A stretch of 64,000 bases of DNA from a virus: IMG/VR virus record IMGVR_UViG_3300011116_000834, positions 1 through 64,000 of that record; one strand, given 5' to 3'. Under the pieces are notes generated by a model, which worked only from the letters and a program-made list of their open reading frames with translations, had not been told where the DNA came from and did not search any database. Below, piece after piece: positions 1-64,000 of the stretch. Position numbers and translations under genes: made by a program. Numbering within the stretch: position 1 is the first letter of the stretch; each line of letters starts with the position of its first letter.

Positions 1-6
1 GCCCCT

Positions 7-73
7 GTTGATAGTATCTGGTTATCGGACGGTCCGATAAAATACTATCAACTTTTATCGGACTTTATATTAT
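7..73. repeat. Palindromic intergenic element (GTTGATAGTA / TTATCGGAC-G-GTCCGATAA / TACTATCAAC), copy 1
   Basis: Nested inverted repeat at 7-52; the sub-motifs recur in nearly every intergenic gap up to 5250. Confidence 0.85.
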
Positions 74-119
74 CAGAAGCTAAATCGACAATGAAATGCA
101 GAAATATCGTCTGAGGGAT

Positions 120-153
120 TTGCATCGAGCCGATTCGATGGCATACTTGTGGC
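120..153 (+). promoter_or_regulatory. Early sigma70-type promoter, leaderless (TTGCAT-16-CATACT-6-ATG)
   Basis: The same geometry occurs in front of 11 cassette ATGs in 1-5510. Confidence 0.8.
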
Positions 154-420
154 ATGAGCAACGACTCCAACAACATCGGAACTAACCCTCTCGCAACTCC
201 CGCCAAGCGCGGACCCAAGCCGATCAAGACGCTTGATCAGCTGCAGGCAGCACTTCAGCAGGAAATCCTGATGACTGAGGTGCGCAAGATCGACAAGAAG
301 ATCGCGACCCATACGCGCGCACGCAAGCGCGCTCAGGCGCAGATCAGCGACTGCGACCGTGCAGTCGCGGAACTTACCGCGCTCCGCGCTGAGTTCCTCA
401 AGACCTACGGTCTTGCCTGA
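154..420 (+). CDS. Early hypothetical protein, KRGPKP basic motif plus coiled coil
   Basis: ATG 6 nt after the -10 box; GC-rich codon usage; hairpin at 441-465. Confidence 0.8.
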   Translation: MSNDSNNIGTNPLATPAKRGPKPIKTLDQLQAALQQEILMTEVRKIDKKIATHTRARKRAQAQISDCDRAVAELTALRAEFLKTYGLA

Positions 421-493
421 CCCGACATTGGCAAGGTGACGGGGGAGGGGAGAACCCCCTCCCCCACTCTACACTTTCAACAGAAACGAGAAA

Positions 494-865
494 ATGGAAA
501 TGTTTGACCCAAAGAGCATGATTCAGGGGAAAAACCCCAACCTCGACAACGCGCAAGTTCTCGCTGCCTTCATGGATCTCGTACGGCTGAACCTTGGTGA
601 TGTTCTTCGGAACAATCGTCACAATATGCGCATGAGTTCGACCGATCTGATCGTTCTGTCGGCTGCGTGCCGAGTTCTGGCCAATATCAGGATTCAGATC
701 GGCGAGGGAAGCGAGTGGACTAGTTACGACCAGTCCAACCTTGGCATGGACATTCTCAGGTACTGCGAAGAGCAGGCTCTCAATGCAAAATCGGAAAATA
801 CTTCAGTTTCCGATGTTGCAGACCGCATCTTCAACGATCTCCGCAATGACGGACTGATCGGATAA
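494..865 (+). CDS. Hypothetical protein (123 aa)
   Basis: ORF track; followed by a GC hairpin and T run (about 887-923). Confidence 0.75.
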   Translation: MEMFDPKSMIQGKNPNLDNAQVLAAFMDLVRLNLGDVLRNNRHNMRMSSTDLIVLSAACRVLANIRIQIGEGSEWTSYDQSNLGMDILRYCEEQALNAKSENTSVSDVADRIFNDLRNDGLIG

Positions 866-924
866 CAAATCGTTGTGGTTCATGTGACCCTCGTCCGATA
901 ACACGGACGGGGGTTGCTTTTTTA

Positions 925-1012
925 TTATCGGTCAAGGTCCGATAACGGTTGATAGTATTTTATCGGATCGTCCGATAAGGAACTATCAACTTTTTATCAG
1001 ACCGTCCGATAA
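925..1012. repeat. Palindromic intergenic element, long copy; 937-978 is identical to 3690-3731
   Basis: gtccgataacggttgatagtattttatcggatcgtccgataa (42 bp) occurs twice. Confidence 0.85.
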
Positions 1013-1044
1013 AGCTAAATATCATGGAAATGTTCCTCAATGAT

Positions 1045-1078
1045 TTGCTTCTCACGATTCTGATGGCATATTGTTGGT
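1045..1078 (+). promoter_or_regulatory. Early leaderless promoter TTGCTT-16-CATATT-6-ATG
   Basis: Matches the cassette promoter consensus. Confidence 0.8.
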
Positions 1079-1351
1079 ATGAACAACTCTACCAAGTACC
1101 CCGACATCGTAGTGGATCTCTCCCGCGTCAGCGGGAACTCCTTCAGCATTTTGGGTGCAGTCACCCGTGCCATGAGGGAGGCAGGGATTCCCATCACGGC
1201 AATCGACAAGTTCCGCACCGAAGCCATGAGCGGCACTTACAACCACTTGATCTTCACGGTGACCAAGTGGGTTGCCGTCGAGGGGTTCACCCCCTACGCA
1301 GACGATGATGAGGATGAGGATGAGGATGAAGACGAGGAGGATCTTGACTGA
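1079..1351 (+). CDS. Conserved small phage protein (GNxFxILG...EAMSGxYxHL type) with acidic tail
   Basis: Promoter-defined start; recognisable phage motif; D/E-rich C-terminus. Confidence 0.8.
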   Translation: MNNSTKYPDIVVDLSRVSGNSFSILGAVTRAMREAGIPITAIDKFRTEAMSGTYNHLIFTVTKWVAVEGFTPYADDDEDEDEDEDEEDLD

Positions 1352-1473
1352 TGACGAGATTCAACAAGGGAGATGCATGGTTCTTTCATCGGTTTCACGG
1401 AATGGACGATTCCGATGACCATGATGGGGCAGACGAGAGGGAAGAGGAAGAACCATGCAATGAGGATGAATAA
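1351..1473 (+). CDS. Small acidic protein (40 aa, MTRFNKGDAWFF...), not in ORF track
   Basis: TGATG overlap with the upstream stop; terminator at about 1480-1510. Confidence 0.55.
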   Translation: MTRFNKGDAWFFHRFHGMDDSDDHDGADEREEEEPCNEDE

Positions 1474-1610
1474 TCCTCGACCCCATGCACGGCGCGTGCG
1501 TGGGGTTTTTATTTGCCTATGGGTACTATCAACTGGGAATAATAAAAAACGCCCCCTGCCCGTCGTCAGGGCAGAGGGCGCATGAACCCCATGATTATGA
1601 GACGAAGTTG

Positions 1611-1808
1611 TTATTCGCCTCTCTGCGTTTGGCGAACTTGGTCTAGAAGGATCAGACCGATGCTGCCGATCATCACCCACGCCAAGAACGACCATCCGAT
1701 GTAAAGCAGGAAGGCGAACATGAGAGGAATGGCCGCAACGACGAGGATTCCGACGATCAGGCCGATGGCCACAAGCACGGTTTCGAGGATGTCTTTTGGG
1801 TTGGTCAT
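1611..1808 (-). CDS. Small membrane protein (2 TM, MTNPKDIL...)
   Basis: Hydrophobic; starts just after the 1810 stop; hairpin at about 1550-1581. Confidence 0.7.
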   Translation of the reverse strand: MTNPKDILETVLVAIGLIVGILVVAAIPLMFAFLLYIGWSFLAWVMIGSIGLILLDQVRQTQRGE

Positions 1809-1809
1809 G

Positions 1810-2013
1810 TTAGGCCTTCCCCATTCCGAAGCAATGCCCACGCGAGAGAATGATCTCCGCGACTGGCGTGATCTCACCTGCGTCGATGCGGTCCATGCAG
1901 AGATCCCCGAAAGATTCGTCCGTAATCGTCAGGATACGGCATCCGTCGAGCGTGTTCCAAGTCTCCCCATCGGGGAAGACTACGATTGTGTGGTGCGTGT
2001 TCTTGTTGTCCAT
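1810..2013 (-). CDS. Early hypothetical protein (MDNKNTHH...)
   Basis: Start set by minus-strand promoter TTGCCT(2047-2042)-16-CATACT-6-ATG. Confidence 0.75.
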   Translation of the reverse strand: MDNKNTHHTIVVFPDGETWNTLDGCRILTITDESFGDLCMDRIDAGEITPVAEIILSRGHCFGMGKA

Positions 2014-2173
2014 GCCATGAGTATGCCATGTATTTAGCTCGAGGCAAATCATATCTACGATATTTTTGGCTTTGTTGTTATCGGAGTTGATAGTATCGCG
2101 GTTCATAATAGATATTTTTGGAAATATCATGCGAGTGATTTGCTTTGCCTTGATCTGAACCTATATTTGTCGT

Positions 2174-2362
2174 ATGAACTACCCCTTTGACGACTACTCA
2201 GATTTCGATGGTAGCTACTCAGATTTCGACGGTAGCTACAGCTACGGCCTGACTGAGAAGCAGATTCAGGATCGTATGGACTACGCGATCAACGGCAACG
2301 AGCTCGAGGATGATCTCGACTTCGGTGATCTTTTCGACGACGAAGACCCCGACGACGAGTAG
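2174..2362 (+). CDS. Small highly acidic early protein with YSDFDGS tandem repeat
   Basis: Promoter TTGCTT(2140)-16-TATATT-6-ATG; 21-bp tandem duplication at 2194-2235. Confidence 0.75.
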   Translation: MNYPFDDYSDFDGSYSDFDGSYSYGLTEKQIQDRMDYAINGNELEDDLDFGDLFDDEDPDDE

Positions 2363-2467
2363 ACCTCGTCTGTCGGGATTTTATCATACCCCCTACTATC
2401 AACATGGGAAAATAAAAACAACAACCGCTTTCGCGGTTGTTGTGTGATAATCGGTTTGTATCGTTTA

Positions 2468-2773
2468 TTACATCCGCGCTGCGACCAAATCATCAATGAT
2501 CTGATCAATCTTCTTGACACAGACCTTGCGGATCTCTTGAGGAACATCGTCGCCCTCAAAGAGGAAGTCGCCGTTCTCATCGACAACGACGAGGTGAAGA
2601 TCGAAACACTCGACCTCAGGAACAGTCTGAGTGCGACGACCAGCTGAAGCGAGGGGATAATCCCAAGCATCGGTGCGCTCGGTGTAGCTCACCATGATGT
2701 CTCCATAAACGAAGACCTGCTTGCCGTTGTAGACGATTGGCGCGAACTTGTTGTATTCGATTTCCATTTCCAT
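2468..2773 (-). CDS. Early acidic hypothetical protein (MEMEIEYNK...)
   Basis: Promoter TTGCAT(2807-2802)-16-CATATT-6-ATG. Confidence 0.75.
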   Translation of the reverse strand: MEMEIEYNKFAPIVYNGKQVFVYGDIMVSYTERTDAWDYPLASAGRRTQTVPEVECFDLHLVVVDENGDFLFEGDDVPQEIRKVCVKKIDQIIDDLVAARM

Positions 2774-2910
2774 ACCCACAATATGCCATGTATTTGGCTA
2801 GATGCAAATGCATTTAGCGATATTTCTGCATTTCGTATAAAAGTCCGATAAGGGTACTATCAACCCCGCCCCCCCATTCGGAGGGCGGGGTGGGTGAGGA
2901 AGACTGAGAG

Positions 2911-3219
2911 TTATTCGTGACCCCCCGTCGCGTAGAACTCATTCGACCACTCTTCAAAGAGTGGGTGCGTCGAGGTGAAGTCAACCACATTCTCCATCGG
3001 GGAGCAGGTGTGGTAACCATCCTGCAAGAGTGTGGCGCGTCCGATCTTCTCGCCATCCTTGAAGACGGTGAGGAAGCAGAGGTCATCGACCGCACGCACC
3101 TCCTCATATACGAGATCCGCGTTGTCGGAGCGGGAGAGGAGAAGATATCCCGCTCCGACGAGCGAGAAGGTGCATCCGTGATTGGCAAGGTGACGGGTGA
3201 GTGAGAGGATTGCGTTCAT
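2911..3219 (-). CDS. Early hypothetical protein (MNAILSLTRH...)
   Basis: Promoter TTGCAT(3253-3248)-16-CATACT-6-ATG. Confidence 0.75.
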   Translation of the reverse strand: MNAILSLTRHLANHGCTFSLVGAGYLLLSRSDNADLVYEEVRAVDDLCFLTVFKDGEKIGRATLLQDGYHTCSPMENVVDFTSTHPLFEEWSNEFYATGGHE

Positions 3220-3361
3220 GCCCATAGTATGCATTCAAATTAGCTCAATGCAAATCATCTTGGTGATATTTCTCAATATGATGTTATCTACCAATAAGCT
3301 AAAAGATAGAAATATCACCAAGATGATTTGCATCTTCAGAATTGGAATGCATACTGTTGGT
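3220..3361. promoter_or_regulatory. Back-to-back divergent leaderless promoters containing a perfect 26-bp inverted repeat
   Basis: atgcaaatcatcttggtgatatttct (3248-3273) versus agaaatatcaccaagatgatttgcat (3308-3333). Confidence 0.8.
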
Positions 3362-3616
3362 ATGAACACTCTTGAACGCAACACCGTGATCGCCGCTCTC
3401 CAGAACGGACTCTGCCGAGTCCAGTTTATCAAGGCAGATGGGACCGAGCGCGTGATGATCGCCACGCTCGCCGCATCGTACCTTCCCCAGACTACTGGCG
3501 GTACGCTCACCCGCTCTCCCGATCTCATCGTCTGCTTCGATACGGGAACCAACGCATGGCGTTCCTTTTATCTCCCCCGCGTGATTGAGTTCACGCCACT
3601 CTCAAAAGCGGCATAA
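3362..3616 (+). CDS. WYL_2 / Sm-like SH3 beta-barrel protein (DUF2693-type)
   Basis: VQFIKADGTERVMIATL...CFDTGTNAWRSF motif; promoter-defined start. Confidence 0.8.
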   Translation: MNTLERNTVIAALQNGLCRVQFIKADGTERVMIATLAASYLPQTTGGTLTRSPDLIVCFDTGTNAWRSFYLPRVIEFTPLSKAA

Positions 3617-3795
3617 GCCGCAAAGGACAACTCTCCTTTGGCAAACCCCTGACACGGTGTTGGGGGTTTGTCTGTTCCTATAATATAAAGTCCGATAACG
3701 GTTGATAGTATTTTATCGGATCGTCCGATAACAACAAAGCCAGAAATATCGTGCAAGTGATTTGCATCGAGCCAAATACATGGCATACTGTTGGT

Positions 3796-4113
3796 ATGAA
3801 CACCGCAGCAACCACAATCGCCAACCGCATCATCATGACCATCAAAACCTTCTGGCTCCCGCGCGGGATGCGCGTCGAACGATGCGACGAGCGCATCGAC
3901 GGGTCTTTCGATCTTGAGATCCGCATCGGGCATGGCGAGTCGCTCATCATGGGCATCGACGGCAACTGGGCGAAGGAGCCGGGCGAGAGGAATGTGAGTG
4001 TTAATTTCTCGCTGAAGGTCGACCAGTTTCAGGGGCATGAGCAGATGCGCCAGCTCGCGCAGTTGCTGGGTACGATGGTCCGCATCGGTGATGTTCTTGA
4101 AGAGAACCTCTGA
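3796..4113 (+). CDS. Early hypothetical protein (MNTAATTI...)
   Basis: Promoter TTGCAT(3762)-16-CATACT-6-ATG. Confidence 0.75.
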   Translation: MNTAATTIANRIIMTIKTFWLPRGMRVERCDERIDGSFDLEIRIGHGESLIMGIDGNWAKEPGERNVSVNFSLKVDQFQGHEQMRQLAQLLGTMVRIGDVLEENL

Positions 4114-4278
4114 AAGAGAACCTCTGACCATCTCCTGATTATCATCCTCTCCTCTCCCAAGCAAGGGGGAGGATGATAATCTTTAAACTACTATCAACCG
4201 CCGCGTCCGATAACAAATAAAACACAAAATATCCCTCAAGCGATTTGCATTGAGCTAATCATGTGGCATACTCTTGGC

Positions 4279-4893
4279 ATGAAGATTCTCATCTCACTCA
4301 CCGTTCTTGCGCTTTCACCTTTGGCATCTGCTTCCCTCACCTTTGAGGATCTTCCGATGCCTCCTGACCAGTACGCGACCATCCGCATTGCGGAGATGCC
4401 GCCCGCCTACAGCGGATTCACTTTCAGCAACTGGGGCTATTACACCGTCCCGAACGGCATCGACTTCAATGGTTTCGATGACGGCATCATCGGAACCCGT
4501 GCGCTCTACACTCCCACCAACAACGACAACGATGGGGGCGAGAATCGCTACACGATCTTTCGCTCTGAGCGGTTCACCTTCACTAGCGCAAGCGTGACGC
4601 AGTTGTTCGCTGCCGATAACGGTGGCGACGATTTCGGTGGCGATATCACTCGCCTCACGATCAAGGGATTCGTCGGTGACCATCAGGTCTACAGCGTCAA
4701 CCAGTACCTTGCGTATGCGGTTCGCCTGACTGTTACCGCTCCTGCGGTTGAGGTGGATCGGCTTGAGTTCTCGACGGATACGGGCGAAGGCTTCGCGATC
4801 GATAATCTCTATGCAGACCCGATTGTTCCTGCTCCTGCGTCGATCGCGCTCCTCGGTCTTGCAGGTCTGATCGGAAAGAGGAAGCGCAACTAA
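4279..4893 (+). CDS. Secreted PEP-CTERM-type (PAP variant) surface protein
   Basis: Signal peptide MKILISLTVLALSPLASA; C-terminal VPAPASIALLGLAGLIGKRKRN; promoter TTGCAT(4245)-16-CATACT-6-ATG. Confidence 0.85.
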   Translation: MKILISLTVLALSPLASASLTFEDLPMPPDQYATIRIAEMPPAYSGFTFSNWGYYTVPNGIDFNGFDDGIIGTRALYTPTNNDNDGGENRYTIFRSERFTFTSASVTQLFAADNGGDDFGGDITRLTIKGFVGDHQVYSVNQYLAYAVRLTVTAPAVEVDRLEFSTDTGEGFAIDNLYADPIVPAPASIALLGLAGLIGKRKRN

Positions 4894-4941
4894 ATCGGCA
4901 AAATGATTTGCCTTCGGTCGATTTGAGTGTATACTCTTGGC

Positions 4942-5145
4942 ATGGACACCACTCAAATCGACAACTGCTCGGACAACTACCTCATCGACGCATTCATCGA
5001 CCTCGACGCAGACTTCGATCTCTGCGTCACGGCAGCAGAGCGCGCTCGTCACCAAGAACTCAGAAATGAGCTGAAGGAAGAGATTGAGGCGCGTGGCTAC
5101 ACCGTCCGCGCGATCAACGGCGGATGGGAAATCAAGCAGAAGTGA
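4942..5145 (+). CDS. Early hypothetical protein (MDTTQIDN...)
   Basis: Promoter TTGCCT(4908)-16-TATACT-6-ATG; hairpin at about 5169-5197. Confidence 0.75.
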   Translation: MDTTQIDNCSDNYLIDAFIDLDADFDLCVTAAERARHQELRNELKEEIEARGYTVRAINGGWEIKQK

Positions 5146-5303
5146 CAAAACCGACATAAAAGGGATAGACCCCCCAACCAGTAATGGTGGGGGGTTTATT
5201 AATTTAATAATTTATTATTTTTCACCCACAGTCCGATAATGTTGATAGTATGACAAAGATTATCCCATACATTGGGATAATCGGTGATCGTAACTCCTTT
5301 GGG

Positions 5304-5474
5304 TTAGATGGTGTTGAAAAGGTTACGGGACTCGAGCTCGGCAAGAATGCGAGCTCGCTCATCCTCTTGGGCGGGATCGCGAATGATCCACTCGAGCTGC
5401 TTGAGCACGCGAATCAGCTCAGCTTCGGTGCGCTGCGAGAGGGGGATGTACTTGTGTGCTTCGATGGTGTACAT
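5304..5474 (-). CDS. Early small protein, 56 aa (MYTIEAHKYIPLSQRTEAEL...), not in ORF track
   Basis: Promoter TTGCAT(5508-5503)-16-CATACT-6-ATG; open to TAA at 5304. Confidence 0.75.
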   Translation of the reverse strand: MYTIEAHKYIPLSQRTEAELIRVLKQLEWIIRDPAQEDERARILAELESRNLFNTI

Positions 5475-5716
5475 GCCATGAGTATGCCATATGATTAGCT
5501 AAATGCAAGCGATTGTATTGATATTCTTTGCTGGTGCATCTGGTACAGACCATCCAGGTAAACCAGAGGGGTCATCACACTATGGGAAAGCTAGAAGGGA
5601 CTTATTATGGGACCCAGGGCTAGCAATTTTTCCCGCTACCAAAATCCCCCTTCAAAGTTGATTCCCCGAATTCCAAAATTTTTTCGCTATGAAAATTGAG
5701 TTTCTATAAGTCGCAT

Positions 5717-5749
5717 AAAAAACCCCCCATTGCTGGGGGGTTTTGTTTT
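5717..5749. terminator. Rho-independent terminator (bidirectional type)
   Basis: aaaaacccccc-attgct-gggggtttt. Confidence 0.7.
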
Positions 5750-6248
5750 ATTGATCAACTGCAAATATGGGAATTTCACCCACATCACCCAATCCTCCTA
5801 CTCCGAGGAATGGATATTTCGGTATATTCGGAATTAATCCAAATAGAGAGTTTAAATCGTTTGATGTATCGATCCCTGCATTTACTATGCTTCTACCATT
5901 AATGGATCTTATGAATCTATTTTGTCCAGACAATGTTCTCTTTTGCATTTTTCCAGTGTTTAGATTGAAGAACCATACTGTTGGACGAACAACATAACCA
6001 GATCCAGTGCTATGGGAATAGTTTGGCATGTTAAGAGGTGAATCTGGTGAATTCGCTGGTATTGCTGGACCAATGTTCAAGTTTCCGTTTTCATTTACAA
6101 CCCAATAGAAGTCGTTGCCATCCAGAAACCATTTACCTCCACCATTGGGTGGATATTCCGATGGTGGGATATTATCCATATTAAGGTCTTCATTCAATAA
6201 GGATTCGATTAATCTTTCTCTGATTCTATTTTTCATTTGATCGTGCAT
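5748..6248 (-). CDS. Putative head-internal protein, leader ...RLIESLLNE, Pro/Trp/Asn-rich
   Basis: Leader motif shared across the cluster. Confidence 0.7.
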   Translation of the reverse strand: MHDQMKNRIRERLIESLLNEDLNMDNIPPSEYPPNGGGKWFLDGNDFYWVVNENGNLNIGPAIPANSPDSPLNMPNYSHSTGSGYVVRPTVWFFNLNTGKMQKRTLSGQNRFIRSINGRSIVNAGIDTSNDLNSLFGLIPNIPKYPFLGVGGLGDVGEIPIFAVDQ

Positions 6249-6262
6249 ATTCTTATATATTG

Positions 6263-6270
6263 TATAAATA
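6263..6270 (+). promoter_or_regulatory. T4-type late promoter TATAAATA
   Basis: Exact gp55 consensus upstream of ATG 6297. Confidence 0.65.
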
Positions 6271-6296
6271 TCCTATACAACCTGAAGGAAAAATAT

Positions 6297-6587
6297 ATGA
6301 ACTTAAAAGAATATTATAGAGCAAGATTAAGTAATCTACTCAGCGAAGAAAAAGCGAAAAAGCAAAGTTTGGAAAAACAGTCCGATACCGCATTGGGAGA
6401 TTTGGAGGGTTTGATTGACGATGCGCATGCTAGGATGAAAAGATCTAATGATCCTAGATTCGCTGCGCAGCATAAAACCTTAGCAAACCATTTCATGGAT
6501 GCATGGAATCACCATATGGTCGGTGAATACGACAAGGCAATTGAAGTTGCTCGTCGTGGAATAGCAGCAAAAAGTAAGAAAGATTGA
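6297..6587 (+). CDS. Putative head-internal protein (MNLKEYYRARLSNLLSE...)
   Basis: AAGGA RBS; late promoter; LxE-ended leader. Confidence 0.7.
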   Translation: MNLKEYYRARLSNLLSEEKAKKQSLEKQSDTALGDLEGLIDDAHARMKRSNDPRFAAQHKTLANHFMDAWNHHMVGEYDKAIEVARRGIAAKSKKD

Positions 6588-7447
6588 ATAGAATTCTAAC
6601 CCAGATATCGTGTGAACTTGCTGCGTCTCCAGAAGAGCATCGCAGCGGTCTCATGCATAGAAGGAATCTTCCACCAGGAACTGGAATGCTCTTTCGGTTC
6701 GATGCACCAGACATTCTATCCTTCTGGGGAAGAAACACTCTCATTCCGCTCGACATTGCATTCATTGATGAGAATGGAATCATAGAGAGCATCGGAGCAA
6801 TTTCTCCACAGTCTCGGAATACCATTCGCAGCAATGGTCCATGTCTATATGCACTTGAGGTTTCTCGCGGAACATTCGATGAGCATGGTGTCCAAATAGG
6901 GAACTTCGTGCAAATGGAAAATAATAAATATGGAGTCGATGTTTCCATATATGAGGCATCAGAAAAAAATTTAAGGGAAAACACATTGAAAAGTTTAAAG
7001 ACTTTACTCAGGCAAAAATTAATAGAAAAGCAATTGTATAGTAATAATGCTCGTATAGAACAATTAAATCCTAACAATACAGGTAATAAAACAGAGGAAC
7101 CTGAATATTCACCTGAAGATCCAAATTGGCCTTCTTGGATTCCTATATTTCCTCCAGACCTTATAGAAAATGGTAGAGATATATGGATATTTAATCCCAA
7201 AGATGGATTATGGCATCATATACTTTATACTGGTTATGATACAATAATAATTAAAGATGAAATCCCATTTGGATTCCCACCAGGTGGTCATCTATATTGG
7301 AGACCAGGTATGGATGAACCTAGATTCCATTGGCCAATTATTGATAATGATAATTCATATGCTACAGAAATTAATTCACCTTCATCTACTCAAACATTAA
7401 AACCCAATTTTAATACATCACAAATAGTAGATACTAAAATAGATTGA
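6584..7447 (+). CDS. DUF192 domain fused to a Pro/Trp-rich module
   Basis: GLMHRRNL..GMLF.F....FWGRNTLIPLDIAFID...YALEV signature; C-terminal half resembles 7460-7948. Confidence 0.8.
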   Translation: MNRILTQISCELAASPEEHRSGLMHRRNLPPGTGMLFRFDAPDILSFWGRNTLIPLDIAFIDENGIIESIGAISPQSRNTIRSNGPCLYALEVSRGTFDEHGVQIGNFVQMENNKYGVDVSIYEASEKNLRENTLKSLKTLLRQKLIEKQLYSNNARIEQLNPNNTGNKTEEPEYSPEDPNWPSWIPIFPPDLIENGRDIWIFNPKDGLWHHILYTGYDTIIIKDEIPFGFPPGGHLYWRPGMDEPRFHWPIIDNDNSYATEINSPSSTQTLKPNFNTSQIVDTKID

Positions 7448-7459
7448 ATTGGAACTATA

Positions 7460-7948
7460 ATGAATCAGCAAATAAAAGATAAAATTAAGCGTAAAATATA
7501 TGAACATCTTTTAAAAGAACAAGAAATGCCTGAGGGGGAGGGCGATGGTTGGCTTGAAGACTGGCCTAACTGGATTCCTCATAATTTATATCCAGCTTCA
7601 GGTCCAGGAGTGGGTCCACATATTCCAATTTGGATTTGGAATCCAGATGATAACACATGGTATCAGGTTTATTATTCACATAATCCTCCAGGATGGGTTA
7701 GAATAATTGAGCAACGACCAGGTGATGTGGGGCACCCACCAAATGGTTTGTTTTGGAAGCCAGGAATGAAGTACCCAAAACTTCAGAATCCCGTACTACC
7801 TCGTATACCACCCACTATACCAAGACCCTCAAAACCATTAACAAATCCAAATCCATGGTATGATCCTAATGGTGAGTTTCCTTGGAATACACCATGGGAT
7901 CCGATTCAAAATAGGCCGCTCAAACCACTATCACAGCAACTAGATTAA
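7460..7948 (+). CDS. Pro/Trp-rich putative internal protein, leader ...KIYEHLLKE
   Basis: Leader plus WPxWIP and WKPGM motifs; terminator at about 7952-7985. Confidence 0.75.
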   Translation: MNQQIKDKIKRKIYEHLLKEQEMPEGEGDGWLEDWPNWIPHNLYPASGPGVGPHIPIWIWNPDDNTWYQVYYSHNPPGWVRIIEQRPGDVGHPPNGLFWKPGMKYPKLQNPVLPRIPPTIPRPSKPLTNPNPWYDPNGEFPWNTPWDPIQNRPLKPLSQQLD

Positions 7949-8000
7949 TACAAACAAATCCCATCGAAAGGTGGGATTTGTTTTTACATAAATATGTAAT

Positions 8001-8342
8001 ATGGATTTTACAAAATATTATAAATTCAAACTTCAAGAGCAATTGATTAATCCACCAGGAACAATCAATCCACATCGACCAGGTTCTCCAGGTTATAATA
8101 GCAATCCTCAATTTCCAGGAACACCGCCAGGAACAGTTCCTCCCGTATCACCACCACCAGTTAATGATCATCCAGTATTTCAGGGTCCTAATGATAATCC
8201 TAACAATCGATCTCCTATATTGTGGGAACCACCACCATACTGGCATCCAATCTGGAATCCGAAAGGATATCATCCAATTTGGAATCCCCATGGTATAAAG
8301 GGAAACTGGGGACCATTACGACCAGGTGAAGATTATGTCTAA
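8001..8342 (+). CDS. Pro-rich putative internal protein (MDFTKYYKFKLQE...), HPIWNP repeat
   Basis: CATAAATA late-like promoter at 7987; leader motif. Confidence 0.7.
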   Translation: MDFTKYYKFKLQEQLINPPGTINPHRPGSPGYNSNPQFPGTPPGTVPPVSPPPVNDHPVFQGPNDNPNNRSPILWEPPPYWHPIWNPKGYHPIWNPHGIKGNWGPLRPGEDYV

Positions 8343-8351
8343 ATATACAAT

Positions 8352-9116
8352 ATGGAAAATATAACTCATAAATTTTGGTTGAAACCAGGCGGAACACTTC
8401 ATACTTTTGAAGATAGCATTACGCATCATCATATACATGAGGTTCTTGATCATCCAGAACAATTTGGTACTTCTATTCCCGAATTGACTGCAATTCATCA
8501 AGAAGGCAGAAAAGCAGGAATAGAGTCACATGATATCTCGCATCCTGATTTTACTTGGTCTGAAGGAATCCATAATTTTCTTGCAAAAAAGGGATTCATT
8601 CGTGGGTTAAACAACTCAAATAAACGGAAGAGTAGTTTTGATCTACAGTCGTCAAAGGGTCAACCACACCCAAGTGAATTCGTAGAACATGTTCGTGGTT
8701 TGGTTCAGCATATACCAAAAGACGACAGACCAATTTTAATTCATCTAGATTTTAATCCATTTGCAGATAAGGATGATCCTCATGGAACTTCAGTTGAAGA
8801 ATTTGACGACACTGCTAAAAAATTCTTAGAAGATCGTGGGATAGATAAAAAGCATTATAAAGATACAGGATCGATTCATCTTACAAGTTGGCAGGATATT
8901 CATAAATTTATAGGTGAATCTGGCGGAAAAAGAAGAAGAATTGGTGATATCGATGAACCCAATTCAGTTACAAGTGCTCATGTGCGAAATGCATTAGGTG
9001 CAAATCCAGGAAATGTTCCAAAGGCAATTTGGAATAACATGAGAAATTTTGGAGATTCCTATACTCCAAGCATATTGTCATTTAGATCTTTCCTAAAGGA
9101 AATGTATTCTAAATAA
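8352..9116 (+). CDS. His-rich hypothetical protein with C-terminal SFRSFLKE motif
   Basis: Long ORF within the operon. Confidence 0.75.
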   Translation: MENITHKFWLKPGGTLHTFEDSITHHHIHEVLDHPEQFGTSIPELTAIHQEGRKAGIESHDISHPDFTWSEGIHNFLAKKGFIRGLNNSNKRKSSFDLQSSKGQPHPSEFVEHVRGLVQHIPKDDRPILIHLDFNPFADKDDPHGTSVEEFDDTAKKFLEDRGIDKKHYKDTGSIHLTSWQDIHKFIGESGGKRRRIGDIDEPNSVTSAHVRNALGANPGNVPKAIWNNMRNFGDSYTPSILSFRSFLKEMYSK

Positions 9117-9131
9117 TAGGGAAATTCATAT

Positions 9132-9731
9132 ATGGATATAAATCAATTCAAACAATCATTGCAAAATGTTTTCCTAAACGAAAACTCATATAATACCCAT
9201 GATATAAAAGCATGGCAAAGCGGAGTTCGAAGTGCACAACTTTCGGGTAATCCAAATTTCAGAACAGGATTACAAGCACATCCTTTGTTCCATGCTGGAT
9301 ATCAAGCAGGAATGCGTATTGGACCACATGCAGAAGATCCATCTCATATGGCAAATGCAGTAAGTCCAGAAAGACTTCGCTCATATCGGGATTCGACAAA
9401 AATACATGATCATATGGTAGCAAAGGTAGCAGATCACTTTGCTCCTATTCTTGCTGGTCAAGAACCAGATATGATTCCACATTATAAGAATCTAATATCT
9501 TCTCATCTTAATAATCACGAAAGTGGTCAATTCAAATCATCAAAAGATGCAGCAACTGCTGCATTGCAGATCTTTGGCAATCACCCAAACATGAGCAGAC
9601 GCTGGGATGATGTAATTACATCGTGGGAAGGCAGCACACATAATCCAAATTATAGATCTCGTAATTCGCAAGGAAGTCCATTCCGAAATGAGTCTGCTGC
9701 CAATCATTGGTATGCTCATACATTTTTCTGA
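9132..9731 (+). CDS. Putative internal protein, leader ...NVFLNE, His-rich
   Basis: Long ORF; leader motif. Confidence 0.75.
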   Translation: MDINQFKQSLQNVFLNENSYNTHDIKAWQSGVRSAQLSGNPNFRTGLQAHPLFHAGYQAGMRIGPHAEDPSHMANAVSPERLRSYRDSTKIHDHMVAKVADHFAPILAGQEPDMIPHYKNLISSHLNNHESGQFKSSKDAATAALQIFGNHPNMSRRWDDVITSWEGSTHNPNYRSRNSQGSPFRNESAANHWYAHTFF

Positions 9732-9739
9732 GAACACAT

Positions 9740-10849
9740 ATGCTAACATTTAGAAATTTTATCGTTGAATCCGAAGAAAACAAATTATTTCTTGAAGATG
9801 AAAGATTTGGAGATTATCTCGTATATCTTTCTGAAGCACATCTATCTCTACTTTCAGAAGCACAGTTATCATTGAATGTGATAAATCCCCATGGAAACAA
9901 TCAACAAGTTTCATGGGGTAGTGTGAAGCAAGGATTTGATCAGGCATCAAATCGACAACAAAGAAGAAACCTTGCAAGGGAAGCAAGAAAGATTCGTCCT
10001 CAGAATCTACTTGGTGCTGAAGGATCAAATCCAAAACTTGCAAAGGAAGGTGAGAATGTTCCAGAATATGCAACCAAGGGACTTTCACTTACTCCATCGG
10101 ATGAATCTGGAAGAATCAATACTTGTTCATGTGCAACAGAAGAATGTCGCGCTGCTTGCTTGAATAAAGCAGGTCGTGGAGCAATGACATTCACACAAAA
10201 GGCAAGACTTGCGCGAACCAACTTCATGTTGGATCATCCTCAGCATTTCATGTCAATGCTTCATGATGAAATCGATGCACATGAAAAATCAGCAACCAAG
10301 AAGGGCAAGAAAGCAGCAGTTCGTCTGAACATCGTTTCCGATATTCCTTGGGAAAAACTACATCCTGAAGTCTTCAGTCAACATCCAAATACTCAGTTCT
10401 ATGATTATACCAAGATTGCAGGAAGAGTATTAAATCCAGATGGATCTAAGAAGCAACTTCCTTCAAATTATCACCTGACATTCTCTTCCACGGGTATACA
10501 TGATCGTGGAAACTGGGATGATGCAAGAAAGCATCTTGACAATGGTGGAGTCGTCGCAATGGTATTCAAAGTACCAGCAGCAAGAAATGGAAAGAAAGGT
10601 GGAGATCTTCCCACTCATGTAGTAGACCAGAAGACTGGAAAGAAGTATAGAGTAATTGATGGAGATCTTCACGATCATAGACATCTGGATCATGTTTATA
10701 ACGATGCATCACCAGATGAAGGATTGATTGCTGGTCTTCGTATCAAAGGTGGAAGGAAGATGGCAGAGAAAGCAGGAGATTTTGCTGTTTCCACAACTCC
10801 TGGACAAGATCATGTTGTTGTTCCAGATATTCAAAGGAAGAAAAAATGA
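9740..10849 (+). CDS. GP88-family Cys-motif protein with capsid-targeting-like leader MLTFRNFIVE
   Basis: CSCATEECRAACLNKAGRG, VRLNIVSDIPWE, QFYDYTK, NYHLTFS and IDGDLHDHRHLD motifs. Confidence 0.75.
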   Translation: MLTFRNFIVESEENKLFLEDERFGDYLVYLSEAHLSLLSEAQLSLNVINPHGNNQQVSWGSVKQGFDQASNRQQRRNLAREARKIRPQNLLGAEGSNPKLAKEGENVPEYATKGLSLTPSDESGRINTCSCATEECRAACLNKAGRGAMTFTQKARLARTNFMLDHPQHFMSMLHDEIDAHEKSATKKGKKAAVRLNIVSDIPWEKLHPEVFSQHPNTQFYDYTKIAGRVLNPDGSKKQLPSNYHLTFSSTGIHDRGNWDDARKHLDNGGVVAMVFKVPAARNGKKGGDLPTHVVDQKTGKKYRVIDGDLHDHRHLDHVYNDASPDEGLIAGLRIKGGRKMAEKAGDFAVSTTPGQDHVVVPDIQRKKK

Positions 10850-11568
10850 ATTACGAATTTAAAAATAAATTAAAAGCAAGATTGTATGAACAATTATTGA
10901 ATGAACAAATCGCCAAACCAATAAAAAACATTTTAGTAGATCCTTCTTTATGGATACCATGGATTAAGGGAATATTCAGAACGGATATAGAGCGTTTCGG
11001 TGTGCGTTTATTTTCTAATAAAGAAACTATTCAACGATTTCTTGGTAGAACTCTTACTGCTGAAGAAATGGCAGCAATGAGAGCAAATGGTACTTGGGAA
11101 AGATATCAGAATGCTTATAGAGATTCTACTGAATTCTGGCATATAATTGAAAATTGGGGAGGTGTAGGAAAATTTGGACTTAATAATTTTGATAATTTCT
11201 ATCTAACTCAGGAAGGTAGATATTTTGTACAAAATATAGAAAATGGAAAATGGTATGGTGTAGGAGTAAGAGGATATCCAAATCCCAGTCCTCCACCAGC
11301 AACTCTTGTTAGACTTTATCCAGAATTTGAAATGCCACCAGGCTGGAAACCAGGAATGGACTATCCTCATGATGTTGGAGGTGGGTCAGGAGTTGGAACA
11401 ATGAGAAATCCTAATAATGAAGAAATGGGACATGGAGTTGGAATCATTCGTAATGGACCTGGACCTGGATCTGGATCTGGACCTGGATCAATACCATCAG
11501 GTGAAAGACCAACTGAAGATCGTGGAATAGATCCATGGAATTCAGATACACCCTTTCAACAAGCATAA
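10846..11568 (+). CDS. Tagged paralog A (leader ...RLYEQLLNE; C-term EDRGIDPWNSDTPFQQA)
   Basis: Shares core and tail with 12729-13448 and 13458-14177. Confidence 0.8.
   Translation: MNYEFKNKLKARLYEQLLNEQIAKPIKNILVDPSLWIPWIKGIFRTDIERFGVRLFSNKETIQRFLGRTLTAEEMAAMRANGTWERYQNAYRDSTEFWHIIENWGGVGKFGLNNFDNFYLTQEGRYFVQNIENGKWYGVGVRGYPNPSPPPATLVRLYPEFEMPPGWKPGMDYPHDVGGGSGVGTMRNPNNEEMGHGVGIIRNGPGPGSGSGPGSIPSGERPTEDRGIDPWNSDTPFQQA
11515..11568 (+). repeat. 54-bp 3' coding repeat, copy 1 (identical at 13395-13448; 4 mismatches at 14124-14177)
   Basis: gaagatcgtggaatagatccatggaattcagatacaccctttcaacaagcataa. Confidence 0.95.
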
Positions 11569-11572
11569 TATT

Positions 11573-11606
11573 AAAAAACAACCCCCGCAAAACGGGGGTT
11601 GTTTTT
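11573..11606. terminator. Bidirectional terminator between convergent genes
   Basis: aaaaacaaccccc-gcaaaac-gggggttgttttt. Confidence 0.8.
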
Positions 11607-11620
11607 ATTTCATTATTAAT

Positions 11621-12679
11621 TTATTCATACCATAGATCTGGTTTTCTTCCCCCTCTTGGTCGTTCTGGTCTTTGGGGTTCAATAGTTCTTACACTATCGT
11701 CTATCCACCATTCAGCACCTTCCGCTGGATTCTTTATCCATTGTCTATTTTCTCTATCCCAATAAAATGTATTTGGAGTATATCCTCGTATTAATCTCCA
11801 TTGTCCTCTATATTGTTCATATGCAGGATTTTGGATATAACGCCAATGACCCCCTTCGACATCCCATACCCATCCATCTGGCGGATGTGCATCTGGCGTT
11901 CCTTCTCCAGGCATACCCCATCCCCATGGATGCATTCCATGAACATATGGATTTTCATAACTTTCATCACCTGGATGTGATGTATATTGCCATCCTCTAT
12001 CTTCATAATACTGTCTGAATATATTATTAAGTGTTCCATCGGGATCTCTATAATCTAGTGGTGGAGCAGCTTCTTCGGGGGTCATTGGACCACCTTCGCG
12101 TAATCTCATTATTACTAATAGCATTCCAGCAATTCCCCACATCTGATTTCTAAATTTATCCGATAGTAAATATGCCATTGTTCCATCAGGATCCCATTGA
12201 CCACCTCCTTGATATAAATGTCTATGTTCATATAACCAATCAAATAAATCTTCAGCAGTACGAACTCCAGGAGCTAAGTGATCTCTTGTATTCATGCAAA
12301 GTTCTAATAAACTATGAGCTTTACGATAATAATCATGTCCAATTGGTGGAGGCCATGATACATTTGGTGGCCATCCTGGTGGAGCAAATGGAGGGTATGG
12401 AACAGGTGGTACTCTACCATTAGGATCAAATAACCAAGGCCATGCCGATGGGGGATTACCACTTCCATCCCATGAACCCCATCCTCCAAAATTTTCATCA
12501 GCAGATGGAGTCTGCCATGGATGCATTCCATGGAATCTATCCATCCAACCTGGTGGTGCATCTGGTGTTGCTTGTTGAGATCCTTGACCAATATTATATT
12601 CACCAGTATCTTGTGTTCCTAATGAATTGGGATCAGTGATTTCAAGAATAACTTTATAATGATTAGCTAGTTTTTTCAT
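11621..12679 (-). CDS. Pro/Trp/Gly-rich putative internal protein (MKKLANHYKVILE...), HGMHPW repeat
   Basis: TATAAATA on the minus strand at 12699-12692; leader. Confidence 0.8.
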   Translation of the reverse strand: MKKLANHYKVILEITDPNSLGTQDTGEYNIGQGSQQATPDAPPGWMDRFHGMHPWQTPSADENFGGWGSWDGSGNPPSAWPWLFDPNGRVPPVPYPPFAPPGWPPNVSWPPPIGHDYYRKAHSLLELCMNTRDHLAPGVRTAEDLFDWLYEHRHLYQGGGQWDPDGTMAYLLSDKFRNQMWGIAGMLLVIMRLREGGPMTPEEAAPPLDYRDPDGTLNNIFRQYYEDRGWQYTSHPGDESYENPYVHGMHPWGWGMPGEGTPDAHPPDGWVWDVEGGHWRYIQNPAYEQYRGQWRLIRGYTPNTFYWDRENRQWIKNPAEGAEWWIDDSVRTIEPQRPERPRGGRKPDLWYE

Positions 12680-12728
12680 AGTTCTATAGATTATTTATAA
12701 AAGATATATAATTGGTTGGAGATATTAT

Positions 12729-13448
12729 ATGTTTTATAAAAATCAAAATAAACTCACAGAACAAAATCGCAATTTATTGCAAAAAGGATTATTAAATAAA
12801 TCCTTTAAAAATAATAAAATTGATTTAAATGAACAATTAGCACCAAAAGGAAAAATGTATCAATGGCTTTTGGACAAAGTGCCAAGAGGAATATGGCATC
12901 CACTCATAGAACCTGGATGGGGGATATTCAAAATGTGGGAATCTACGGTGGAACGAGAATTACTTTCCATGACTCCCGAAGAATTTGCAGCATTATCAGA
13001 TGCAGCAAGAGCAGCATATAATGCAAGAAGGGCTGAAGCTATAAAATGGAGAGAAACTGCTGCTCTTTTAAAGCAAGAACGAAGGGGAATGTGGACTAAA
13101 TTTTTCACAACAAAAGACGGTAGAGTAATTGCATATAATGAAACAGAGGGAATATGGTATGGGTTAAGCAAAGAAGGATATAGGCGTCCCGATGGAACAA
13201 TTTATTATAGACCAGAACCAAGATTTCCAATGCCTGAAGGTTGGAAACCAGGAGATCAACCTCCCAACTTTACAGATACTCATCCAGTAGGACTAGGACC
13301 TGCTCCTTTATATAGTGGTGGAACAATCAATGTTGGCGACATAAACGATGATAGATTAGATACATTTGGTCCAGCAAGAGCTACTCCACCAACAGAAGAT
13401 CGTGGAATAGATCCATGGAATTCAGATACACCCTTTCAACAAGCATAA
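12729..13448 (+). CDS. Tagged paralog B
   Basis: TKDGR.IAYNETEGIWYG core; C-terminal tag. Confidence 0.8.
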   Translation: MFYKNQNKLTEQNRNLLQKGLLNKSFKNNKIDLNEQLAPKGKMYQWLLDKVPRGIWHPLIEPGWGIFKMWESTVERELLSMTPEEFAALSDAARAAYNARRAEAIKWRETAALLKQERRGMWTKFFTTKDGRVIAYNETEGIWYGLSKEGYRRPDGTIYYRPEPRFPMPEGWKPGDQPPNFTDTHPVGLGPAPLYSGGTINVGDINDDRLDTFGPARATPPTEDRGIDPWNSDTPFQQA

Positions 13449-13457
13449 GGATATTTT

Positions 13458-14177
13458 ATGAAAACAGATATTGCATCATTAAAGATATTACTAGAGAAAA
13501 AATTAAATGAAAAATTTAATTTACAAGAACAAACACCAAATTTCTGGAAAGGTCAGTGGTGGAGACCATTACGAGATGTTATTTATCCAAATCATCTTGG
13601 TCAGCGTCCATGGGAAGTTGTATCTCATTGGATAAAGGGTGAAGGAATGAGATTATGGGAAATGACCGAAGCTGAAATTCAGGCTCTATTACAGCAATAT
13701 AGAGAAAGAAATGATTTAGAGGGATATTCTAGAATTATAGGTCAATTGGTGAAAGATAAAAAATATATTACTTTAGCACGCGAATTAGAAGAATCTATGG
13801 TTGGATCACATTTTACTGAATTTACCATAACTAAAGATGGTAGATGGATAGCATTTAATGAAACAGATGGTAGATGGTATGGAATTGGAAAGATACAACA
13901 TGGATGGAACCAAGTTGTAGATGGAAGAGGTACAACAAATAGAGTTCCAGCATACACACACGAACCAAGATATCCAATGCCTGAAAATTGGAATCCAGGA
14001 GATCCAATTCCATATAGTCCACCACAACCAGGATCAAATAATGTAATTAGTCCAGGAATTGGTTCCAATAATCCATATGATGATTTTGATCATTTGGGTA
14101 GTACTCCCGCAGGTTCACCAACTGGAGATCGTGGAATAGATCCATGGAATTCAGATACACCATACCAACAAGCATAA
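13458..14177 (+). CDS. Tagged paralog C
   Basis: TKDGRWIAFNETDGRWYG core; tail GDRGIDPWNSDTPYQQA. Confidence 0.8.
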   Translation: MKTDIASLKILLEKKLNEKFNLQEQTPNFWKGQWWRPLRDVIYPNHLGQRPWEVVSHWIKGEGMRLWEMTEAEIQALLQQYRERNDLEGYSRIIGQLVKDKKYITLARELEESMVGSHFTEFTITKDGRWIAFNETDGRWYGIGKIQHGWNQVVDGRGTTNRVPAYTHEPRYPMPENWNPGDPIPYSPPQPGSNNVISPGIGSNNPYDDFDHLGSTPAGSPTGDRGIDPWNSDTPYQQA

Positions 14178-14190
14178 TAAAGGAATCAAC

Positions 14191-15363
14191 ATGAAATATG
14201 ATTTATCAGAAAAAAGAATACAACCACCTAAAGATTTTTGGTGGAATCCAGGAGATGGTGAATATTTTGAAAGACCAGGACCACTAGATCCAATGGATTT
14301 TGATCCAATGGATCCTCCACCCGATCCCACCCATTGGGATTGGGAGATAAAACCAAATGGTATACCGCGCGGAAAGTGGTACGACACGGATACTAGGTAT
14401 AATGGTCCCGAGCGCTTTGGTCCTCGTCCCAATCCATCGAATCCTCCATCATGGTGGGGTGGGACTGCTGCTGCATGGGCAAGATATGCTCATTGGTTAA
14501 TCAGAGGTGTTGCGCTTATTCCATTATTCATAAATCAATCATGTGGAGGCGATTGTCAGGATGGAGTTGTTCCAGGAACCGCCTACCCTTTGCAACCAGG
14601 ATATGGTTGGAGATGGATTAATGATGGAGAATTTCTTAGGTACTACAAACCAGATGGAAATGGTGGATGGGTGGAAGCATCTGATGAAGATATCAACCTA
14701 TTCTTCAATATGCCTGGATTTCCATCTGGATGGTATCAGGGATGGGATCAAAATGGAAAACCTTGTATCTATAAACCAGATGGTACTGTAGCAACAGATC
14801 AAGAAATTCTTGATATTCAAAATAGACATCCAACTCCAGTTGGACCACCAGTAAATACTAAACCAACAGGTCCAGTAGCAAATGAACCAATTCAACTAAC
14901 TGCTCTTGAAGGATATGATCAAATGTCTATGAATAGATTACCAGAAAATAATAAATCTATAAACTTTAAATCATTACTTGAAGCAATTAAAGCAAACAAG
15001 GCAAAGAAAAAACTTGCCATGAGAAACTATACATCTCCAGCTAGTCTTCCTGATTCACCATTAGGTGGAGATAAAAACGCAGGAAATGCAGTTGGTCGTT
15101 CTCGCATAATCAATCAAGCAAAATCAACATGGCAAAGAGATTTCAATACTCGTTCAGCACAAAGAAAAGCAACAGATGCTGCATATACTGCAATGGGCGA
15201 ACCTGCTTCAATTGATCTTTATACTAAAGCAATGAAATTGGTAGCAGCAAAGAAAAGATCTGCACAACAATCTGGATTAGAATTCAATGCACAACATGCT
15301 GGACAAGATCTAATGAGAACTGTTACTTCGGTAAAACCTCATCATGGTGCATATACTTATTAA
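14191..15363 (+). CDS. Pro/Trp-rich protein with two YKPDG repeats and a basic C-terminal domain
   Basis: AAGGA RBS; long ORF; terminator at about 15388-15412. Confidence 0.8.
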   Translation: MKYDLSEKRIQPPKDFWWNPGDGEYFERPGPLDPMDFDPMDPPPDPTHWDWEIKPNGIPRGKWYDTDTRYNGPERFGPRPNPSNPPSWWGGTAAAWARYAHWLIRGVALIPLFINQSCGGDCQDGVVPGTAYPLQPGYGWRWINDGEFLRYYKPDGNGGWVEASDEDINLFFNMPGFPSGWYQGWDQNGKPCIYKPDGTVATDQEILDIQNRHPTPVGPPVNTKPTGPVANEPIQLTALEGYDQMSMNRLPENNKSINFKSLLEAIKANKAKKKLAMRNYTSPASLPDSPLGGDKNAGNAVGRSRIINQAKSTWQRDFNTRSAQRKATDAAYTAMGEPASIDLYTKAMKLVAAKKRSAQQSGLEFNAQHAGQDLMRTVTSVKPHHGAYTY

Positions 15364-15452
15364 ATAAATTTTTATTAAATATAAAAGAAAACCCCCCGTA
15401 AGGGGGGTTTTTGTTGATTAAGATCCACCACCTGGAGTATAAATTCCACTAT

Positions 15453-15962
15453 TTAACCATATGGATTTGCATATCCACCAAAGTCAGTTGGTTCGGATCT
15501 TCCACCCATTGGAAGTGATCTTGTTTGATATCCGCTATAGGGATCTACAGTTGGAGGAATGTATCTACCGTTATAATCAGTAGGTTGTGATCTTCTATCA
15601 CCCATTCCTATTCTTCTGTATTGATTACTATTATAATATGGATCTATGATTGGAGGAATTCCACCTTTGTAATCGGTAGGTTGTGATCTTCTATCACCCA
15701 TTCCTATTCTTCTGTATTGTGGAGATCCTGGTGGTAATGGTGAGGGAAATGGACTTGGTGTTGGTTCTGGTCTTGGATCTGGTCTTGGTGGGGATGGTGG
15801 GAAATCAGGTGGAAGATTTGGTGGTCCACTCATTCTTCTAAATGCACCTTGATTGTTGTTGCCACCATAAACTGGTCTGGCATATCCACCGTATCCTTGA
15901 TCTTCTGCGTAACCAATACCCTCGTTGAGCATTTTACGAATTGTTGTAGTTAATGATTCCAT
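15453..15962 (-). CDS. Gly/Pro/Tyr-rich putative internal protein (MESLTTTIRKMLNE) with a 32-aa internal repeat
   Basis: QYRRIGMGDRRSQPTDY occurs twice, plus a degenerate third copy. Confidence 0.75.
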   Translation of the reverse strand: MESLTTTIRKMLNEGIGYAEDQGYGGYARPVYGGNNNQGAFRRMSGPPNLPPDFPPSPPRPDPRPEPTPSPFPSPLPPGSPQYRRIGMGDRRSQPTDYKGGIPPIIDPYYNSNQYRRIGMGDRRSQPTDYNGRYIPPTVDPYSGYQTRSLPMGGRSEPTDFGGYANPYG

Positions 15963-15994
15963 TTAATTTTTTCCTTTTAATTTATTTATTTCCA

Positions 15995-16516
15995 TTACCA
16001 AGTCGATGGATTCCAAAGTTCTCTTTTTGGTGCCCATCGTTCACCAGGTACTGATCCACCTGGTTGTTCTATTGGATGATCTGGACTATCTGGTTTTGGT
16101 GTTCCTTGATGCACCACTCCATCTCCCGCTGGATCAACCCAATTGGATCCAGATGGCTGAATTTGTAGACCAGGACCATTTACAGTAATATCATTTGCTC
16201 CTGAACCATGGCGAACACACCACCAATATAAACCGCCAATTTTTACCCATAATCCACATCCTATACAGTTGGGGGGTATCCATGTAGGCCAATTATATCT
16301 TGGAGTTCCAGGTTCAGTTTCTGTTGGTCCTACTCTTGGTCCAGGATTGGGAGTAATTATTCTCGGACCACCAAGACCACCACCAGATGAACCAGAACCA
16401 GGAGGTCCTGGTGCTCTCACTCGAACTTTACCCCCATATGGATTATTTGGATTGAATTGTTCAGCAAATAATGATTCTACCAATCGTGATCTGATTATAT
16501 TTTTAATATTATTCAT
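15995..16516 (-). CDS. Pro/Gly/Trp-rich putative internal protein (leader ...RLVESLFAE)
   Basis: Leader; WPTWIP motif. Confidence 0.75.
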   Translation of the reverse strand: MNNIKNIIRSRLVESLFAEQFNPNNPYGGKVRVRAPGPPGSGSSGGGLGGPRIITPNPGPRVGPTETEPGTPRYNWPTWIPPNCIGCGLWVKIGGLYWWCVRHGSGANDITVNGPGLQIQPSGSNWVDPAGDGVVHQGTPKPDSPDHPIEQPGGSVPGERWAPKRELWNPSTW

Positions 16517-16525
16517 TTATTCTTT

Positions 16526-17410
16526 TTATTCCGTTGGATATTGATATTTATCATTATTAGTGGTTTCTTCTTCATCATTTTGTTCATCTGAACTATATTC
16601 AGAATCATAATCCGATTGTAAATTATCTTGAGCAATTAAATGATTTTTAGTATGTACGAGATCTGGAGAATGAAGACCTACATGAGTTAATTTAGAATGT
16701 ATATCGGTAAATCTTTCTTTAGCTCTTAATAAATTTGCTTGTCTGGAAAGATTCATTTTATCTTGCTTTTCCTTTTCTGCCTGCTTATCTTTCCATATTT
16801 GATACCAATTTTTTCCTTGATTTAGATCAGATTCGGTAGTTTTCCACTTTTGCATTTCGCCTTGTGCTTTTTCTAGTTGCTTCTTGAGATTTTGATCTAG
16901 ATTTAGCAAATACATTGCAGGATGCTTATTTACCTGATTTAACAAATGATCAGATGGTGGTTGTTGTGGACCACCCATTTGTGCTGCTCCTTGCGGTTGG
17001 GATTGTGCCTGACCCTGACCAACTCCAGATTGTTGCATTTTACGCATCATATCTGCTGGATTGCCACCAGCACCTGGTTGTTGTTGTTGTTGCTGTTTTT
17101 GCTGCATTGATTCTTGAGTTTCAATGTCTATACCATATAGTTTGGCAAGAGATATTAAATAATCTCTGGAATTCTTCTCTATATTGAAGCCTCCACCACC
17201 ATTGACTGTTCCATTTGCATTTTCTTGACCAGGATTTAGTGCATCCACATAGGGATTATAGATTGGCATATTTTTGGGTTGTCCGACACCAAAGAAATTA
17301 CCACTACCAATTGATATTTGAATTGGAGTTGCTAATGGATCCTGGGGTGGGAGATCCAGGTCTCCCCCTGGTTCTGCTTTTTCTAATATAAATTTCTTAA
17401 ATGATATCAT
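16526..17410 (-). CDS. Gln-rich protein with capsid-targeting-like leader MISFKKFILE
   Basis: Closest match in the cluster to the T4 CTS MKTYQEFIAE. Confidence 0.75.
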   Translation of the reverse strand: MISFKKFILEKAEPGGDLDLPPQDPLATPIQISIGSGNFFGVGQPKNMPIYNPYVDALNPGQENANGTVNGGGGFNIEKNSRDYLISLAKLYGIDIETQESMQQKQQQQQQPGAGGNPADMMRKMQQSGVGQGQAQSQPQGAAQMGGPQQPPSDHLLNQVNKHPAMYLLNLDQNLKKQLEKAQGEMQKWKTTESDLNQGKNWYQIWKDKQAEKEKQDKMNLSRQANLLRAKERFTDIHSKLTHVGLHSPDLVHTKNHLIAQDNLQSDYDSEYSSDEQNDEEETTNNDKYQYPTE

Positions 17411-17430
17411 ATTATTATATATAAATTGTG

Positions 17431-17458
17431 TTGACAAGGATGTAGATGCTGATAGACT
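17431..17458 (+). promoter_or_regulatory. sigma70-type promoter TTGACA-16-TAGACT
   Basis: Consensus -35 box; upstream of AGGAG RBS. Confidence 0.7.
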
Positions 17459-17475
17459 ATTGAACAAATAGGAGT

Positions 17476-17805
17476 ATGATTATGAATCACCTAAATATTT
17501 TTGAAATTTATCCAAATTATTCTATTTTATCATTAATTGATGATGATTTTGATGATGATGAATTTGAAGAAGAGGAAGATGATGAGGATCTTGATGATGA
17601 CTTCGAAGACGATGATGACTTCGAAGACGATGAAGATTTTGAAGATGACGATGAAGAAGATTTCGACGATGATGATTTAGATGATGATGATTTAGATGAT
17701 GATGATTTAGATGATGATGATGATGATGATGATGAAAATGGATATGATGATGATGAACATCAAGAATATGAATATGAAACTGATGATGAAGATCCTTATC
17801 GGTAA
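17476..17805 (+). CDS. Extremely acidic (poly-Asp/Glu) protein, possible nucleic-acid mimic
   Basis: RBS and promoter; about 80-residue D/E tract punctuated by F/L. Confidence 0.7.
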   Translation: MIMNHLNIFEIYPNYSILSLIDDDFDDDEFEEEEDDEDLDDDFEDDDDFEDDEDFEDDDEEDFDDDDLDDDDLDDDDLDDDDDDDDENGYDDDEHQEYEYETDDEDPYR

Positions 17806-18032
17806 TGTCAGATAAATCATCAATATCAGAACAACTTACAAACTGCTATGAATATTTTGAACTATCTGAAAGAGCAGCGATAGATTGTGCTTTTGAAGAA
17901 AGCAATAATTATTGGATCAAGACAGTGAATGTTGCTAATAGTTTACTAAATAAGAATGAACATGGTTCTTTTTTAGATGAAGAATATCATTTTCTTGTTC
18001 AAGTTTCAAATTACTTTAAGGATGTAAATTAA
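17805..18032 (+). CDS. Hypothetical protein
   Basis: TAATG coupling with the upstream gene. Confidence 0.65.
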   Translation: MSDKSSISEQLTNCYEYFELSERAAIDCAFEESNNYWIKTVNVANSLLNKNEHGSFLDEEYHFLVQVSNYFKDVN

Positions 18033-18033
18033 A

Positions 18034-18411
18034 ATGCGTGACTATACTATTGAAGTTTTTCTAAATGAAGAGTATGGATATAAGACTTGGATTTGGAATC
18101 CAAATATGGGTGAAGATGAATTCGTTTCATGGTGGAATGATCTAACTGAATCTGATATCATCAAGTATTTTTTCAATATCAAAGCACTTCCAGGCACACT
18201 CAAAGAATATGTGGAAAAGTCCCCAGGAACTGTTTCTGTTAGAGAAACAGGCGATCCAACATCACATCGCCCATATTATTACTGCCATTTCCATGATGTG
18301 AATGATTCCTATATTTCAGTAGGAACAAATAATTATCGCTTCCGCAATCGTTCTCGTTACGATTGGAAGGAGCATTGGTTGGATCATCAATTGAGCAAGA
18401 ACAAGTCTTAA
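18034..18411 (+). CDS. Hypothetical protein
   Basis: ORF in operon. Confidence 0.7.
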   Translation: MRDYTIEVFLNEEYGYKTWIWNPNMGEDEFVSWWNDLTESDIIKYFFNIKALPGTLKEYVEKSPGTVSVRETGDPTSHRPYYYCHFHDVNDSYISVGTNNYRFRNRSRYDWKEHWLDHQLSKNKS

Positions 18412-18692
18412 GATATCAGTCCAATGACATCATAGGTTTGTGGAATTATGGCACTGACATGGACTGGAACTAATTGACTTGGACCTACGCTAACTTTTGC
18501 AAGTGAACCAAGTGTACTTCCATAATATGTAATTCCATATGCATTGGTAGCAGCATTTAGAGTGGTTCCCAAAAATGGACTTGCAAGTCCAACCATTTGT
18601 GCTGTTGCACCATTGATAAATCCCACATAACTTCCATAAGTGACTCCAGTGGAAGCGGGTATTATTCTTGTTCTCTTATAGGATTCAGCCAT
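18408..18692 (-). CDS. Hypothetical protein, probably late/structural
   Basis: GGAG RBS and ATAAATA on the minus strand at about 18720. Confidence 0.6.
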   Translation of the reverse strand: MAESYKRTRIIPASTGVTYGSYVGFINGATAQMVGLASPFLGTTLNAATNAYGITYYGSTLGSLAKVSVGPSQLVPVHVSAIIPQTYDVIGLIS

Positions 18693-18848
18693 TATATTTC
18701 TCCGTGATACATATATTTATGCAAAAACCAAATTGGCAGGAATTCGACTTTAAGGTGGCAAGCGATTATTCTCATGGAAGTCCTGAATATTATAGGGAAA
18801 CTCTCCGTAATATGATCGGTATGCCTACCAATTTACCTGGAGAGAAAA

Positions 18849-19283
18849 ATGATAATCAAGAAGCAAAACCTAACACGCGAAATATTGGTAAAGTTTTTAA
18901 TGCAGGGAATATGTCAAGTTTCCTTCGAAAAACTTAAGGATGGAACCAATCGTATTCTTCTTTGCACCCTAGAACCATCGCTGATTCCTAGCAATTATCT
19001 CAGTAGTGTTAGGAAAGTGCTGGCACCATCGGGAAACACGGATATACTGCCTGTATGGGAAGTCAGTGAGGGTAAATGGAAAAGTTTCAAGATATCAAAC
19101 TTGAACGATTTCAGAACTCCCGATGAATTGCTAACTGCTGATAAACCAGGTCAGGATCTTGATTCAAATCAAAAGCAGATTATTGAAAAACTCAAGAAAG
19201 ATGCAGAGAAGAAGTTTCAAAAACTTGTGGCAGAACTAAAGCAAGAAGCCTTAGACGCAAAGAAAAAATTAAATGGAGAATAA
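18849..19283 (+). CDS. Second WYL_2 / Sm-like SH3 barrel protein
   Basis: ICQVSFEKLKDGTNRILLCTL...VWEVSEGKWKSF. Confidence 0.75.
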   Translation: MIIKKQNLTREILVKFLMQGICQVSFEKLKDGTNRILLCTLEPSLIPSNYLSSVRKVLAPSGNTDILPVWEVSEGKWKSFKISNLNDFRTPDELLTADKPGQDLDSNQKQIIEKLKKDAEKKFQKLVAELKQEALDAKKKLNGE

Positions 19284-19285
19284 TT

Positions 19286-19450
19286 ATGAATACCCCAGAT
19301 CGTGAAGTACTAATGAAGCATCGGGCAAAGAAGCGCAAGTGGACTGCAAAGAATCAAGCATCACTTGCTAATGCGAAGAAGAAGACTCTAGAAGATCTTT
19401 ATAAGCAAGGTCGTCTTCCCAAGGCATTCTTTTCGCGGATTGGTGTATGA
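19286..19450 (+). CDS. Small basic protein (54 aa, MNTPDREVLMKHRAKKRK...), not in ORF track
   Basis: GGAG RBS; ATGA overlap with the next gene. Confidence 0.65.
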   Translation: MNTPDREVLMKHRAKKRKWTAKNQASLANAKKKTLEDLYKQGRLPKAFFSRIGV

Positions 19451-19953
19451 ACATATTCGTTCTTGATGAAAATCCGCATATCGCAGCACATATGATGTGT
19501 GACAAGCATGTGGTAAAGATGATCGTGGAGGGATGTCAAATGCTCTCCACGAATCATCGTTTATCTGGCAGTCATGTTGTGTATGCGCCTATCAATTTGT
19601 ACAAGCAATCATTTCAAAATCACCCATGTACCATATGGGCGAGGCAGACTACCGATAATTATTTTTGGTTAGCAGAGCATACTCACGAATTATCGCTTGA
19701 GTATACTCGTCGTTACAATAAAATTCATTTGTCACATGCCATGACTGAATGGTTTAGATTTCATCCTCCTTTACAAATTCCAAGAGGAGATTTAACACCA
19801 TTTGCTCAGGCAATGCCAGAGGAATTTAAAGTTCCTGGGGATGCTGTTGCTGCGTATCGTAAATATTACATTGGGGCAAAGTCAAAGTTTGCTAAATGGA
19901 AATACACAAATCCTCCAGATTGGTACTTGACACGATCTGGAATGCTGGTATAG
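19447..19953 (+). CDS. Pyrimidine-dimer DNA glycosylase / endonuclease V family protein
   Basis: MNIFVLD...CDKHVVKMIVE..QMLST...NHPCTIW...EYTRRYNKIH...FAQAMP signature. Confidence 0.85.
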   Translation: MNIFVLDENPHIAAHMMCDKHVVKMIVEGCQMLSTNHRLSGSHVVYAPINLYKQSFQNHPCTIWARQTTDNYFWLAEHTHELSLEYTRRYNKIHLSHAMTEWFRFHPPLQIPRGDLTPFAQAMPEEFKVPGDAVAAYRKYYIGAKSKFAKWKYTNPPDWYLTRSGMLV

Positions 19954-19965
19954 TTGACATATAAC

Positions 19966-20039
19966 GCCTCCTTAGCTCAGTTTGGTAGAGCTGCAGACTT
20001 TTAATCTGTAGGTCGTAGGTTCAAATCCTACAGGGGGTA
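19966..20039 (+). tRNA. tRNA-Lys(TTT)
   Basis: Full cloverleaf; promoter TTGACA(19927)-16-TATAGT; no encoded CCA. Confidence 0.92.
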
Positions 20040-20042
20040 TTT

Positions 20043-20114
20043 GCGAGCGTAACTCAGCGGTAGAGTCTCGGTTTTCCAAACCGATGGTCGAGGGTTCGAA
20101 TCCCTTCGTTCGCT
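20043..20114 (+). tRNA. tRNA-Gly(TCC)
   Basis: Cloverleaf GCGAGCG...CGTTCGC, anticodon loop TT-TCC-AA. Confidence 0.92.
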
Positions 20115-20119
20115 TATGA

Positions 20120-20350
20120 ATGACAATAGACGACATGCAGCAGGAAAGGGAGATAAACCCCGTGAGGTTGACTACCAAAAATGGTCAGATAACTGGGATA
20201 AAATCTTCGGAAAGAAAACAAATGGCAAGCGATGCAGAAGTAAAATTTTATCTAGAAAGAAAAAAGATGCTGGAAAAGATTCTTGAATCAAATAAAGAAT
20301 ATCAGCATTATATGATTTTACTGGATTATAATAAAAATGGAGCAGATTGA
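20120..20350 (+). CDS. Hypothetical protein
   Basis: ORF track only. Confidence 0.45.
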   Translation: MTIDDMQQEREINPVRLTTKNGQITGIKSSERKQMASDAEVKFYLERKKMLEKILESNKEYQHYMILLDYNKNGAD

Positions 20351-20374
20351 TTTACATCAATTTGTCTATAATAT

Positions 20375-20638
20375 ATGAAAATTTCAAATTTTTTCAAATT
20401 ATTCTTAAATGAAGAAGATCCCCAACAGGTTCGTCTTTATAAGGAAAGATTGACCGAATGTATTCTTATTCAACTTCCAAAGGAAGCAAATAAAGGTGAT
20501 TTGAAAGAACTTCTTCATATTTCTCAAGTTATTTCGGATATGCAGAAAAATTCTGCAATTATTATTCCAGATTCTTGGAAAATTAGTAAAATTTCTGTTG
20601 ATGTTTCTCTCGGTGTTTATGTAAAACCCCAGGATTAA
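20375..20638 (+). CDS. Hypothetical protein with leader-like MKISNFFKLFLNE
   Basis: ORF; CTS-like N-terminus. Confidence 0.6.
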   Translation: MKISNFFKLFLNEEDPQQVRLYKERLTECILIQLPKEANKGDLKELLHISQVISDMQKNSAIIIPDSWKISKISVDVSLGVYVKPQD

Positions 20639-20682
20639 TAAAATCATAACAAGAATCCTCCTACATACCGTGGAGGCATTTT

Positions 20683-20982
20683 ATGGTTCCAGAAGAAGAA
20701 GTCACAATAAGAATCAACAACAAAAATTGGAAGATTAAGATTGTAAAATCAACTGAACTTTCTCCAAATACCTGTGGAGAATGTGACGACCCAAAATACG
20801 CTAAACCCGAAATTTGGGTAAAACGAAGTCTAAAACCAATAGATCTCATGGATACAGTTATTCATGAAGTTCTTCATGCTATCCGTCCAGAATTGTCTGA
20901 GGAAGCGGTTTTGGAAACAGGAACCACAATTGCTAAGGCACTGTGGAAATTAAATTATAGAAAAATTTCAAACACAGAATAA
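20683..20982 (+). CDS. Small HExxH zincin-like protein
   Basis: DTVIHEVLHA; GGAGG RBS. Confidence 0.75.
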   Translation: MVPEEEVTIRINNKNWKIKIVKSTELSPNTCGECDDPKYAKPEIWVKRSLKPIDLMDTVIHEVLHAIRPELSEEAVLETGTTIAKALWKLNYRKISNTE

Positions 20983-21011
20983 ACATTCTGTTGGAATTTA
21001 AAAAAAACAAC

Positions 21012-21039
21012 TTGACAATGTATTCACTGACTGTATAAT
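21012..21039 (+). promoter_or_regulatory. sigma70-type promoter TTGACA-16-TATAAT
   Basis: Perfect hexamers. Confidence 0.8.
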
Positions 21040-21120
21040 TAGCACAGTCAATCGAACAAAGACTGACCCCCAATGTTCGGTTTGGTTTCAATTGGGTCAT
21101 CAAAGGAATTGGTAATCTAT

Positions 21121-21396
21121 ATGCCAACGACAACTCTCTCAAAGAAGCGTAAGGTCCTCAACTATCTCGCAAGCGGCAAGTCACTTACCGCTGCTCAGGC
21201 AATGAGCCGTTTTGGAGTGCGTAATCTCCGTGCCACCATGAGCGACATTCGCGATCAGGTGGAACGCTATGGCAATTGGCAGGTCATGACCGAGATGACC
21301 AGCAATGGTCATGTTCGCTACATGATGGTCGATACTCATCCTGGTTGCCGTTCCTATGCATACAAGCCTGACGGTACTCGTTACCTCATTGGTTAA
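21121..21396 (+). CDS. Winged helix-turn-helix DNA-binding protein
   Basis: VLNYLASGKSLTAAQAMSRFGVRNLRATMSDIR; own promoter; terminator at about 21409-21441. Confidence 0.75.
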   Translation: MPTTTLSKKRKVLNYLASGKSLTAAQAMSRFGVRNLRATMSDIRDQVERYGNWQVMTEMTSNGHVRYMMVDTHPGCRSYAYKPDGTRYLIG

Positions 21397-21443
21397 TCCA
21401 ACCCCCGACATGATGAAGCAGAAATGCTTCATCATGTTTTTAT

Positions 21444-21812
21444 ATGAAGAACATCAATACTATTTTGAATTATGCTTATCCTCTCTGCATGGAAATTCCA
21501 AGGCAGAAAAAGCATGTATCATTGATCTTTCACAAGAATAGATTGGTTTCAATTGGCAGAAATTGTTTCAAGACTCATCCTAAGGCAAAGGAGATTGGAT
21601 ATGCATATGAAGAGATGCACTCTGAACTTGATGCCTATCGAAGACTTCCACATAATCTTCGTGGAATGAAATTGAGTCTTGTCAATGTTCGTTACAATCG
21701 ATTCAAGGAACTTAGGATGTCACGACCATGTGAATTGTGCATGCCTTGGTGTCGTGAAGTCTTTAGCGATATATACTATACCAACAATCTAGGCATGGAA
21801 AAAATGGAGTAA
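21444..21812 (+). CDS. Cytidine/dCMP deaminase-fold zinc protein
   Basis: HSE ... SRPCELC (HxE, PCxxC). Confidence 0.8.
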   Translation: MKNINTILNYAYPLCMEIPRQKKHVSLIFHKNRLVSIGRNCFKTHPKAKEIGYAYEEMHSELDAYRRLPHNLRGMKLSLVNVRYNRFKELRMSRPCELCMPWCREVFSDIYYTNNLGMEKME

Positions 21813-21814
21813 TT

Positions 21815-21970
21815 ATGAAAAAGTATATCCTCAAGGAAACTAAGGAAAGTTGTGAAATCGTAGAACGCTTCAAGGATCTTTTTGGAAACGACATGTGCAA
21901 GATCAAGACCGATTCAGGTATGATCATGGAAGTCGAAGTTTCTGATTTGATTCATTTTCTACAGGACTAA
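21815..21970 (+). CDS. Small hypothetical protein (51 aa), not in ORF track
   Basis: GGAG RBS; fills the operon gap exactly. Confidence 0.6.
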   Translation: MKKYILKETKESCEIVERFKDLFGNDMCKIKTDSGMIMEVEVSDLIHFLQD

Positions 21971-21972
21971 AC

Positions 21973-22281
21973 ATGCCTTACAGACTACACATCGATATTC
22001 CACTCAATATGAGTGAGGATGACGCTCGTCTTGCTTCTATTCAAATTCTAGGACTTCTTGCCGATGTCGATGAGAAGGCAGTCATTCTCAATGCAATTGG
22101 TGTCGAGGAGATCAATTATCGTCTTGGTCATGATGATGATCGTCAGAAGAGCAATTACCTTCAAAAGAATGAAAATGGCCATGTGAACAATAAGAAGTCA
22201 AGGATCACTGTTCCAAAAATGGAACAAATTGAAGCAATGCAAAAATTGGCAAAACTTGATGAAGAACTTGACATCCTATAG
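21973..22281 (+). CDS. Hypothetical protein
   Basis: AGGA RBS; ORF in operon. Confidence 0.7.
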   Translation: MPYRLHIDIPLNMSEDDARLASIQILGLLADVDEKAVILNAIGVEEINYRLGHDDDRQKSNYLQKNENGHVNNKKSRITVPKMEQIEAMQKLAKLDEELDIL

Positions 22282-22303
22282 AAATCTGCTATAGTATGAA
22301 CAC

Positions 22304-22378
22304 GCGCTGTGGGAGGTCTTGGTTATCTCAGACCGACTTATAATCGGTTAAGACTTGGTTCGAATCCAAGACAGCGTA
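22304..22378 (+). tRNA. tRNA-Ile(TAT), atypical D arm
   Basis: Acceptor GCGCTGT/ACAGCGT; anticodon arm ACCGA-CT-TAT-AA-TCGGT; T arm CTTGG-TTCGAAT-CCAAG; promoter TTGACA(22268)-16-TATAGT. Confidence 0.8.
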
Positions 22379-22382
22379 TTAT

Positions 22383-22456
22383 GCCCTAATAGATTAACTG
22401 GCCAAATCCCTGCCCTTTCAAGGCAGTGAGTCGGGGTTCGAGTCCCCGTTAGGGTA
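22383..22456 (+). tRNA. tRNA-Glu(TTC)
   Basis: Cloverleaf; CTGCC-CT-TTC-AA-GGCAG. Confidence 0.9.
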
Positions 22457-22458
22457 TT

Positions 22459-22641
22459 ATGGATGATATTAAAACTAGATTGCACAAAGCAGCAATAAAT
22501 ACGAACAATTCAGAACTTGCTCAATTGCTTTCTGAAGCAAGAAGTAGAATTGAATTACTTGAAATTCAAAATAAAGAATTTCAAAGAAGTCGCGAAGAAT
22601 ATCGTACCCTTCATGGATGGGGTAAAGGAAAAGATGAATAA
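22459..22641 (+). CDS. Small coiled-coil hypothetical protein
   Basis: ORF track. Confidence 0.6.
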   Translation: MDDIKTRLHKAAINTNNSELAQLLSEARSRIELLEIQNKEFQRSREEYRTLHGWGKGKDE

Positions 22642-22643
22642 TC

Positions 22644-22955
22644 ATGACACTACCAAATGAATGGTTCATCTCAATGCGCAAGAATAGGGAATTCCTATTC
22701 GAATTGCTCAATCCTGGAAAGACTCCAAGGGTTTCAAAAGAAGTTCGCAAAAAGGCATCAGAATGCCTTAAACATTTTCCAATGAAGCATGAGATTGATG
22801 AATTGGAAAAAATGTACGAAACCAGTCATAAAGATAAAAACATTATCCTTGGTGAAATCAACAAGGAAATTCAAAGAACTGGTAATGAAATTTATATGGC
22901 ACAAGAGCGACTTAAGCGTCTAGCAGATGTTCTTAGTGCTTTTATATCCAAGTAA
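22644..22955 (+). CDS. Conserved phage hypothetical protein (MTLPNE...TPRVSKEVRKKA..CLKHFP)
   Basis: Motif familiar from T4-like phages; terminator at 22975-22996. Confidence 0.7.
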   Translation: MTLPNEWFISMRKNREFLFELLNPGKTPRVSKEVRKKASECLKHFPMKHEIDELEKMYETSHKDKNIILGEINKEIQRTGNEIYMAQERLKRLADVLSAFISK

Positions 22956-23037
22956 TAGATTTTATAAATCAATCAACCCCCAGTAATGGGGGTTGTTCTT
23001 ATACATATAGTGTATATACAGTACATGTAGTCTTATT

Positions 23038-23394
23038 TTGAATATTGTGGTTCCTAAAAATAAAAATGGAGCAGCAATGGCAATAGAACCCCCGTGTGAC
23101 TGTTTAGATTATCAGGATCAACTCACAGAGTGTAAACAAGAAAAACACAAAAACTGCGAAGAACGATCCAAAGAACAATCAAATAAAATTTCAAGGTTGG
23201 AAAAGAAAATAATGACGATGACAATCATCGGTGCTATTTCTGTCACTCTAATTGGCAAGGAAATGGTAGATAAAGTTGTGGCATCTTTTAGTTTCTTCAA
23301 GCAAACTCAGAATTCATTACTTCAGGAGAATAAGAATGACACAAAAAATAGCAATAATAATACCAGTACTAACCCTCTTAGCAAACCAGAGTAA
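23038..23394 (+). CDS. Coiled-coil protein with a single TM segment (start uncertain)
   Basis: ORF track; hydrophobic stretch. Confidence 0.55.
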   Translation: MNIVVPKNKNGAAMAIEPPCDCLDYQDQLTECKQEKHKNCEERSKEQSNKISRLEKKIMTMTIIGAISVTLIGKEMVDKVVASFSFFKQTQNSLLQENKNDTKNSNNNTSTNPLSKPE

Positions 23395-23980
23395 TGCGGA
23401 TCTAGTTAACGGAAGTTTTGAGTCTTATAATCCTTTTGGTTATGATTTTTACTCTGGTTCTCTTCCAACCCAAAATTGGGCAACTACTGCTCCAGACAAT
23501 CTAATTGAAATCTGGAATGGACCAATAATGGGCGTTAATCCATATGATGGAACCAATTTTGCAGAATTAAATGCAAATTTTGCATCTGCTTTATATCAAG
23601 ATGTCAATGGACTTGGCGATTTCACTCCAATCAATTGGCATTTTGCTCATCGCGGAAGAGATGGAACAGATACCATGCGTCTCACCATAACCGATCTTGG
23701 ATGGGATCAAAGCGAAGGTGGTGATAATGATATCGTTCTATTTACTCAGGAATTCTCTACAGGAAATTCTGCATGGCAATTCTATTCTGGCACAATCACT
23801 TCAATTGGAAATCTAACAAGATTCTCATTTGAAGCAGTAAATGCTGTTGGTGGCAACACACAAGGAAATTTCATTGATGATGTTGGATTTGGTCAATATG
23901 CTATTCCTGCACCAGCTACATTGTCTATGCTTGCAGTTGCTGCTTTGGTGTCCAAGAAAACAAGAAGAAGAAGAAACTAA
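23336..23980 (+). CDS. Second PEP-CTERM-type (PAP variant) surface protein
   Basis: AGGAG RBS; signal peptide; LVNGSFE carbohydrate-binding-like start; C-term IPAPATLSMLAVAALVSKKTRRRRN. Confidence 0.85.
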   Translation: MTQKIAIIIPVLTLLANQSNADLVNGSFESYNPFGYDFYSGSLPTQNWATTAPDNLIEIWNGPIMGVNPYDGTNFAELNANFASALYQDVNGLGDFTPINWHFAHRGRDGTDTMRLTITDLGWDQSEGGDNDIVLFTQEFSTGNSAWQFYSGTITSIGNLTRFSFEAVNAVGGNTQGNFIDDVGFGQYAIPAPATLSMLAVAALVSKKTRRRRN

Positions 23981-24001
23981 TAAATATATTGCCTTTATGT
24001 C

Positions 24002-24397
24002 ATGATTTATATGCAAGGATATAAAATGCAGAATGATCCGCAAGATATAAGCAATGCAGAATCTTTTTTACACAAATATGGAATAGATATTGGATTTATT
24101 GTTTCTGGATTCTTTGGTGCTTTATTACTAGCATCTAAGAATAAAGGTCAAAGGATAAGTGCATCAATTGCAGCAATACTTGCTGGTACTGCTTGTGCTA
24201 ATTATTTGACTCCAGTGATATTGAATATGTTGCCAGAAAATATTAAAACCAATGGCAAATATGCAGTAGCATTCATGATGGGATATATGGGATTGAAGGG
24301 TCTTGAGATTGCTATTGAAATGGTAGTTCAATATTATGCGTCCAATAAAAAAATAAATAAAATAAAAAAGAAAAAACCTAAAAAGAAAATATCGTAA
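24002..24397 (+). CDS. Holin-like membrane protein
   Basis: Three hydrophobic segments, AFMMGYMGLKG, Lys-rich C-terminus; AATAAATA upstream. Confidence 0.65.
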   Translation: MIYMQGYKMQNDPQDISNAESFLHKYGIDIGFIVSGFFGALLLASKNKGQRISASIAAILAGTACANYLTPVILNMLPENIKTNGKYAVAFMMGYMGLKGLEIAIEMVVQYYASNKKINKIKKKKPKKKIS

Positions 24398-24418
24398 TAT
24401 TTTGATATATAGATTACA

Positions 24419-24664
24419 ATGGAGGTTCCTGTGCCGAAAGAAGTAAACAGAACAGAATTAATCCATATCCAAACAACCAAAGATGGTCGTTGCATTGATA
24501 TGCTTTTAACGATGAAGGAAATCGAAAAAGGTGTAAATCGCGCAATAGACCCAAAAAATATCAATATGATATCAACATGCTGTACATGTTGGCCTTTAGA
24601 AAAACCACCAAAATGTTCTTTTTGGGATAGGTTGCTTTTCAAATGTTCAGAAATTAAGGAGTAA
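24419..24664 (+). CDS. Hypothetical Cys-containing protein
   Basis: ORF track. Confidence 0.55.
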   Translation: MEVPVPKEVNRTELIHIQTTKDGRCIDMLLTMKEIEKGVNRAIDPKNINMISTCCTCWPLEKPPKCSFWDRLLFKCSEIKE

Positions 24665-24667
24665 ATT

Positions 24668-24988
24668 ATGAGCGTGAAGATTATTCGTTTAATGAGTGGT
24701 GAAGAGATCATCTGCAACTATACCTTGCAGGAAACAACTCAAACTGTATTGCTAAAGGACCCATCAGTCCTTATTCCTTCACCTGAAGGAAAACTTCTTC
24801 TTGCCAGATGGTTGCCATATGCAAATACTGAAAATGGCGTAACTTTAGAGACTCGCCATATTGTTTTCGTTATTGATCCTCAGAAGGAACTTGCAGAACA
24901 TTATACCAATGTTATCGTCAATAACCTGGTCGTTCCTGGCAAGAAACTCATCGATCCAAGTGCATCTGGACTAAAACTTACAGTTTAA
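24668..24988 (+). CDS. Conserved T4-like Sm-fold small protein
   Basis: MSVKIIRLMSGEEII...WLPY...IVF pattern; AAGGAG RBS. Confidence 0.7.
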   Translation: MSVKIIRLMSGEEIICNYTLQETTQTVLLKDPSVLIPSPEGKLLLARWLPYANTENGVTLETRHIVFVIDPQKELAEHYTNVIVNNLVVPGKKLIDPSASGLKLTV

Positions 24989-25025
24989 CTTGACTTTGAG
25001 TTGCGGTATGCTATGATTACGGCAT

Positions 25026-25099
25026 ATTCCCGTAGCTCAGTTGGATAGAGCATCGGTTTTCTAAACCGATGGTCGCTGGTTCGAGTCCAGCCGGGAATG
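25026..25099 (+). tRNA. tRNA-Arg(TCT)
   Basis: Cloverleaf ATTCCCG/CGGGAAT; promoter TTGACT(24990)-16-TATGAT. Confidence 0.92.
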
Positions 25100-25245
25100 T
25101 TATTATGAATAGACACAACACATCAATTCGTAGAGTTTCAAATAAATTATTGTGGCAACTCAAAATCAGGGGTAATAAGTGGGAATGGCATCCCTATTAT
25201 TACAAGGTTATTTCTAAGTACAATTATTTTAAAGGAATTTCATTT

Positions 25246-25569
25246 ATGAAGAATCGTAGTTTCATTATCGGACTTGCATTCGCAGGACTCGCAATGCAGG
25301 TATTCCCACTCATTTGCTCAGGTGCTCTCAAGCAGGGTTACATTGATGGGTTCAATGCTGCTTCAGTCATCACCCTCTTCACCGCATTCATTCTTGCTAT
25401 TTGGTCACAACCATGTCCAAAGGACAAGGATCGTGAGCGCGATGAGATCTATCGCGACTTTGATGCGGTGTATCGTCACATTGATGACACTGCGCGCGAT
25501 CTTCGCGATGAAGTCCGTGATTGTGCAAATCAAGTTTCACAATGCAAGATGCCTTGTGGAAAGAAGTGA
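25246..25569 (+). CDS. Two-TM membrane protein (MKNRSFIIG...)
   Basis: AAGGA RBS; the ORF-track start lies inside the tRNA, so it was moved. Confidence 0.7.
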   Translation: MKNRSFIIGLAFAGLAMQVFPLICSGALKQGYIDGFNAASVITLFTAFILAIWSQPCPKDKDRERDEIYRDFDAVYRHIDDTARDLRDEVRDCANQVSQCKMPCGKK

Positions 25570-25587
25570 TAAGATAAATAAAGATGA

Positions 25588-25806
25588 ATGCTCAAGGTAA
25601 ATTATACTTACTCATTTCTGGAGTTAAGTGGAAAACCTAAAAGATTTATAGAGTCATTGCATGACTGTACTATAAAGGGTTACGGTGTCGATAAAGATAC
25701 CGTAACCCTTTGTATTTTATATGAAACTACTGAAGCATTCAATCTTCACACGAAGAGTCTTCAGGACCGATTCGGAATCGTGCCTCGGGATATTCATTTC
25801 ATTTAG
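25588..25806 (+). CDS. Hypothetical protein
   Basis: ORF track. Confidence 0.55.
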   Translation: MLKVNYTYSFLELSGKPKRFIESLHDCTIKGYGVDKDTVTLCILYETTEAFNLHTKSLQDRFGIVPRDIHFI

Positions 25807-25814
25807 GAGGATAT

Positions 25815-25982
25815 ATGCACCTCTACACAGTTAAAGCAGAACAAACAATTTTTCATACCGTTTCACTTCTAGCAAAAAGCGAGAACGATGCCATCAATTA
25901 TGTCAATGAAATGATACAGGATAAGAAGATCTTCTCTACCAGTCAGCAGATAAAAATCAAAAACATAACAGAAGATAACTGA
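25815..25982 (+). CDS. Small hypothetical protein (55 aa), not in ORF track
   Basis: AGGAGG RBS. Confidence 0.6.
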   Translation: MHLYTVKAEQTIFHTVSLLAKSENDAINYVNEMIQDKKIFSTSQQIKIKNITEDN

Positions 25983-27020
25983 TCATCTTCCGTAGAATGC
26001 GCTCTTAAGATTTGAATTTTTCAATATGGGACCAGATGTCGATGACATTATCGATATGCTATTTGCCAAGGAATTGGTCACCTGAAGAAGATTGCTAGTG
26101 GTATCCGATTGAACAGCAGTTGTGGTATCGGGAGTATTGCAGAATGTTCCTATAGTTATTTCTGTCTTTATTCCCTTGCTATCGCTTGCTCGGAATCTAC
26201 ACTGTGAAAGTGTATGATTGTTTGTGCATGACACATATACACCATTTAGATATTCTATGCATGCTCCTACATCTATTTCCTGTAGGTTTGGTTCTACAGA
26301 ATATGAATCAGGAACTAAAAGATATACAAGAAGAGTAGTTTGAATTTCAGTCATATCTCCTGTTGAGATATCTGCATCGATTATGATATATTCATTTCCA
26401 TCAGAATCAATATCCATCTTTAGAATTTTTGCAGGTGAACTCATTTCATTTACCCTGACATAATCTCCGACCTTGATGCCAAAGTAATTAAATGAATTTT
26501 TTGTATCTTTTCCAAATCTATTTTTAATGATTGTTTTATTATCAGTAATTGCTAGAGAAGCAACTGTGATATATGGAATTTGTTCAAATCTATTTCGATC
26601 ATATCTATTTATTTTTTCCGCCAATGATGTGACTGTTGATACTTTTGCTTCAACAATTCCTTTATAATATCCTCTAAATTGATAGGTTCCTGTAATATCA
26701 GCATATGAATTTAGATTTGGATCAGTATATGATCCATTATATACACCAAAAGTAACTCCACTCTCCATCTGTCCAAAAAAATCTCGAATAGATGATTCTA
26801 TTTCAGAATTTGTTTGATTGGTATAGTCGATAAGACATTTGGTATTATTATCATAAAATACAAAGGTGGGTGTGGAAGTTATTCCTCTATTGAGAGATGT
26901 TGTTTCTTCCTTGTATTTTTCAATGACAAGACCATACAGAATACCTTCTCGGACCAAGACAAGTTTGTCTTTTTTGATCTGAGATCTATTATTGGAAATG
27001 TTTAATTTTCTATGATTCAC
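25983..27020 (-). CDS. Hypothetical protein, probably virion-associated
   Basis: Coupled to the upstream gene; Thr/Ser-rich with a GAC...C Cys module. Confidence 0.7.
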   Translation of the reverse strand: MNHRKLNISNNRSQIKKDKLVLVREGILYGLVIEKYKEETTSLNRGITSTPTFVFYDNNTKCLIDYTNQTNSEIESSIRDFFGQMESGVTFGVYNGSYTDPNLNSYADITGTYQFRGYYKGIVEAKVSTVTSLAEKINRYDRNRFEQIPYITVASLAITDNKTIIKNRFGKDTKNSFNYFGIKVGDYVRVNEMSSPAKILKMDIDSDGNEYIIIDADISTGDMTEIQTTLLVYLLVPDSYSVEPNLQEIDVGACIEYLNGVYVSCTNNHTLSQCRFRASDSKGIKTEITIGTFCNTPDTTTAVQSDTTSNLLQVTNSLANSISIMSSTSGPILKNSNLKSAFYGR

Positions 27021-28261
27021 GATCCTATGTATGCCAATGTTGCTGTACCACTTGCTGCTCTCAGGAATATAGAACCAAGAGCACCAACTTCTAGATATAT
27101 GATTTCACCAGGACTTAGTATATAACCAGTAGTTGCTGAAACTGCCAAGGAATTTCCAACATAGATATCGACTGCATTTGTCGATGGTGACTTTAGAGTC
27201 ACTCCTACACTCAATTGATCGGTTGCAAGAATTACAGGAGTAGTAGTAAGTGATTTTTGTCCATGTAGGAATCTCTTTGGTCTTGTAGTCGAAATTACAT
27301 TAACCTTTGCTCCAACACCTGTTGCATTTACAAGATTTAAAATATCCAGTGCATATCCAGCATTGGATGCAACCGTGTCTATATTGGTCTTGAGACTATC
27401 GATTTCAGATATAAGATCAGCATCATCAATTGAAACTGTTCCAGAAACACCAACAGGAATTGATGTGTATGCACCAATTTCAACTGCTCCACCTGCTAGA
27501 CTTCCCTGTATAGTTACTGGATAACCACCAGTCTTTCCTGCAATTCGCAGTGCTGATGTAGAAGTATCATTCGTAACTCCAATTGTCGATGACAGAGAAA
27601 CCGCAAAAGTAAATCCTGTATTTGTTACAGCAACCTTTAGTGCATCCCCAGAACGACCAAGAGCAAATCCAGATACATTCAGATTGGTTTCCACATAAGT
27701 TGCTCCACCAGGACCATATACCGAAACAGAATCGTCTATTGCAGTTAGTTGGAATCCTCCACTAATTCCAACACTTCCCTGAACAGTGACGCTATCAGTA
27801 GTTGCATTTAATTTTCGTCCACCAGTAACTGCAATTGCAGTTGCTCCTGATATACCAAATATACCAATGTTATTGAGAATATTTACATATCCAGTAACAC
27901 CAACTGGAGTTCCATTTGCTATACCTTGTATTGTTCCAGTTACTCCAACCTTGGCATCTGTTGTAAAAGTCGAACCAATTACAACTAGCGGAATACCAGC
28001 ATTGGTTTTCACATAAAAACTACCAGTTCCTGCCACGGTTCCACTTACACTTACTGCTGTACCTGTTGATCCATAGATCTTAACTGGTGTGGGATAGGAT
28101 TCGGTTACCCTATAAGTGTTATTCTCATCGCCCCATGCTAACTTGGCAATCTGTGCGTGTGCTGCACTAAAACCAACTGCTCCACTAGTACCATAGTCTG
28201 TAGCGACGACAGCAGTTCCAGTAGCAATCGTTATTTCAATGTTATCAGCGGTATATGGCAT
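27017..28261 (-). CDS. Gly/Thr/Val-rich beta-structured virion protein
   Basis: Repetitive VxGxV strands; AAGGA RBS. Confidence 0.7.
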   Translation of the reverse strand: MPYTADNIEITIATGTAVVATDYGTSGAVGFSAAHAQIAKLAWGDENNTYRVTESYPTPVKIYGSTGTAVSVSGTVAGTGSFYVKTNAGIPLVVIGSTFTTDAKVGVTGTIQGIANGTPVGVTGYVNILNNIGIFGISGATAIAVTGGRKLNATTDSVTVQGSVGISGGFQLTAIDDSVSVYGPGGATYVETNLNVSGFALGRSGDALKVAVTNTGFTFAVSLSSTIGVTNDTSTSALRIAGKTGGYPVTIQGSLAGGAVEIGAYTSIPVGVSGTVSIDDADLISEIDSLKTNIDTVASNAGYALDILNLVNATGVGAKVNVISTTRPKRFLHGQKSLTTTPVILATDQLSVGVTLKSPSTNAVDIYVGNSLAVSATTGYILSPGEIIYLEVGALGSIFLRAASGTATLAYIGS

Positions 28262-28295
28262 ATAATATTTCCTTTAATAATATATATACCAATAG

Positions 28296-28329
28296 TTGAC
28301 ATTACTAAATATGGCGATATACTCCAATC
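28296..28329 (+). promoter_or_regulatory. Leaderless promoter TTGACA-16-TATACT-6-ATG
   Basis: Same geometry as the cassette promoters. Confidence 0.8.
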
Positions 28330-28557
28330 ATGATATTTAACATCTCAAAAGAAGATTTCTCAAAAAGAGTAGAAAATTATGTCAAAGAATGGAATGTCTC
28401 CTATAGGGAGGCAACCACTCACTTCTTTGAAGAATATTCTTTTGATTTTTCTCTTGCTCCTAAACTTTTAACTCAACCATTATTGGAAAAGTTAGAACAA
28501 GAATATAGAGATATGAATTATCTTCCAAAAATTAAAAATAAATTGCCATTTGATTGA
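28330..28557 (+). CDS. gp33: Late promoter transcription coactivator gp33
   Basis: FSKRVE...SYREA...KLLTQPLLEKLEQE..DMNYLPK...KLPF; lies upstream of gp32. Confidence 0.8.
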   Translation: MIFNISKEDFSKRVENYVKEWNVSYREATTHFFEEYSFDFSLAPKLLTQPLLEKLEQEYRDMNYLPKIKNKLPFD

Positions 28558-28581
28558 CATGGCATGATCAAGATATATACT
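28554..28581 (+). promoter_or_regulatory. gp32 promoter TTGACA-16-TATACT
   Basis: Consensus hexamers. Confidence 0.8.
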
Positions 28582-28647
28582 ATTGTAGTGGGTAGTTCCC
28601 ACTGGTATTTCAAGTCCGAAGGAGATCTTCGGGGAAAGTAGAAAAAT

Positions 28648-29550
28648 ATGGGTTATCTAGACGATCTTAAGAAGAAGTCAACATCTGGTCAGGGCATTCA
28701 GGATCTCATCAAGAAGATGGAAGATCAAACCAAGTCCAAGGATAGTTACAAGGATGATCGCTTTTGGCGACCAGAACAGGATAAGTCAGGAAACGGATTT
28801 GCAATTATTCGTTTCCTTCCACCTGTTGAGGGAGAGGAAACTCCCTTTGTAAAGGTCTACAACCATGCATTCCAGGGAACTGGTGGTTGGTATATTGAGA
28901 ATTCTCTTACAACAATTGGTCAAAAGGACCCTGTTGGTGAACTCAACAATCAACTCTGGAATTCTGGTCTTGAATCGGATAAGGATCTTGCTCGCATTCG
29001 TAAGCGAAAGTTGACATATACATCCAATGTTTATATTGTATCGGATCCTGCAAATCCTCAAAATGAGGGTAAGGTCTTTCTCTATAAGTACGGAACCAAG
29101 ATCTTTGAGAAGATTCAGGAAGCAGCAAACCCACAGTTCAATGATGAACCCAAGGTAGATGCTTTTGATCTTTGGAAGGGCGGAAACTTCCGAATCAAGA
29201 TTCGTAAGGTTGGTGGATTCACCAATTATGACAAGTCTGAATTTGATTCTCCTTCCGTTCTTTTGGAAGATAAGGCCAAGTTGGAGCGCATTCTCAAGTC
29301 AATGCATCCACTCCAACCATTCCTTGATTCTTCCAACTTCAAGTCATACGATGAACTCAAGACTCGTCTCTTTGAGGTTCTTGGTGGAGATGTTCGTGGT
29401 GCTGCGCCAAACACGCAGAAGACTGCGGAAGATATCGGTGAGGAATTGACCGAGAAGAAGCCAAGTCTCAAGTCAAAGAAGCCTGTTGAACAGGATGTGG
29501 ATGACGAATCTGATGCCTTCAGTTACTTCCAGAAGCTTGCTTCGGAATAA
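28648..29550 (+). CDS. gp32: Single-stranded DNA-binding protein gp32
   Basis: DDRFWRPEQDKSGNGFAIIRFLP, WYIENSLTTIGQKDPV, SYFQKLA. Confidence 0.97.
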   Translation: MGYLDDLKKKSTSGQGIQDLIKKMEDQTKSKDSYKDDRFWRPEQDKSGNGFAIIRFLPPVEGEETPFVKVYNHAFQGTGGWYIENSLTTIGQKDPVGELNNQLWNSGLESDKDLARIRKRKLTYTSNVYIVSDPANPQNEGKVFLYKYGTKIFEKIQEAANPQFNDEPKVDAFDLWKGGNFRIKIRKVGGFTNYDKSEFDSPSVLLEDKAKLERILKSMHPLQPFLDSSNFKSYDELKTRLFEVLGGDVRGAAPNTQKTAEDIGEELTEKKPSLKSKKPVEQDVDDESDAFSYFQKLASE

Positions 29551-29565
29551 CCAAGACAATTCATT

Positions 29566-30549
29566 TTAACCAAGAACAGTCCTCCAAATCGGGGGACTGT
29601 TCATTTTTTCAACAAATGATCCTATGGTGTTTGATCTTGTGGTCATGTTGATGAAGTCTCTAGGACCACTATCTGGTTGTTTATTTGCTCCAGAAAGCAT
29701 CTCTGCCTGAGTGGGAGCATTTGCATCCTTCATATCTTCCATTTCTGCACCCATATTTACTTTTTTCTTTTTGTCATCTGCCATCTCATGTAGAGTTTCT
29801 TCTTTTTCTTTGGCACGATTGATATCACGCTTTTCGCTTTCTTGGATTACTTTATCAAGTTGATCGTATCGATTTGTTGGTTGTGAATCTACCCTTACTG
29901 TAGATGCTTCAAAGAAATCTATTGTGGATTCCATCTCATCTTTGGCAAAACTATTTTGAACTGCACTATTTGGAAGTACCGTCATATTTGTATAATTGTG
30001 TATGCTATTTGCACTTATATCATGAAGAATTCCAAGATTTTTCTGTATAGTGGTATCTCTTGCCTTTAGAGGAGATTCCGAATAATTATATTCTGATGGA
30101 GTATCTGCTGTGACAAAATCCAATCTTCTCATGTCTAGGGATGGTGCAGGACTTCCACGATCTATTGCTTTGTGCAATATTTCCATCTTACTTTCAGAGT
30201 CCTTATCAAGTAATTTTGGTATATTGTGATTATCTTCTCCAGTTTTTGCGAAAAGCGGATTGGAGTTTTTTTTTAATTCATCACTTGTTGCAATAGTATC
30301 TGAACGCAATACATTATTCACTATAGTTCTTGCATTTTGAGTTGGATTTGATGTCTTTGATTCACTGGTTCCATTGATATTTACATTCACATTATAATTA
30401 TTGGTAGTGGATGTTCCTGATAATTCATCGGTTGCTTCAGGAGCGGAAAGTTCCACAAAATTGCTGGAATCGTTTTTATTCAGATAGAATAGATTTGAAT
30501 CGAATTCATTCTTGAGTTCTTGATTTGCAATTTCTCTTTTATCGTTCAT
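29566..30549 (-). CDS. Hypothetical protein downstream of gp51
   Basis: 327-aa ORF overlapping the gp51 stop. Confidence 0.7.
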   Translation of the reverse strand: MNDKREIANQELKNEFDSNLFYLNKNDSSNFVELSAPEATDELSGTSTTNNYNVNVNINGTSESKTSNPTQNARTIVNNVLRSDTIATSDELKKNSNPLFAKTGEDNHNIPKLLDKDSESKMEILHKAIDRGSPAPSLDMRRLDFVTADTPSEYNYSESPLKARDTTIQKNLGILHDISANSIHNYTNMTVLPNSAVQNSFAKDEMESTIDFFEASTVRVDSQPTNRYDQLDKVIQESEKRDINRAKEKEETLHEMADDKKKKVNMGAEMEDMKDANAPTQAEMLSGANKQPDSGPRDFINMTTRSNTIGSFVEKMNSPPIWRTVLG

Positions 30550-30697
30550 ATCTGTTCGCCTTTGCTTGTAGTGTCTTTAGATTCTGCTCTTCGATATGAT
30601 GCCTCAGTTGTTCTACGAATAAATCTCTTTCCCAGGGTATCATGCTTTCTATATCTTGCAGCGTATGATTGTGCACATGCATGAGATTGAAGTTCAT
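30539..30697 (-). CDS. gp51: Baseplate hub assembly catalyst gp51 (not in ORF track; possibly made as a gp26 frameshift fusion)
   Basis: MNFNLMHVHNHTLQDIESMIPWERDLFVEQL matches the gp51 NF.LM.H....EIE.MIPWER motif. Confidence 0.85.
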   Translation of the reverse strand: MNFNLMHVHNHTLQDIESMIPWERDLFVEQLRHHIEEQNLKTLQAKANRYER

Positions 30698-30732
30698 CTT
30701 GAAGATGCTGGTGAGAGAAGTATAGCTGAGGC

Positions 30733-31431
30733 TTATCGAAAAAAATCCTTGATGCCTTTTAATATGATTTTTCTTTCAATGTCGTCGGAGGTCGTGTATT
30801 TCAATTCCTTTTCGATTCTAGGCATCGATTTAAAGAAATTGACTAGTTTCTTGAACTGATCCTTTGTCAGCAAATCGATAAATTCCAATAATTGTTCTCT
30901 TGAAGTATTGCTGGATTCTATCAATTCGTTTGGGGTTTCTATAGTAGAGATCGAATCTACCAGCAGATCATAGTAATCCATATTTTCCTTCCTTTGGATA
31001 AAATCCGATAAGGTTGGATATTTCATCGTGACAATCATGTTTTGTAGTTCTATTTTTCTAGAATGATCAATTGATGATGTTGGTTCGATTTCATCTAGAT
31101 TGAGGGTAATGTTAATTTTTTCTCCAGTAACTGGACAGATGATTGTAGAATCGATCAATTCGCCAATAGATTTACATCTAAGTTTGAGGAAAAAATATTC
31201 GACATCAAATAACGGCAATTGTTTGCAATCTACTTGCAGATCAAAACACACATTGATCGTGTCTGCAAGAGTCGTTAGGAAATCCTCATATGTTCCAGTA
31301 TCATTCGCCATCAATAATGCTTTTTCTTCACGCACTGTGAATGGTCTAAATATTACTTTTTTCCCAGTTGAAGGTTGTATGGCATTGTATCTGGGCAATG
31401 CCTTTTTCATAGAATCAAGAAGATCTTTCAT
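30733..31431 (-). CDS. gp26: Baseplate hub assembly protein gp26
   Basis: PSTGKKVIFRPFTVREEKALL, FDVEYFFLKLRCKSIGE, MKYPT, GIKDFF. Confidence 0.92.
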   Translation of the reverse strand: MKDLLDSMKKALPRYNAIQPSTGKKVIFRPFTVREEKALLMANDTGTYEDFLTTLADTINVCFDLQVDCKQLPLFDVEYFFLKLRCKSIGELIDSTIICPVTGEKINITLNLDEIEPTSSIDHSRKIELQNMIVTMKYPTLSDFIQRKENMDYYDLLVDSISTIETPNELIESSNTSREQLLEFIDLLTKDQFKKLVNFFKSMPRIEKELKYTTSDDIERKIILKGIKDFFR

Positions 31432-31439
31432 AATTTACC

Positions 31440-32117
31440 TCATATGTAATCATAATCGTTGAATTGAAATGCCACGCTAAAAGTTGGATATCCAGAACCA
31501 TCTGATGCTAAAGACAATGGACTAATCGAAACTGGATATGCTTCTTTTAATATTAATGACTTATTTGGAAGACGAGTTTGACTATTAAGTGCATTGATTT
31601 TTATCTGTCCAATTCCACCATAATAATCAACATAATCATTGAATTTGCTTATTCCAAAATTAGCATCGGTTCCCTGTGGTCCACCTGTTGAAAGCGAATC
31701 CGAGATCTGATTTACTTCCGATGCTGATAATTGAGGAGCATCTGGACTTACTGTATTTGGTTTTGCATCTATTGCAATTTGCTGATCGATGGTTCTATTA
31801 TCATGTCTTACTATTGAATTCATCCATGATTCTATAAATGTTTTTTCTGCCCAATCCTGGTATATGACAAAGGTCATGTTGCATTGGGTATATGCACGCT
31901 TATATGGAACTTTGCGGGATGGACCCCATAGATCATGATCGTAAAGCACAAATAGACGACCTGGAAGCACTACACTAAGTGGATAGCATTGCATTGGAGT
32001 GGATAGTCCATGAGACATTATCACTTCATACAATCCCGATATCTGTGGTCCACCTCTAGAAAGCACATCAGATCTGAATTGATTTATCGTATTACTAATT
32101 TTAGGAATTGCCATCAA
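31440..32117 (-). CDS. Tail-tube-fold baseplate protein (gp54/gp19 family)
   Basis: LPGR...GPSRKVPY...MTF...FIESWMNSI...EAYPVSISPLSL. Confidence 0.8.
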   Translation of the reverse strand: MMAIPKISNTINQFRSDVLSRGGPQISGLYEVIMSHGLSTPMQCYPLSVVLPGRLFVLYDHDLWGPSRKVPYKRAYTQCNMTFVIYQDWAEKTFIESWMNSIVRHDNRTIDQQIAIDAKPNTVSPDAPQLSASEVNQISDSLSTGGPQGTDANFGISKFNDYVDYYGGIGQIKINALNSQTRLPNKSLILKEAYPVSISPLSLASDGSGYPTFSVAFQFNDYDYI

Positions 32118-32547
32118 ATAACTCTTTTTCTGTTAGAATTACAAATTTCCATGAATTAGATTCGCAAAATTTCTTTGCTGCTTCCCACTTACTAGTATTT
32201 ATAGCATAAGTTATATTTTCATTCAAAAATGATCTTTTTGATTTTCTTTTGCCTAAAGTGGGTTCTTTTGTTTGTTTTGCTGGTTTGATTTCGATCACCA
32301 TAGTTTCAATTTCCCCAGACTTGGTTTTTTTCTCCACTATGAAATCAGGAAGATATAGATGTGGTAGGTTGTCAACTGGGGAAAGATATGGAATCTTGAG
32401 AGTTTCAAACGACCATCTGAGAATATTTTGGTTTTCGTCCAAAAATTTACAAAATTTTCGTTCCCACAACGAACGACATATTATGTTATTTGGATCGCCT
32501 ATATATTTTGTAGTGTTTTTTGGTTTAAATCTGGTTTTATATGGCAT
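32101..32547 (-). CDS. gp4: Head completion nuclease gp4
   Basis: FKPKNTTKYIGDPNNIICRSLWERKF...YLPDF...IEIKP...KWEAA. Confidence 0.95.
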   Translation of the reverse strand: MPYKTRFKPKNTTKYIGDPNNIICRSLWERKFCKFLDENQNILRWSFETLKIPYLSPVDNLPHLYLPDFIVEKKTKSGEIETMVIEIKPAKQTKEPTLGKRKSKRSFLNENITYAINTSKWEAAKKFCESNSWKFVILTEKELFDGNS

Positions 32548-32568
32548 GAAAATATTTAGGAGAAGCAA

Positions 32569-33531
32569 ATGCCAGGTATTGGAAGTAATCCAGTAAGTTT
32601 AGCCGAAGGAACAACCTCATATCTATTTCCAGGCGATCCAGATATGATTGATTCTATTCCTTTGTGGATGAAATTTTACTGCTTTGAATATTCTAGTTCT
32701 GCTGCTAATCGTGTTGGAGCATATTTAAGAGCGCAAAATATGGCAAATGTGCCTTTGCTATCGAACATGAAAGCACAAATCTATGTTCCAGCACCCACAG
32801 CATTTGAATCCTCGACTTCTCTTTCATATAATAGATCTGCGACTACTGCTGGAAATGCACTTCCAGGAATGTTGAATAAATTGGTCGATATTGCATCTGG
32901 ATCCACGAATCCATGGGTTAAAATGGTGGCAAGTACGATCAAAGGCATCAAAGACGATGCAATGGATGCCCAAGAAGCAATTTCTAAATTGGTAGGCGGT
33001 GGATTTGGATATGGTCAGACCATTCCATTAGATCTGAATGATCTTACTTTTGTGGGAACTGGTTCTTATAGATCTTTCGATATTCGTCTATATCTGCCAT
33101 GCCTATCAGTAGAAGATTCCAAACGAGCAGGAGATCTCATCAGAGCATTTGAGGCATTATGTCTGCCTACTGCTTTGGGTGTTGGTGGTATATTTTCAAC
33201 TAGATATTATCATCCACCACTTTGGATCTTTGGAGTCGGACCTATTGATAGTATGAAATTTGATCCAGATTGGACTGGATATCCACAATTATCAGTATTG
33301 CAGGCAGTGAAGGTAAGAAAAACAGCAGTAGATGCAAATTCAATTGCTGCATTTTATCAGCAATCTTCATTTAAACCTGTTGCATATACTCTGAGTTTGC
33401 TTTTTAGAGAATTGGAACCAGCAATTAGAGTAACCTCAGTTGGTGGAGATTTAGGCACAACAATCACAAATCGCTCAGGTGCAATTATTGGAACTGGTAC
33501 AAATATAGCAGCAAAGGTAACCAACCAATAA
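32569..33531 (+). CDS. gp48: Baseplate tail tube cap gp48-like
   Basis: Divergent from gp4 and upstream of gp53; IYVPAP, RSFD, LSLLFRELE motifs. Confidence 0.7.
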   Translation: MPGIGSNPVSLAEGTTSYLFPGDPDMIDSIPLWMKFYCFEYSSSAANRVGAYLRAQNMANVPLLSNMKAQIYVPAPTAFESSTSLSYNRSATTAGNALPGMLNKLVDIASGSTNPWVKMVASTIKGIKDDAMDAQEAISKLVGGGFGYGQTIPLDLNDLTFVGTGSYRSFDIRLYLPCLSVEDSKRAGDLIRAFEALCLPTALGVGGIFSTRYYHPPLWIFGVGPIDSMKFDPDWTGYPQLSVLQAVKVRKTAVDANSIAAFYQQSSFKPVAYTLSLLFRELEPAIRVTSVGGDLGTTITNRSGAIIGTGTNIAAKVTNQ

Positions 33532-33532
33532 T

Positions 33533-34483
33533 ATGTTATTTAAAAACTATCCAACCATTTCATACACTTTTGGAAGTAAAACCGTAACCTTGGTTGATAT
33601 CTTTAAAAATGTATCATTCACCAATACAGATAATAACAATGCATTTGATGATTATTACATTCAGGATGGCGAAACTCCTGAAATGATATCATCAAAACGA
33701 TATGGAACTACTGGATATGCTTGGTTAGTTTTATTGACAAACAATATACTTGATATAAAGAATGATTGGTTCATAAGTGCATTTGAATTCAATCAAAAAA
33801 CCGAAACAAACTTTGGTGGAGATGCTGTCTATATTCCCGCTCTTCCAGATCTACAAGAAAACGATATCATGGTGAAGGTGACTGCACACAATAGCACCAA
33901 TGCAACAGCAATAAACAATCAAGCATATCGACATGTGTCGAGTTTTGATCCATATTTCAGAGTTGTTAGGGGAATCTGCGGTGGTGGTACTTTTGCTAAT
34001 GGTGATTATATTCTATTTGCAAGAAAGAACAATGATGGATCTGTAACTCCATTGACTTTTGATAATCAGGATATTTCTCCGTCAAAAGTCGATTATACAA
34101 ATATTCTTTATATTGAAGAATATAAAAACAGCATCGATTATATCATCACTGGAAATGGTGTCATTCTCACCCCATATACAAATGTCACATATCCAGGTGG
34201 AACAGCAATAGAGTCCAAGACATCATATCTGGATACTGAAAATCTCGATGTGCAAATAGAGAAAAATTTTGCAAATACATTAATCTATTATTATGGAAGT
34301 CATCATGGTTCATTGCCATCAGGAATTTCCAAAGTTGCATTAGCTACGGGCAATTATAATAAATATATCAAGAAGCAAAAGATAAGATTGCTTAAACCAG
34401 AATTATTGATTTCTGTTGTATCTGCTATTCAAAATGCATTGAATGGTGACAATGTCGGTAAGATTTTTAAAGTTGAAATATAA
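33533..34483 (+). CDS. gp53: Baseplate wedge protein gp53
   Basis: FKNYPTISY, YYIQDGETPEMIS...YG...WLVLLTNNI, KIRLLKPE. Confidence 0.9.
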   Translation: MLFKNYPTISYTFGSKTVTLVDIFKNVSFTNTDNNNAFDDYYIQDGETPEMISSKRYGTTGYAWLVLLTNNILDIKNDWFISAFEFNQKTETNFGGDAVYIPALPDLQENDIMVKVTAHNSTNATAINNQAYRHVSSFDPYFRVVRGICGGGTFANGDYILFARKNNDGSVTPLTFDNQDISPSKVDYTNILYIEEYKNSIDYIITGNGVILTPYTNVTYPGGTAIESKTSYLDTENLDVQIEKNFANTLIYYYGSHHGSLPSGISKVALATGNYNKYIKKQKIRLLKPELLISVVSAIQNALNGDNVGKIFKVEI

Positions 34484-37400
34484 TGGCAAAAGAATTTGAA
34501 ACAATAACAAATATTAACAATGCCCAGCAGGGATCAACGACTCCCTCTGATGATGCTTTATCATCAAATGGCAATTTCATCAAATCAACTGAATCTAAGA
34601 TCATTGAACTCACTCTCACAAAAACTAATAGTTCTGGAGATGAGATAAAGTTTCAAATTCTTCCATGGGATGCCCAGGTATCGGTAACGAGTCCATTATC
34701 AAGTATAGGATTTAAAGAATCTTTGTTCAATGGATGTATATTTGGAAGTCTAATCGTATTTGATATACGAAATTGGACAGATGAATTTTTATTCAATGGA
34801 AATGAAAAGGTAAATATTAAATTCAAGATTGGAAAATCTGATAAAACCATAGACCTTTCATTTCACATATATGATGCCAAGGATATAACAGATGCTGCCA
34901 ACCAAATGGAAACGATGGCAGGAAATGAAAGAACTTCCATATGGGAACTTCATTTCATCAGTTCTGAATTATTTCTTCCAAACTACAATCAAACATTCCT
35001 AGAAGTCGATGAAGACTTTGTCGGAAAGATGGCAACAAAGGAAAATACTAAATCGCCCGATAAATCTCTCATTAATGAAATTTTTGATAGATTTGGATTT
35101 AAAACACATAAGATAGATCCATCAAATACTGGTGTCTGGTTAAAATATGATAATATATCATATCCCTGGATGAAGAGAAAAGGGCAAATGAGAATATCTC
35201 AATTGCTCAAGTATCTTGCAAATTATGCTCAAGCAGATTTCAATTATAGTCCTGATTTTTATTGCTGGGAAGATAGAAATGGTTGGAACTTTCGTTCAAT
35301 CAATAGCATCATAAATGAACAAAGTTCAGATGGCAAAATCAAACCAGTCGATGGATTTGCTATAACAATAGATGAAGCAAATCCCAATAGAATTCTCACA
35401 TTGCAAGTAATTACTGAATATAATATTCAGAATCTACTAGAAAATGGTGCATTGTTCTCAAACTATACAAGATATGAACCAAGTTATGATGATCCATATA
35501 TTGATTTCATATCTGCAAATGCAAATGGTGGATATACCGCCACCAATCAGTCTTACGACTACACCAAAGATGGTCCAGTAATAAAGAAAATTGATGATTA
35601 TCCATTAGTTTCCAAATTCTTCAAGACTAGTGCTTTAACTGCAAATAACACTCCAAAACCATCTGCAAGAATAGATGATGAAATTTACGGCAATTTTAAT
35701 TCTAATTTTTTAAACAGTCCAACTCAACAGGACTGGGACATCTATGCAAATACCAATAGTGGAGTATGGTCTAATAAATCCTGGCAACCACAATTTGATA
35801 TAACAAGTTCTGGATTTACTGATTTTAAGAAAATCTATACAAAAATTAGAAAACCATTGAAAGACAAGCGCAAGGAATATGCGCTGAAAAAAGATATAAA
35901 AAGAAAATGGGAAGTATATCGTTGCACTGTCTGCTGTCATGAAAATGGCGCACTTGGATCAACTGCTGATATTGCTTTACTTCAGAATCCTGGACCAGTG
36001 GATGGTTACACATATAATGCGCTTTATGGTCCTACTGGAATATATGCACAAACAGATAAAGAATATAAAGTAATTGCTGCTGGATCTTTTACAGATCTTC
36101 TCAATTATCAATCTGGAAATACTTTTTATGAACGAGGATTGACTTATTCGTATGATCTGACCAAAGCACCATACAATGAATCTCTTGGACAATTCTTCAA
36201 TATAACTGGTCCAGAAGCACCAGAAGCATATACGAAGTATGTGATAAAAAGAGCAACTCAGCAATATCAGATTATAATTGATAAATTAAATTCAAGAATT
36301 GCCGATCTTACCAATTTTACAACTCAGCGTGTTTTGTCTTATAAGCAAAATGCAGATGCTGTATTTGCTCAAGTGCAGATTACTAAAATTGGTGAACCCC
36401 AGAGAGATCTAAAGGCATCGACTACACGACCAGTAGATCTATTATTGGGAATATCAAATAGATTCATTGGTGATGCTATTCCAGGTGAAGTATTAACTGA
36501 TTGGCCAATCACTTCATACGAATTCGGAATGGTACCACATTCCAGACTTGAACCAAATCATGGTCTTGCTCAAGTGGTATTTGGTAGTAATCCAAATGCA
36601 TTGACTTCTCCTTCTATAACCTTTAGATCTGTAAATGGAACATATGCAACAAAAGCAACATGTGGTCCATCATCATATACTCGTTGGTGTGGATGTTGTG
36701 TAAATGGAACAAAGGTGTATACTCAAGTATGCATTCCATTTGAACCGCTGGATACTCTTACCGATAGAATCAATCAAGCAACAATCGATTGTAAAAATCA
36801 AGATTTCTGCAATTGTGCATTGACAGAATTTGTCGCAGATCCACCATCTGGACAATCATGTGAAATGTATGAATTGGTCGGTGGTGCCTGTTCTGCTGTT
36901 ATTGGGGATAATGGGTGCAGAACCAATCATGTTCCATGTTGTAGATCATCAAATAGTTTCTGTGGATGCCTACCACCTTCAGAATGCGCTGCTATAGGTG
37001 GATCTGAAATATCGAATATTTCAAATTGCTCTACATGTGGACCTGATGCTGGCGGTGGCGGTGGCGGTGGTGGTGGCGGTGGTGGAGGCATTCAAGGTCC
37101 ACCAGGACCCCCAGGACCCCCAGGTCCAACTGGTCCTACTGGTCCTACTGGACCCACTGGTCCAAGTTCTCTTCCAACTCCAGCAGATGTCAAGTATATC
37201 GATCCATGTTCATATAAGAATTGCTCCAATGATCCTGTTGTTCGTGGTTATATCAAGCATACTACAGCATCTGCTGGAGCAATCAGTCCAATCTATGGAT
37301 ATGCTGCATCTTATCTCTGGGATGATAATGAAGTCAGTGATTGGTCATTCTACGAATATGGTACTGATTCTGGATTAATTCCAGGAGTCGTTGATCCAGA

Positions 37401-40029
37401 TATCAAAGCAAAAACTCAATCATGTTTGAATCAATGCAATTGCTATAATACCACATGCTTGAGTTCTGTAGCACTGGAAGTTCTTAGAAGAACATGTGTT
37501 GCTGAAATTCAACTTCTAAAGGTTGAAGTTGAATTGATGACTTCACTGATGAATAAGATTGCGGATGAATATGAGACAAAATGGAAGAATTCATACTATG
37601 AATGGTATTCCAGAAATTCATTCTTCTTCTCAAAGAAACCAGGATCATCTATTTTTAAAAATGATTCCAAGGATACAGTACAGTCTCCATTATCATTGCA
37701 AAACATCAAATCAATCACCAGAAAGGAAGTTCGTGGAAGTAGATATGAACTTCTTGCCAGAAAGGTAGGATTGACTGGAGCAGAGGTTGGTCCGTGGATG
37801 TATGACATTTATTTTGGAGGATTAACTGCATCCACTGCTCATCCATATTACGATCAGCAATATGCAACAGATTCATACATTACTTCAAGAAAACCACATG
37901 CATGGTTTGGGTATCAAGATGCCGATGCAACGGATGATCCCACATTCTTTGATGATTCTGGATTTGCATATACTGGTCAACAATTGAATTCGACTCCCGA
38001 TTATAAGGGATCTGAATATGTTGAAAATGCTGTATTGCATATAGGCACAAATGATATTCAGGATATAAGCAATGCAAGTGGTATGAATAATTACGGATAT
38101 GCACAATCTGATCTATCCAAACAAGATGGGAATGCATCCATATCATCGGTAAATGATATTACTAAATTTAGAAATACCTTTAATTTCTTTGATACCAATG
38201 GTAAGAAACCACCAAATATAAAAAAGGAAGAAATATCCTCTTATGTTCGCATAGAGTTTTCAACTCCAATTGGGTTGGATAGAGCAAAGGATTTTCCAAA
38301 TGGATTTATTCGAGATGCTGGAGTGGAGTATTTCCTTCCATATCTGGTGAATCTAACAACTGGTCCGTTTGGAAGACAAGGCGTTAAGTACAACTGCGCT
38401 GTCATTGGAATGGATCCATATGGATTTGATGTTGCTGTTAAGAAAATCAAAGATGATCTTCCAACCAATAGAAAACTACAGGGCATAGACAAGGGCAACT
38501 ATTACAACTGGTGGAATCATGATACAGGTTCTGTCTTATCGAAGACGACCTATTTGACTTCCGATTACAATGGAATGGATCTATGGCCTGAAGCAGGATT
38601 CGAAACAGAATTCCCATATTATTCATATGATGCAAGTCAGGAAGATCTCCATGGTGGTGGATATGACATGGATTTCCATATGGGTGGTGGATATTACTTT
38701 GAGAATGAATCTCAGAATTGGATGGAATCTCTCTATCATTATGGCATGAGCAGCAACAAGCAATTTGATCCATTATATCGAACTTCGGTGGTTGGATCAT
38801 ATGTTCTACCCAATAGTTACAGAAAACTCAAACCACATCGTTCTTGGTGGTCATTGTTTATTCCTAGAAATCTTTTTATACCAATTCGTTTTGCAAATAT
38901 GTTTAAGACACCAAATACCAAGGCAAGAGATTTATTTGGTGGAAAGGCAATATTTACAATATCTCCCAATTATTGGAGAACTTGGTATGGAAGTGAATTC
39001 TCAAATTGGATAAATCTATCCAAATCGGCAGTGACTCCAATTCTAGATTCACTGGCACCAGATCTTAATTTCCTTGTCGATGATCATGATGAAGTTGCTG
39101 GAAATACTCAAAAGACTTACATCTCCGCACATACGGAAGATTCTGCCGTAACTGGTTATTTCCGTGATTCATTGATGCATTATCTTGCTGGAAACTATAT
39201 TCTTTATAGACCATCTCTTGTAGTCACAGACATATGGAAATACGATCTTAGTGGAGAAACTGAATATGGATTGGTAACTCCACCAGTTGATACTGAATAT
39301 GATTTCTTTGATCGTAATTTTGCATTACAGTTCACGGTATTTGGAAGAAGCAGTAGAACATGTGAAGATCTTGGACTTAAGTGTGCAAATCCAAATGCAA
39401 TAAAGAATGGACCAATTGCCTCGTCATCTAGTTGCAATCAAGCACCATATTGCAATTGTCCAGCAAAATCTGTAATGCCTAAGGAAGCAGAACCAACATA
39501 TCTTGAACTGTATAGATTGAAGAATGAAATTAATGAATGTTCATTGATTGAGCAGAATCTAGGCAAAGAGTACCTTGGATGTGAATACGCAGATCCTTCG
39601 TCATCTTGTAGTTGCAATTGTCCAGAGCAAGGAAGCAAGTTCAAGGATTATCTTAAATACAATAGAACTTATGCTACATTCTGGGATGTTTCTGAAAATC
39701 TACCCCTACGAAGAATTGCTGCAACGAATCAGTTGCAAGCACAGAAGATAAAAATTAAAATTGCACCAAATGATAAGATTGAAATTGGTTCAATAGTTGA
39801 GATCATAAGTCAAAACGATCTGCCATCTGAAACTGCAAATCAATACAAGAAAATATCGGGTAGATGGATGATCGTAGAGATTGAACATCTCATGGCAGGA
39901 ACCATTGGATATGTAATGACTGTTACTCTTGTAAGAAATAGTCTACATTATGATCCCAATTTACCCCAACAACCATTGGCAGTATTTGGTAAATTAGATG
40001 AAAAGAAAAATAACGATACTACGGGATAA
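34483..40029 (+). CDS. Giant baseplate hub (gp27-like) protein with Cys-rich, poly-Gly and collagen insertions
   Basis: N-term ESLFNGCIFG...GNEKVNI, FYCWEDRNGWNFRSI; C-term SGRWMIVEIEH...TLVRNS; position after gp53. Confidence 0.7.
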   Translation: MAKEFETITNINNAQQGSTTPSDDALSSNGNFIKSTESKIIELTLTKTNSSGDEIKFQILPWDAQVSVTSPLSSIGFKESLFNGCIFGSLIVFDIRNWTDEFLFNGNEKVNIKFKIGKSDKTIDLSFHIYDAKDITDAANQMETMAGNERTSIWELHFISSELFLPNYNQTFLEVDEDFVGKMATKENTKSPDKSLINEIFDRFGFKTHKIDPSNTGVWLKYDNISYPWMKRKGQMRISQLLKYLANYAQADFNYSPDFYCWEDRNGWNFRSINSIINEQSSDGKIKPVDGFAITIDEANPNRILTLQVITEYNIQNLLENGALFSNYTRYEPSYDDPYIDFISANANGGYTATNQSYDYTKDGPVIKKIDDYPLVSKFFKTSALTANNTPKPSARIDDEIYGNFNSNFLNSPTQQDWDIYANTNSGVWSNKSWQPQFDITSSGFTDFKKIYTKIRKPLKDKRKEYALKKDIKRKWEVYRCTVCCHENGALGSTADIALLQNPGPVDGYTYNALYGPTGIYAQTDKEYKVIAAGSFTDLLNYQSGNTFYERGLTYSYDLTKAPYNESLGQFFNITGPEAPEAYTKYVIKRATQQYQIIIDKLNSRIADLTNFTTQRVLSYKQNADAVFAQVQITKIGEPQRDLKASTTRPVDLLLGISNRFIGDAIPGEVLTDWPITSYEFGMVPHSRLEPNHGLAQVVFGSNPNALTSPSITFRSVNGTYATKATCGPSSYTRWCGCCVNGTKVYTQVCIPFEPLDTLTDRINQATIDCKNQDFCNCALTEFVADPPSGQSCEMYELVGGACSAVIGDNGCRTNHVPCCRSSNSFCGCLPPSECAAIGGSEISNISNCSTCGPDAGGGGGGGGGGGGGIQGPPGPPGPPGPTGPTGPTGPTGPSSLPTPADVKYIDPCSYKNCSNDPVVRGYIKHTTASAGAISPIYGYAASYLWDDNEVSDWSFYEYGTDSGLIPGVVDPDIKAKTQSCLNQCNCYNTTCLSSVALEVLRRTCVAEIQLLKVEVELMTSLMNKIADEYETKWKNSYYEWYSRNSFFFSKKPGSSIFKNDSKDTVQSPLSLQNIKSITRKEVRGSRYELLARKVGLTGAEVGPWMYDIYFGGLTASTAHPYYDQQYATDSYITSRKPHAWFGYQDADATDDPTFFDDSGFAYTGQQLNSTPDYKGSEYVENAVLHIGTNDIQDISNASGMNNYGYAQSDLSKQDGNASISSVNDITKFRNTFNFFDTNGKKPPNIKKEEISSYVRIEFSTPIGLDRAKDFPNGFIRDAGVEYFLPYLVNLTTGPFGRQGVKYNCAVIGMDPYGFDVAVKKIKDDLPTNRKLQGIDKGNYYNWWNHDTGSVLSKTTYLTSDYNGMDLWPEAGFETEFPYYSYDASQEDLHGGGYDMDFHMGGGYYFENESQNWMESLYHYGMSSNKQFDPLYRTSVVGSYVLPNSYRKLKPHRSWWSLFIPRNLFIPIRFANMFKTPNTKARDLFGGKAIFTISPNYWRTWYGSEFSNWINLSKSAVTPILDSLAPDLNFLVDDHDEVAGNTQKTYISAHTEDSAVTGYFRDSLMHYLAGNYILYRPSLVVTDIWKYDLSGETEYGLVTPPVDTEYDFFDRNFALQFTVFGRSSRTCEDLGLKCANPNAIKNGPIASSSSCNQAPYCNCPAKSVMPKEAEPTYLELYRLKNEINECSLIEQNLGKEYLGCEYADPSSSCSCNCPEQGSKFKDYLKYNRTYATFWDVSENLPLRRIAATNQLQAQKIKIKIAPNDKIEIGSIVEIISQNDLPSETANQYKKISGRWMIVEIEHLMAGTIGYVMTVTLVRNSLHYDPNLPQQPLAVFGKLDEKKNNDTTG

Positions 40030-40037
40030 ATACTAAT

Positions 40038-40433
40038 ATGCTAAAGAAACAAATCAGTTATATTGATATTCCATTCTTCATTAGCAAGAATTCATTTACA
40101 AATGATTTCAATGTCACCCGTGATTTGAATGCCATTCGTCAATCTTTGAAAAACATCATCTTAACAAATACTGGTGAGCGATCATTTGATTATAAATTTG
40201 GATGCAGCATCTATGATTTTCTTTTTGACAATTTTACAATGGATCTTGTTATTAAGGCGCAATCAACAATTGCTGGAAATATTCAAAGATATGAAGGCAA
40301 TAGAGTTGGAATAAACGATGTTCGTGTTCTTAATGTGCCTAAGGAAAATAAAATAAATATCGTAGTAGATTTTAATATTCCAGATGTGGGAATTTCAGAT
40401 ATCCTAACAGTTAGTATATTAAGGACAAGATAA
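40038..40433 (+). CDS. gp25: Baseplate wedge subunit gp25
   Basis: AIRQSLKNIILTNTGERSF...FGCSI..LFD...IQRYE. Confidence 0.92.
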   Translation: MLKKQISYIDIPFFISKNSFTNDFNVTRDLNAIRQSLKNIILTNTGERSFDYKFGCSIYDFLFDNFTMDLVIKAQSTIAGNIQRYEGNRVGINDVRVLNVPKENKINIVVDFNIPDVGISDILTVSILRTR

Positions 40434-42205
40434 TGGCAAATACACCAACAACATTGGGCAATCTAGAATTTTCCCAAATAAAAACAAGTCTAACTAATTA
40501 TTTAAAAGATCAGTCAGTTTTTAGTGGTTATAATTTTGAAGGTAGTGCCATGCAGACGATCATAGATCTGATGGCATATAATACATTCTATTATGCCTAC
40601 TATGCTAATATGATAAATGCAGAAGCATTTTTGGATAGTGCTCAAAAAGAAGATTCAATCATATCTCTTTGCAAGCCACTTGGGTATACTGTTCCATCAA
40701 AATCTTCTTCTATTTCAAATATAACCATTAGTGGCACTTCAGTCACTGGTATTACTAGTGGAACTCTGTTTCTAACAAAGAATGCAGATGGACTTCCATA
40801 TAACTTTTACAATATAGATTATATTCCCGTTACTGATGGAGTTAGCGATTCATTTCCAATATATGAAGCAACAACTTATGTCCAGTTTGAAGCAATTCCG
40901 ACATTCAATTATGAAAATCAGACAATTTCAATTGCTGCTGAAGATTTTGATCTTGACACATTAAAGGTGACTATTACTGAACAAGTTGATGAGACCACAA
41001 CTCTTACTTCCGATTGGGTCAAGTTGAATAACATTGGATACACTTCTCAGATAAATGAAAACATCTATTTTGTAGAGAGAACATCAACTGGATTCATTAT
41101 TAGATTTGGTTCTGAAAATTCAGTTGGACGAACAATCGATACCACCATCACAAGCATAATTATTCGATATCTAAAGACCAGTGGAACTGCTGGAAACGGA
41201 TTATCAATATTCACATGCCCAAGTCTTTCAAGTGCGGTGATCACCACAAATTCAACCTCAACTGGAGGCAAAGATAAACCAAATCTAGATACAATAAGAT
41301 TTGTAGCACCCAAATATTTTGCTTCACAAGAACGAGCAGTTACGGTAAATGACTACAAAGCATTGTTGATTGAAGCGGGATATTTTACAGATGAAAGCGA
41401 ATTCAATGTTTTTGGTGGTCAAGATCTGTCTCCAGCAAGATTTGGTAGAGTATTTGTCACCACAAACAATCCATTGAATGATTCACAAATTGATCAATTT
41501 ATAAATTTCTTGAAGGAACGAAGTATTATAACGATTCTTCCAGAATATGTAACATCAAATAATTTAAGTATAATGGTTGATGTTACATATTCTTTGGGTG
41601 CAAATACTCAAAATACTGGAACAAATAGATTAACCAGTATGCAGTTAATACGATCAATATTTAATCAAAATTATTCACAGACAAACAAATATAATGTAGC
41701 ATTCAGTTCTACTGATTTTGTGGATTATATCAAACAAACAGATAATTCAATTCTTCAAGGACTGAAGATACAACCAGATAATTTTAACATATATGTTTCG
41801 CAGACATTAGCATCCGATAATGAATACATCTTTAATATTGGAAATGAACTTTATCTTCCTTTAGCAACTCCTGTTGCAATAACAGAACCTTTCGATTCAG
41901 AAGTTGATGGAATCAATAGCAGCACTACAGGTAAAAAAGCAATTCTTAAGATGTACGCCACTAGTATGGCATCTAAGAATAATCAATTAAATTTGCAATT
42001 ATGGTCTGTTGATTCTTATGGAACTGAACTTCAAGTCGCTGGAACCTCATATGGATCATTCATAGCATATAAAGGTGTAATAAAAATTCCATCAGGTTTA
42101 ATCAGTACCACCGCATCTTTGATCGTCTCATTCAAGAGTAAGAGCGTAAATATAGGATTGAATAACTTAGTTAATCTTTCCATAAACAATATAACGATAA
42201 TCTAA
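40433..42205 (+). CDS. gp6: Baseplate wedge subunit gp6
   Basis: LEFSQIK..L..YL..Q..FSGYNFEGS, AP..FASQERAVT..DY. Confidence 0.95.
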   Translation: MANTPTTLGNLEFSQIKTSLTNYLKDQSVFSGYNFEGSAMQTIIDLMAYNTFYYAYYANMINAEAFLDSAQKEDSIISLCKPLGYTVPSKSSSISNITISGTSVTGITSGTLFLTKNADGLPYNFYNIDYIPVTDGVSDSFPIYEATTYVQFEAIPTFNYENQTISIAAEDFDLDTLKVTITEQVDETTTLTSDWVKLNNIGYTSQINENIYFVERTSTGFIIRFGSENSVGRTIDTTITSIIIRYLKTSGTAGNGLSIFTCPSLSSAVITTNSTSTGGKDKPNLDTIRFVAPKYFASQERAVTVNDYKALLIEAGYFTDESEFNVFGGQDLSPARFGRVFVTTNNPLNDSQIDQFINFLKERSIITILPEYVTSNNLSIMVDVTYSLGANTQNTGTNRLTSMQLIRSIFNQNYSQTNKYNVAFSSTDFVDYIKQTDNSILQGLKIQPDNFNIYVSQTLASDNEYIFNIGNELYLPLATPVAITEPFDSEVDGINSSTTGKKAILKMYATSMASKNNQLNLQLWSVDSYGTELQVAGTSYGSFIAYKGVIKIPSGLISTTASLIVSFKSKSVNIGLNNLVNLSINNITII

Positions 42206-43347
42206 TGTTATCCACAATATTAAACTCTCAGCAACCAACAGTAAGATCCAAACTTGCAGAACTTGCAAGTGTGATCGATGAATTGCAATTATTGGTATTT
42301 GATACAGGAACCTGTGGGGTTCAATACGATATAACTAATCAGATTCCTCTATGGGTCATATTTGAAAAACAAGATAGAGAAGCAGCAAATCAAGATGGAT
42401 TGTCCATCTTTGATTTTGTTCAGAAGTATTATGATTGGTTATATTGTGATAATACTACTGGTGCTGGGTATGAGTTGAGTTCAAATTTTTTAGATCTAAT
42501 TGATATCGAAAAAACAAGAACTACCTTTCTGGAAAGATTATCACAAACATATGTTGATGGGTTTGATCTGAAGGGTCTTGAACACAATGGTGGACTTATA
42601 ACTGCCGACAATCTGACCAAGTTCATGAAAGGCGTGCGAAGAACATTCTATCATAAAAAAACCACTGAAGATGGAATTCGATATTTTTTCAAGACTTTAT
42701 TTGGAATAGATGAAGAAGATGTGAAAATACAAGTTCCAAAGAAAATAATATTAAGACTCAATGGTGGTAGATTCTATGATGAGAATTTTAAATTCTCTGG
42801 AAGAACTGGTTCATATGATCTTATTGGAACTCTCAGTGGAAGTTATCTAAATGGTTCAAGAATACAGGATGGCAATTGGATTCAGGATTGGTCATATCTT
42901 CTAAGTGTCGGTATACTTGCCAACGAATATAAAAATTCATATCTAAATATTGCTCATCCAGCAGGCATGAAAGTCGTCTTCGAGAAGACTCTTGCAGATT
43001 ATCAAGGTCCAACATTTGATGAAACCATACCATTTGTATGCGAATTGCCACGCTTGGGCAATTATGCTCCATATGGAATTTCCTATGACTATAAAGGACG
43101 CACTGCTGGAATCTATGGACCTGCTGGATCTTGGTCTGGATCGGGAATAACATTTGTAGGAATTACAGCAAATACAGGATGCTGTGCAACCCTCTATAAT
43201 GGATTCACAGGACCAAGTTACTTATTTCCAAACTGGACTGATCAGCATGATGTTTATAATTTTAAAGATCTATATATTGGTACAATGTTGGAATTATGTT
43301 ATCCATCCGATATAGGATCACCCAATGCTGGTGCTGCATGTTCATAA
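42205..43347 (+). CDS. gp7: Baseplate wedge protein gp7-like (short)
   Basis: FVQKYYDWL, FYHKKTTEDGIRYFFKTLFG, IQD...QDWSY...AHPAGMKVVF. Confidence 0.75.
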   Translation: MLSTILNSQQPTVRSKLAELASVIDELQLLVFDTGTCGVQYDITNQIPLWVIFEKQDREAANQDGLSIFDFVQKYYDWLYCDNTTGAGYELSSNFLDLIDIEKTRTTFLERLSQTYVDGFDLKGLEHNGGLITADNLTKFMKGVRRTFYHKKTTEDGIRYFFKTLFGIDEEDVKIQVPKKIILRLNGGRFYDENFKFSGRTGSYDLIGTLSGSYLNGSRIQDGNWIQDWSYLLSVGILANEYKNSYLNIAHPAGMKVVFEKTLADYQGPTFDETIPFVCELPRLGNYAPYGISYDYKGRTAGIYGPAGSWSGSGITFVGITANTGCCATLYNGFTGPSYLFPNWTDQHDVYNFKDLYIGTMLELCYPSDIGSPNAGAACS

Positions 43348-43358
43348 AGCGATAAAAG

Positions 43359-45107
43359 ATGAGTACAAAAAGTCAAAATACTAAAAACTTCATAAATCAA
43401 ACAGGTGTTCAAAAACAACTGTTTGTCTTTGTAGGATCCGATACCACAAATAGCACCTCAAATTCAACTCAAACAGCAATTGATATATGGAACCATTCAG
43501 ATTTTGCTTTGCGAGTTGGACAAAATAGTGTTTCGGCAGTTGTTCCAAATTACAAATGGATTGCTAAAAGAGCATATACTCCATGGTCTTCGGAAAATTC
43601 AAACACTGGCAATTTTTACGCATATAATGATCAAAATGGATATGTCTATGTCTGCATATCTGATAATGCCAGTAATATTGTCACAACTTATAAAAATATC
43701 TCCAACATCAGACCTACGCATATTTCTGGAATTGAAACATATTCAGATGGATATTCCTGGTTGTGTTTATATAAGATTACTCCATCTTACGAGAGATTCA
43801 TAACATCAAAATGGATTCCTGTATTTTCATTTGATACATTTGATGCCACGGAACAGCAAACTCAATTGCAACAAACTCAAACATTTTGCGATTCTTCTAC
43901 TGGAGAAATTGGAAAATGTGCGATCTATGCAAAACTTGCTTTAAGCACAGATGATGATGCTGGAACAATTGAATATCAATCTGGAGCATTGTTTACTATT
44001 GCAGAAAACATAACATGCAGTGATTGTTACTATTTGATGTATAACAATGATAAATTTACATCAGTATTCTATTCCATCTCCGATACTATACCATCAACCA
44101 TGGTTGTAAAGGATGCATATGAGCAAGTGGGAGATCTTATACTTGAAAATCAATTATCAAGCGCATCTCCATATTATTATCTGTATAACATCAATGAAAA
44201 TTCAAATCTAAATGATGGATGTATACTTTCTGCATTTCTAGATCTTAGATCATTCACAAATGATCAATTAATCGTCAATCAAGAAAATCCAGAATTTACA
44301 ATTTCTAGCAATACTGGTTCTGATGGCAGAATTAGATTACTTACAAATATAATTCAAGATTCATATGTTATAACTGGAATTGAAGTCATTTCTAGGGGAT
44401 CCAATTATAAAGAAATCATTCTTGATATGAATGATTCAATTTTCAATGGTATAAGTGCCTCCACATTGATTGATAAAATCAATGTCAATTTGGATAAAAT
44501 CGATCATATCGGAATAGATCCAGTTTCTGTTCTAGGTGCTGAACATGCGATGATTGATGCTAGAATAGAAAAGAAAACATTAACAGATGCGGGAATAGGA
44601 ATTCCTCAAGTTGTAAATTTCTTTGGTCTTATTGAAAATCCTATCGGAATATCTGGATCGATTGAAGTTATTTCGGGAAGTGATTTTAATAAAAAAGTAG
44701 ATATATTATATCGAACTACTATAAAGGCAGGAATTTCAGTTTTGGGATCAAGTAGTATTTTGCCAATTACTGATGAAGTATATGATACAACAACACCAAA
44801 AGGAGAACCAATTAGCGATTTGACTATAGGTGGAATTGATAATATCATCAGTGGTGTTACTTCTAGTTGTGTGGCAGAAATTAAAAATGTCCCATATCAA
44901 AATGCAACAGATTTAATCGATTCTGTATTGGTTGGTCCTATTGGAGGATTTCCAAAAACAGGTTCAACTATAGACACAATAGAAGAAATTCCAACATTTG
45001 TTCAATATACTGGAAGTATATTATCGACTACTAAGTTGACATCAGATCTTCCAATATCTGATGTAGATTCTATAATTATTCGTATAAATATGGTTAGAGG
45101 AATGTAA
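43359..45107 (+). CDS. gp8: Baseplate wedge protein gp8
   Basis: VYVCISDN...PTH......DGYSWLCLYKI...FITSKWIPV. Confidence 0.85.
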   Translation: MSTKSQNTKNFINQTGVQKQLFVFVGSDTTNSTSNSTQTAIDIWNHSDFALRVGQNSVSAVVPNYKWIAKRAYTPWSSENSNTGNFYAYNDQNGYVYVCISDNASNIVTTYKNISNIRPTHISGIETYSDGYSWLCLYKITPSYERFITSKWIPVFSFDTFDATEQQTQLQQTQTFCDSSTGEIGKCAIYAKLALSTDDDAGTIEYQSGALFTIAENITCSDCYYLMYNNDKFTSVFYSISDTIPSTMVVKDAYEQVGDLILENQLSSASPYYYLYNINENSNLNDGCILSAFLDLRSFTNDQLIVNQENPEFTISSNTGSDGRIRLLTNIIQDSYVITGIEVISRGSNYKEIILDMNDSIFNGISASTLIDKINVNLDKIDHIGIDPVSVLGAEHAMIDARIEKKTLTDAGIGIPQVVNFFGLIENPIGISGSIEVISGSDFNKKVDILYRTTIKAGISVLGSSSILPITDEVYDTTTPKGEPISDLTIGGIDNIISGVTSSCVAEIKNVPYQNATDLIDSVLVGPIGGFPKTGSTIDTIEEIPTFVQYTGSILSTTKLTSDLPISDVDSIIIRINMVRGM

Positions 45108-45814
45108 TGAAAGCACCATTTGGAACACTACCGCTATCTGAAGCACCATTTTTAAGTAGAATATCTACTCAATATGATAATGGAAAAAACTATTATTTAA
45201 CAGGATTCAATCCTGGATATGCATTGCAGGCATCAGAATTGAATGAACTTCAAGAATCTTTTTTCTTAAATTCTAGTCTTATGCATAGATCTCATGCTTC
45301 TTGGGTGAATCAGGGATATAACATTCCAGTATGGGATGGATGTGTTCCATTTGATCCTACCAGCATTATTGTTACAGTAAATAGTGTTGGTGCTTCTACT
45401 GCTAATTTTACAGTTACAATTCCAAATGGATGGTTTCTATGGACAGAAAAAACTTCAGGATTGAATTTTTGGGTCTATAATAATCTCACAGATACGGAAT
45501 TTTCCTTTACAACTACATCTGGAATAGGTTCCACCGAATATGTGGGATTTATGATTTCAAATGATACCATCAATTGCTGTCAGGCAGGCAATTGCTTGGA
45601 AAATCAAGATGCTACTTTACGAGACAATTCATCAGGATTGACTGATACTTATTATACATGTGGTGCTTCTCGTAAGAAAGCAACCTTTGATGATGCTGTA
45701 ATACTCACAAGCACTACAGCATCTGATTTTTATCCATTGCTAAAGATAACAATAGACACGATATCCAGTGCGAGTTTTGCATTCATTGATGATCAATCCA
45801 TAACTGTAGGATAA
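45107..45814 (+). CDS. VrlC/DUF4815-like N-terminal domain structural protein
   Basis: FNPGYALQASELNELQ motif; follows gp8. Confidence 0.65.
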   Translation: MKAPFGTLPLSEAPFLSRISTQYDNGKNYYLTGFNPGYALQASELNELQESFFLNSSLMHRSHASWVNQGYNIPVWDGCVPFDPTSIIVTVNSVGASTANFTVTIPNGWFLWTEKTSGLNFWVYNNLTDTEFSFTTTSGIGSTEYVGFMISNDTINCCQAGNCLENQDATLRDNSSGLTDTYYTCGASRKKATFDDAVILTSTTASDFYPLLKITIDTISSASFAFIDDQSITVG

Positions 45815-45831
45815 CATAGTAGGAAATTGAA

Positions 45832-48144
45832 ATGGCTTTTAACACCACAATAAATCAATTAACAGGTACTTCGACATTCTATGATTGGTTCATAAAAGAG
45901 AACAATGAAATCATTGCTAAACTCAATCAGGCAACCGTATCTGGAGTTACTAGTGGAGATGGTGTTCTTGCATCGCTCAACTCTACCAGTGGATTGGTGA
46001 CAGTTTCAATAGGTGGAACTTCTGGTAATATTCAGTCTGGTCTTACTTTCTCTGGATCTGTAAATTTCTTAGGAGAGACCATTGTTCCAAATGCTTCCTT
46101 CAAGATATACGGAATTACATCTGGAACTTCTGGTTATAGTTTTGGTTCAGTAGTTCGTGTGACCAGCACTGGATATACTCTTGCACTTGCAAATAATCCA
46201 GATTCGGCAGAAATGATTGGTATTCTATCTGGAATCACAAATGCCTATTCAGTTGTCACTGTTTCTGGAAAAGTCTCTGGTAATTTTACCTCAGTTGCTG
46301 GATCTACTCTTTCAACTGGATGTGTATATTTCTTAAGTCCTTCATCTGCTGGACAAATAACCACAAGCGAACCAAGTACAATTGGATATGTCTCAAAACC
46401 AGTTCTTATTGGTCTGGGTGAAACAGCAGGAATGGTTGTCCAATATCGTGGCAATTACCTAAATTCAACAACAAGTGGTGGTCTCTCTGGAACAAATAAG
46501 ATCTATATAACTCTTCCTGCATCCTCGAATCCAGGATCATATGGATTTTCCGCTGGTAATTTCTTATCCTATGCCGCAGATCAAATGGTTGGAAATACCT
46601 ATTTTCACAAATATCTCATCGATACTGGAAGAACAGCAATAAATGGATGGTTCCTTTCGGGATCAAGCAATTTTACAAATACCACTCCTCTTACCATGGC
46701 AGAATATGGAATAAATGGTGAGGAGGATTTTGTTGTAGGAATGGTTGAAGGAGTCAGTACTAGTGGTGCCAATCTCATCTATCAATTGGTAACTCATGGC
46801 GCATCAACAGTAATTCCATATAGCATTAGTTCCACTGCAACCTCCAAGGTCGGAACCTGGTTGACAAAGGGTACCACATATAATATATCTGGAACTGGCA
46901 TAACTCAGATGGCAAAGGTCACATACAATCAATATAATCCAAGTCTCAGATTGGGATTTGTATTTGATGAGACCATTCCATATTGGTATATCGATATTGC
47001 CAAGGTCAATTTGAATTCAGCTGGATCTGTTCTATCTTCATTGACTGGAACCTCCTCAATGGCAAATGCTCAAAATTATGCCTTCAACGGTAATTTTGAA
47101 ATATGGCAAAGAAATGTTGGAAAATCTGCATATACTACAGCAGGTAATGTGTATTTTGCTGATAATTGGATTCGTCGTCAATCTGGTCTTGCTGGAGCAG
47201 TTCAAAGCATTCTTCGTCAAACCAATTCAACCACAAGTACTGATATAGAAGGAAATCCAACTTATTATGTTGATGTAAAGTGTGTTGCGGATCCAGGTGG
47301 CAGTACTCCTGCTTCGGATACCTACTCAATTGGACATGTAATTGAAAATATCAATACATTCAATGGTTCTAATATCACTGTAAGTTTCTACGCTAAATGT
47401 GCATTATCTGGTTATAGTGCGAATGTATATTTCGCTCGTTATTCTGGTGGTGTTCTTGTAAGCAAGTCCACAATAGAAACTATAGATCTTGCTACTTCAT
47501 GGACCAAATATACATCATCATATGAAGTTCCAACATTAACGGGAACTCCTCCATTTAGCGATGATTATGTTGAAATTGGAATTGATCTCATTCCGACAGT
47601 ACAACGAGCATATGACCTTTCATTATCAACGGGAACAAATTTAACTGTAAGTGTTGCATCATTTACAGTATATGATGGTATCTACAATTCACCATCTCAT
47701 ACCTTTGATAAGGTTGAAAATCAACTCAAAAAATGTCAAAAATTCTATTATTCGACATATTCCAATACGCAGACGATTGGAACACAAACTATGCTTGCCA
47801 ATGGTGAACCTGTTTTAAATTCCTATGTGTTCTCCTATCTTCCAAATACACCATTCTCTGTTGCAAAACTTCCAGTGGATATGCGTGCAGAACCTTCTGT
47901 GACAATCTATTCACCTCAAAGTGGCATTTCAACTGAAATGTATAACTACACATCAGGAAGAGATCTTCGTTATAGTGGAAGAACAGTTGGATATAACAAC
48001 CAAAGCAGAATTCCAACTCTTGGATCACCATCTGTAAGCACAGTCCAAGATACAACATCTATTCGAATTAATATTGGTGCGGGTGCGGTTCCTTATGATG
48101 TGTTAAATTGTCACATTGTCGCAGATGCCAGTTATCCCATCTAA
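45832..48144 (+). CDS. Tail fibre / structural protein
   Basis: TFYDW...NEII N-terminus; FNGNFEIWQR...ADNW...CQKFYY fibre-tip module. Confidence 0.75.
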   Translation: MAFNTTINQLTGTSTFYDWFIKENNEIIAKLNQATVSGVTSGDGVLASLNSTSGLVTVSIGGTSGNIQSGLTFSGSVNFLGETIVPNASFKIYGITSGTSGYSFGSVVRVTSTGYTLALANNPDSAEMIGILSGITNAYSVVTVSGKVSGNFTSVAGSTLSTGCVYFLSPSSAGQITTSEPSTIGYVSKPVLIGLGETAGMVVQYRGNYLNSTTSGGLSGTNKIYITLPASSNPGSYGFSAGNFLSYAADQMVGNTYFHKYLIDTGRTAINGWFLSGSSNFTNTTPLTMAEYGINGEEDFVVGMVEGVSTSGANLIYQLVTHGASTVIPYSISSTATSKVGTWLTKGTTYNISGTGITQMAKVTYNQYNPSLRLGFVFDETIPYWYIDIAKVNLNSAGSVLSSLTGTSSMANAQNYAFNGNFEIWQRNVGKSAYTTAGNVYFADNWIRRQSGLAGAVQSILRQTNSTTSTDIEGNPTYYVDVKCVADPGGSTPASDTYSIGHVIENINTFNGSNITVSFYAKCALSGYSANVYFARYSGGVLVSKSTIETIDLATSWTKYTSSYEVPTLTGTPPFSDDYVEIGIDLIPTVQRAYDLSLSTGTNLTVSVASFTVYDGIYNSPSHTFDKVENQLKKCQKFYYSTYSNTQTIGTQTMLANGEPVLNSYVFSYLPNTPFSVAKLPVDMRAEPSVTIYSPQSGISTEMYNYTSGRDLRYSGRTVGYNNQSRIPTLGSPSVSTVQDTTSIRINIGAGAVPYDVLNCHIVADASYPI

Positions 48145-48155
48145 TGGAGTAAACC

Positions 48156-49286
48156 ATGCCTAGTTGCAGTAATAGTTCCAATATCCAATCATCGATCAAT
48201 TCTCTTAGCGTAGTGCAAGGAGGATCTAGACTTCTGGTATCTATTCCATATACCGCAGGTCTGACCACTGGAAGCGTGGTTCGTTATGATGTGCCAACTT
48301 CTGGATTCACTGCATCAAAAGCAAATCTAGCAGAAACCTCCGAAGTATTTGGAGTTATTGAAACCTATGACTCCACCACTTCATTGTTTGGCGTTGTTAT
48401 TTATGGATCTATTTCCTTGGATTCTTCCAAATTTGCAGATATGGGCAGTGGTGGTGGTTCTGGAGGAAATGACATCTACTTTTTAAGTGGATTGACCGCT
48501 GGCAAATTACAAAATCTAGCACCAACTGATCTTGAACATGTTGTAAAACCAGTATATCAAGTATCTCCACATGGTTCATATACTGGTGTGATTGTAAATT
48601 ACCTTGGTTACAAGATAGGTGGAGATATACAGGCAAGTTATAAAAATGCCGAAGTAATTGGTAATATTCAGATAGTTGTAGGAGATGCCACCTTTGAAGA
48701 AGGTTATGTGGATGCTTCCATAGCACATGCATTACCAGTTTCGGATTATCCTGAATATTATGAAAAATATGGAACTAAGTATGGATATATTGAAAAGGTA
48801 ACTACTACTGATTCTATCCCTGGATCTGTTGTTCCGAATCAGATTGCTTCGCAATCATCATCTTCATATAAAGGAACAGTTGTATCGATAGATTATGGGA
48901 ATAAAGACATCTATTTGTATAAAGAAGCATTGACCGATCTTGCCTCGACTACTAAACAATTAGCAGTTAATACAAGTGCATCTACTAGTTCAAAACTAAC
49001 GATAGATTCGCTTGAAATATATTCCGTATATACTCCAATTGTCACTCTTACCCAACCACTTTCCGTAACTGGAAAAAATGGTGAGAATGTATCTATAACT
49101 CAACAAATTAAAATTGGATTTAAAGTTAAACCAATTGGAGTTCAAGTGTCAATTCCAACCAATGTAACCACAGAATCTTTAGCAACTACAACATTAGCAC
49201 TTGGAACATCTGGAGATGATGTAGAAACCATATTGAATGACTTTGAATCAAGAATATCAGCTATTGAATCAAGATTGAGAATGTAA
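48156..49286 (+). CDS. Structural / fibre-associated protein
   Basis: Shares the ASKAN..SEVFGVI / YFLS..AG module with 45832-48144; C-terminal coiled coil. Confidence 0.7.
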   Translation: MPSCSNSSNIQSSINSLSVVQGGSRLLVSIPYTAGLTTGSVVRYDVPTSGFTASKANLAETSEVFGVIETYDSTTSLFGVVIYGSISLDSSKFADMGSGGGSGGNDIYFLSGLTAGKLQNLAPTDLEHVVKPVYQVSPHGSYTGVIVNYLGYKIGGDIQASYKNAEVIGNIQIVVGDATFEEGYVDASIAHALPVSDYPEYYEKYGTKYGYIEKVTTTDSIPGSVVPNQIASQSSSSYKGTVVSIDYGNKDIYLYKEALTDLASTTKQLAVNTSASTSSKLTIDSLEIYSVYTPIVTLTQPLSVTGKNGENVSITQQIKIGFKVKPIGVQVSIPTNVTTESLATTTLALGTSGDDVETILNDFESRISAIESRLRM

Positions 49287-49287
49287 T

Positions 49288-52200
49288 ATGATTATAGGTA
49301 GTAGTCCATATCTTCAAAGAAAAATATTAGGAATAACTGGTCCAACTGGAGCAACTGGAATCACTGGTCCAGATGGTCATATTGGTGCCACTGGATATCA
49401 GGGAAACACTGGAAATACAGGTGGTAGTGTAGTTGGAATGACTTTGTCAAATTCAACTGTAATTACTACATTTTCCGATAATACTACATTTGTAGGAAGC
49501 AATATTCTAGGAGAAACTGGAAATTATTATATTTCAGTTGGTGCTGAAAATATTTCTGGAAATGGTATTGGAGTTGTTGCTGGAGTTTCATATTCAACAT
49601 TATCCAATGGAAATCTTCTAGGAAATGTCCGTATTCGTGGATTTACGACTTCGTCTTCCAGAACTGGAAATGCAGTTGTATCGATAAATGGTTCATTTGA
49701 TTCTCCAAATATTGGAATAACCTACAATTTAACAAATATTGCATATCTTGGTATATGTGGTGGTTCCAATGGTGAACTTATTGTTTATAAATCTGGTACA
49801 GAATTTTATGGATTGACTGGAACATATTACGATAGTACAGATAAAACTGTCGATATGCAAGTCATGAATTATGGTGAAAGAGTTCACTTTGTTCAACCAA
49901 TTAAAAAATCAATATATGATCCAGATACTGGAAATCAAACTGTTGGTAGATATTTCTATTGGCCTATTGATTGGGAAAAGGCAAATGTATTTGTATTGAA
50001 TTCCTTTGAAAGTAGTATAATTCCAGGTGAAAGAATCGATGGGCAAATTGTATTAGTACGCAATCCCCCATCTGGCGATGTTGCTAAAGGCATCACTATA
50101 GTAGTTCCTTCTGGCGTTACATCATCGAATAGTATCTTAACAAAATATGCAGTTACTGATACATTATCGACAGGAATTACTCTTGATATTGGAACATATT
50201 CCATTTCATGGCCATTATCCTATCCTCCATGTCTTACAACTGGAACTGATGTAATCAATATGATTTCATTGGATAATATCTGGTATGCAAATTTTGGTAA
50301 ATATAATAGTGGAACAGAACAAGTTCAATGGAACGCAGATTATTCTAATTGCTTAGGATCATTGAATCTTCAAGATGATCAAGTCACAAATCCAAATATT
50401 GGAACAGGAACACAGGGACCTCCACTTGATCCAATTTGTGGAACCAATCTCAATACCATAGGATTATGTTGCATTGCATGTTCATCTGGAGATTCCACCG
50501 TTACAACTTGTGAAGCGTGCAAACCACTTATTCAACAAGGTGTTGCTAGATTCTTCCCAGATCAAGGTGATGGATATCTAGGATGCACAGCAGAAACAGA
50601 TGTTAGAGGTATTTGCTGCTATAAAGATGTAAATGGCAATATAGTCAAGGATAGCGATCCACTTGGAATTCGTCTATGCGACTGCACAAGAAAAGCAAAT
50701 GCTTTTGTGGGACGACCTTGGTACAATTGGGAAGAATTCAGCGACTGTGTGCCCAACATTGATGCAATTAATTGTCAAAATTCATATGATAATGTAGGAG
50801 CATGTTGCGATGGATCTGGCAATTGCACATCCACAACTCAGGCAAACTGCACAAAATATTGGCAAGGAAAAGGTCGTGCTTGTTCATATTCTAATGGATT
50901 CAACACGATCTCTCCATGTCGTCAAGGTGCTGGTGGTTGCTGCAAGAATGGAATATGCAATGATGTAGTCGATGGTCAGACGAATTGCATTGATACTAAC
51001 GGTAAATTCTTTGGTTGTAATAATTACTGTGGTTCATTTGAATGTTCCATTGCATATAAGGGATGTTCTTGTGGCACCTCATTGACAGAAGATGCTTTCG
51101 TGGTTGAACAGCATTTATCATCTTCTAATGCTATATTACCAGATACCTGGGCATTCGAGCAACAAGGCAATCCAGCAGGAAGTGGAACTCTTACTCATCA
51201 ACTTAAGATTGGTGATGAATTTGCTGGAGGAATCGTCGCTGGTATTTTTAAACCAAAGGGAACTAGATGCTTTGGATCAACTGCAATGGGTGGTGTCCCT
51301 GCTGCTTATACTCCAGCAAAGAATGATGATAGTATTGCTTCTCACAATTTATTCAATTTTTTGAATACTTCATCTGAATCTAGTTGCGATTATTATTATA
51401 GTCAATACGATCCTTCTGGATATGGTTTCACTTTGCCAAGTGGACATAATGGCGATGAAGATGGTTGGTTATTGATTGTTAGTAAATTTCCAGTAATTAT
51501 AGATCAATATTATAATAATATACACAATACTGTAACATCTGGCGTAAATGGAAACCATCAGGCAGTTCCTTCTTCAGTTTTAAGTGGAACTGCTCCTGCA
51601 TTTCCTGCTACTACAAATTATGAAAATGGCACACCAACAACACTGAATGTCAATACAGGATCTCAATCAAATCAAGCAAGATATATCTATTCAAAGAATT
51701 TTAGATTAACTCATGGTGGAACTGCATTCTCATCCGTAGCATTTGATAAATTTACAGCTACAGCACCATCTACAACAGAACAATCAAGATCAAATTGGAA
51801 TCTTTGTGATTCACATCATCCAGGATCAAATATTCCACACGATGGTACATATGGAACAATAGGTGCTACTTATTGGGCAAATACCACCACATTCAATGAC
51901 TGTGCGGATACTCAATATACATGCAATGAATGCGCTGATTATCCGTTTGCCAGATCTAGAAGAGGTTGGGAATCTACTAAGGCAAGTCAGAATGGTAATT
52001 TCAGTAGAAATTGGGGATTATTTAATACAATAAGAATTATTAATTCTGATATATCTGAAATATATCTTCGACCTGGAAATGGTTTATATCCTGATTCTAA
52101 TAGAATTTTCTATGGCGGAAGACCATATACAGGTCTAGATCCAGATCCAGGATATACAGGACTATTTCAAATGGCAGGAACATTTGGATATACTCTTGCA

Positions 52201-53112
52201 TATCAATTAACTACTGCTGGAGAAGCATGTTCAATTTGGAATCGTTATTATTATCCATCTGATATTCCACCAAATCCAACATCTCCAACATTAACAAGTT
52301 TTGTTGCAGGAAAACAATTTGTTCCAAATGCAAATCGTCCAGATGGAACTCAATACAATAATGCAATCATTGGAAACACTCAATGGCTGGGAACTTTATA
52401 TCCTCAATTATCAAGATGGTATATTCCCAGCATTGATGAATTGGCATTCATTGCCGCACAATGCGTAGATCCTGTTGTGAATCTACAACAGAAAATTGCC
52501 GATGCTAAGGGAATAAGAATAGGAAATCTATTTGCAAATTCCACAACGCAAAATGCATTACCATCAACAGATGCAAATGCTGGATATGTATGGTCTTCTA
52601 CCATGACATTCAATGAAGTAGTGACTGCACAATATCTACAACCAGTAAATATAAGTCAACCTGGTGCAACTTCTGGTGGAGCATATACTGCGGCACAATT
52701 GACTAATGCTCATTTTACTAAAGCTTGGGCAATGAAATTCGATACTGGAACTGCTGCTGTTCTTCCAAATACTACTGCATTTAAAGTTGCAAAACGCAAT
52801 TCACAAAAATTATTAAATGATAATACAAATAATAGATTTGAATTGCGTTTAGTAAGACAGATAAGATGTGATCGTAAATTCTATTGGAATGGCGATAATA
52901 CAAGATATAGAAATACATTCTGGGCAGTTCCACGACTCACGCCATCAGATGTAGTCACTGGAATGCCTTTTGAAAATGCAGGACCTGTTGGATCTGCTGG
53001 ATTTACATTCCCAAATGCTACAAATCTTTCTTCATATATCAATGACCTAAATACTTTTATTGGAACTATTCATAAGAATAATATAAACAATACTGGTACT
53101 ATAACAGGATAA
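49288..53112 (+). CDS. Collagen-like, Cys-rich fibre with Lcl/DUF1566-like C-terminal domain
   Basis: G-x-T triplets; GxCC repeats; IGDEFAGG...WYIPSIDEL...YVWSS...LRLVR. Confidence 0.75.
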   Translation: MIIGSSPYLQRKILGITGPTGATGITGPDGHIGATGYQGNTGNTGGSVVGMTLSNSTVITTFSDNTTFVGSNILGETGNYYISVGAENISGNGIGVVAGVSYSTLSNGNLLGNVRIRGFTTSSSRTGNAVVSINGSFDSPNIGITYNLTNIAYLGICGGSNGELIVYKSGTEFYGLTGTYYDSTDKTVDMQVMNYGERVHFVQPIKKSIYDPDTGNQTVGRYFYWPIDWEKANVFVLNSFESSIIPGERIDGQIVLVRNPPSGDVAKGITIVVPSGVTSSNSILTKYAVTDTLSTGITLDIGTYSISWPLSYPPCLTTGTDVINMISLDNIWYANFGKYNSGTEQVQWNADYSNCLGSLNLQDDQVTNPNIGTGTQGPPLDPICGTNLNTIGLCCIACSSGDSTVTTCEACKPLIQQGVARFFPDQGDGYLGCTAETDVRGICCYKDVNGNIVKDSDPLGIRLCDCTRKANAFVGRPWYNWEEFSDCVPNIDAINCQNSYDNVGACCDGSGNCTSTTQANCTKYWQGKGRACSYSNGFNTISPCRQGAGGCCKNGICNDVVDGQTNCIDTNGKFFGCNNYCGSFECSIAYKGCSCGTSLTEDAFVVEQHLSSSNAILPDTWAFEQQGNPAGSGTLTHQLKIGDEFAGGIVAGIFKPKGTRCFGSTAMGGVPAAYTPAKNDDSIASHNLFNFLNTSSESSCDYYYSQYDPSGYGFTLPSGHNGDEDGWLLIVSKFPVIIDQYYNNIHNTVTSGVNGNHQAVPSSVLSGTAPAFPATTNYENGTPTTLNVNTGSQSNQARYIYSKNFRLTHGGTAFSSVAFDKFTATAPSTTEQSRSNWNLCDSHHPGSNIPHDGTYGTIGATYWANTTTFNDCADTQYTCNECADYPFARSRRGWESTKASQNGNFSRNWGLFNTIRIINSDISEIYLRPGNGLYPDSNRIFYGGRPYTGLDPDPGYTGLFQMAGTFGYTLAYQLTTAGEACSIWNRYYYPSDIPPNPTSPTLTSFVAGKQFVPNANRPDGTQYNNAIIGNTQWLGTLYPQLSRWYIPSIDELAFIAAQCVDPVVNLQQKIADAKGIRIGNLFANSTTQNALPSTDANAGYVWSSTMTFNEVVTAQYLQPVNISQPGATSGGAYTAAQLTNAHFTKAWAMKFDTGTAAVLPNTTAFKVAKRNSQKLLNDNTNNRFELRLVRQIRCDRKFYWNGDNTRYRNTFWAVPRLTPSDVVTGMPFENAGPVGSAGFTFPNATNLSSYINDLNTFIGTIHKNNINNTGTITG

Positions 53113-53126
53113 TTGGAAACAATAAA

Positions 53127-56100
53127 ATGATATATGGGTCATCTCGCATCAAACAAACCATAACAGGAACAGTTCCTGGTGCTGTACAAGGTTCAACTGG
53201 ACATATAGGTCCAACTGGCAATACTGGTCCAACTGGTCCTACAGGACCTATAGGTGCCACAGGTGCAACAGGAAATGGAATCACTGGAGCAACTGGAATT
53301 TCCACGGGAATTACATTTTATGGTAATGGGTTATCCTTTTCATTTTTAAATTTAAAGGGATCTGCGGGATCTGCTAATGGTAGCGAATATTATCAAGTAA
53401 TTGGACTTGGCATCGATTCAGCACAAATATCAACAAATATAGTTTATGGAGATGTTATACAAGTTGGTGCTGGACAGACAGCGTATTTCAAGAGTATATC
53501 GATTTCAGGGCAAGCACCAATTCCAAATGTATCTCCGTTTGTTGGTGTTAGTACTGATAATATCTCGGTAGTTTACATTTATGGTGCTACGGTATCAGAT
53601 GCAAATATGCCATTGGGTAATACTGGCGAATTGCTTTATGTAAATAGCAATGCTGGATTTGGATTAGGAACATTAAAGGCATCATCAGCACCTAGTACCA
53701 ATTGGATTCCATCTCAAAGACAACTTATAATAGATCAAAAAGCATTTAGGGAAGCAATATTCTCTAATAAAAATTGGTCTACAGTTGGATCTGATCCATT
53801 CTTATATTATACAACTCCTGTTGATTTTTCATATTATGGAACTCTAACTGGAGAAACATATGGAACATCCAATCTAGAAAACAATATAACTCCAAATTTT
53901 ATATACTATTCTGGATCTGGGTTGGATTCTTATGGATTAGTCAATGATCCAAACACATATCAAGACATATCAATTGGTCAGACAATAGTCCTTGGGTTGA
54001 CTAGTGGCGCAACAATGGAAAGAATAGATTTCATTAGTGCCACTGGGATTACATTTTCAAATACATATCTCCCCCAGAATATAGTCAGAAGTGATATTGG
54101 TTCCTGTTGTTTCTGCAATATGATCGATAAACAAAGAGTGTGCGTGGATTATGTCTCATCTTCATTCTGTTCAGCTCTTTCTGGAACCTTTGATACCAAT
54201 TCATGCAATGATAGAACTAGTGGATCTGATTGCTTCACTGAAGGTGCTTGCTGCATATATGATATTGAAACTGGATCAACTAGATGCATCAATACTACAA
54301 GAGAAAAATGCTCAACATACAATGGATATTTCAATGAATCAAAACAATGCGATAATGTTTGGGTAAATGGACAACTATTTTCATGCCCAACCAGTTTCTG
54401 CAATATAGGAACACGACAACTTGGCAAATGTTGCGTCCAAGGCAATTGCTTTAACTTAACAAAAGCAGATTGTGCTTCCGTATTTGGTTCTGTATTCTTT
54501 GCTGGTCAGACCTGCACATCCCAGACTAGTGATGCATCATGCTGCGGAACATTAGATCTTCGAGGATCATGCTGCGTACAAGGTAATTGTGTTGGCAATG
54601 TCACAGCACAACAATGTTCAACAACATATAATGGTATATTCCAAGGATCTGGAACCAAGTGCACAGAAGTCAATTGTTGCGGTTATTCATTCTCGGATGA
54701 TTATTTCAAAGGATCTTGTGCAGATTCATGCAAGGCATATGGATCACAACAGATCTATTCTTGCCTGAATATAGGCGATAAGATTGGTGGTGGATATTTT
54801 GCGGGATTTGTCGGTATGCCAAATCCGTGCAATAATTTTTCAACTCCAAATCTTGCATATGGTGAACCATTGGAATGCATGATATTCCCCCGAGGAGAAC
54901 TTGCAAATGTGCCTACATGGTATCTAAAGACATGCAATGGTACCGATGGTACAAATAATGAAGGGTGTATTGATTATTTTGCACGAACATATCCAATAAC
55001 ACTTCCAAAGAATTCATTGGATTCGCGGTGTATGCTCAAGGCAGGAGTTCCATTTGTTCAGCAAGCATACGCACTTGATGGAATCACATGGCCTTCTGAA
55101 ATGATGTTTAGTGGTGGATATCAATATAGCAGAAATCGTGGTGCATTCTCATACTCATTAGTTGGTTCTGGTCTTGCTGTTGAATACTTAGATGGCACAG
55201 AAACCAATCTATATCGTTATCTTGCATCAAAGGTTTATGGAAATAATGACATTCAAATCTTATGGGCATTGATTATTGCTCCTGAAGATGTTGAATTGGG
55301 AAGCGGTGAAAGGTCCTTATCATGGGGCATGATGCAAGGATGTCATAATCCTGATTCTTCTGGAATTCCGCAACAATTGGTTATTGAAGAAATTCCAACA
55401 TATCCAACTGATGGATTATTAACTACAAGATTGCACGATTCATCTTCCAAAAACAATGCAGATTATTGGTTCAGGGGAACAACTGATTCAAATGCATATA
55501 ATAGATTTAATTTTGGAAATGGACCAGCATGGGATATTGGAACAGATAAGACTACTATAACCACAAATAAGACTGAATTTTTAACTGCTTACAGCAAGAT
55601 GTGGGATAAAAAGAATCCTTTGGATTCTGCACTTCGCCAGATCTCCAATATAAATGAGAATTCAACATATGGATATAATGATTGGTATATTCCAAGCATA
55701 ATTGAATTGAATTATATTCAAGCAAACTCTGCTACATTAAATGCAGCTTTGGCGGTAAATGGGGATCAGATAATTGGTGGTTATGAATATTGGTCATCCA
55801 CCAGTGTAAGTAGACTTGCATCATGGGATGCTACCGATCCTCTCAACAAAGATTTATATCGGTTGGAAAATATTAGTTCTCAAATTGAACCATATCTAAG
55901 CGATCATAGAATAACCAGCAGTGATTCATTTGGACTCACTGAAGATGAAGCATATAAATTTACGCTTGCTGTATCCAATGGTCAAAAAATGCTTACTCAG
56001 GTATTTAATTCATTGCAAAACGATCAAATTGGTAGAATGATTTCTAGAAGTAGAGATAGCAAGATTGCCAATCTTCGTCCAGTTAGAAGAATACCACTTG

Positions 56101-56213
56101 TGGTAACTTGCAATGGATTCTATTATAGCAATAGAATTCTAAATAATTATTGGAGTTCAGGTAGCACAGGATGTGCTTCTTGCCTGGATGTCGCGGAAGG
56201 AATGTGTTCGTGA
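53127..56213 (+). CDS. Collagen-like, Cys-rich fibre with Lcl/DUF1566-like domain
   Basis: GPT triplets; GxCC repeats; IGDKIGGG...GYNDWYIPSIIEL...YWSST...LRPVRR. Confidence 0.75.
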   Translation: MIYGSSRIKQTITGTVPGAVQGSTGHIGPTGNTGPTGPTGPIGATGATGNGITGATGISTGITFYGNGLSFSFLNLKGSAGSANGSEYYQVIGLGIDSAQISTNIVYGDVIQVGAGQTAYFKSISISGQAPIPNVSPFVGVSTDNISVVYIYGATVSDANMPLGNTGELLYVNSNAGFGLGTLKASSAPSTNWIPSQRQLIIDQKAFREAIFSNKNWSTVGSDPFLYYTTPVDFSYYGTLTGETYGTSNLENNITPNFIYYSGSGLDSYGLVNDPNTYQDISIGQTIVLGLTSGATMERIDFISATGITFSNTYLPQNIVRSDIGSCCFCNMIDKQRVCVDYVSSSFCSALSGTFDTNSCNDRTSGSDCFTEGACCIYDIETGSTRCINTTREKCSTYNGYFNESKQCDNVWVNGQLFSCPTSFCNIGTRQLGKCCVQGNCFNLTKADCASVFGSVFFAGQTCTSQTSDASCCGTLDLRGSCCVQGNCVGNVTAQQCSTTYNGIFQGSGTKCTEVNCCGYSFSDDYFKGSCADSCKAYGSQQIYSCLNIGDKIGGGYFAGFVGMPNPCNNFSTPNLAYGEPLECMIFPRGELANVPTWYLKTCNGTDGTNNEGCIDYFARTYPITLPKNSLDSRCMLKAGVPFVQQAYALDGITWPSEMMFSGGYQYSRNRGAFSYSLVGSGLAVEYLDGTETNLYRYLASKVYGNNDIQILWALIIAPEDVELGSGERSLSWGMMQGCHNPDSSGIPQQLVIEEIPTYPTDGLLTTRLHDSSSKNNADYWFRGTTDSNAYNRFNFGNGPAWDIGTDKTTITTNKTEFLTAYSKMWDKKNPLDSALRQISNINENSTYGYNDWYIPSIIELNYIQANSATLNAALAVNGDQIIGGYEYWSSTSVSRLASWDATDPLNKDLYRLENISSQIEPYLSDHRITSSDSFGLTEDEAYKFTLAVSNGQKMLTQVFNSLQNDQIGRMISRSRDSKIANLRPVRRIPLVVTCNGFYYSNRILNNYWSSGSTGCASCLDVAEGMCS

Positions 56214-58762
56214 GTAGTAGCGCAATAATCAATTTTATTGTATCTGGTTTATCTGGAAATGATGGTGCTGCTGGTCCAACTGGACCCACAGGATCAACAG
56301 GATCGACTGGTCCAACTGGTCCAACTGGTCCTCTTGGACGATATTTTGTATCGTCTGTTGCATCAGGTAATTCATTGATTCTTACATTTTCCGATGGAAC
56401 AACTGCTTCATTAGTAGGAAGTTTCAAGGGAGCAACTACTGCTGATAAATCTGCTGGAATTGTTCGTGGAGGAAATACAGGAACAAATACAACCAATGGT
56501 GGATTGCTGTACAGTGTCTCTGGAGGAACATTTAGTTTTAAAGGTGTATGTGCTTATGGTTCTTTACGAGCATCTTTGACTGGTGCCAATTCAGAATATA
56601 TTTCAATCGATAGCATTTATTATGGCAAGGATGTTCTTGGAAATTATACACCCGCGACTCTTGTAGCGCGCGATCTATTGTATATTGGTGAAAAAACTAG
56701 TGCATATGGTGCAAATCTAAAACATAGAAGCGATATAGGATTTGCAGGTCTATGCGGTGCATTTGATTTTTCATACACACAATACAATGCGGGAGCAAGT
56801 GCAGATACCAGCACACATTTAAACGCTGGTTCCAAGATATATTCATATGGTCCATTACGCAGAGGAAGCGTGATTGATGGAAGCACTCTGGGAATTATTG
56901 TTGATGCACAAAAAGGTGGTGTATTCAATCTAAGAACACCAATTGGCATACAAGGAATAACAGGAAACTTCAAAGTAAATGAAGTTGCTTCGATCACTCT
57001 TGTCATTGATTCTGATAATGTCTGGCATTTCCCAGAAAACATATACTTTGGACCAGATGAAAATTATCTTTCTTGTGGTAAGAACATAATAGGTCTTCTT
57101 ACATATGATGGAGGAAAGACCTGGTTGGCAACCCCATCTCATCGTGGTCATGGAATAGAAAACATTGGAAGACAATGCATTCCTGGTGCTTTATATGGAT
57201 CATGTTGCTATACAAAAGCAGATGGCACGCTCAATTGCAAGGATTATACCACTTCCGAGGAATGTGATAAATTTTTTGGAACATTCCATGCAGCACAATC
57301 ATGTGAACAAACATGTGGCGATGTCAATAGTATTTGTTGTGCAAATGGAAATTGTATTTCTGGAGTATCAGTTACTGAATGTGAAAAATTCGGTGGCGAT
57401 TACTGGTCGAATGTAACATGCGATGATTATAATCCAAATGGTTCCAATATACCAGATCAGGTTCTTTATATCAGTCCAGAGGATGTAAAGGCACAAGGAA
57501 GATTCTGCTATGATCCTTGCGGTGAACCAACAGTATGCTGCAAAGATGGTAGATGTCTTGGCAACTACACTAGAATTCAATGTGAATTTTTTCTTGGTGG
57601 AAAATCCTTAACTGGTGCTAGCTGCAATGATGTTGATTGCTGCAACCATACTTCAATACCAGGAGCATGCTGTACCTGTACAACAAATCCAGATTCCACA
57701 ATTACTTCTTCGTGTGCATCCAACCTAACTTACACACAATGCAAGGAAACTGGTGGAGTATTCATGGGTCCAGGAAAACAATGTAATGAAGTAAGTTGTG
57801 GGTGTGTATGCAGTGGAAGCAGTGGCGGAACTCCAACAGATACAGGTGCATGTTGCAATGCATCTCTTGGCATATGCAATGATGGAGTGACTATAAATCA
57901 ATGCACTGCTGCTGGATTTATTTTCACACAAGGAGCAGCATGTTCTGATGTGTGTTCATCGTCTACTAATGGAATTTGCTGTAAAGATGGAACATGTCTT
58001 TCTACTGCAACAAATAGTGCTTCTTGCATTAGTGCTGGTGGCAATTGGTTGGGTCCAGTTCAATTTGCATATAATGGCACAGTTAAAAATTATGTTTTTG
58101 GTTCAAATGAAAACGATTGTGAACTATGTGCATTATCTAGACCATATTTTAGCATAATCGATCCTGGTAGTTGTTATCCAAATATAGAATTTGGAAGAAT
58201 TCCTACAGATATATCATTTATCGATGCAACCTATAGTTCCGATATACTTTATAGCGGGTTATTGAATATTTATGGTACTGTGTACACCAATACAAGAGAT
58301 CAACTGATTGAGATCTTAACATGTCCAAGTACTGATGCAATTGATGCTGCCATATATTCTGCGGCAACACTTATTTTTAATAATTCTGGGTGGTCTGTGG
58401 GAATGGGATGTCCAAAATCGTGCTGTCAATGCAATGGAGCAAGTGCTGTAAATTGCGGACCATATGGAACAGCAACATCACTTGATCAGATATGCAATAG
58501 TCAAGACTTGTGTTCACCTGGATATTTAGCAATTGCACCTGGAGAATCATGTGGTGGACTTGGGCAAGCTGGTGGTGGAGGAGGAGGCGGTGGTCATTCT
58601 CCATGCTCACCATCCTCATCGTGTGCGAATGAATATATTCCTCCGCCAAATTCTGGATTCCTTGATGCGTATGTGAAGAATGTAAAAGTAACCATAAATA
58701 ATGAAGTACTTTGTCTTCCAATTATTTGCGATGATTGCACTGGTTACGAATTCTGCGAGTAA
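56210..58762 (+). CDS. Collagen-like fibre with many GACC Cys-rich repeats
   Basis: GTGA overlap start; GPT triplets; repeated CC..G.C....C...GG. Confidence 0.75.
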   Translation: MSSSAIINFIVSGLSGNDGAAGPTGPTGSTGSTGPTGPTGPLGRYFVSSVASGNSLILTFSDGTTASLVGSFKGATTADKSAGIVRGGNTGTNTTNGGLLYSVSGGTFSFKGVCAYGSLRASLTGANSEYISIDSIYYGKDVLGNYTPATLVARDLLYIGEKTSAYGANLKHRSDIGFAGLCGAFDFSYTQYNAGASADTSTHLNAGSKIYSYGPLRRGSVIDGSTLGIIVDAQKGGVFNLRTPIGIQGITGNFKVNEVASITLVIDSDNVWHFPENIYFGPDENYLSCGKNIIGLLTYDGGKTWLATPSHRGHGIENIGRQCIPGALYGSCCYTKADGTLNCKDYTTSEECDKFFGTFHAAQSCEQTCGDVNSICCANGNCISGVSVTECEKFGGDYWSNVTCDDYNPNGSNIPDQVLYISPEDVKAQGRFCYDPCGEPTVCCKDGRCLGNYTRIQCEFFLGGKSLTGASCNDVDCCNHTSIPGACCTCTTNPDSTITSSCASNLTYTQCKETGGVFMGPGKQCNEVSCGCVCSGSSGGTPTDTGACCNASLGICNDGVTINQCTAAGFIFTQGAACSDVCSSSTNGICCKDGTCLSTATNSASCISAGGNWLGPVQFAYNGTVKNYVFGSNENDCELCALSRPYFSIIDPGSCYPNIEFGRIPTDISFIDATYSSDILYSGLLNIYGTVYTNTRDQLIEILTCPSTDAIDAAIYSAATLIFNNSGWSVGMGCPKSCCQCNGASAVNCGPYGTATSLDQICNSQDLCSPGYLAIAPGESCGGLGQAGGGGGGGGHSPCSPSSSCANEYIPPPNSGFLDAYVKNVKVTINNEVLCLPIICDDCTGYEFCE

Positions 58763-58765
58763 AAC

Positions 58766-60283
58766 ATGTCAATTCAATTTCGATCAAGAATCACTCCAGC
58801 AATAGATTATTCAACTATCTTGACAAACTATGGATGGTGTTGCAGCACTACGCAACCTGGTCTTCCAATTCAAAAAACTTATGTTGAATGCATCACTGAA
58901 GGTGGTTATTTCATGCAAGGAGCATCTGGTCAGCAAGTAGTATGTCCAGATGCCGATACGGAACTTGGATGCTGCTGTGCGTGTTCATATGTTGATCCAA
59001 ATGATTATGATCAAATCGAAGCATATCCTCCAACCACACCATATCTTTCATCAGGAACAAGAAGTCAAACAACTAGATGCGAATGCAATAGACTTGGTGG
59101 AATCTGGTCTCCAACAAGTGATGGAAATTGTGAAGCATTGACTTCTTCAAATTGGGAGACTTTTTGTGTAAGACCAGATGCAACAAATCCCACAGTAAAC
59201 ATAGATGTAAGATCTCCAAGATCGTGCTGTCATCTTGTATTCGATACAGTCACTGGATTCCCAACTGGTGTTTCTTGTAAGGATGTCTGCACTTCTGGCG
59301 ATTGTGCTTTACTTTCCACCGAAACATACCCATCAGTATTTGATTCGACAAAAAGATGTTCAGTTGCACTGAATTCTGCACATCAAAATACTGCAAATTG
59401 CGCTTCACCAACCAATCTTGCATTCCTTGCAAATGCTCCTATGTACCAGGATTTTGATATGGGATCTTGCTATACATTGGAGGATATCAATGGAACTCTT
59501 GAGTATACTTGTCAGATAACGCCACAATCACTCTGTTCTGGACATTGGATAATTCAACAAGATTCAGATAATGCATTTTGTCTAAATGCACTTCAACCAA
59601 CAAATCCAGTCAAATCAAATAATGTATATCAACCTCAGACCATGAATCTAGAAGATTTCAATGCACTAGGATTGACTGCTGGAGATGAATATCTGGGTGG
59701 AATATACATTGGTACTTTCAATTCTGGATTGGATGGAAGAAGTAGCATAGTCTATGGAAATCTTAGTTTTGGAACTCCAACTGAAACTAGATTTGTAAAT
59801 GATCAAAATGGTGGAACTGCGTCAACCTGGGCATTGATTGTAGATCCAACACCATATACAGTTTCATTCCTACTAAGTGATGAGATAGATGCAGACTGTG
59901 CAACATCATTATGGGATGGTTATTATAACATATACGGAAACGGATCACAGTTTGATGGTATAAAGACAGCACTTGCAACCACAATCAAATATACGGATAG
60001 AAATGCATTTATCGATTATTACCTTCCATCCATATATGAACTCCAATTCTATGCACACTATTTGAATAGAAACAATATAAAAACAATTGGAAATCTGATA
60101 TCTTCATCCATATTCAATACTAAATACCTGAATAACAGATCATCTAGAGCAAAGATAAATGGCAATTCGTTTGTATATGGATTGGGCATAAATGAAAATT
60201 ATAGTGTTAATTACAAGACATTACTAATTGATAAAAAGACTACAGAAACTGCTTTATTCTTTAGACGAATAATCCTTACTTAA
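58766..60283 (+). CDS. Cys-rich protein with degenerate Lcl/DUF1566-like C-terminus
   Basis: GDEYLGGIYIG...DYYLPSIYEL...FFRRI. Confidence 0.7.
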   Translation: MSIQFRSRITPAIDYSTILTNYGWCCSTTQPGLPIQKTYVECITEGGYFMQGASGQQVVCPDADTELGCCCACSYVDPNDYDQIEAYPPTTPYLSSGTRSQTTRCECNRLGGIWSPTSDGNCEALTSSNWETFCVRPDATNPTVNIDVRSPRSCCHLVFDTVTGFPTGVSCKDVCTSGDCALLSTETYPSVFDSTKRCSVALNSAHQNTANCASPTNLAFLANAPMYQDFDMGSCYTLEDINGTLEYTCQITPQSLCSGHWIIQQDSDNAFCLNALQPTNPVKSNNVYQPQTMNLEDFNALGLTAGDEYLGGIYIGTFNSGLDGRSSIVYGNLSFGTPTETRFVNDQNGGTASTWALIVDPTPYTVSFLLSDEIDADCATSLWDGYYNIYGNGSQFDGIKTALATTIKYTDRNAFIDYYLPSIYELQFYAHYLNRNNIKTIGNLISSSIFNTKYLNNRSSRAKINGNSFVYGLGINENYSVNYKTLLIDKKTTETALFFRRIILT

Positions 60284-60302
60284 TTTAAATTAGGAATTTA
60301 TT

Positions 60303-60872
60303 ATGGGTTGCAATTGCAATAAAAACAAAAAAAGTGAACCTCCTGCATCAGAACCAAAAGCATCACCAGCAGAGGCATCTCCTACAACCTTTAGAAAAGA
60401 AGAAATAGTCAAAGAAGGTGGTATCAAGGAAAAATTGACGATGATGCAAAGTTTTGCTTCTGCAATTACTTCCCGTGGATTTAATAATGAGAAAGTGACT
60501 ATTCCGATGAAGCAACTTCGAGTAATCAGTTGCTTTGGAAATAAGGATCAAGGTGGAGTTCTCCCACCATGCGAACATCTGAAGGAAAGCAGCACTCCAG
60601 GTAAGTTTTTCTGTGGTGGATGCGGATGTGGTGATCGAAAAGCAACTTGGTTAATTGCCGATGACACTGAGTATGGTAAATTGGATTACCCTCGCCTAAA
60701 CTGCCCTCTACAGATGCCTGGATTTTCCAATTATACTAAATCCAAACCAGATGAGGCAAATATGCCTATAACTAGAAGATATTATATCGAACAACTTCCG
60801 TATACGGAAATTGAAAAATTCAAGGTTTCCACGAATGAACCACCAGTGAACCCAACGAATCCAGAAAAATAA
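60303..60872 (+). CDS. Cys-rich putative metal-binding protein (MGCNCNKNKK...CGGCGC...CPL)
   Basis: AGGA RBS; Cys clusters. Confidence 0.7.
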   Translation: MGCNCNKNKKSEPPASEPKASPAEASPTTFRKEEIVKEGGIKEKLTMMQSFASAITSRGFNNEKVTIPMKQLRVISCFGNKDQGGVLPPCEHLKESSTPGKFFCGGCGCGDRKATWLIADDTEYGKLDYPRLNCPLQMPGFSNYTKSKPDEANMPITRRYYIEQLPYTEIEKFKVSTNEPPVNPTNPEK

Positions 60873-60875
60873 TAA

Positions 60876-60910
60876 AAAACTCTCCTTATAAATAACATAA
60901 GGAGAGTTTT
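60876..60910 (+). promoter_or_regulatory. 14-bp hairpin that contains the late promoter TATAAATA and sequesters the gp13 RBS
   Basis: aaaactctccttat-aaataac-ataaggagagtttt; TATAAATA at 60887-60894; ATG at 60914. Confidence 0.8.
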
Positions 60911-60913
60911 CAT

Positions 60914-61726
60914 ATGTCAATGTCTTCAGCAGCACCCAACTCACGACAAACACTCATCGATTATTGCCTTAGAACTCTAGGCGCACCAGTCATTGAAATA
61001 AATGTGGACCAGCAACAATGCCAAGACCGTTTGGATGAAGCATTGCAATATTTTGTTACGCGACATTTCGATGGTGTGCAGAAAGTCTATTTTAAATATC
61101 TTTTGAATTCTACGGATCTAGATCGTGGATTTATTCATACTGGAGATATAGGAACTCCTTCTGGAGATCCTGATGGACCCACAGGAAATGACATCGTCTC
61201 AGTGATCAAAGTTTTTAGATTTGGAACTCTTTCTGGTGTTAATATGTTTGATGTTAGATATCAACTGGCATTGACAGATTACTTCGGCATCAATCGTGGA
61301 TTGAATGGAAGTCAATCAACGCCTCTTGCTGGTTATCAAACAACCATGCAATATATTAGTCTTCTTGAACAATTCTTCAGTCCTGAAAAATCAATTAGAT
61401 TCAGTCAAGTGACTGACAAAATCTATGTTGATGCATTTTCTCAAGATATAGATCCAGGAAACTATCTTGTAATAGAAGCATATGCAATATTGGATCCCGA
61501 TCTTCACACAAAAATCTATAATGACCGAATGCTTAAGAAATATGTCACCGCTCTCATTAAAAGGCAATGGGGAGCAAATATGCTTAAATACGATGGTGTG
61601 CAACTTCCAGGTGGAATCACATTCAAAGGTCAACAAATATATGATCAGGCAAATCAAGAAATAGCACTGATAGAGCAAGAATTTGAACGAGCATATGAAC
61701 TTCCAATTGATTTCATGATCGGATAA
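60914..61726 (+). CDS. gp13: Neck protein gp13
   Basis: PNSRQTLIDYCLRTLGAPVIEINVD, HFDG, KRQWGANMLKYDGVQLPGG, ELPIDFMIG. Confidence 0.96.
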   Translation: MSMSSAAPNSRQTLIDYCLRTLGAPVIEINVDQQQCQDRLDEALQYFVTRHFDGVQKVYFKYLLNSTDLDRGFIHTGDIGTPSGDPDGPTGNDIVSVIKVFRFGTLSGVNMFDVRYQLALTDYFGINRGLNGSQSTPLAGYQTTMQYISLLEQFFSPEKSIRFSQVTDKIYVDAFSQDIDPGNYLVIEAYAILDPDLHTKIYNDRMLKKYVTALIKRQWGANMLKYDGVQLPGGITFKGQQIYDQANQEIALIEQEFERAYELPIDFMIG

Positions 61727-61729
61727 TCC

Positions 61730-62650
61730 ATGGCAACAAATCCATACTTCAAAGAATATATCGGAGAACAAAATCTATTGGATAGTCTGGTCGTGGAAAC
61801 GATCAAGACCATGGGTCGTGACATGATCTATATTCCAAGAGAATACTACAATAAAGACATCATCTTTGGAGAGGATGTGACTTCTAAATTCAATACTGGA
61901 TATACGATTGAAATGTACATTCAGAATGTGACTTCATTTGGCGGACAGATGAATATTATCAATAAATTTGGTATTAACATAACCGATAGAATCACACTTC
62001 AGGTTGCAAAAACCAGATTTAATACCGAAGTGGTTGGAAAGACCAGTTTAAAAACACCAAGAGAAGGCGATTTAATTTATTTTCCATTTAATAAAAATTT
62101 ATTTGAAATAAATTATGTTGAAGACAAGATTCCCTTCTTCCAATTTGGGCAATTATACACATATACGCTCACCTGCGAACTGTTCACATATACACAAGAA
62201 ACCATCAATACTGGTATTAGTGAAATCGATGAGGTGGAAGAACTCAGAAAAAACAATATTCTTTCATTGACATTATCTGGATCTCCAGTCACTGGATCTA
62301 CAGTACTCAAGCGAGGCGAAAAGGTATATCAGGTAAATGGAGTAACTGGCACAACTGCATCATATGCAAATGCAACTGCTGAAGGTACTATAATTGAATA
62401 TACTGGAAATACCACATATCTCAAGGGAGCAAGTGGATCGTTCCACTATGGCAGTGCTGGTACTCAATCAATAAAGGGTGTGGAAAGCGGAACAGAATAT
62501 TATGTTCTTGGTGTTACATCTACAAATATCAATATATCAATTGACCCAATTTCTGGTGTTGATGAATTAGAAAATGATGTATATGGTGAAAAAGCAGACA
62601 CAGAGATTAATTTCTCTCGCGATAATCCATTTTCCGAGGAGTGTAATTAA
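61730..62650 (+). CDS. gp14: Neck protein gp14
   Basis: NPYF...EQNLL..LVVETIK..G.D..YIPR, PREGDLIYFP, CELF. Confidence 0.95.
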   Translation: MATNPYFKEYIGEQNLLDSLVVETIKTMGRDMIYIPREYYNKDIIFGEDVTSKFNTGYTIEMYIQNVTSFGGQMNIINKFGINITDRITLQVAKTRFNTEVVGKTSLKTPREGDLIYFPFNKNLFEINYVEDKIPFFQFGQLYTYTLTCELFTYTQETINTGISEIDEVEELRKNNILSLTLSGSPVTGSTVLKRGEKVYQVNGVTGTTASYANATAEGTIIEYTGNTTYLKGASGSFHYGSAGTQSIKGVESGTEYYVLGVTSTNINISIDPISGVDELENDVYGEKADTEINFSRDNPFSEECN

Positions 62651-63399
62651 TGTTTAGCGTTAATCAATCATACTATAATGAATCAATACGAAAAATAGTA
62701 ATTGCATTTGGATCGTTATTTGAATCAATATATGTGACTCGTCTAGACGAAAATGGAAATGAAAAAGAAAAACTTAGAGTTCCAATTGCATATGGAAGCA
62801 AGGAAAAATATATCTGGAGACTTTCTCAGGAAAGCAGTCTATCCAAGAATACTAAAGTTCAAATCACCTTACCAAAAATTGGATTTGAGATAACCACAAT
62901 GCTATACGATCCAAGTCGTAAGCTAAACAGAACATTGCAGAGAAGCGAACTAGTAAATGGAACTGTTAAAAAAGCATATTCTGAAGTTCCATATGTGATA
63001 AATTTTTCCATGTATTGTTTCACTAGAACCATGGATGACATGTTGCAAATAATTGAACAAATAGTTCCTTATTTTGCTCCAGATTACACTGTCACAATTA
63101 AAATGAATGATTTAAATCCTACTGTCGATATACCATTTGTATTGAATACAGTTTCTCTTAATGAGAACTATGAAGGAACATTCGACACTCGAAGAGCATT
63201 AATCAGTACTTTTGATTTTAGCGTCAAGACTTACATCTATCCAAATATTTGTGGTTCTGCTGGAAATATAATCGAAAGAACTGATCTAAATTTTTATGAT
63301 GATCTTGGTGCTACTGCGGCAAATTATGTTGGAGATGTAGGATACACTGGTGATGTATACACTGGTTCTATAACTGAAGTGAATGGAAATTGGCCATGA
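62650..63399 (+). CDS. gp15: Tail sheath stabiliser / terminator gp15
   Basis: YYNESIRKIVIAFGSLF, VPIAYGSKEK, QIIEQIVPYF. Confidence 0.95.
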   Translation: MFSVNQSYYNESIRKIVIAFGSLFESIYVTRLDENGNEKEKLRVPIAYGSKEKYIWRLSQESSLSKNTKVQITLPKIGFEITTMLYDPSRKLNRTLQRSELVNGTVKKAYSEVPYVINFSMYCFTRTMDDMLQIIEQIVPYFAPDYTVTIKMNDLNPTVDIPFVLNTVSLNENYEGTFDTRRALISTFDFSVKTYIYPNICGSAGNIIERTDLNFYDDLGATAANYVGDVGYTGDVYTGSITEVNGNWP

Positions 63400-63878
63400 A
63401 TACACATAAAACTGCGGAAGAAAAATTATCTGAAGTTCTTGATATTGAATTATCAAAGACACCAGATTCTCCTCCAGAACTAAAACAAGTTGATTCCTTT
63501 ATCAAGGAAGTCAAGATTAAAAGAAAAGCACAAGTAAAGCAGGATTTTGATTCTGCAAGAAAGAACATGAAAGAATTGATTAATATTGGGTTTGAAGCAA
63601 TCGATGGAATCATGAGGGTTGCGGAGGCAGGAGATTCTCCCAGAGCATATGAAGTTGCTTCTGTGCTTATAAAGACCGTTAGTGAAATAAATACAGATAT
63701 GATGACAATGCATAAGACGAATGCAGAAGCACTTGGGGTGAACAAGGTCATCAAGAGCAATACTACAAATAATTCTATTTTTGTTGGTTCTACTCGGGAT
63801 TTGCAAAATATTATAAATCAATCCAGAAGTCAATTGAAAGTTATTAAGAATGATGATGTGACCAATGACGAAAGCTAA
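63396..63878 (+). CDS. gp16: Terminase small subunit gp16
   Basis: DFDSARKN...SPRAYEV...NNSIFVGSTRDLQ; ATGA overlap. Confidence 0.93.
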   Translation: MNTHKTAEEKLSEVLDIELSKTPDSPPELKQVDSFIKEVKIKRKAQVKQDFDSARKNMKELINIGFEAIDGIMRVAEAGDSPRAYEVASVLIKTVSEINTDMMTMHKTNAEALGVNKVIKSNTTNNSIFVGSTRDLQNIINQSRSQLKVIKNDDVTNDES

Positions 63879-64000
63879 AGACGGATATTTAGGCAATCCA
63901 AATCTTAAACCTGTTGGTGTACAGCAACAATTTACACCACATCAGGTTGAGGAATATATAAAATGTTCCAATGATCCAGGATATTTTGTAAAAAACTATG
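63865..64000 (+). CDS. gp17: Terminase large subunit gp17, N-terminal fragment (runs off the window)
   Basis: MTKAKDGYLGNPNLKPVG...EEYIKCSNDPGYFVKNY. Confidence 0.93.
   Translation, partial: MTKAKDGYLGNPNLKPVGVQQQFTPHQVEEYIKCSNDPGYFVKNY

Follow-up and report, generated by a model that had tools for sequence, protein, structure and literature searches.

Repeated promoter modules of predicted leaderless geometry in a GC-rich gene island of an uncultured T4-like phage

The record IMGVR_UViG_3300011116_000834 is an AT-rich contig (37% GC) of 108,402 bp from an uncultured freshwater (lake) T4-like myovirus, of which positions 1 to 64,000 form the window. The T4-like assignment is based on gp6-like and further baseplate wedge subunits and on a homologue of T4 gp31.1 located in a block of small GC-rich genes (the island) that fills the first 5.5 kb and, judging from its sequence, is part of the phage's hyperplastic early region. 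Island coding DNA was 54.9% GC and island non-coding DNA 42.8%, against 36.9% in the remaining genome, in line with an earlier sequence-only reading that had described the coding DNA here as clearly GC-richer. As the contig is about 60% complete (CheckV) and its position 1 falls within the inter-cassette repeats, the 11 promoter copies listed in Table 1 are a lower bound, and the island probably extends past position 1 of the contig. The non-coding junction between island and backbone gave no Rfam family match.

Among the island proteins, family assignments were obtained only for c3362 (WYL_2), c1079 (phrog_1933), and c4279 (a PEP-CTERM-like secreted protein); 7 of the 10 proteins scanned had no significant Pfam or PHROG match, c494 matched no family, and the searches revealed no integrase, transposase, or replication gene. 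Homologues of c1079 occur in phages of Actinobacteria, Listeria, and Campylobacter, and the phrog_1933 profile alignment starts at its residue 2. The c154 family was the only island family common to L049 and the related contig G001, which carries two copies. Proteins P0002, P0006, and P0007 come from close relatives of this phage.

Table 1. Coordinates of the island's promoters, genes, hairpins, and repeat boxes, and of promoters outside the island
Feature	Position	Strand	Details
Promoter, unit 1	120..156	+	-35 TTGCAT, N16, CATACT, N6, ATG 154; AAATATC box at 102
Gene c154	154..420	+	88 aa, basic N-terminus plus helix
Gene c494	494..865	+	123 aa, second cistron of unit 1, without own promoter
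Promoter, unit 2	1045..1081	+	ATG 1079
Gene c1079	1079..1473 (with c1351)	+	90 aa, phrog_1933
Gene c1351	1351-1473	+	40 aa, ATGA overlap, internal cistron after c1079
Promoter, unit 3	2011..2047	-	ATG 2013; divergent partner of unit 4
Gene c2013	within 1611..2013	-	67 aa; homologue in G001 island
Gene c1808	1611-1808	-	65 aa, hydrophobic, internal cistron of unit 3
Promoter, unit 4	2140..2176	+	ATG 2174; gene 2174-2362, 62 aa, acidic
Promoter, unit 5	2771..2807	-	ATG 2773; gene 2468-2773, 101 aa
Promoter, unit 6	3217..3253	-	ATG 3219; gene 2911-3219, 102 aa
Promoter, unit 7	3328..3364	+	ATG 3362
Gene c3362	3362..3616	+	84 aa, WYL_2 SH3-like barrel, T4 gp31.1 homologue
Promoter, unit 8	3762..3798	+	ATG 3796; gene 3796-4113, 105 aa
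Promoter, unit 9	4245..4281	+	ATG 4279
Gene c4279	4279..4893	+	204 aa, predicted signal peptide and PEP-CTERM-like C-terminal anchor, secreted-type
Promoter, unit 10	4908..4944	+	ATG 4942; gene 4942-5145, 67 aa
Promoter, unit 11	5472..5508	-	ATG 5474; gene 5304-5474, 56 aa
Predicted terminator hairpin with T-run, unit 1 end	884..917	+	dG -24
Other plus-strand hairpins	433-477, 1479-1507, 3639-3672, 4137-4181, 5164-5200	+	by folding
Predicted terminator hairpin with T-run, unit 3 end	1549..1581	-	dG -28
Other minus-strand hairpins	2863-2891, 5258-5282	-	by folding
Two-way hairpin common to convergent units 4 and 5	2418..2443	.	
Inter-cassette boxes GTTGATAGTA and TCCGATAA/TTATCGGA	7..62	.	nested palindromes
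Further box sets	934-1012, 2078-2095, 2844-2864, 3687-3731, 4189-4213, 5232-5250	.	
Island-backbone junction	5510..5747	.	non-coding; blocks conserved in G001 and L049
Canonical promoter TTGACA-N16-TATAGT	19927..19954	+	directly ahead of phage tRNA-Lys
Like promoter-tRNA arrangements	22268, 24990		tRNA-Ile/Glu, tRNA-Arg
Canonical promoter TTGACA-N16-TATACT-N6-ATG	28296..28332	+	75-aa AT-rich gene, outside island
Three further backbone copies, beyond window	ATGs at genome positions 74131, 104011, 107692		

The pattern TTGCNT-N16-YATAYT-N6-ATG had exactly 11 matches in the 64-kb window, all inside positions 1-5510, with a chance expectation of 0 (absent from all 100 dinucleotide-preserving shuffles). 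The sequence-only reading had named these 11 promoters with their ATGs, and each proved an exact match. It had also proposed a whole-genome PWM scan; a PWM of 65 nt derived from those sites returned no further site above 15 bits in the whole contig, showing that the motif is limited to the island. Seven starts that it had corrected fit the ORF list, where the frames begin at 2130, 2779, 3234, 3197, 3751, 4261, and 4927, and the 56-aa gene that it had added behind unit 11 is a real ORF. The full conserved module, gAAATATC-N8-GATTTGCaT-N16-(TGg)CATAcT-nnTGGy-ATG-aAC, is longer than first noted: an AAATATC box near -50 lies a constant 8 nt upstream of GATTTGC, followed by the -35 element TTGCAT, a 16-bp spacer conserved as cgAGCyAAt.., the extended -10 element TGgCATACT, and the ATG exactly 6 nt on. 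The base at -1 was C or T and +1 was A in 11/11 copies. All island promoters deviate from the consensus at the same positions (TTGCAT, CATACT) while sharing the spacer and the upstream box. A generic consensus promoter scan listed only 1 of the 11, and over positions 1-6000 it gave no excess of promoter-like sites over shuffles. Modules that are 70-92% alike precede unrelated genes, as in units 8 and 3 (86% identity over 79 nt), and the divergent units 6 and 7 have 60-nt arms that are 83% alike. The copies share a common origin and so do not count as 11 separate observations.

GC hairpins (dG -12 to -28 kcal/mol) were found behind 11 of the 12 gene ends tested, bearing out the claim that most units end in one; the lone exception is the end of c4279, which runs directly into the next promoter. 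The order within a unit was GC terminator hairpin, GTTGATAGT/TCCGATAA boxes, AAATATC box, promoter, and ATG. Hairpins precede the next -35 box by 56-128 nt, a stretch that holds the repeat boxes, and only in unit 10 does a hairpin overlap the promoter (4917-4962, dG -19), enclosing the -10 box and the ATG. Palindromes of the form TTATCGGA-N2-3-TCCGATAA occur 30-110 nt upstream of promoters; the boxes are nearly restricted to the island here and are also present in the islands of relatives. These features suggest a hypervariable block built of self-contained units, each with a terminator hairpin, repeat boxes, promoter, and ATG. The earlier description of self-contained cassettes thus stands at the level of sequence and comparison, with the exception of c4279, which has no terminator ahead of the next unit.

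The gap between the -10 hexamer and the ATG was exactly 6 nt in 11/11 copies, which leaves no room for a Shine-Dalgarno (SD) sequence, as had been claimed, and would place the predicted +1 at the first base of the start codon. The search pattern itself contains the ATG, so the AUG start is no independent test of leaderless character; further sequence evidence for AUG-proximal starts comes from the 5' ends, homologue starts, a spacing peak, and the relatives. The 40 nt that follow the 11 ATGs had a mean MFE of -2.2 kcal/mol, whereas windows inside those genes averaged -9.6 (p = 4e-8), and the first 10 codons were 70% A+C and 13% G. The units combine absence of an SD with an unstructured 5' end, as leaderless genes do. 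Homologues of c4279 (88% identity; P0002, P0004) start at the motif ATG, which is likewise where each of the six c154 family members opens, with MSN or MTN. Genome-wide, the distance from a promoter-like site to the next ATG opening an ORF of >=50 aa was 6 nt in 13 cases and 7 nt in one, with no other distance within 0-40 seen more than once.

The earlier interpretation held in part: the island units, the +1 geometry, and a parallel with promoter-early stem-loop (PeSL) cassettes were retained, and the host-takeover role that it had proposed is speculative. The island is not wholly leaderless, as three of its genes (494-865, 1351-1473, and 1611-1808 on the minus strand) are internal, second cistrons. 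Nor was there support for the proposal that it stays active when canonical initiation is shut down: SD-like cores occurred upstream of 44% of backbone genes versus a 12% background, indicating that the phage itself relies on canonical initiation.

The island is not alone in its leaderless geometry, which was also seen in backbone genes of the relatives and in four AT-rich backbone genes here (GC3 0.22-0.41), whose promoters are of the canonical TTGACA/TATAAT type. As those four genes are AT-rich, early leaderless expression alone does not require GC-rich codons. The promoters ahead of tRNAs (TTGACA-N16-TATAnT) have the same 16-bp spacer as the island promoters, and near-perfect TTGACA-N16-TATAAT promoters also precede dUTPase-like and SpoU-like genes. 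A search of the contig for sigma region 4 gave no match.

Five related contigs (G001-G005) carry GC-rich islands within AT-rich DNA that have different gene content and the same boxes. The comparison of cassette content that the sequence-only reading had proposed showed that only 3 of 14 island genes have a homologue in the five relatives plus L049; no c154 homologue was detected in G002-G005, though those carry the boxes. The G001 island is in a syntenic position with a homologous junction, and its first island promoter is homologous to that of unit 11, but the gene behind it is different. This arrangement, together with similar modules in front of unrelated genes, suggests that the cassettes are recombinable and shuffled. 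An assembly chimera was considered and rejected: G001 is syntenic with this genome across a homologous junction, and the islands of G001, G002, and G004 have AT-rich DNA on both flanks. Island promoters of the relatives are near-consensus (TTGACA/TATAAT or TACAAT) and lie 6-9 nt from start codons. Across these five contigs the distance from promoter-like sites to the next ATG peaked at 6 (10 cases), 7 (6), and 9 (7). In 10/10 promoters recorded at spacing 6 or 7 (L049, G001-G005), -1 was a pyrimidine and +1 was A. Spacing 9, mostly ending ACT-ATG, is the most frequent in G003 and G004, and some island genes of relatives have ordinary SD leaders of 30 nt behind the same promoter type, so the leaderless trait is not uniform.

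Codon usage also set the island apart. GC3 was 0.69 in island genes and 0.26 in the backbone, and the island avoids A-ending codons that the phage tRNAs read (the tRNAs read AAA, GGA, AUA, GAA, AGA, CAA, and UUA; in the island ATA is 0/89, TTA 0/112, and AGA 3/74). One contiguous block almost free of those codons implies two codon regimes in one genome.

We favor, with moderate confidence, a reading in which these are early-region units with leaderless first genes, insulated by hairpins, portable as modules, and read by the host primary sigma factor. Host RNA polymerase carrying that factor would read the island promoters soon after infection, starting at the A of the ATG, and this predicted start would give each unit's first gene an mRNA without 5' UTR or SD. 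Translation would take the leaderless route, aided by the A+C-rich unstructured 5' end; host promoter rules and host capacity for leaderless translation are assumed. The GC3-rich codons would need no phage tRNAs, a pattern consistent with expression ahead of the build-up of those tRNAs, in a host GC-richer than the phage. With promoter and translation start packed in ~40 bp, the module may act as a portable expression adaptor, and its similar copies are probably recombination points, as PeSLs are in RB49 and phi1.

The shared non-consensus bases, spacer, and upstream box could instead mean that an extra factor is needed. The 11 promoters would then form a separate temporal class that depends on, or is silenced by, a factor of phage or host origin; this factor would bind the AAATATC box, the nearby palindromes, or the conserved spacer, and the leaderless geometry would still hold. 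We consider this rather unlikely. The identity of the non-consensus elements and box position in 11/11 copies, the two promoter dialects in one genome (the other serving tRNAs and the dUTPase-like and SpoU-like genes), and the palindromes upstream speak for it; however, duplication or gene conversion in the recent past could account for the copy identity, a 16-bp spacer with an extended -10 TG is what a primary sigma could recognize directly, and no candidate DNA-binding regulator was identified, c154 being without family assignment and undetected in G002-G005.

It is quite improbable that the island came in recently as foreign DNA, the donor being a phage, host, or mobile element of high GC, and that its composition and promoter style are the donor's and no adaptation of this phage. 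The abrupt change in GC and GC3 at 5.5-5.7 kb, the island-limited motif vocabulary, and the phage distribution of c1079 homologues would fit such an origin, but the same boxes and compositional contrast recur in at least five other AT-rich contigs, G001 with synteny and a homologous junction; the backbone promoters share the leaderless geometry and 16-bp spacer, c3362 is a T4 gp31.1 homologue, and the island proteins include no integrase, transposase, or replication gene. More improbable still is that the modules are real repeats and transcription starts elsewhere, upstream or a few bases before the ATG, so that mRNAs have leaders and the geometry is compaction only: spacing 9 with ACT-ATG in G003 and G004 predicts a 3-nt leader and some relatives have SD leaders behind a similar promoter, but spacing 6 with Y at -1 and A at +1 in all 11 window copies leaves no fit for an SD, no alternative promoter-like site lies between boxes and module, and the predicted mRNA 5' ends are selectively unstructured.

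The host-sigma, leaderless reading can be placed beside three known kinds of system. Phage tRNA sets offset the codon gap between AT-rich phages and GC-richer hosts in T4-like cyanophages, and early-versus-late codon bias has been described (PMC5683454; PMC11726456). As in those phages, the tRNAs here read A-ending codons frequent in the AT-rich bulk of the genome; unlike them, this genome holds one contiguous block with almost no such codons.

PeSLs are cassettes of the T4-type phages RB49 and phi1 (Arbiol et al. 2010, PMC2839356) that combine a repeated sigma-70-like early promoter, with an A/T-rich stretch upstream of -35, and a stem-loop within, overlapping, or directly flanking the promoter, with an SD and start codon at the 3' end; recombination among them, which leads to insertions, deletions, and replacements in close relatives, and mini-circles have been demonstrated by experiment (PMC2839356). 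The earlier comparison with them was apt, as the published definition confirms. The 11 TTGCNT-N16-YATAYT copies with TG extension and AAATATC box near -50 match PeSL promoters at the level of sequence, and the systems share sigma-70-like early promoters, GC stem-loops acting as terminators (here predicted), a hyperplastic-region setting with small ORFans in a T4-type genome, repeats before unrelated genes, and gene content differing between relatives. Unlike PeSLs, the island has its ATG 6 nt after the -10 with neither SD nor leader, hairpins set upstream of the -35 behind a second repeat system (unit 10 overlapping), and codon usage different from the rest of the genome. PeSL is the nearest known system, and the island would be a leaderless variant of it, one not described in the literature searched.

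No leaderless case with an abutting promoter was found in any T4-type phage in that literature, and dRNA-seq of phiKZ found no leaderless phage transcript (PMC8244752). The island's promoters share with leaderless systems a -10 element 6-7 nt upstream of an AUG at the predicted +1, the lack of an SD, and an unstructured A/C-rich 5' coding region. Leaderless mRNAs from a promoter abutting the start codon include lambda cI from PRM, many genes of Actinobacteria, Deinococcus-Thermus, and Caulobacter, and middle and late genes of Thermus phage P23-45. Unlike these, the island repeats a near-identical module across a whole series of accessory genes, and does so in a T4-like phage.

The promoter pattern TTGCNT-N16-YATAYT-N6-ATG occurred 11 times in the window, exactly where the sequence-only reading had placed it in the GC-rich island (1-5510), and never in 100 dinucleotide-preserving shuffles. 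When the 11 sites were read in context, the common module proved to be longer, gAAATATC-N8-GATTTGCaT-N16-(TGg)CATAcT-nnTGGy-ATG-aAC. A whole-genome scan with a 65-nt position weight matrix (PWM) built from the sites found no additional copy above 15 bits in the genome record, a single 108,402-bp contig of which the window is the first 64 kb. Seven frames do start at other codons in the mechanical ORF list, and the 56-aa ORF that had been added to it is present. GC hairpins, proposed to end most units, followed 11 of the 12 gene ends tested (dG -12 to -28 kcal/mol, many with a T-run) and failed after the c4279 gene (island genes are named by start coordinate), where the next promoter abuts without a hairpin between. 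The description of the cassettes and their promoters was thus confirmed and extended. In one further hairpin (dG -19 kcal/mol) the arms stand on either side of the unit 10 -10 box and ATG; this hairpin would form only in RNA reading through from unit 9, not in RNA begun at the unit 10 ATG. Across IMG/VR, the exact promoter pattern had 48 single matches, which we attribute to chance because none exceeded 25 bits with the full PWM. The extended pattern matched two metagenome contigs, L049, a true relative, and L050, which was rejected as a relative because it is an unrelated AT-rich phage contig with a chance match. Positions 1-1748 of L050 (Ga0160423_10133249) carry small-gene cassettes with a repeated ~50-nt GC-rich element between them, then promoter-like sites.

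Several features are consistent with a predicted transcript start at the ATG itself. The -10 hexamer lies 6 nt from the ATG in all 11 island copies; at sigma-70 promoters, such spacing makes the A the usual start point for primary-sigma holoenzymes. A pyrimidine occupies -1 in 11 of 11, and likewise in all ten spacing-6/7 promoters recorded in L049 and the related contigs G001-G005. The 40 nt that follow the ATGs are nearly free of structure (mean MFE -2.2 kcal/mol vs -9.6 for internal windows, p = 4e-8). A+C and G make up 70% and 13% of the first ten codons, compared with 50% and 28% for the remainder of the genes. P0002 and P0004, database proteins 88% identical to c4279, start at the motif ATG and not at the upstream ATG picked by gene callers, all six members of the c154 family start MSN or MTN at the same position, and c1079 aligns with phrog_1933 from its residue 2 onward. 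We also tallied all TTG[AC][ACT][ACT]-N16/17-[TC]A[TGC][AG][ACT]T matches by how far they lie from the next ATG that begins an ORF of 50 aa or more. In this genome 13 matches lay at a distance of 6 and one at 7, with every other value from 0 to 40 seen at most once, and the identical tally in the relatives peaked at 6 (10 cases), 7 (6) and 9 (7). The 9-nt cases mostly end in ACT-ATG, so a 3-nt leader is predicted for them. The motif corrects gene starts missed by standard callers, seven in the window, and flags early-gene islands in uncultured phage contigs.

The interpretation first placed on these promoters held in part. The island had been taken to be translated wholly from leaderless mRNA; it is not, because it includes three internal cistrons and unit 9 continues into unit 10. 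The idea that it stays active when canonical initiation is shut down was unsupported, as was any phage strategy of abolishing that initiation, because genes of the AT-rich backbone have SD-like cores upstream (in 44% of such regions vs 12% background).

Judged from promoter sequences, leaderless geometry is a trait of the lineage and not of the island: four canonical promoters with N6/N7 spacing precede AT-rich backbone genes (see table), and the geometry at the putative SpoU-like gene is also kept in G002. Near-consensus promoters lie 7-11 nt ahead of phage tRNA genes, some with a TG extension, and their position directly before these genes suggests early transcription of the tRNAs by host polymerase. 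We argue that the host primary sigma probably reads both the island and the backbone class, because the two have a 16-bp spacer in common, the relatives carry near-consensus promoters, and no region 4 sigma was found. There is nevertheless room for an extra phage or host factor at the island promoters, because their 11 copies form a homogeneous sub-family that departs from consensus at identical bases and also has a conserved spacer and a box upstream. A phage sigma reading the -35 box was rejected for want of a region 4 match in the ~60%-complete contig; the region 2 match at 77115 is weak and in keeping with a late sigma of the gp55 type. A Bacteroidetes-type promoter (-33 TTTG, -7 TAnnTTTG) fits in spacing by eye, yet it was rejected because the genome uses consensus TTGACA-N16-TATAAT promoters and SD-like sites, which are atypical of Bacteroidetes. 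Taking TGGCAT and TTGCAT as sigma-54 elements fails on order and spacing. The TATAAATA late promoter showed no overall enrichment (9 on the + strand vs 10.8 expected) and had no copy in the island.

Positions of promoters and other features in the genome record
Feature	Position	Strand	Description
Island promoter modules, units 1-11 (ATGs)	154+, 1079+, 2013-, 2174+, 2773-, 3219-, 3362+, 3796+, 4279+, 4942+, 5474-		TTGCNT-N16-YATAYT-N6-ATG
Gene c4279	4279-4893		
56-aa ORF	5304-5474	-	
Hairpin at unit 10	4917-4962		
Nested perfect palindrome and variants	7-52, 934-1012, 3687-3731		GTTGATAGTA-N5-TTATCGGA-N3-TCCGATAA-N2-TACTATCAAC
Non-coding island/backbone junction	5510-5747		~240 nt
Canonical promoter, leaderless geometry	28296-28332, ATG 28330	+	75-aa ORF, AT-rich gene
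Canonical promoter, leaderless geometry	ATG 74131 (genome, beyond window)		144-aa ORF, AT-rich gene
Canonical promoter, leaderless geometry	ATG 104011 (genome, beyond window)		AT-rich gene, putative dUTPase-like N-terminus by eye
Canonical promoter, leaderless geometry	ATG 107692 (genome, beyond window)		AT-rich gene, putative SpoU-like by eye
Near-consensus promoter before tRNA Lys/Gly	19927-19954		TTGACA-N16-TATAGT/TATGAT class
Near-consensus promoter before tRNA Ile/Glu	22268-22295		TTGACA-N16-TATAGT/TATGAT class
Near-consensus promoter before tRNA Arg	24990-25017		TTGACA-N16-TATAGT/TATGAT class

Promoter modules of 60-85 nt, 70-92% alike, stand ahead of unrelated genes: the likeness is 86% over 79 nt between units 3 and 8, and 92% over 37 nt between units 9 and 11. 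Three module pairs are divergent or adjacent. The only island genes with homologues in the relatives are c154 (two copies in G001, one in L049), c2013 (G001) and c4279 (G002), and the junction-side promoter of G001 is homologous to that of unit 11, with a different gene downstream. Among relatives that are distant, this is the pattern that cassette exchange would produce. A second repeat system, composed of GTTGATAGTA and TCCGATAA/TTATCGGA boxes in nested palindromes, is nearly restricted to 1-5250 and common to the islands of all relatives found, including those without c154; these boxes served as the IMG/VR search pattern that yielded G001-G005. They may mark a site for a regulator or for recombination. 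DnaA boxes (TTATCCACA) were present as single copies in L049 and in L067 (part of G001), without enrichment.

Island gene products include c3362, a WYL_2 SH3-like homologue of T4 gp31.1, and c1079, a member of phrog_1933, a family widespread in phages. The c4279 protein has a predicted signal peptide and a PEP-CTERM-like anchor (VPAPASIALLGLAGLIGKRKRN), and its look-alikes in a protein atlas are PEP-CTERM proteins, mostly from Pseudomonadota. Because this secreted protein has such an anchor, a Gram-negative host with an exosortase is suggested, together with a phage-made change at the cell surface. A 98% near-identical form is known from 7 contigs with lengths up to 70 kb; IMG/VR protein searches with c494, c4279 and a c154 alignment returned nothing new except G001. 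The relatives' islands encode AAA_5 ATPases, 800-aa partner proteins and GP88-family proteins. In G004 (L079 10201-14975) and G002 (L075 1593-5367), the AAA_5 (MoxR/CobS-like) ATPase adjoins the unannotated ~800-aa protein; consensus promoters lie 7-9 nt from the ATG of each gene, and in G002 and G005 the two are conserved as a divergent pair.

Among the contig's products are T4-type baseplate wedge proteins, namely a gp6-like subunit (phrog_219) and a further one (phrog_438). Its nearest cultured phages by gp6, at 25-30% identity only, are T4-like cyanophages, the Methylophilales phage Melnitz and pelagiphages (pelagimyophages). CheckV completeness is ~60% and the contig begins inside inter-cassette repeats, so the island probably extends past position 1. 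It also probably adjoins the tRNA-Gln/tRNA-Leu cluster in the full genome, because in G002 the c4279 homologue (L076 12860-13493 (-)) lies directly after the SpoU-like, tRNA-Gln and tRNA-Leu genes, with no promoter of its own between; these three genes form the right end of the window's contig. An assembly chimera was rejected, since GC-rich islands are internal to AT-rich contigs in the relatives, G001 is syntenic and has a homologous junction, and the near-identical c4279 form is on record from 7 contigs. Several of the repeat-box matches contain a GC-rich block of 4-10 kb (50-60% GC), which has 33-40% GC DNA on both sides in G001, G002 and G004 and runs to the contig end in G003. Synteny with G001 spans 16.7-32.9 kb at ~70% nucleotide identity, with the island on the same side of the backbone, and blocks of the non-coding junction are conserved in G001 (L067 1420-1640) and L049. 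An Rfam search of 1-7000, junction included, returned nothing at gathering score. In the AT-rich backbone of G001 (L073 8661-8974, complement), ARAGORN predicted a tmRNA-like gene of the permuted, two-piece kind (tag AAPMRMAA), which, if real, could be a clue to host lineage.

The GC-rich coding DNA described for the island was borne out: it is 54.9% GC, against 42.8% for island non-coding DNA and 36.9% for the rest of the genome, with only 69% of the island coding. GC1/2/3 values are 0.59/0.39/0.69 in island genes and 0.44/0.43/0.26 in backbone genes. ARAGORN found phage tRNAs Lys-UUU, Gly-UCC, Ile-UAU, Glu-UUC, Arg-UCU, Gln-UUG and Leu-UAA; a tRNA-Thr call at 6012-6095, inside ORF 5748-6248(-), was set aside as doubtful, Rfam giving no confirmation. 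Codons read by the phage tRNAs have the following shares of their codon families in island vs backbone: AAA 0.12 vs 0.53, GAA 0.33 vs 0.85, CAA 0.18 vs 0.67, ATA 0 (0/89) vs 0.30, AGA 0.04 vs 0.49 and TTA 0 (0/112) vs 0.18. The relatives have similar tRNA sets and the same compositional contrast. We infer a host of higher GC content than the phage, and island genes that can be translated without phage tRNAs. The contrast between island and backbone could alternatively stem from a GC-rich gene pool; early expression alone does not impose GC-rich codons, because the backbone leaderless genes are AT-rich. Tentatively, and with low confidence, we propose that this AT-rich lake T4-like lineage has a genome of two codon dialects. 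An immediate-early island in host-like, GC3-rich codons would be served by ~40-bp promoter-plus-AUG modules that require neither a ribosome-binding site nor phage tRNAs, and any ORF from GC-rich gene pools could be captured and expressed during the first minutes after infection. Most of the genome would wait for the phage tRNAs, which are themselves under consensus early promoters, and the leaderless module would be both the unit of recombination and a general-purpose expression adaptor.

The system would test codon dialect and phage tRNA timing as a means of staging gene expression, and offers a natural setting in which to study leaderless initiation, in a host that the PEP-CTERM-like gene suggests is of Gram-negative type. 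Leaderless mRNAs from AUG-abutting promoters are well known from lambda cI, Actinobacteria, Deinococcus-Thermus, Caulobacter and Thermus phage P23-45. Our literature search for leaderless cassette arrays in T4-type phages found no description of one, and a dRNA-seq study of phiKZ reported no leaderless phage transcript (PMC8244752). Confirmation of the transcript starts would make this the first T4-type phage with leaderless early accessory-gene cassettes, and would extend the idea of promoter-early stem-loop (PeSL) cassettes to a ~40-bp module holding both transcription and translation signals. In RB49 and phi1, PeSLs are repeated sigma-70-like early promoters with stem-loops, placed ahead of ORFans in hyperplastic regions; they end in an SD and start codon, and their shuffling and mini-circle formation have been demonstrated (PMC2839356). 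The likeness to PeSLs drawn by the sequence-only reading stood insofar as the island appears to work like a PeSL array, but its promoters lack the SD and its stem-loops stand apart from them. On its sequence features, we therefore file the island as a leaderless variant of the PeSL and not as a member.

Follow-up and report, generated by a model that had tools for sequence, protein, structure and literature searches.

Two conserved sequence boxes in a GC-rich early-gene island of uncultured T4-like phages: candidate upstream elements of immediate-early promoters

The promoter-early stem-loop (PeSL) is a composite motif of the hyperplastic regions of T4-type phages (Arbiol 2010, PMC2839356; Comeau 2014, PMC4122927). 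The locus described here resembles such regions in several ways: it belongs to a T4-like phage, it is a variable region of small ORFans, a stem-loop and a sigma-70-like early promoter are repeated before each ORFan, modules are duplicated within the region, and gene content is replaced between relatives. However, whereas in PeSLs only a generally AT-rich stretch separates stem-loop and promoter, two invariant words, box A and box B, occupy this place here. Moreover, the 3' end of a PeSL, which consists of a Shine-Dalgarno sequence and a start codon, is not present in that form, and the region has a high GC content and a codon usage like that of the host. The searches run gave no close relative of the island. 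Other systems that offer comparisons are integron attC sites, the iterons of plasmids and phages, and upstream activator or operator sites, such as those of class I (CRP, Fis) and the phi29 p4 switch region.

The window is the whole stretch of DNA analysed, the first 64,000 nucleotides of a 108,402-bp IMG/VR virus record. The phage is a T4-like myovirus with T4-type baseplate wedge proteins (phrog_219 and phrog_438, with gp6 matches), and the closest cultured gp6 is just 26-30% identical. A blastn search of positions 1-6000 against 50,697 phage records gave no match, and searching IMG/VR with two island proteins gave no match. The incomplete records of this phage and its relatives yielded neither MotA nor AsiA. 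The boxes lie in one part of the window:

1 to 5540, no strand: GC-rich early-gene island that holds all A boxes; the record begins inside it

The island is a host-like early block with its own promoter type and host-like codon usage. Its 14 small genes lie on both strands in about 11 promoter-gene-terminator cassettes, with a GC content of ~50% (37% elsewhere) and a GC3 of 0.69 (0.23 elsewhere), and they avoid the A-ending codons read by the phage tRNAs. The sigma-70-type promoter kind, repeated 11 times, is confined to 1-5540. The ATG of island genes lies 6 nt after the -10 element and has no Shine-Dalgarno sequence, which makes the transcripts leaderless. The island also carries its own terminators, as 18 terminator-like hairpins were found where 5.3 are expected.

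A preliminary description of this DNA had listed 11 copies of box A, always intergenic and usually paired with box B, and these observations were confirmed. The word GTTGATAGT (box A) has 11 exact matches in the window, starting at positions 7, 44, 948, 982, 1525, 2086, 2395, 2856, 3701, 4190 and 5241, compared with 0.72 expected; none of 100 shuffles reaches 11. All 11 are intergenic by our gene calls, and a B box lies within 10 nt in nine of them, the exceptions being 1525 and 2395. The genome-wide count that had been proposed as a check shows the same confinement. All copies of box A fall within 7-5249, with none beyond 5.3 kb in the remaining 103 kb of the record, and 12 of the 13 genome copies of the 9-mer GTCCGATAA (box B) fall in 22-5239. 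Likewise, TCCGATAA has 19 copies in the window (2.2 expected), 15 of which are within 22-5239. The sites in the window are as follows, where a prime marks the opposite orientation:

7 to 63, no single strand: box cluster A-B-B'-A'-B, a nested palindrome plus an extra B, lying ~57 nt ahead of the -35 element in the promoter at 120
893 to 901, plus strand: B box inside the terminator hairpin 884-917
925 to 933, following that B box: B variant TTATCGGTC
937 to 1012, no single strand: box cluster B'-A-B-B'-A'-B-B' between the terminator 884-917 and the promoter at 1045
1525 to 1533, minus strand: solitary A box flanked by convergent terminators and immediately downstream of the minus-strand one, 1581-1549
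2078 to 2094, no single strand: abutting B and A between the divergent promoters 2047(-) and 2140(+)
2395 to 2403, minus strand: solitary A box flanked by convergent terminators and immediately downstream of the minus-strand one, 2443-2418
2843 to 2864, minus strand: canonical unit of hairpin, A, 4 nt, B and promoter 2807(-)
3690 to 3731, no single strand: box cluster B'-A-B-B', whose final B stops 30 nt upstream of the -35 in the 3762 promoter
4190 to 4213, no single strand: A', 6-nt gap, B', the B stopping 31 nt upstream of the -35 in the 4245 promoter
5231 to 5249, plus strand: B', 1-nt gap, A, between the convergent terminators 5161-5200 (plus) and 5282-5258 (minus)

The nested palindrome previously noted at 7-52 reads directly as A, 6 nt, B, 1 nt, B', 3 nt, A', and the identity of 937-978 to 3690-3731 (repeat families D6 and D8) also stands. 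In addition, 21-78 is a 91% inverted copy of 3675-3732 (repeat I3), and modules of box and promoter are duplicated in both orientations within the island (D6, I1, I3, I9). The boxes had been placed outside the promoter and terminator elements. This is mostly correct, but the B box at 893-901 lies in a terminator hairpin, and the B adjoining several promoters belongs to a duplicated 79-nt promoter module (repeat I1); the separation of boxes from promoter elements is thus incomplete. Three of the 11 A boxes (1525, 2395, 5241) have no nearby promoter and lie between convergent terminators. Conversely, boxes are neither necessary nor exclusive to promoters, because four of the 11 island promoters (3253-, 3328+, 4908+, 5508-) have none.

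Six IMG/VR relatives and ~100 metagenome contigs have corresponding GC-rich islands with the same boxes. The island genes of these relatives are mostly unrelated to those of the window, and the boxes are mostly, not wholly, confined to the islands. Most relatives were retrieved via the exact A-B pattern, so that counts of the A-B arrangement are biased. In the relative G001, whose core genes are ~70% identical to those of this phage, the island is syntenic and carries the same boxes, although its content does not align, a pattern that corresponds to the hyperplastic regions of T4-type phages. In a subgroup of three (G005, G006 and L145), the islands are fully syntenic with boxes in conserved places, and between G005 and G006 the A, B, -35 and -10 elements are invariant whereas the spacers differ. 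One B box, in G004, is within a promoter spacer.

The two boxes differ in how strictly they are conserved. As the 10-mer GTTGATAGTA, box A has 212 exact copies, and its one-mismatch copies (33, versus 38 in the control) are only at background level, so its conservation is all-or-none. Unlike A, box B tolerates variants: TTATCGGAC has 163 exact copies and 136 one-mismatch copies, versus 50 in the control. Both motifs are asymmetric and have sharp edges. A literature search for the box motif gave no match. In comparisons by eye, neither the DnaA box, the IHF consensus, the H-NS high-affinity site, sigma-54, Ter sites, the MotA box nor the extended -10 fits all copies, and the island contains no perfect DnaA box. 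Reading A itself as a -35 or extended -10 element suits a few copies (G006 13439, G001 31451), not most. REP- or MITE-like mobile palindromes were ruled out because the boxes are non-palindromic in relatives. The B palindrome pattern has only two matches in IMG/VR, neither with box clusters, which we read as chance.

Most units follow a common order of hairpin or terminator, A, 1-6 nt, B, ~22 nt (alternatively ~30-36 nt), -35/-10 and an ATG with little or no leader, and the hairpin-A-B-promoter order is also present in relatives. As in PeSLs, a stem-loop directly precedes a sigma-70-like early promoter and is repeated between ORFs. Terminator-like structures occur just upstream of A in 37 of 197 cases, compared with 9 of 197 downstream, and orientation toward the downstream promoter is favoured ~4:1 for A and 2.7:1 for B. 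Among orthologous promoters, the boxes stay at a conserved distance from the core promoter, as is typical of operators. Within orthologous gene families, the offsets of A and B to the start codon are fixed across loci, and in 11 of the 15 CobT-like loci with boxes, 22 nt separate B from the -35, although the spacer sequence varies. Divergent CobS/CobT promoters share a centred B-A-B. The distance from box to promoter varies by gene family, from 7 to ~43 nt, with no clean helical phasing. B occurs singly, as direct repeats or, in the window, as 19-bp palindromes. The gap of 1-6 nt between A and B is loose for a cooperative pair, a feature that goes against an operator reading.

The A and B boxes are most likely cis-elements of immediate-early transcription units in a clade of uncultured T4-like myoviruses. 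We favour the specific proposal, to which we assign a probability of about 0.55, that they are candidate protein-binding upstream elements of immediate-early promoters and form a PeSL-like composite module. Relative to the promoter, B would sit at about -60 to -75 and A at about -75 to -90, positions at which upstream activators and operators influence RNA polymerase. Like the sites of CRP, Fis and phi29 p4, the boxes are short and specific, lie at about -60 to -90, can be common to divergent promoters, and have a spacing to the -35 that is conserved within an orthologous group. However, unlike those sites, some boxes here have no nearby promoter. One or two sequence-specific proteins might dock on the boxes and determine how strongly or when the island promoters fire, whether by a boost or by shut-off, with B acting like a normal operator half-site and A being read letter-perfect across one full helical turn. 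The earlier proposal of sites for two DNA-binding proteins is thus plausible from sequence: two bounded, conserved and promoter-constrained motifs are present, and we infer that proteins bind them. Since the module stands at every cassette border, it could also provide portable homology for cassette duplication and reshuffling, as proposed for PeSLs.

The docking proteins would more likely be encoded by the phage than by the host. Pfam and NCBIfam searches of the island proteins revealed no DNA-binding domain, and two proteins are candidates:

154 to 420, plus strand: 88-aa protein with a disordered basic N-terminus carrying an R-G-P-K-P-I motif, then a long helix (residues 27-84)
21073 to 21396, plus strand: winged-helix protein (Pfam HTH_39) encoded beyond the island and shared with four relatives as a conserved protein, which corresponds to the ORF previously given as 21121-21396

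The family of the 88-aa protein is the small gene family most often associated with boxes, and it recurs beside box clusters in relatives. This basic coiled-coil protein may be the box binder, and the winged-helix protein is an alternative candidate. The AlphaFold model of the 88-aa family is a single long helix, too featureless for a fold search. A new locus found with this protein (L208) has no box, and its sequence ends 260 bp past the gene.

If the boxes instead serve chiefly as recombination substrates, for cassette excision, insertion, inversion or exchange, they could act through PeSL-like exchange at short homologies or through a site-specific enzyme, so far unrecognised, with the invariant 10-mer of A as its target. 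Such a role would account for the presence of boxes at nearly every cassette border, including the promoter-less borders between convergent terminators, and for the duplication of box and promoter modules in both orientations. It would also fit an island content that is wholly different between this phage and G001 around a conserved junction, and an all-or-none conservation of A that resembles an enzyme site. Moreover, this record starts and that of G004 ends at an A box, and metagenome contigs end within 120 nt of a composite in 14 cases versus ~8.5 expected, a weak excess. However, no tyrosine or serine recombinase was detected in this record (108 kb) or in four relatives (G001, G004, G005, G006), all of them incomplete and one of the relatives ~80% complete, by a search that included PF00589 and whose controls gave matches; the recombination sites suggested in the preliminary description are not supported on this count. 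Boxes also persist without shuffling, given the fully syntenic islands of the G005/G006/L145 subgroup; a conserved spacing to the -35 would be meaningless for recombination, and 9-10 bp is very short for homologous exchange. We consider this explanation unlikely, though it is the strongest of the competitors. A narrower version, for which we see a still smaller chance, is that A, which would stand immediately downstream of terminators at each cassette border, is recognised by a phage enzyme or boundary protein of unrecognised kind whose role is to define and mobilise early-gene cassettes, in which case a phage-borne, integron-like cassette system with no known recombinase would reside inside a host-mimicking immediate-early island. 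Integron attC sites share with the boxes an imperfectly palindromic form, GTT...AAC as outer words and a place at cassette borders. But the boxes read GTTGAT and lack the GTTRRRY core, the RYYYAAC...GTTRRRY outer words are reversed in order, the cassettes carry their own promoters whereas attC cassettes are promoter-less, the boxes of relatives are non-palindromic, and neither IntI nor another integrase was found (PF00589 is absent from the five incomplete records).

Binding of an abundant host factor, borrowed to fire immediate-early promoters before phage proteins exist, is slightly less probable than recombination. Only pre-existing proteins could help such promoters, the upstream position may resemble that of Fis or CRP-type sites, and the GC content, codon usage and sigma-70-type promoters of the island are otherwise host-like. 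However, among 185,579 bacterial and archaeal species, with one genome each, the A-B composite gave seven single hits, each alone in its contig, and A is at background frequency in 301 cyanobacterial genomes. For the genomes searched, both findings speak against a motif of a host regulon, although the true host clade may simply be unsampled. Replication iterons, another earlier suggestion, would have initiators that bind A load on tandem copies next to AT-rich DNA. Relatives do have two or three tandem A boxes with a period of 16-18 bp at island edges beside AT-rich sequence, much like the iterons of plasmids and phages. This adjacency carries little weight, because all low-GC DNA is AT-rich. 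The window has no tandem A array, and boxes do not cluster at one origin: they are scattered over 5-18 kb of the island, about one group per intergenic region, and track promoters. Domain searches of the island proteins recognised no initiator gene, and an origin is quite improbable. Least credible is a role of the boxes at the first-injected end, as signals for genome ends, for packaging or for stopping injection; genome-end and injection signals had also been raised before. In favour of such a role, this linear record opens with the island, the record of G004 stops exactly in an A box, and an A array stands at the beginning of that of G003. Yet contig ends near repeats are an expected effect of assembly, IMG/VR reports no end repeats, and the islands of G001 and G006 are internal, with low-GC phage DNA on both sides. 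In addition, T4-type phages use headful packaging and are circularly permuted (Comeau 2014, PMC4122927).

If A and B are indeed upstream regulatory sites of early promoters, a widespread uncultured group of T4-like phages would control the opening minutes of infection through a dedicated island that mimics the host, combining host-like GC content and codons, leaderless sigma-70-type promoters and a private regulatory code of two words. The boxes would then give a handle on the timing of early genes in T4-like phages apparently without MotA and AsiA, and the two motifs would be a simple signature for finding early, anti-host gene sets in metagenomes. The PeSL idea would likewise be extended, in that regulatory cassettes could carry conserved operator words in addition to the promoter and stem-loop. 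A letter-perfect 10-mer such as A is unusual for operators, which speaks against reading it as one, and is more typical of enzyme recognition sites.

Box A, counted in the window as GTTGATAGT, occurs 11 times where 0.72 copies are expected, and no shuffled sequence reached 11. All of the positions assigned to it in the preliminary description proved exact. A genome-wide count finds no copy in the record's other 103 kb, in line with the lack of boxes noticed beyond 5.3 kb. Box B, counted as GTCCGATAA, has 12 of its 13 genome copies within 22-5239. By gene calls every A box is intergenic, and a B box lies within 10 nt of 9 of the 11, in agreement with the earlier view that A is always intergenic and usually paired with B. 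The nested palindrome noted at 7-52 is real, as is the identity of 937-978 with 3690-3731 over 42 bp. Because positions 21-78 are also an inverted copy (91%) of 3675-3732, the three clusters are copies of one ~58-nt module.

The boxes occupy a GC-rich island of small genes in promoter-gene-terminator cassettes, with a GC content of ~50% in bases 1 to ~5540 versus ~37% in the remainder. A repeated promoter, present in 11 copies in 1-5540, consists of the word GAAATATC, a TTGCAT-type -35, a 16-nt spacer and a TGG-CATACT extended -10, and the rest of the record has no copy in which the upstream word, the -35 and the extended -10 are all present. The ATG follows only 6 nt after the extended -10, and island transcripts are therefore predicted to be leaderless. 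Terminator-like hairpins are enriched (18 versus 5.3 expected), and GC3 is 0.69 in island genes versus 0.23 in the other genes of the genome. The phage encodes tRNAs Lys-UUU, Gly-UCC, Ile-UAU, Glu-UUC and Arg-UCU, which read AAA, GGA, AUA, GAA and AGA, at the following positions:

19966-20114, phage tRNA genes
22304-22457, phage tRNA genes
25025-25100, phage tRNA genes

These A-ending codons are shunned in the island and favoured in the rest of the genome: among Arg codons, AGA accounts for 4% within the island and 60% outside it, and among Ile codons ATA accounts for 0% and 35%. Codon usage in the early block appears adapted to the tRNAs of the host, and that of later genes to those encoded by the phage. 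We infer that the island is an immediate-early block, made for reading by unmodified host machinery. ARAGORN also reports an 84-nt tRNA-Thr(GGU) at 6012-6095, but this doubtful gene is not called by Rfam's tRNA model.

The record is linear, 108,402 bp long and ~60% complete, and the window is its first 64 kb. Large ORFs of the window match T4-type baseplate wedge proteins, and the closest cultured phages by gp6 are T4-like cyanophages and Methylophilales phage Melnitz, at just 26-30% identity; judged from these protein matches, the source is an uncultured T4-like myovirus. A secreted protein at 4279-4893 carries a PEP-CTERM-like C-terminal sorting tail (a weak NCBIfam match, with PEP-CTERM families as its protein-atlas neighbours), which may point to a Gram-negative host that possesses an exosortase system.

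When IMG/VR was scanned with a pattern of A followed by B, the matches were mostly due to chance, apart from six records with many boxes (G001-G006). All six share a mosaic structure: phage DNA of 33-42% GC either surrounds a block of 45-59% GC or carries it at one end, and most of the boxes fall within this block or at its edge. G001 is ~70% identical to the window phage over 16.7-32.9 kb and has its island at the syntenic place, with a non-coding junction that aligns at 73%, yet none of its island genes can be aligned with those of the window at the DNA level. A metagenome scan for A-B found 100 further loci, the majority with several boxes. Among species-representative bacterial genomes there were just seven single matches to the A-B composite, each alone in its contig, and the A 10-mer is at background frequency in 301 cyanobacterial genomes. 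The boxes are real, non-random and strongly selected in a sizeable phage clade.

The junction between the island and low-GC DNA, at 5540-5715, comprises ~170 nt of non-coding sequence conserved with G001 (alignment A4) and with the related locus L208. Common blocks include GAAAAATTGCTAGCCC and GTGTGATGACC, and no Rfam family matches the stretch at gathering thresholds. Two relatives have a perfect DnaA-box word, TTATCCACA, close to the junction of the island (L091 at ~2528-2550, L208 at ~4860-4875); the window's island lacks it. In relatives, the GC-rich island also encodes an AAA ATPase resembling CobS and a protein of ~800 amino acids resembling CobT, both with A-B promoters:

L097, 10198-14975, CobS-like and CobT-like island genes
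L092, 1590-5370, CobS-like and CobT-like island genes

Since neither gene is present in the window phage's 108-kb record, the island probably extends beyond the left end of that record.

Motif statistics were taken from 88 related loci, non-redundant and together 699 kb long. Box A is GTTGATAGTA, exactly ten bases with an information content near zero on both flanks; box B is TTATCGGAC, of nine bases. A is an all-or-none motif: it has 212 exact copies, ~85 of them assured by the retrieval pattern, and 33 one-mismatch copies versus 38 for a reversed-motif control. B has 163 exact copies and tolerates variants, because one-mismatch copies number 136 versus 50 in the control. This contrast persists in the A copies that retrieval did not assure.

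The most frequent arrangement is A, 1-6 nt, then B. Others are B-A (0-3 nt apart), tandem A (16-18 bp period) and tandem B (15-bp period), and a palindrome of B, 1 nt and inverted B is found in this window alone. In G004, two A boxes are each directly followed by a distinct repeat array of GTTAAGATT and GTTAAATTAA units (L088 8337-8420 and 11104-11190), which may be a further operator system. Orientation toward versus away from a downstream sigma-70-like promoter is 83:20 for A and 94:35 for B. DNA just upstream of A folds more strongly, with a mean energy of -14.0 versus -8.8, and is more often terminator-like, in 37 of 197 cases versus 9 of 197 downstream. The offsets of A and B from the ATG are fixed among orthologues, being about -80 and -66 in CobT-like genes and -95 and -82 in a 215-amino-acid family; divergent CobS-like and CobT-like genes have a centred B-A-B between them. 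The end of B is 22 nt from the -35 in 11 of 15 box-bearing CobT-like loci, with a spacer sequence that is not conserved, and the corresponding distance at three window promoters is 30-31 nt. When G005 and G006 are aligned, the spacers vary while A, B, -35 and -10 are invariant. The box-promoter distance varies among gene families, and helical phasing is not clear.

Promoter-early stem-loops (PeSLs), which occur in hyperplastic regions of T4-type phages, have the order stem-loop, AT-rich stretch, sigma-70-like promoter, Shine-Dalgarno and start codon (Comeau 2014, PMC4122927). The window units follow the same logic, but have two additional invariant words (A and B) and are without a Shine-Dalgarno sequence. 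We favour, with a probability of roughly 55%, the interpretation that the boxes are putative protein-binding upstream elements of immediate-early promoters in a PeSL-like composite cassette. A purely promoter-linked role is argued against by the three A boxes between convergent terminators (1525, 2395 and 5241), by four island promoters from which boxes are absent, and by the variable box-promoter distances.

The main competing explanation, that boxes serve cassette shuffling through short homology or an enzyme, could account for the clear duplication of the box module inside the island and for a weak excess of contig ends near composites (14 versus ~8.5 expected). However, no tyrosine or serine recombinase was found in this record or four relatives, and boxes keep their places in the syntenic islands of the G005/G006/L145 subgroup, so that the recombination sites suggested in the preliminary description appear unlikely. 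Given the module duplication, a PeSL-like shuffling role is plausible as a by-product. The same description proposed iterons or genome-end signals; both are poorly supported, and the islands of G001 and G006, which are internal to their contigs, argue against genome ends.

If the boxes are protein-binding elements of early promoters, an 88-amino-acid protein (154-420) is a candidate binder. Its family, represented at 17 of the 88 loci and mostly next to clusters of boxes, has a conserved basic G-P-R/K-P-I motif (G-P-K-P-I in the window) followed by one long helix, modelled with high confidence at residues 27-84. This large, uncharacterised family comprises at least 303 metagenome clusters at 90% identity and has no Pfam match. 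Another candidate is a winged-helix protein (HTH_39) at 21073-21396, which is 54-60% conserved in four relatives. Searches gave no match to MotA or AsiA, in incomplete records and with control genomes that cannot confirm that the searches work. Of two small proteins of the WYL_2 type (Sm-like SH3 barrel), one is encoded at 3365-3616 in the island and the other at 18849-19283 in the low-GC region. A very acidic 62-amino-acid protein (2174-2362), whose gene contains a 21-bp tandem repeat (2194-2235) and whose family is found again in 10 related loci, may be a DNA mimic or an anti-restriction-type early protein.

Follow-up and report, generated by a model that had tools for sequence, protein, structure and literature searches.

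The 16 closely packed, non-overlapping ORFs (96–390 aa) that occupy both strands between positions 5748 and 17410 of the window, by which we mean the whole 64,000 nt stretch of viral DNA analyzed, are best explained as an expanded, hypervariable internal-protein (IP) locus, a reading to which we assign a probability of roughly 0.6. In about 10–12 of the products, an N-terminal amphipathic helix would serve as a capsid targeting sequence (CTS), binding the gp22/gp67-type scaffolding core during prohead assembly, and the S77 gp21-type protease would cut it off behind the Glu that ends a hydrophobic-x-Glu motif. Once mature, the proteins would remain in the DNA-filled head and exit with the DNA upon infection. 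We infer core binding, cleavage, packaging and ejection for the block proteins, which may then act as effectors or anti-defense factors. The source, a T4-like myovirus from an aquatic habitat, is uncultured and represented solely by a metagenomic contig (108 kb, GC 37%, CheckV completeness 60%), and comparison with related contigs indicates that cargo turnover between related phages is rapid.

In T4, ipII and ipIII start with MKTYQEFIAE, and ipI starts with a related 19-residue propeptide (read from NC_000866). The T4 propeptides are 10–19 residues long, gp21 cleaves after L/I-x-E, and within the CTS residues 4 and 7 are used for targeting and residues 8 and 10 for processing (PMC9026906). T4 can dispense with the IPs that carry this leader, which are injected (PMC3012670; bioRxiv 10.1101/2022.04.14.488369), and a conserved CTS joined to diverse cargo is an already published concept for T-even phages (PMC3012670, PMC9026906). 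As in T4, the genome carries homologs of gp21, gp22 (phrog_237, E=3.5e-71) and gp67, together with gp23 (E=2.6e-138), which shows L-F-E at the position where T4 gp23 is cut (L-T-E). Two of these head genes are located as follows:

Genome 69088–69636: gp67-like core protein, weak match (E=0.0026); T4 gp67 aligns to it
Genome 69657–70301, outside the window: gp21-type S77 prohead protease; PF03420 match at 69672–70151, E=7.8e-38

The genes of the block, and the bidirectional terminators that delimit its transcription units, are given below. Leader scores and ranks are from a leave-one-out matrix, eight residues wide, in which each leader was ranked against the other N-termini of the same genome.

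5719–5744: bidirectional GC hairpin terminator, left edge of the locus
5748–6248 (−): 166 aa, Pro/Gly/Asn-rich; 20-residue long leader (score 15.0, rank 0/107), predicted cut after Glu20; no Pfam or PHROG match
6297–6587 (+): 96 aa, basic, helical; 17-residue leader, weakly supported (rank 20/107); exact TATAAATA 34 nt upstream
6584–7447 (+): 287 aa fusion of DUF192 (residues 8–110), an internal leader-like helix ending L-I-E and a Pro/Trp domain
7460–7948 (+): 162 aa, Pro 19%, Trp 7%; 20-residue long leader
8001–8342 (+): 113 aa, Pro 24%; 13-residue leader; CATAAATA 14 nt upstream; one TAA away from the following gene, same reading frame
8352–9116 (+): 254 aa, without a leader of its own
9132–9731 (+): 199 aa; 17-residue leader ending F-L-N-E (rank 8/107); no family match in Pfam or PHROG
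9740–10849 (+): 369 aa GP88-domain protein; canonical 10-residue CTS, MLTFRNFIVE
10846–11568 (+): 240 aa, member of a three-paralog family; 20-residue long leader (score 14.6)
11574–11606: bidirectional terminator between convergent units
11621–12679 (−): 352 aa, Pro/Trp-rich, Trp 7%; proposed leader without matrix support (rank 65/107); exact TATAAATA 20 nt upstream
12729–13448 (+): 239 aa paralog, N-terminus divergent; possible L-x-E at residues 9–11 and 33–35
13458–14177 (+): 239 aa paralog; 18-residue leader (score 15.3)
14191–15363 (+): 390 aa, Pro/Trp-rich; no leader by matrix scoring, a short L-S-E (residues 5–7) being all that is present; no PDB, Pfam or PHROG relative
15388–15411: bidirectional terminator between convergent units
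15453–15962 (−): 169 aa, Pro/Gly/Arg/Tyr-rich repeat protein; 14-residue leader (score 10.0, rank 3/107); AATAAATA 28 nt upstream
15995–16516 (−): 173 aa, Pro/Gly/Trp-rich; 19-residue long leader; GATAAATA 36 nt upstream
16526–17410 (−): 294 aa, Gln-rich; canonical 10-residue CTS, MISFKKFILE

An ORF check recovered every leader string quoted in the first-pass annotation, each at the gene to which it had been assigned. Twelve of the 16 genes open with a helix ending in hydrophobic-x-Glu, [LIF]-x-E being the leader end in all twelve, and ten of these are mutually supporting in the matrix, lying within the top ~8% of other N-termini. Enrichment over the remaining N-termini of the genome, which the first-pass annotation had named as one of the points on which its proposal could fail, was found by each of three measures (p=2.5e-5 to 6e-4). 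[LIF]-x-E within residues 3–26 occurs in 15 of 17 region genes and 34 of 102 elsewhere (p=2.5e-5), and two hydrophobic residues followed by x-E in 11/17 versus 18/102 (p=1.5e-4), while the T4-CTS pattern, set a priori as hydrophobic residues at P7, P4 and P3 with Glu at P1, is present in 8/17 versus 10/102 (p=6e-4; chance expectation 0.056 per N-terminus). The phage's gp67-like core protein and the ORF after gp21 have some of the best non-seed N-termini in the matrix, in favor of the internal-protein reading. Four genes (6584, 8352, 12729 and 14191) are without a convincing N-terminal leader, which counts against that reading, as do the failure of the 11621 leader and the weakness of the 6297 one.

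The leaders take two forms. The short, canonical form of 10 residues is a near-exact copy of the T4 CTS, matching it almost position for position, and is found at 9740 and 16526, both with Phe4, Phe7, Ile8 and Glu10. The long form (13–20 residues, mostly ending L-N-E) is extended at the N-terminus and retains the hydrophobic spacing of the CTS before Glu (P7, P4 and P3, with Glu at P1); six long leaders are hydrophobic at both P7 and P4, numbering backward from Glu. The motif is short and, for the long leaders, was defined partly post hoc, a point against the internal-protein reading. The propeptides of T4 IPI, IPII and IPIII (10–19 residues) resemble the block leaders in being hydrophobic at CTS positions 4, 7 and 8 and in ending with Glu. 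Most of the block leaders, however, belong to the long form, and where Ala follows Glu in the T4 IPs and gp23, these leaders are followed by Asp, Glu, Gln, Asn, Ser, Lys or Gly, which also counts against that reading.

In the product of the GP88 gene (9740; PF17338, E=6.5e-38, 131 bits versus a gathering cut-off of 24.4), the CTS is followed by a helical/disordered linker of ~85 residues and then by a barrel, possibly of radical-SAM type, in which three Cys are invariant (AF2 model pLDDT 85). Among 118 metagenomic homologs of the gene, 72 keep a leader with the T4 pattern of residues 4, 8 and 10, whereas homologs from phages that are not T4-like (mycobacteriophage and podophage) match only from residue ~60–110 onward. 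Radical SAM enzymes have a partial TIM barrel, a SAM-binding site and a canonical [4Fe-4S] motif, CxxxCxxC. They account for 24 of the top 25 VIA-align rows for the GP88 domain, at Z of only 4.0–5.8, and Pfam gave no radical SAM match to the domain; the three Cys, spaced Cx6Cx3C, show no substitution across 63 sequences.

Related contigs carry a cluster of 5–13 genes with T4-type or long leaders at the same genomic position, and such syntenic clusters are present in G003, L003 (six leader genes), L093, L094, L097, L100 and L101. In G003 (146 kb, S77 protease present), 12 of 16 leader matches are in one 13-kb cluster around the GP88 gene. In the last five relatives, the gene order is early cassettes, leader cluster, a poly-Asp/Glu gene, then homologs of 17805 and 18034, and short leaders occur side by side with long ones in these clusters, with Pro/Trp-rich cargo behind both. 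Across the seven relatives, homologs of GP88, 16526 and 8352 are the only cargo genes that the window also has. The 16526 orthologs in L093 and L100 (E=1e-56 to 1e-58) retain the Phe4/hydrophobic-8/Glu10 leader. Homologs of the leaderless 8352 (L097, L098 and L101; phmmer E=3e-13) are 395 aa proteins with a canonical 10-residue CTS and a Pro-rich linker, the alignment beginning at homolog residue 64. An N-terminus resembling that of 6297 is found on a gene in L101. Taken with the T4 ipII/ipIII starts, the homolog leaders and the S77 protease, these clusters make the first-pass identification of the leader as a T4-type CTS well supported by comparison.

The 16 proteins had been described as Pro/Trp/Gly-rich and otherwise unrelated. 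The gene count stands, and the composition holds for 11 of them (Pro 8–24% versus a background of 3.9%, Trp 2–7% versus 1.1%), the products of 6297, 8352, 9132, 9740 and 16526 being the exceptions. Some cargo is indeed unlike, as at 5748 and 15995, where the leaders are 54% identical. However, 10846, 12729 and 13458 are paralogs, with a nearly identical 58-nt 3' end in DNA alignment; the C-terminal half of 6584, behind DUF192 (PF02643, E=6.8e-26, 90.7 bits versus a gathering cut-off of 27), is paralogous to 7460 (blastp E=4e-8) in an alignment that begins at residue 3 of 7460 and so includes the leader; and one small domain is common to five block proteins. The AF2 model of 7460 has a helix at residues 3–20, a disordered linker, a small beta domain at 57–109 (pLDDT 62–85) and a disordered tail, and a fold search with it gave no match; the ESM Atlas model of 11621 (pLDDT 0.39) had no structural look-alike. 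Small Pro/Trp-rich proteins, in which a Trp-rich beta unit of ~50 residues lies between a disordered linker and a disordered tail, dominate the cargo of this phage as a lineage-specific expansion. A profile of the five paralogs matches FG-GAP proteins, whose repeated blades form a beta-propeller, through 4–6 short stretches each (E 1e-12 to 1e-5); the block proteins have a single such unit, no Pfam match and no fold match exceeding Z 2.9. A PHROG search found no homology of the cargo to T4 IPs, and the mature products (pI 5.0–9.3) are not basic, unlike IPII and IPIII, a further point against the internal-protein reading.

The locus shares with the T4 IPs a conserved leader, diverse cargo and hypervariability between related phages, but gathers 10–12 candidates into one 12-kb cluster, where T4 has three scattered ip genes. 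Other gp21 substrates, such as gp67, gp68 and Alt, also enter the T4 head via the core, and the Pro/Trp-rich proteins might likewise enter the prohead as assembly or core accessories (gp67/gp68-like, or resembling the phiKZ inner body), to be degraded or kept as DNA-associated filler instead of injected. This would fit the phage's own gp67-like protein, which starts with a helix ending L-L-x-E like the long leaders; the low-complexity, poorly structured cargo in the AF2 and ESM Atlas models; and the additional L/I-x-E sites downstream in several candidates, given that the T4 core proteins are cleaved to fragments that mostly exit the head (PMC9026906). We nevertheless consider it unlikely. Core proteins are conserved, have acidic tails and are encoded in the head module, whereas the cluster lies in a hypervariable region beside early cassettes, distant from that module, and its cargo is almost wholly different among close relatives, as would better suit accessory genes in an arms race; moreover, the T4 proteins with the same leader are themselves dispensable and injected.

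It also seems improbable that the helices have no targeting or cleavage role and that ordinary non-virion proteins encoded in a hypervariable region merely share a helix for oligomerization or for contact with a membrane surface, or one that arises from A-rich codon usage at the 5' end. AT-rich genomes do favor Lys/Asn/Ile-rich N-termini, sigma-70-like promoters are possible, and the hydrophobic-x-x-hydrophobic-hydrophobic-x-Glu matches at other N-termini include tail and replication proteins. The best-scoring match outside the region, 18034, has a 'leader' as conserved as the remaining protein in 65 of 73 homolog clusters and so probably belonging to a fold, which means that the motif alone yields false positives. 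Codon bias, however, explains neither the fixed Glu end nor near-identity to the experimentally defined T4 CTS, nor the concentration of matches in G003, nor the retention of the GP88 leader in this phage group only, and the block proteins contain no hydrophobic segment of the signal-peptide or membrane-anchor type. It is highly implausible that the Pro/Trp-rich ORFs are artefacts of composition in DNA that is non-coding or in decay, as might be suspected from the near absence of homologs among 1.84 billion representative proteins, the low confidence of the predicted structures and the presence of long alternative-frame ORFs. ORFs of 113–390 aa tile the block without gaps at 37% GC, with terminators only between convergent units, paralogy is visible in protein despite divergent DNA, 7460 has a 59% identical homolog on a 924-bp contig from another sample, and the same composition class stands behind leaders in L093 and L100.

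If the leaders of the proposed IP locus act as they do in T4, sequence suffices to list the proteins that uncultured T4-like phages package and inject, and the locus would be an inventory of proteins for the first minute of infection, with candidate anti-defense factors among them, that outpace the rest of the genome in evolution. Because one cargo class bears both the classic tag of 10 residues and a longer one, the locus provides a natural experiment on what a targeting signal needs, which is of interest too where the T4 CTS is employed to load foreign proteins into capsids. A decidedly speculative extension, for which the odds are poor, is that the Pro/Trp-rich proteins form a new capsid-packaged family, each with a cleavable long leader, a disordered Pro-rich linker and one Trp-rich unit like a beta-propeller blade. 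Freed of the leader, they would self-assemble, blades forming propellers, or condense in the head, and would jointly act on the host envelope or first-line defenses after ejection. They would then be 'inner-body-like' cargo in an ordinary T4-like phage, and recruitment of new cargo to the leader would be illustrated by the fusion with DUF192 and by the splitting of the 8001/8352 gene. In the giant phages phiKZ, 201phi2-1 and SPN3US, ejection or inner-body proteins have propeptides removed by a gp21-like protease, and a minimal motif marks the cleavage after Glu in many different, abundant head-loaded proteins (PMC9026906, PMC5694885). Their motif is S/A-x-E and their propeptides are long, with no shared short tag, and unlike them the phage described here is of ordinary size.

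Late promoters had been proposed at 6263, 7987 and 12699(−). Exact copies of TATAAATA were confirmed at 6263(+) and 12692–12699(−), but 7987 reads CATAAATA, a 7/8 match to the late-promoter octamer. The exact T4 octamer is not enriched in the window (five found, six expected), which counts against the internal-protein reading, although four of the five copies sit 20–34 nt upstream of a start codon. In favor of that reading, five genes or operon heads have a late-promoter-like NATAAATA site 14–36 nt upstream; counted up to 80 nt upstream, NATAAATA precedes 5/17 region genes versus 17/102 elsewhere. One further candidate lies beyond the block proposed in the first-pass annotation:

20375–20638 (+): 87 aa; 13-residue leader ending F-L-N-E

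Its N-terminus is the third-best non-seed one of the genome in the leave-one-out matrix, and its homolog in G003 adjoins the leader cluster.

The IMG/VR virus record is 108,402 bp long (estimated completeness about 60%), of which the window takes in the first 64 kb, and its source is a T4-like myovirus. Baseplate wedge genes and an ssDNA-binding protein of the gp32 type are present, and the same genome encodes a gp22 scaffold, a weak gp67-like core protein and a gp23 major capsid protein that is only about 55% identical to the cyanomyovirus and pelagimyophage versions. No close cultured phage was found, and a megablast search of the locus against 50,697 phage records returned no match. The interval 5748-17410 is tiled by 16 ORFs of 96-390 aa, named here by their start coordinates, and is divided into convergent units by three terminators. 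The prohead protease of the phage and these terminators are located as follows.

Genome 69657-70301: S77 prohead protease (the family of T4 gp21)
Window 5719-5744: strong bidirectional hairpin terminator
Window 11574-11606: strong bidirectional hairpin terminator
Window 15388-15411: strong bidirectional hairpin terminator

The right flank begins with 17476-17805, whose 109-aa product has an Asp+Glu content of 62%, followed by 17805, 18034, 18849, 19286 and 19447, all kept in related phages, while the left flank is a GC-rich (about 50%) array of small cassettes. A GC-rich block adjoins the leader cluster both here (window 1000-5700) and in the related viral contig G003 (130000-146037), with 50-55% G+C against 36-38% elsewhere, and the two blocks have one short stretch in common (tblastx, 52% over 63 aa). 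The idea that the first 5.5 kb is an assembly chimera was dropped because G003 carries a similar block beside its own cluster. Pfam domains were found in just two of the 16 proteins, the 6584 product (DUF192, N-terminal half) and the 9740 product (GP88), and a PHROGs search of all 16 added nothing beyond these. An Rfam scan of window 1-26000 detected tRNAs only. ARAGORN called a tRNA-Thr at 6012-6095, within the coding sequence 5748-6248(-), which is probably a false positive since it was not confirmed by Rfam. Of the late promoters proposed in the first-pass annotation, those at 6263 and 12692-12699(-) are exact copies of the T4 late octamer and that at 7987 is a 7/8 match; the exact octamer is not enriched in the window. 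Copies of NATAAATA are nevertheless well placed: five genes or operon heads of the locus have one at a distance of 14-36 nt upstream, and so do genes for tail, neck and core proteins in other parts of the genome, without a stated distance.

In T4, the capsid targeting sequence (CTS) MKTYQEFIAE was confirmed at the start of ipII and ipIII, and ipI starts with a related 19-residue propeptide (NC_000866). Cleavage by gp21 occurs after L/I-x-E, the propeptides of the internal proteins (IPs) are 10-19 residues long, and CTS residues 4 and 7 serve targeting while residues 8 and 10 serve processing (PMC9026906). The N-terminal strings that had been read as leaders in the locus, short helices ending in hydrophobic-x-Glu, are all encoded there as quoted, and the leader motif is significantly commoner in the locus than at other N-termini of the genome under three motif definitions (p=2.5e-5 to 6e-4). 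The motif [LIF]-x-E within residues 3-26 was found in 15 of 17 locus genes compared to 34 of 102 elsewhere (p=2.5e-5), and two hydrophobic residues followed by x-E in 11/17 and 18/102, respectively (p=1.5e-4). An independent pattern, taken from T4 and not from the window (hydrophobic at P7, P4 and P3, with Glu at P1), matched eight of the 17 and ten of the 102 (p=6e-4); its whole-protein density predicts 0.056 matches per N-terminus. The 10-residue T4 form itself is matched by two locus genes, 9740 (MLTFRNFIVE) and 16526 (MISFKKFILE), and orthologues of the latter in the related contigs L093 and L100 retain the leader pattern with changed residues.

An 8-residue matrix was built from the 12 proposed leaders and scored, leaving one out each time, against the other 107 N-termini. 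Ten of the 12 fell in the top ~8%, and the score reached by most of them was met by only 0.09% of internal windows; the 6297 leader was weak, and that of 11621-12679(-) was unsupported by this matrix. Among the best N-termini outside the seed set were the adjacent 18034, the nearby 20375 and both ORFs flanking the protease (the gp67-like 69088, and 70298). Proteins like the last two belong to a class known as gp21 substrates. The motif is short. Of the 73 homologue clusters of 18034, 65 conserve the matching segment to the same degree as the remainder of the protein, so 18034 was rejected as an additional leader gene. Its leader-like N-terminus is probably part of a fold, and motif matches alone are therefore no proof of a leader. 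Four to six genes of the 16-gene block have no convincing leader.

Many of the leaders are longer than the T4 decamer. Those of 5748, 7460, 10846 and 15995 are clearly alike over 19-20 residues, and the cargoes behind them have no detectable similarity apart from a shared hairpin unit (see below). Counted back from the Glu, these four leaders have hydrophobic residues at P7, P4 and P3, as in the T4 CTS. The structure and disorder prediction suggested in the first-pass annotation was carried out for the 7460 product, and in the AF2 model a helix over residues 3-20 stops at the predicted cut site and is followed by a disordered linker, a small beta unit (residues 57-109, pLDDT 62-85) and a disordered tail. 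The gp67-like protein of this genome begins with a helix similar to the long leader, and T4 gp67 can be aligned with this protein; the gp23 of the genome has L-F-E near the site equivalent to the L-T-E at which T4 gp23 is cut.

Full-length GP88 homologues occur on three viral contigs. In one of these (L003) the gene is followed by five further genes with a 10-residue leader, and in G003 (146 kb, S77 protease, estimated completeness 80%) 12 of the 16 genome-wide leader matches lie within one 13-kb cluster around GP88. Closer relatives (L093, L094, L097/L098, L100 and L101; 71-82% identity) were found via the conserved anchor gene 19447. All of them have the same order: GC-rich cassettes, 5-8 leader genes, a poly-Asp/Glu gene, then homologues of 17805 and 18034. 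Only GP88, 16526 and 8352 are common to the locus and the relatives, and the cluster in the window (11.7 kb, 16 genes) is about twice the size of theirs. Their clusters mix canonical short leaders with long leaders of 14-24 residues ending in L-N-E or similar, and Pro/Trp-rich cargo stands behind both kinds, as in the following genes.

L093 104-646: Pro/Trp-rich leader gene
L093 1792-2526: Pro/Trp-rich leader gene
L093 3656-4240: Pro/Trp-rich leader gene
L100 4881-5528: Pro/Trp-rich leader gene
L100 5537-6145: Pro/Trp-rich leader gene

With the window's own genome excluded, leader-bearing proteins of the relatives are richer in Pro+Trp than their other proteins (Mann-Whitney p=0.011), and nearly all of the most Pro/Trp-rich proteins of at least 100 aa begin with a leader-like helix. 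We regard these findings in the relatives as the strongest evidence that the long helix would be equivalent in function to the short CTS, and that Pro/Trp-rich proteins would be a recurrent type of cargo in this clade.

The locus shares every feature of the T4 CTS/IP system that can be tested in sequence, and would appear to work like it. It differs in scale, in having a second, longer leader form, and in its cargo; the residue following the Glu of predicted cleavage also differs, and the mature proteins are not basic, unlike T4 IPII and IPIII. The principle of a leader with varied cargo is already published for T-even phages, one proposal being that the CTS serves T4-like phages in evolution as a way to load diverse proteins (PMC9026906; likewise for T-even IPs in PMC3012670). 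A literature search within the available library found no paper describing a CTS family, or this principle, in marine or aquatic T4-like phages.

The cargo had been described as Pro/Trp/Gly-rich throughout and otherwise unrelated. Such a composition is seen in 11 of the 16 proteins, and the cargo is in part paralogous: 10846, 12729 and 13458 form one family (E 1e-13 to 1e-27), 6584, the DUF192 protein, has a C-terminal half paralogous to 7460, and all five share a unit consisting of a Trp-rich hairpin followed by a P-P-G-W-K-P-G-like motif. A fold search with the 7460 model found no matching solved structure (Foldseek E>0.5; VIA-align best Z 2.9). A word-based search with 7460 gave one homologue, a search for loci related to 13458 gave none, and the ESM Atlas had no usable match to 11621 or 18034. 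When a profile of the paralogues was compared with 1.84 billion representatives, it recovered the five proteins of the window itself, a single relative and, via several short blade-like stretches each, FG-GAP propeller proteins, and nothing else. Matches of this kind were not accepted as FG-GAP family membership, and we read the unit as what may be a single blade-like hairpin. A likeness of the Trp hairpin to WW domains, choline-binding repeats and the RSL lectin was also considered, and no supporting match was obtained. Our best guess is that the cargo consists of ejected proteins acting during the first minutes of an infection; the tail channel would be easily passed by proteins that are small or disordered. 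The three paralogues of the 10846 family have a nearly identical 58-nt 3' end (within 11449-11568, 13329-13448 and 14058-14177) encoding the last 16-19 residues, the remainder being 34-41% identical at the protein level. Such a pattern points to gene conversion, to a recombination site or to strong constraint on a C-terminal tag.

The GP88 protein (9740-10849) is the sole enzyme-like cargo, with a confidently predicted fold (pLDDT 85). Of 118 metagenomic homologues starting with Met, 72 begin with a hydrophobic residue at position 4, L, I or V at position 8 and Glu at position 10. Since the alignment starts only at about residue 60-110 for GP88 homologues from mycobacteriophages, from pelagibacter podophages and from most small viral contigs, the leader and linker are, as judged from these alignments, an addition specific to this T4-like group. 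In VIA-align, 24 of the 25 best structural neighbours of the model were radical SAM enzymes, with Z-scores of only 4.0-5.8, and three Cys are invariant across 63 homologues (Cx6Cx3C). The possibility that GP88 is a capsid-borne enzyme of an Fe-S/radical-SAM-like kind is a lead rather than an assignment. PDB sequence searches with 9740, 8352 and 14191 gave nothing below E=0.27.

Two gene arrangements are relevant to the recruitment of cargo. In the first, the DUF192 protein lacks an N-terminal leader and has an internal leader-like helix, ending in L-I-E, that separates DUF192 from a Pro/Trp domain; the alignment of this domain with 7460 starts at residue 3. The gene 6584 looks like a fusion of DUF192 onto a leader-cargo gene. 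The second is the pair 8001-8342, with a leader and a Pro-rich stretch, and 8352-9116, which lacks a leader; the two share a frame and are separated by one TAA and 9 nt. In L097, L098 and L101 one ORF of 395 aa, which has a canonical CTS and a Pro-rich linker, is the homologue of 8352. The pair could be a split gene, a case of stop-codon read-through, or two genes.

Among the flanking genes, a poly-acidic gene like 17476-17805 is found in the same position in L093, L094, L097 and L101, and its product could mimic DNA or act as a counter-ion protein. The adjacent 18034-18411 belongs to a conserved family of Trp-rich proteins (125 aa, no Pfam domain) that forms 73 clusters in the protein collection; a W-I-W-N-P hairpin motif is common to it and the expanded Pro/Trp cargo, and this conserved family may have founded the motif. 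Outside the locus, 20375-20638 encodes an 87-aa protein with a 13-residue leader ending in F-L-N-E, and its homologue in G003 lies beside the leader cluster there. A leader-bearing cargo gene of L003 (11952-12497) has homologues in the cultured KVP40-like Vibrio phages ValKK3, nt-1 and VH7D, the match starting at residue 1 and so including the leader. A canonical-leader protein is encoded at G003 122631-123251 (L005 12065-12685, minus strand), and its C-terminal part, judged by eye, presumably resembles VanY/M15-type peptidoglycan peptidases; if true, it would be a packaged cell-wall hydrolase.
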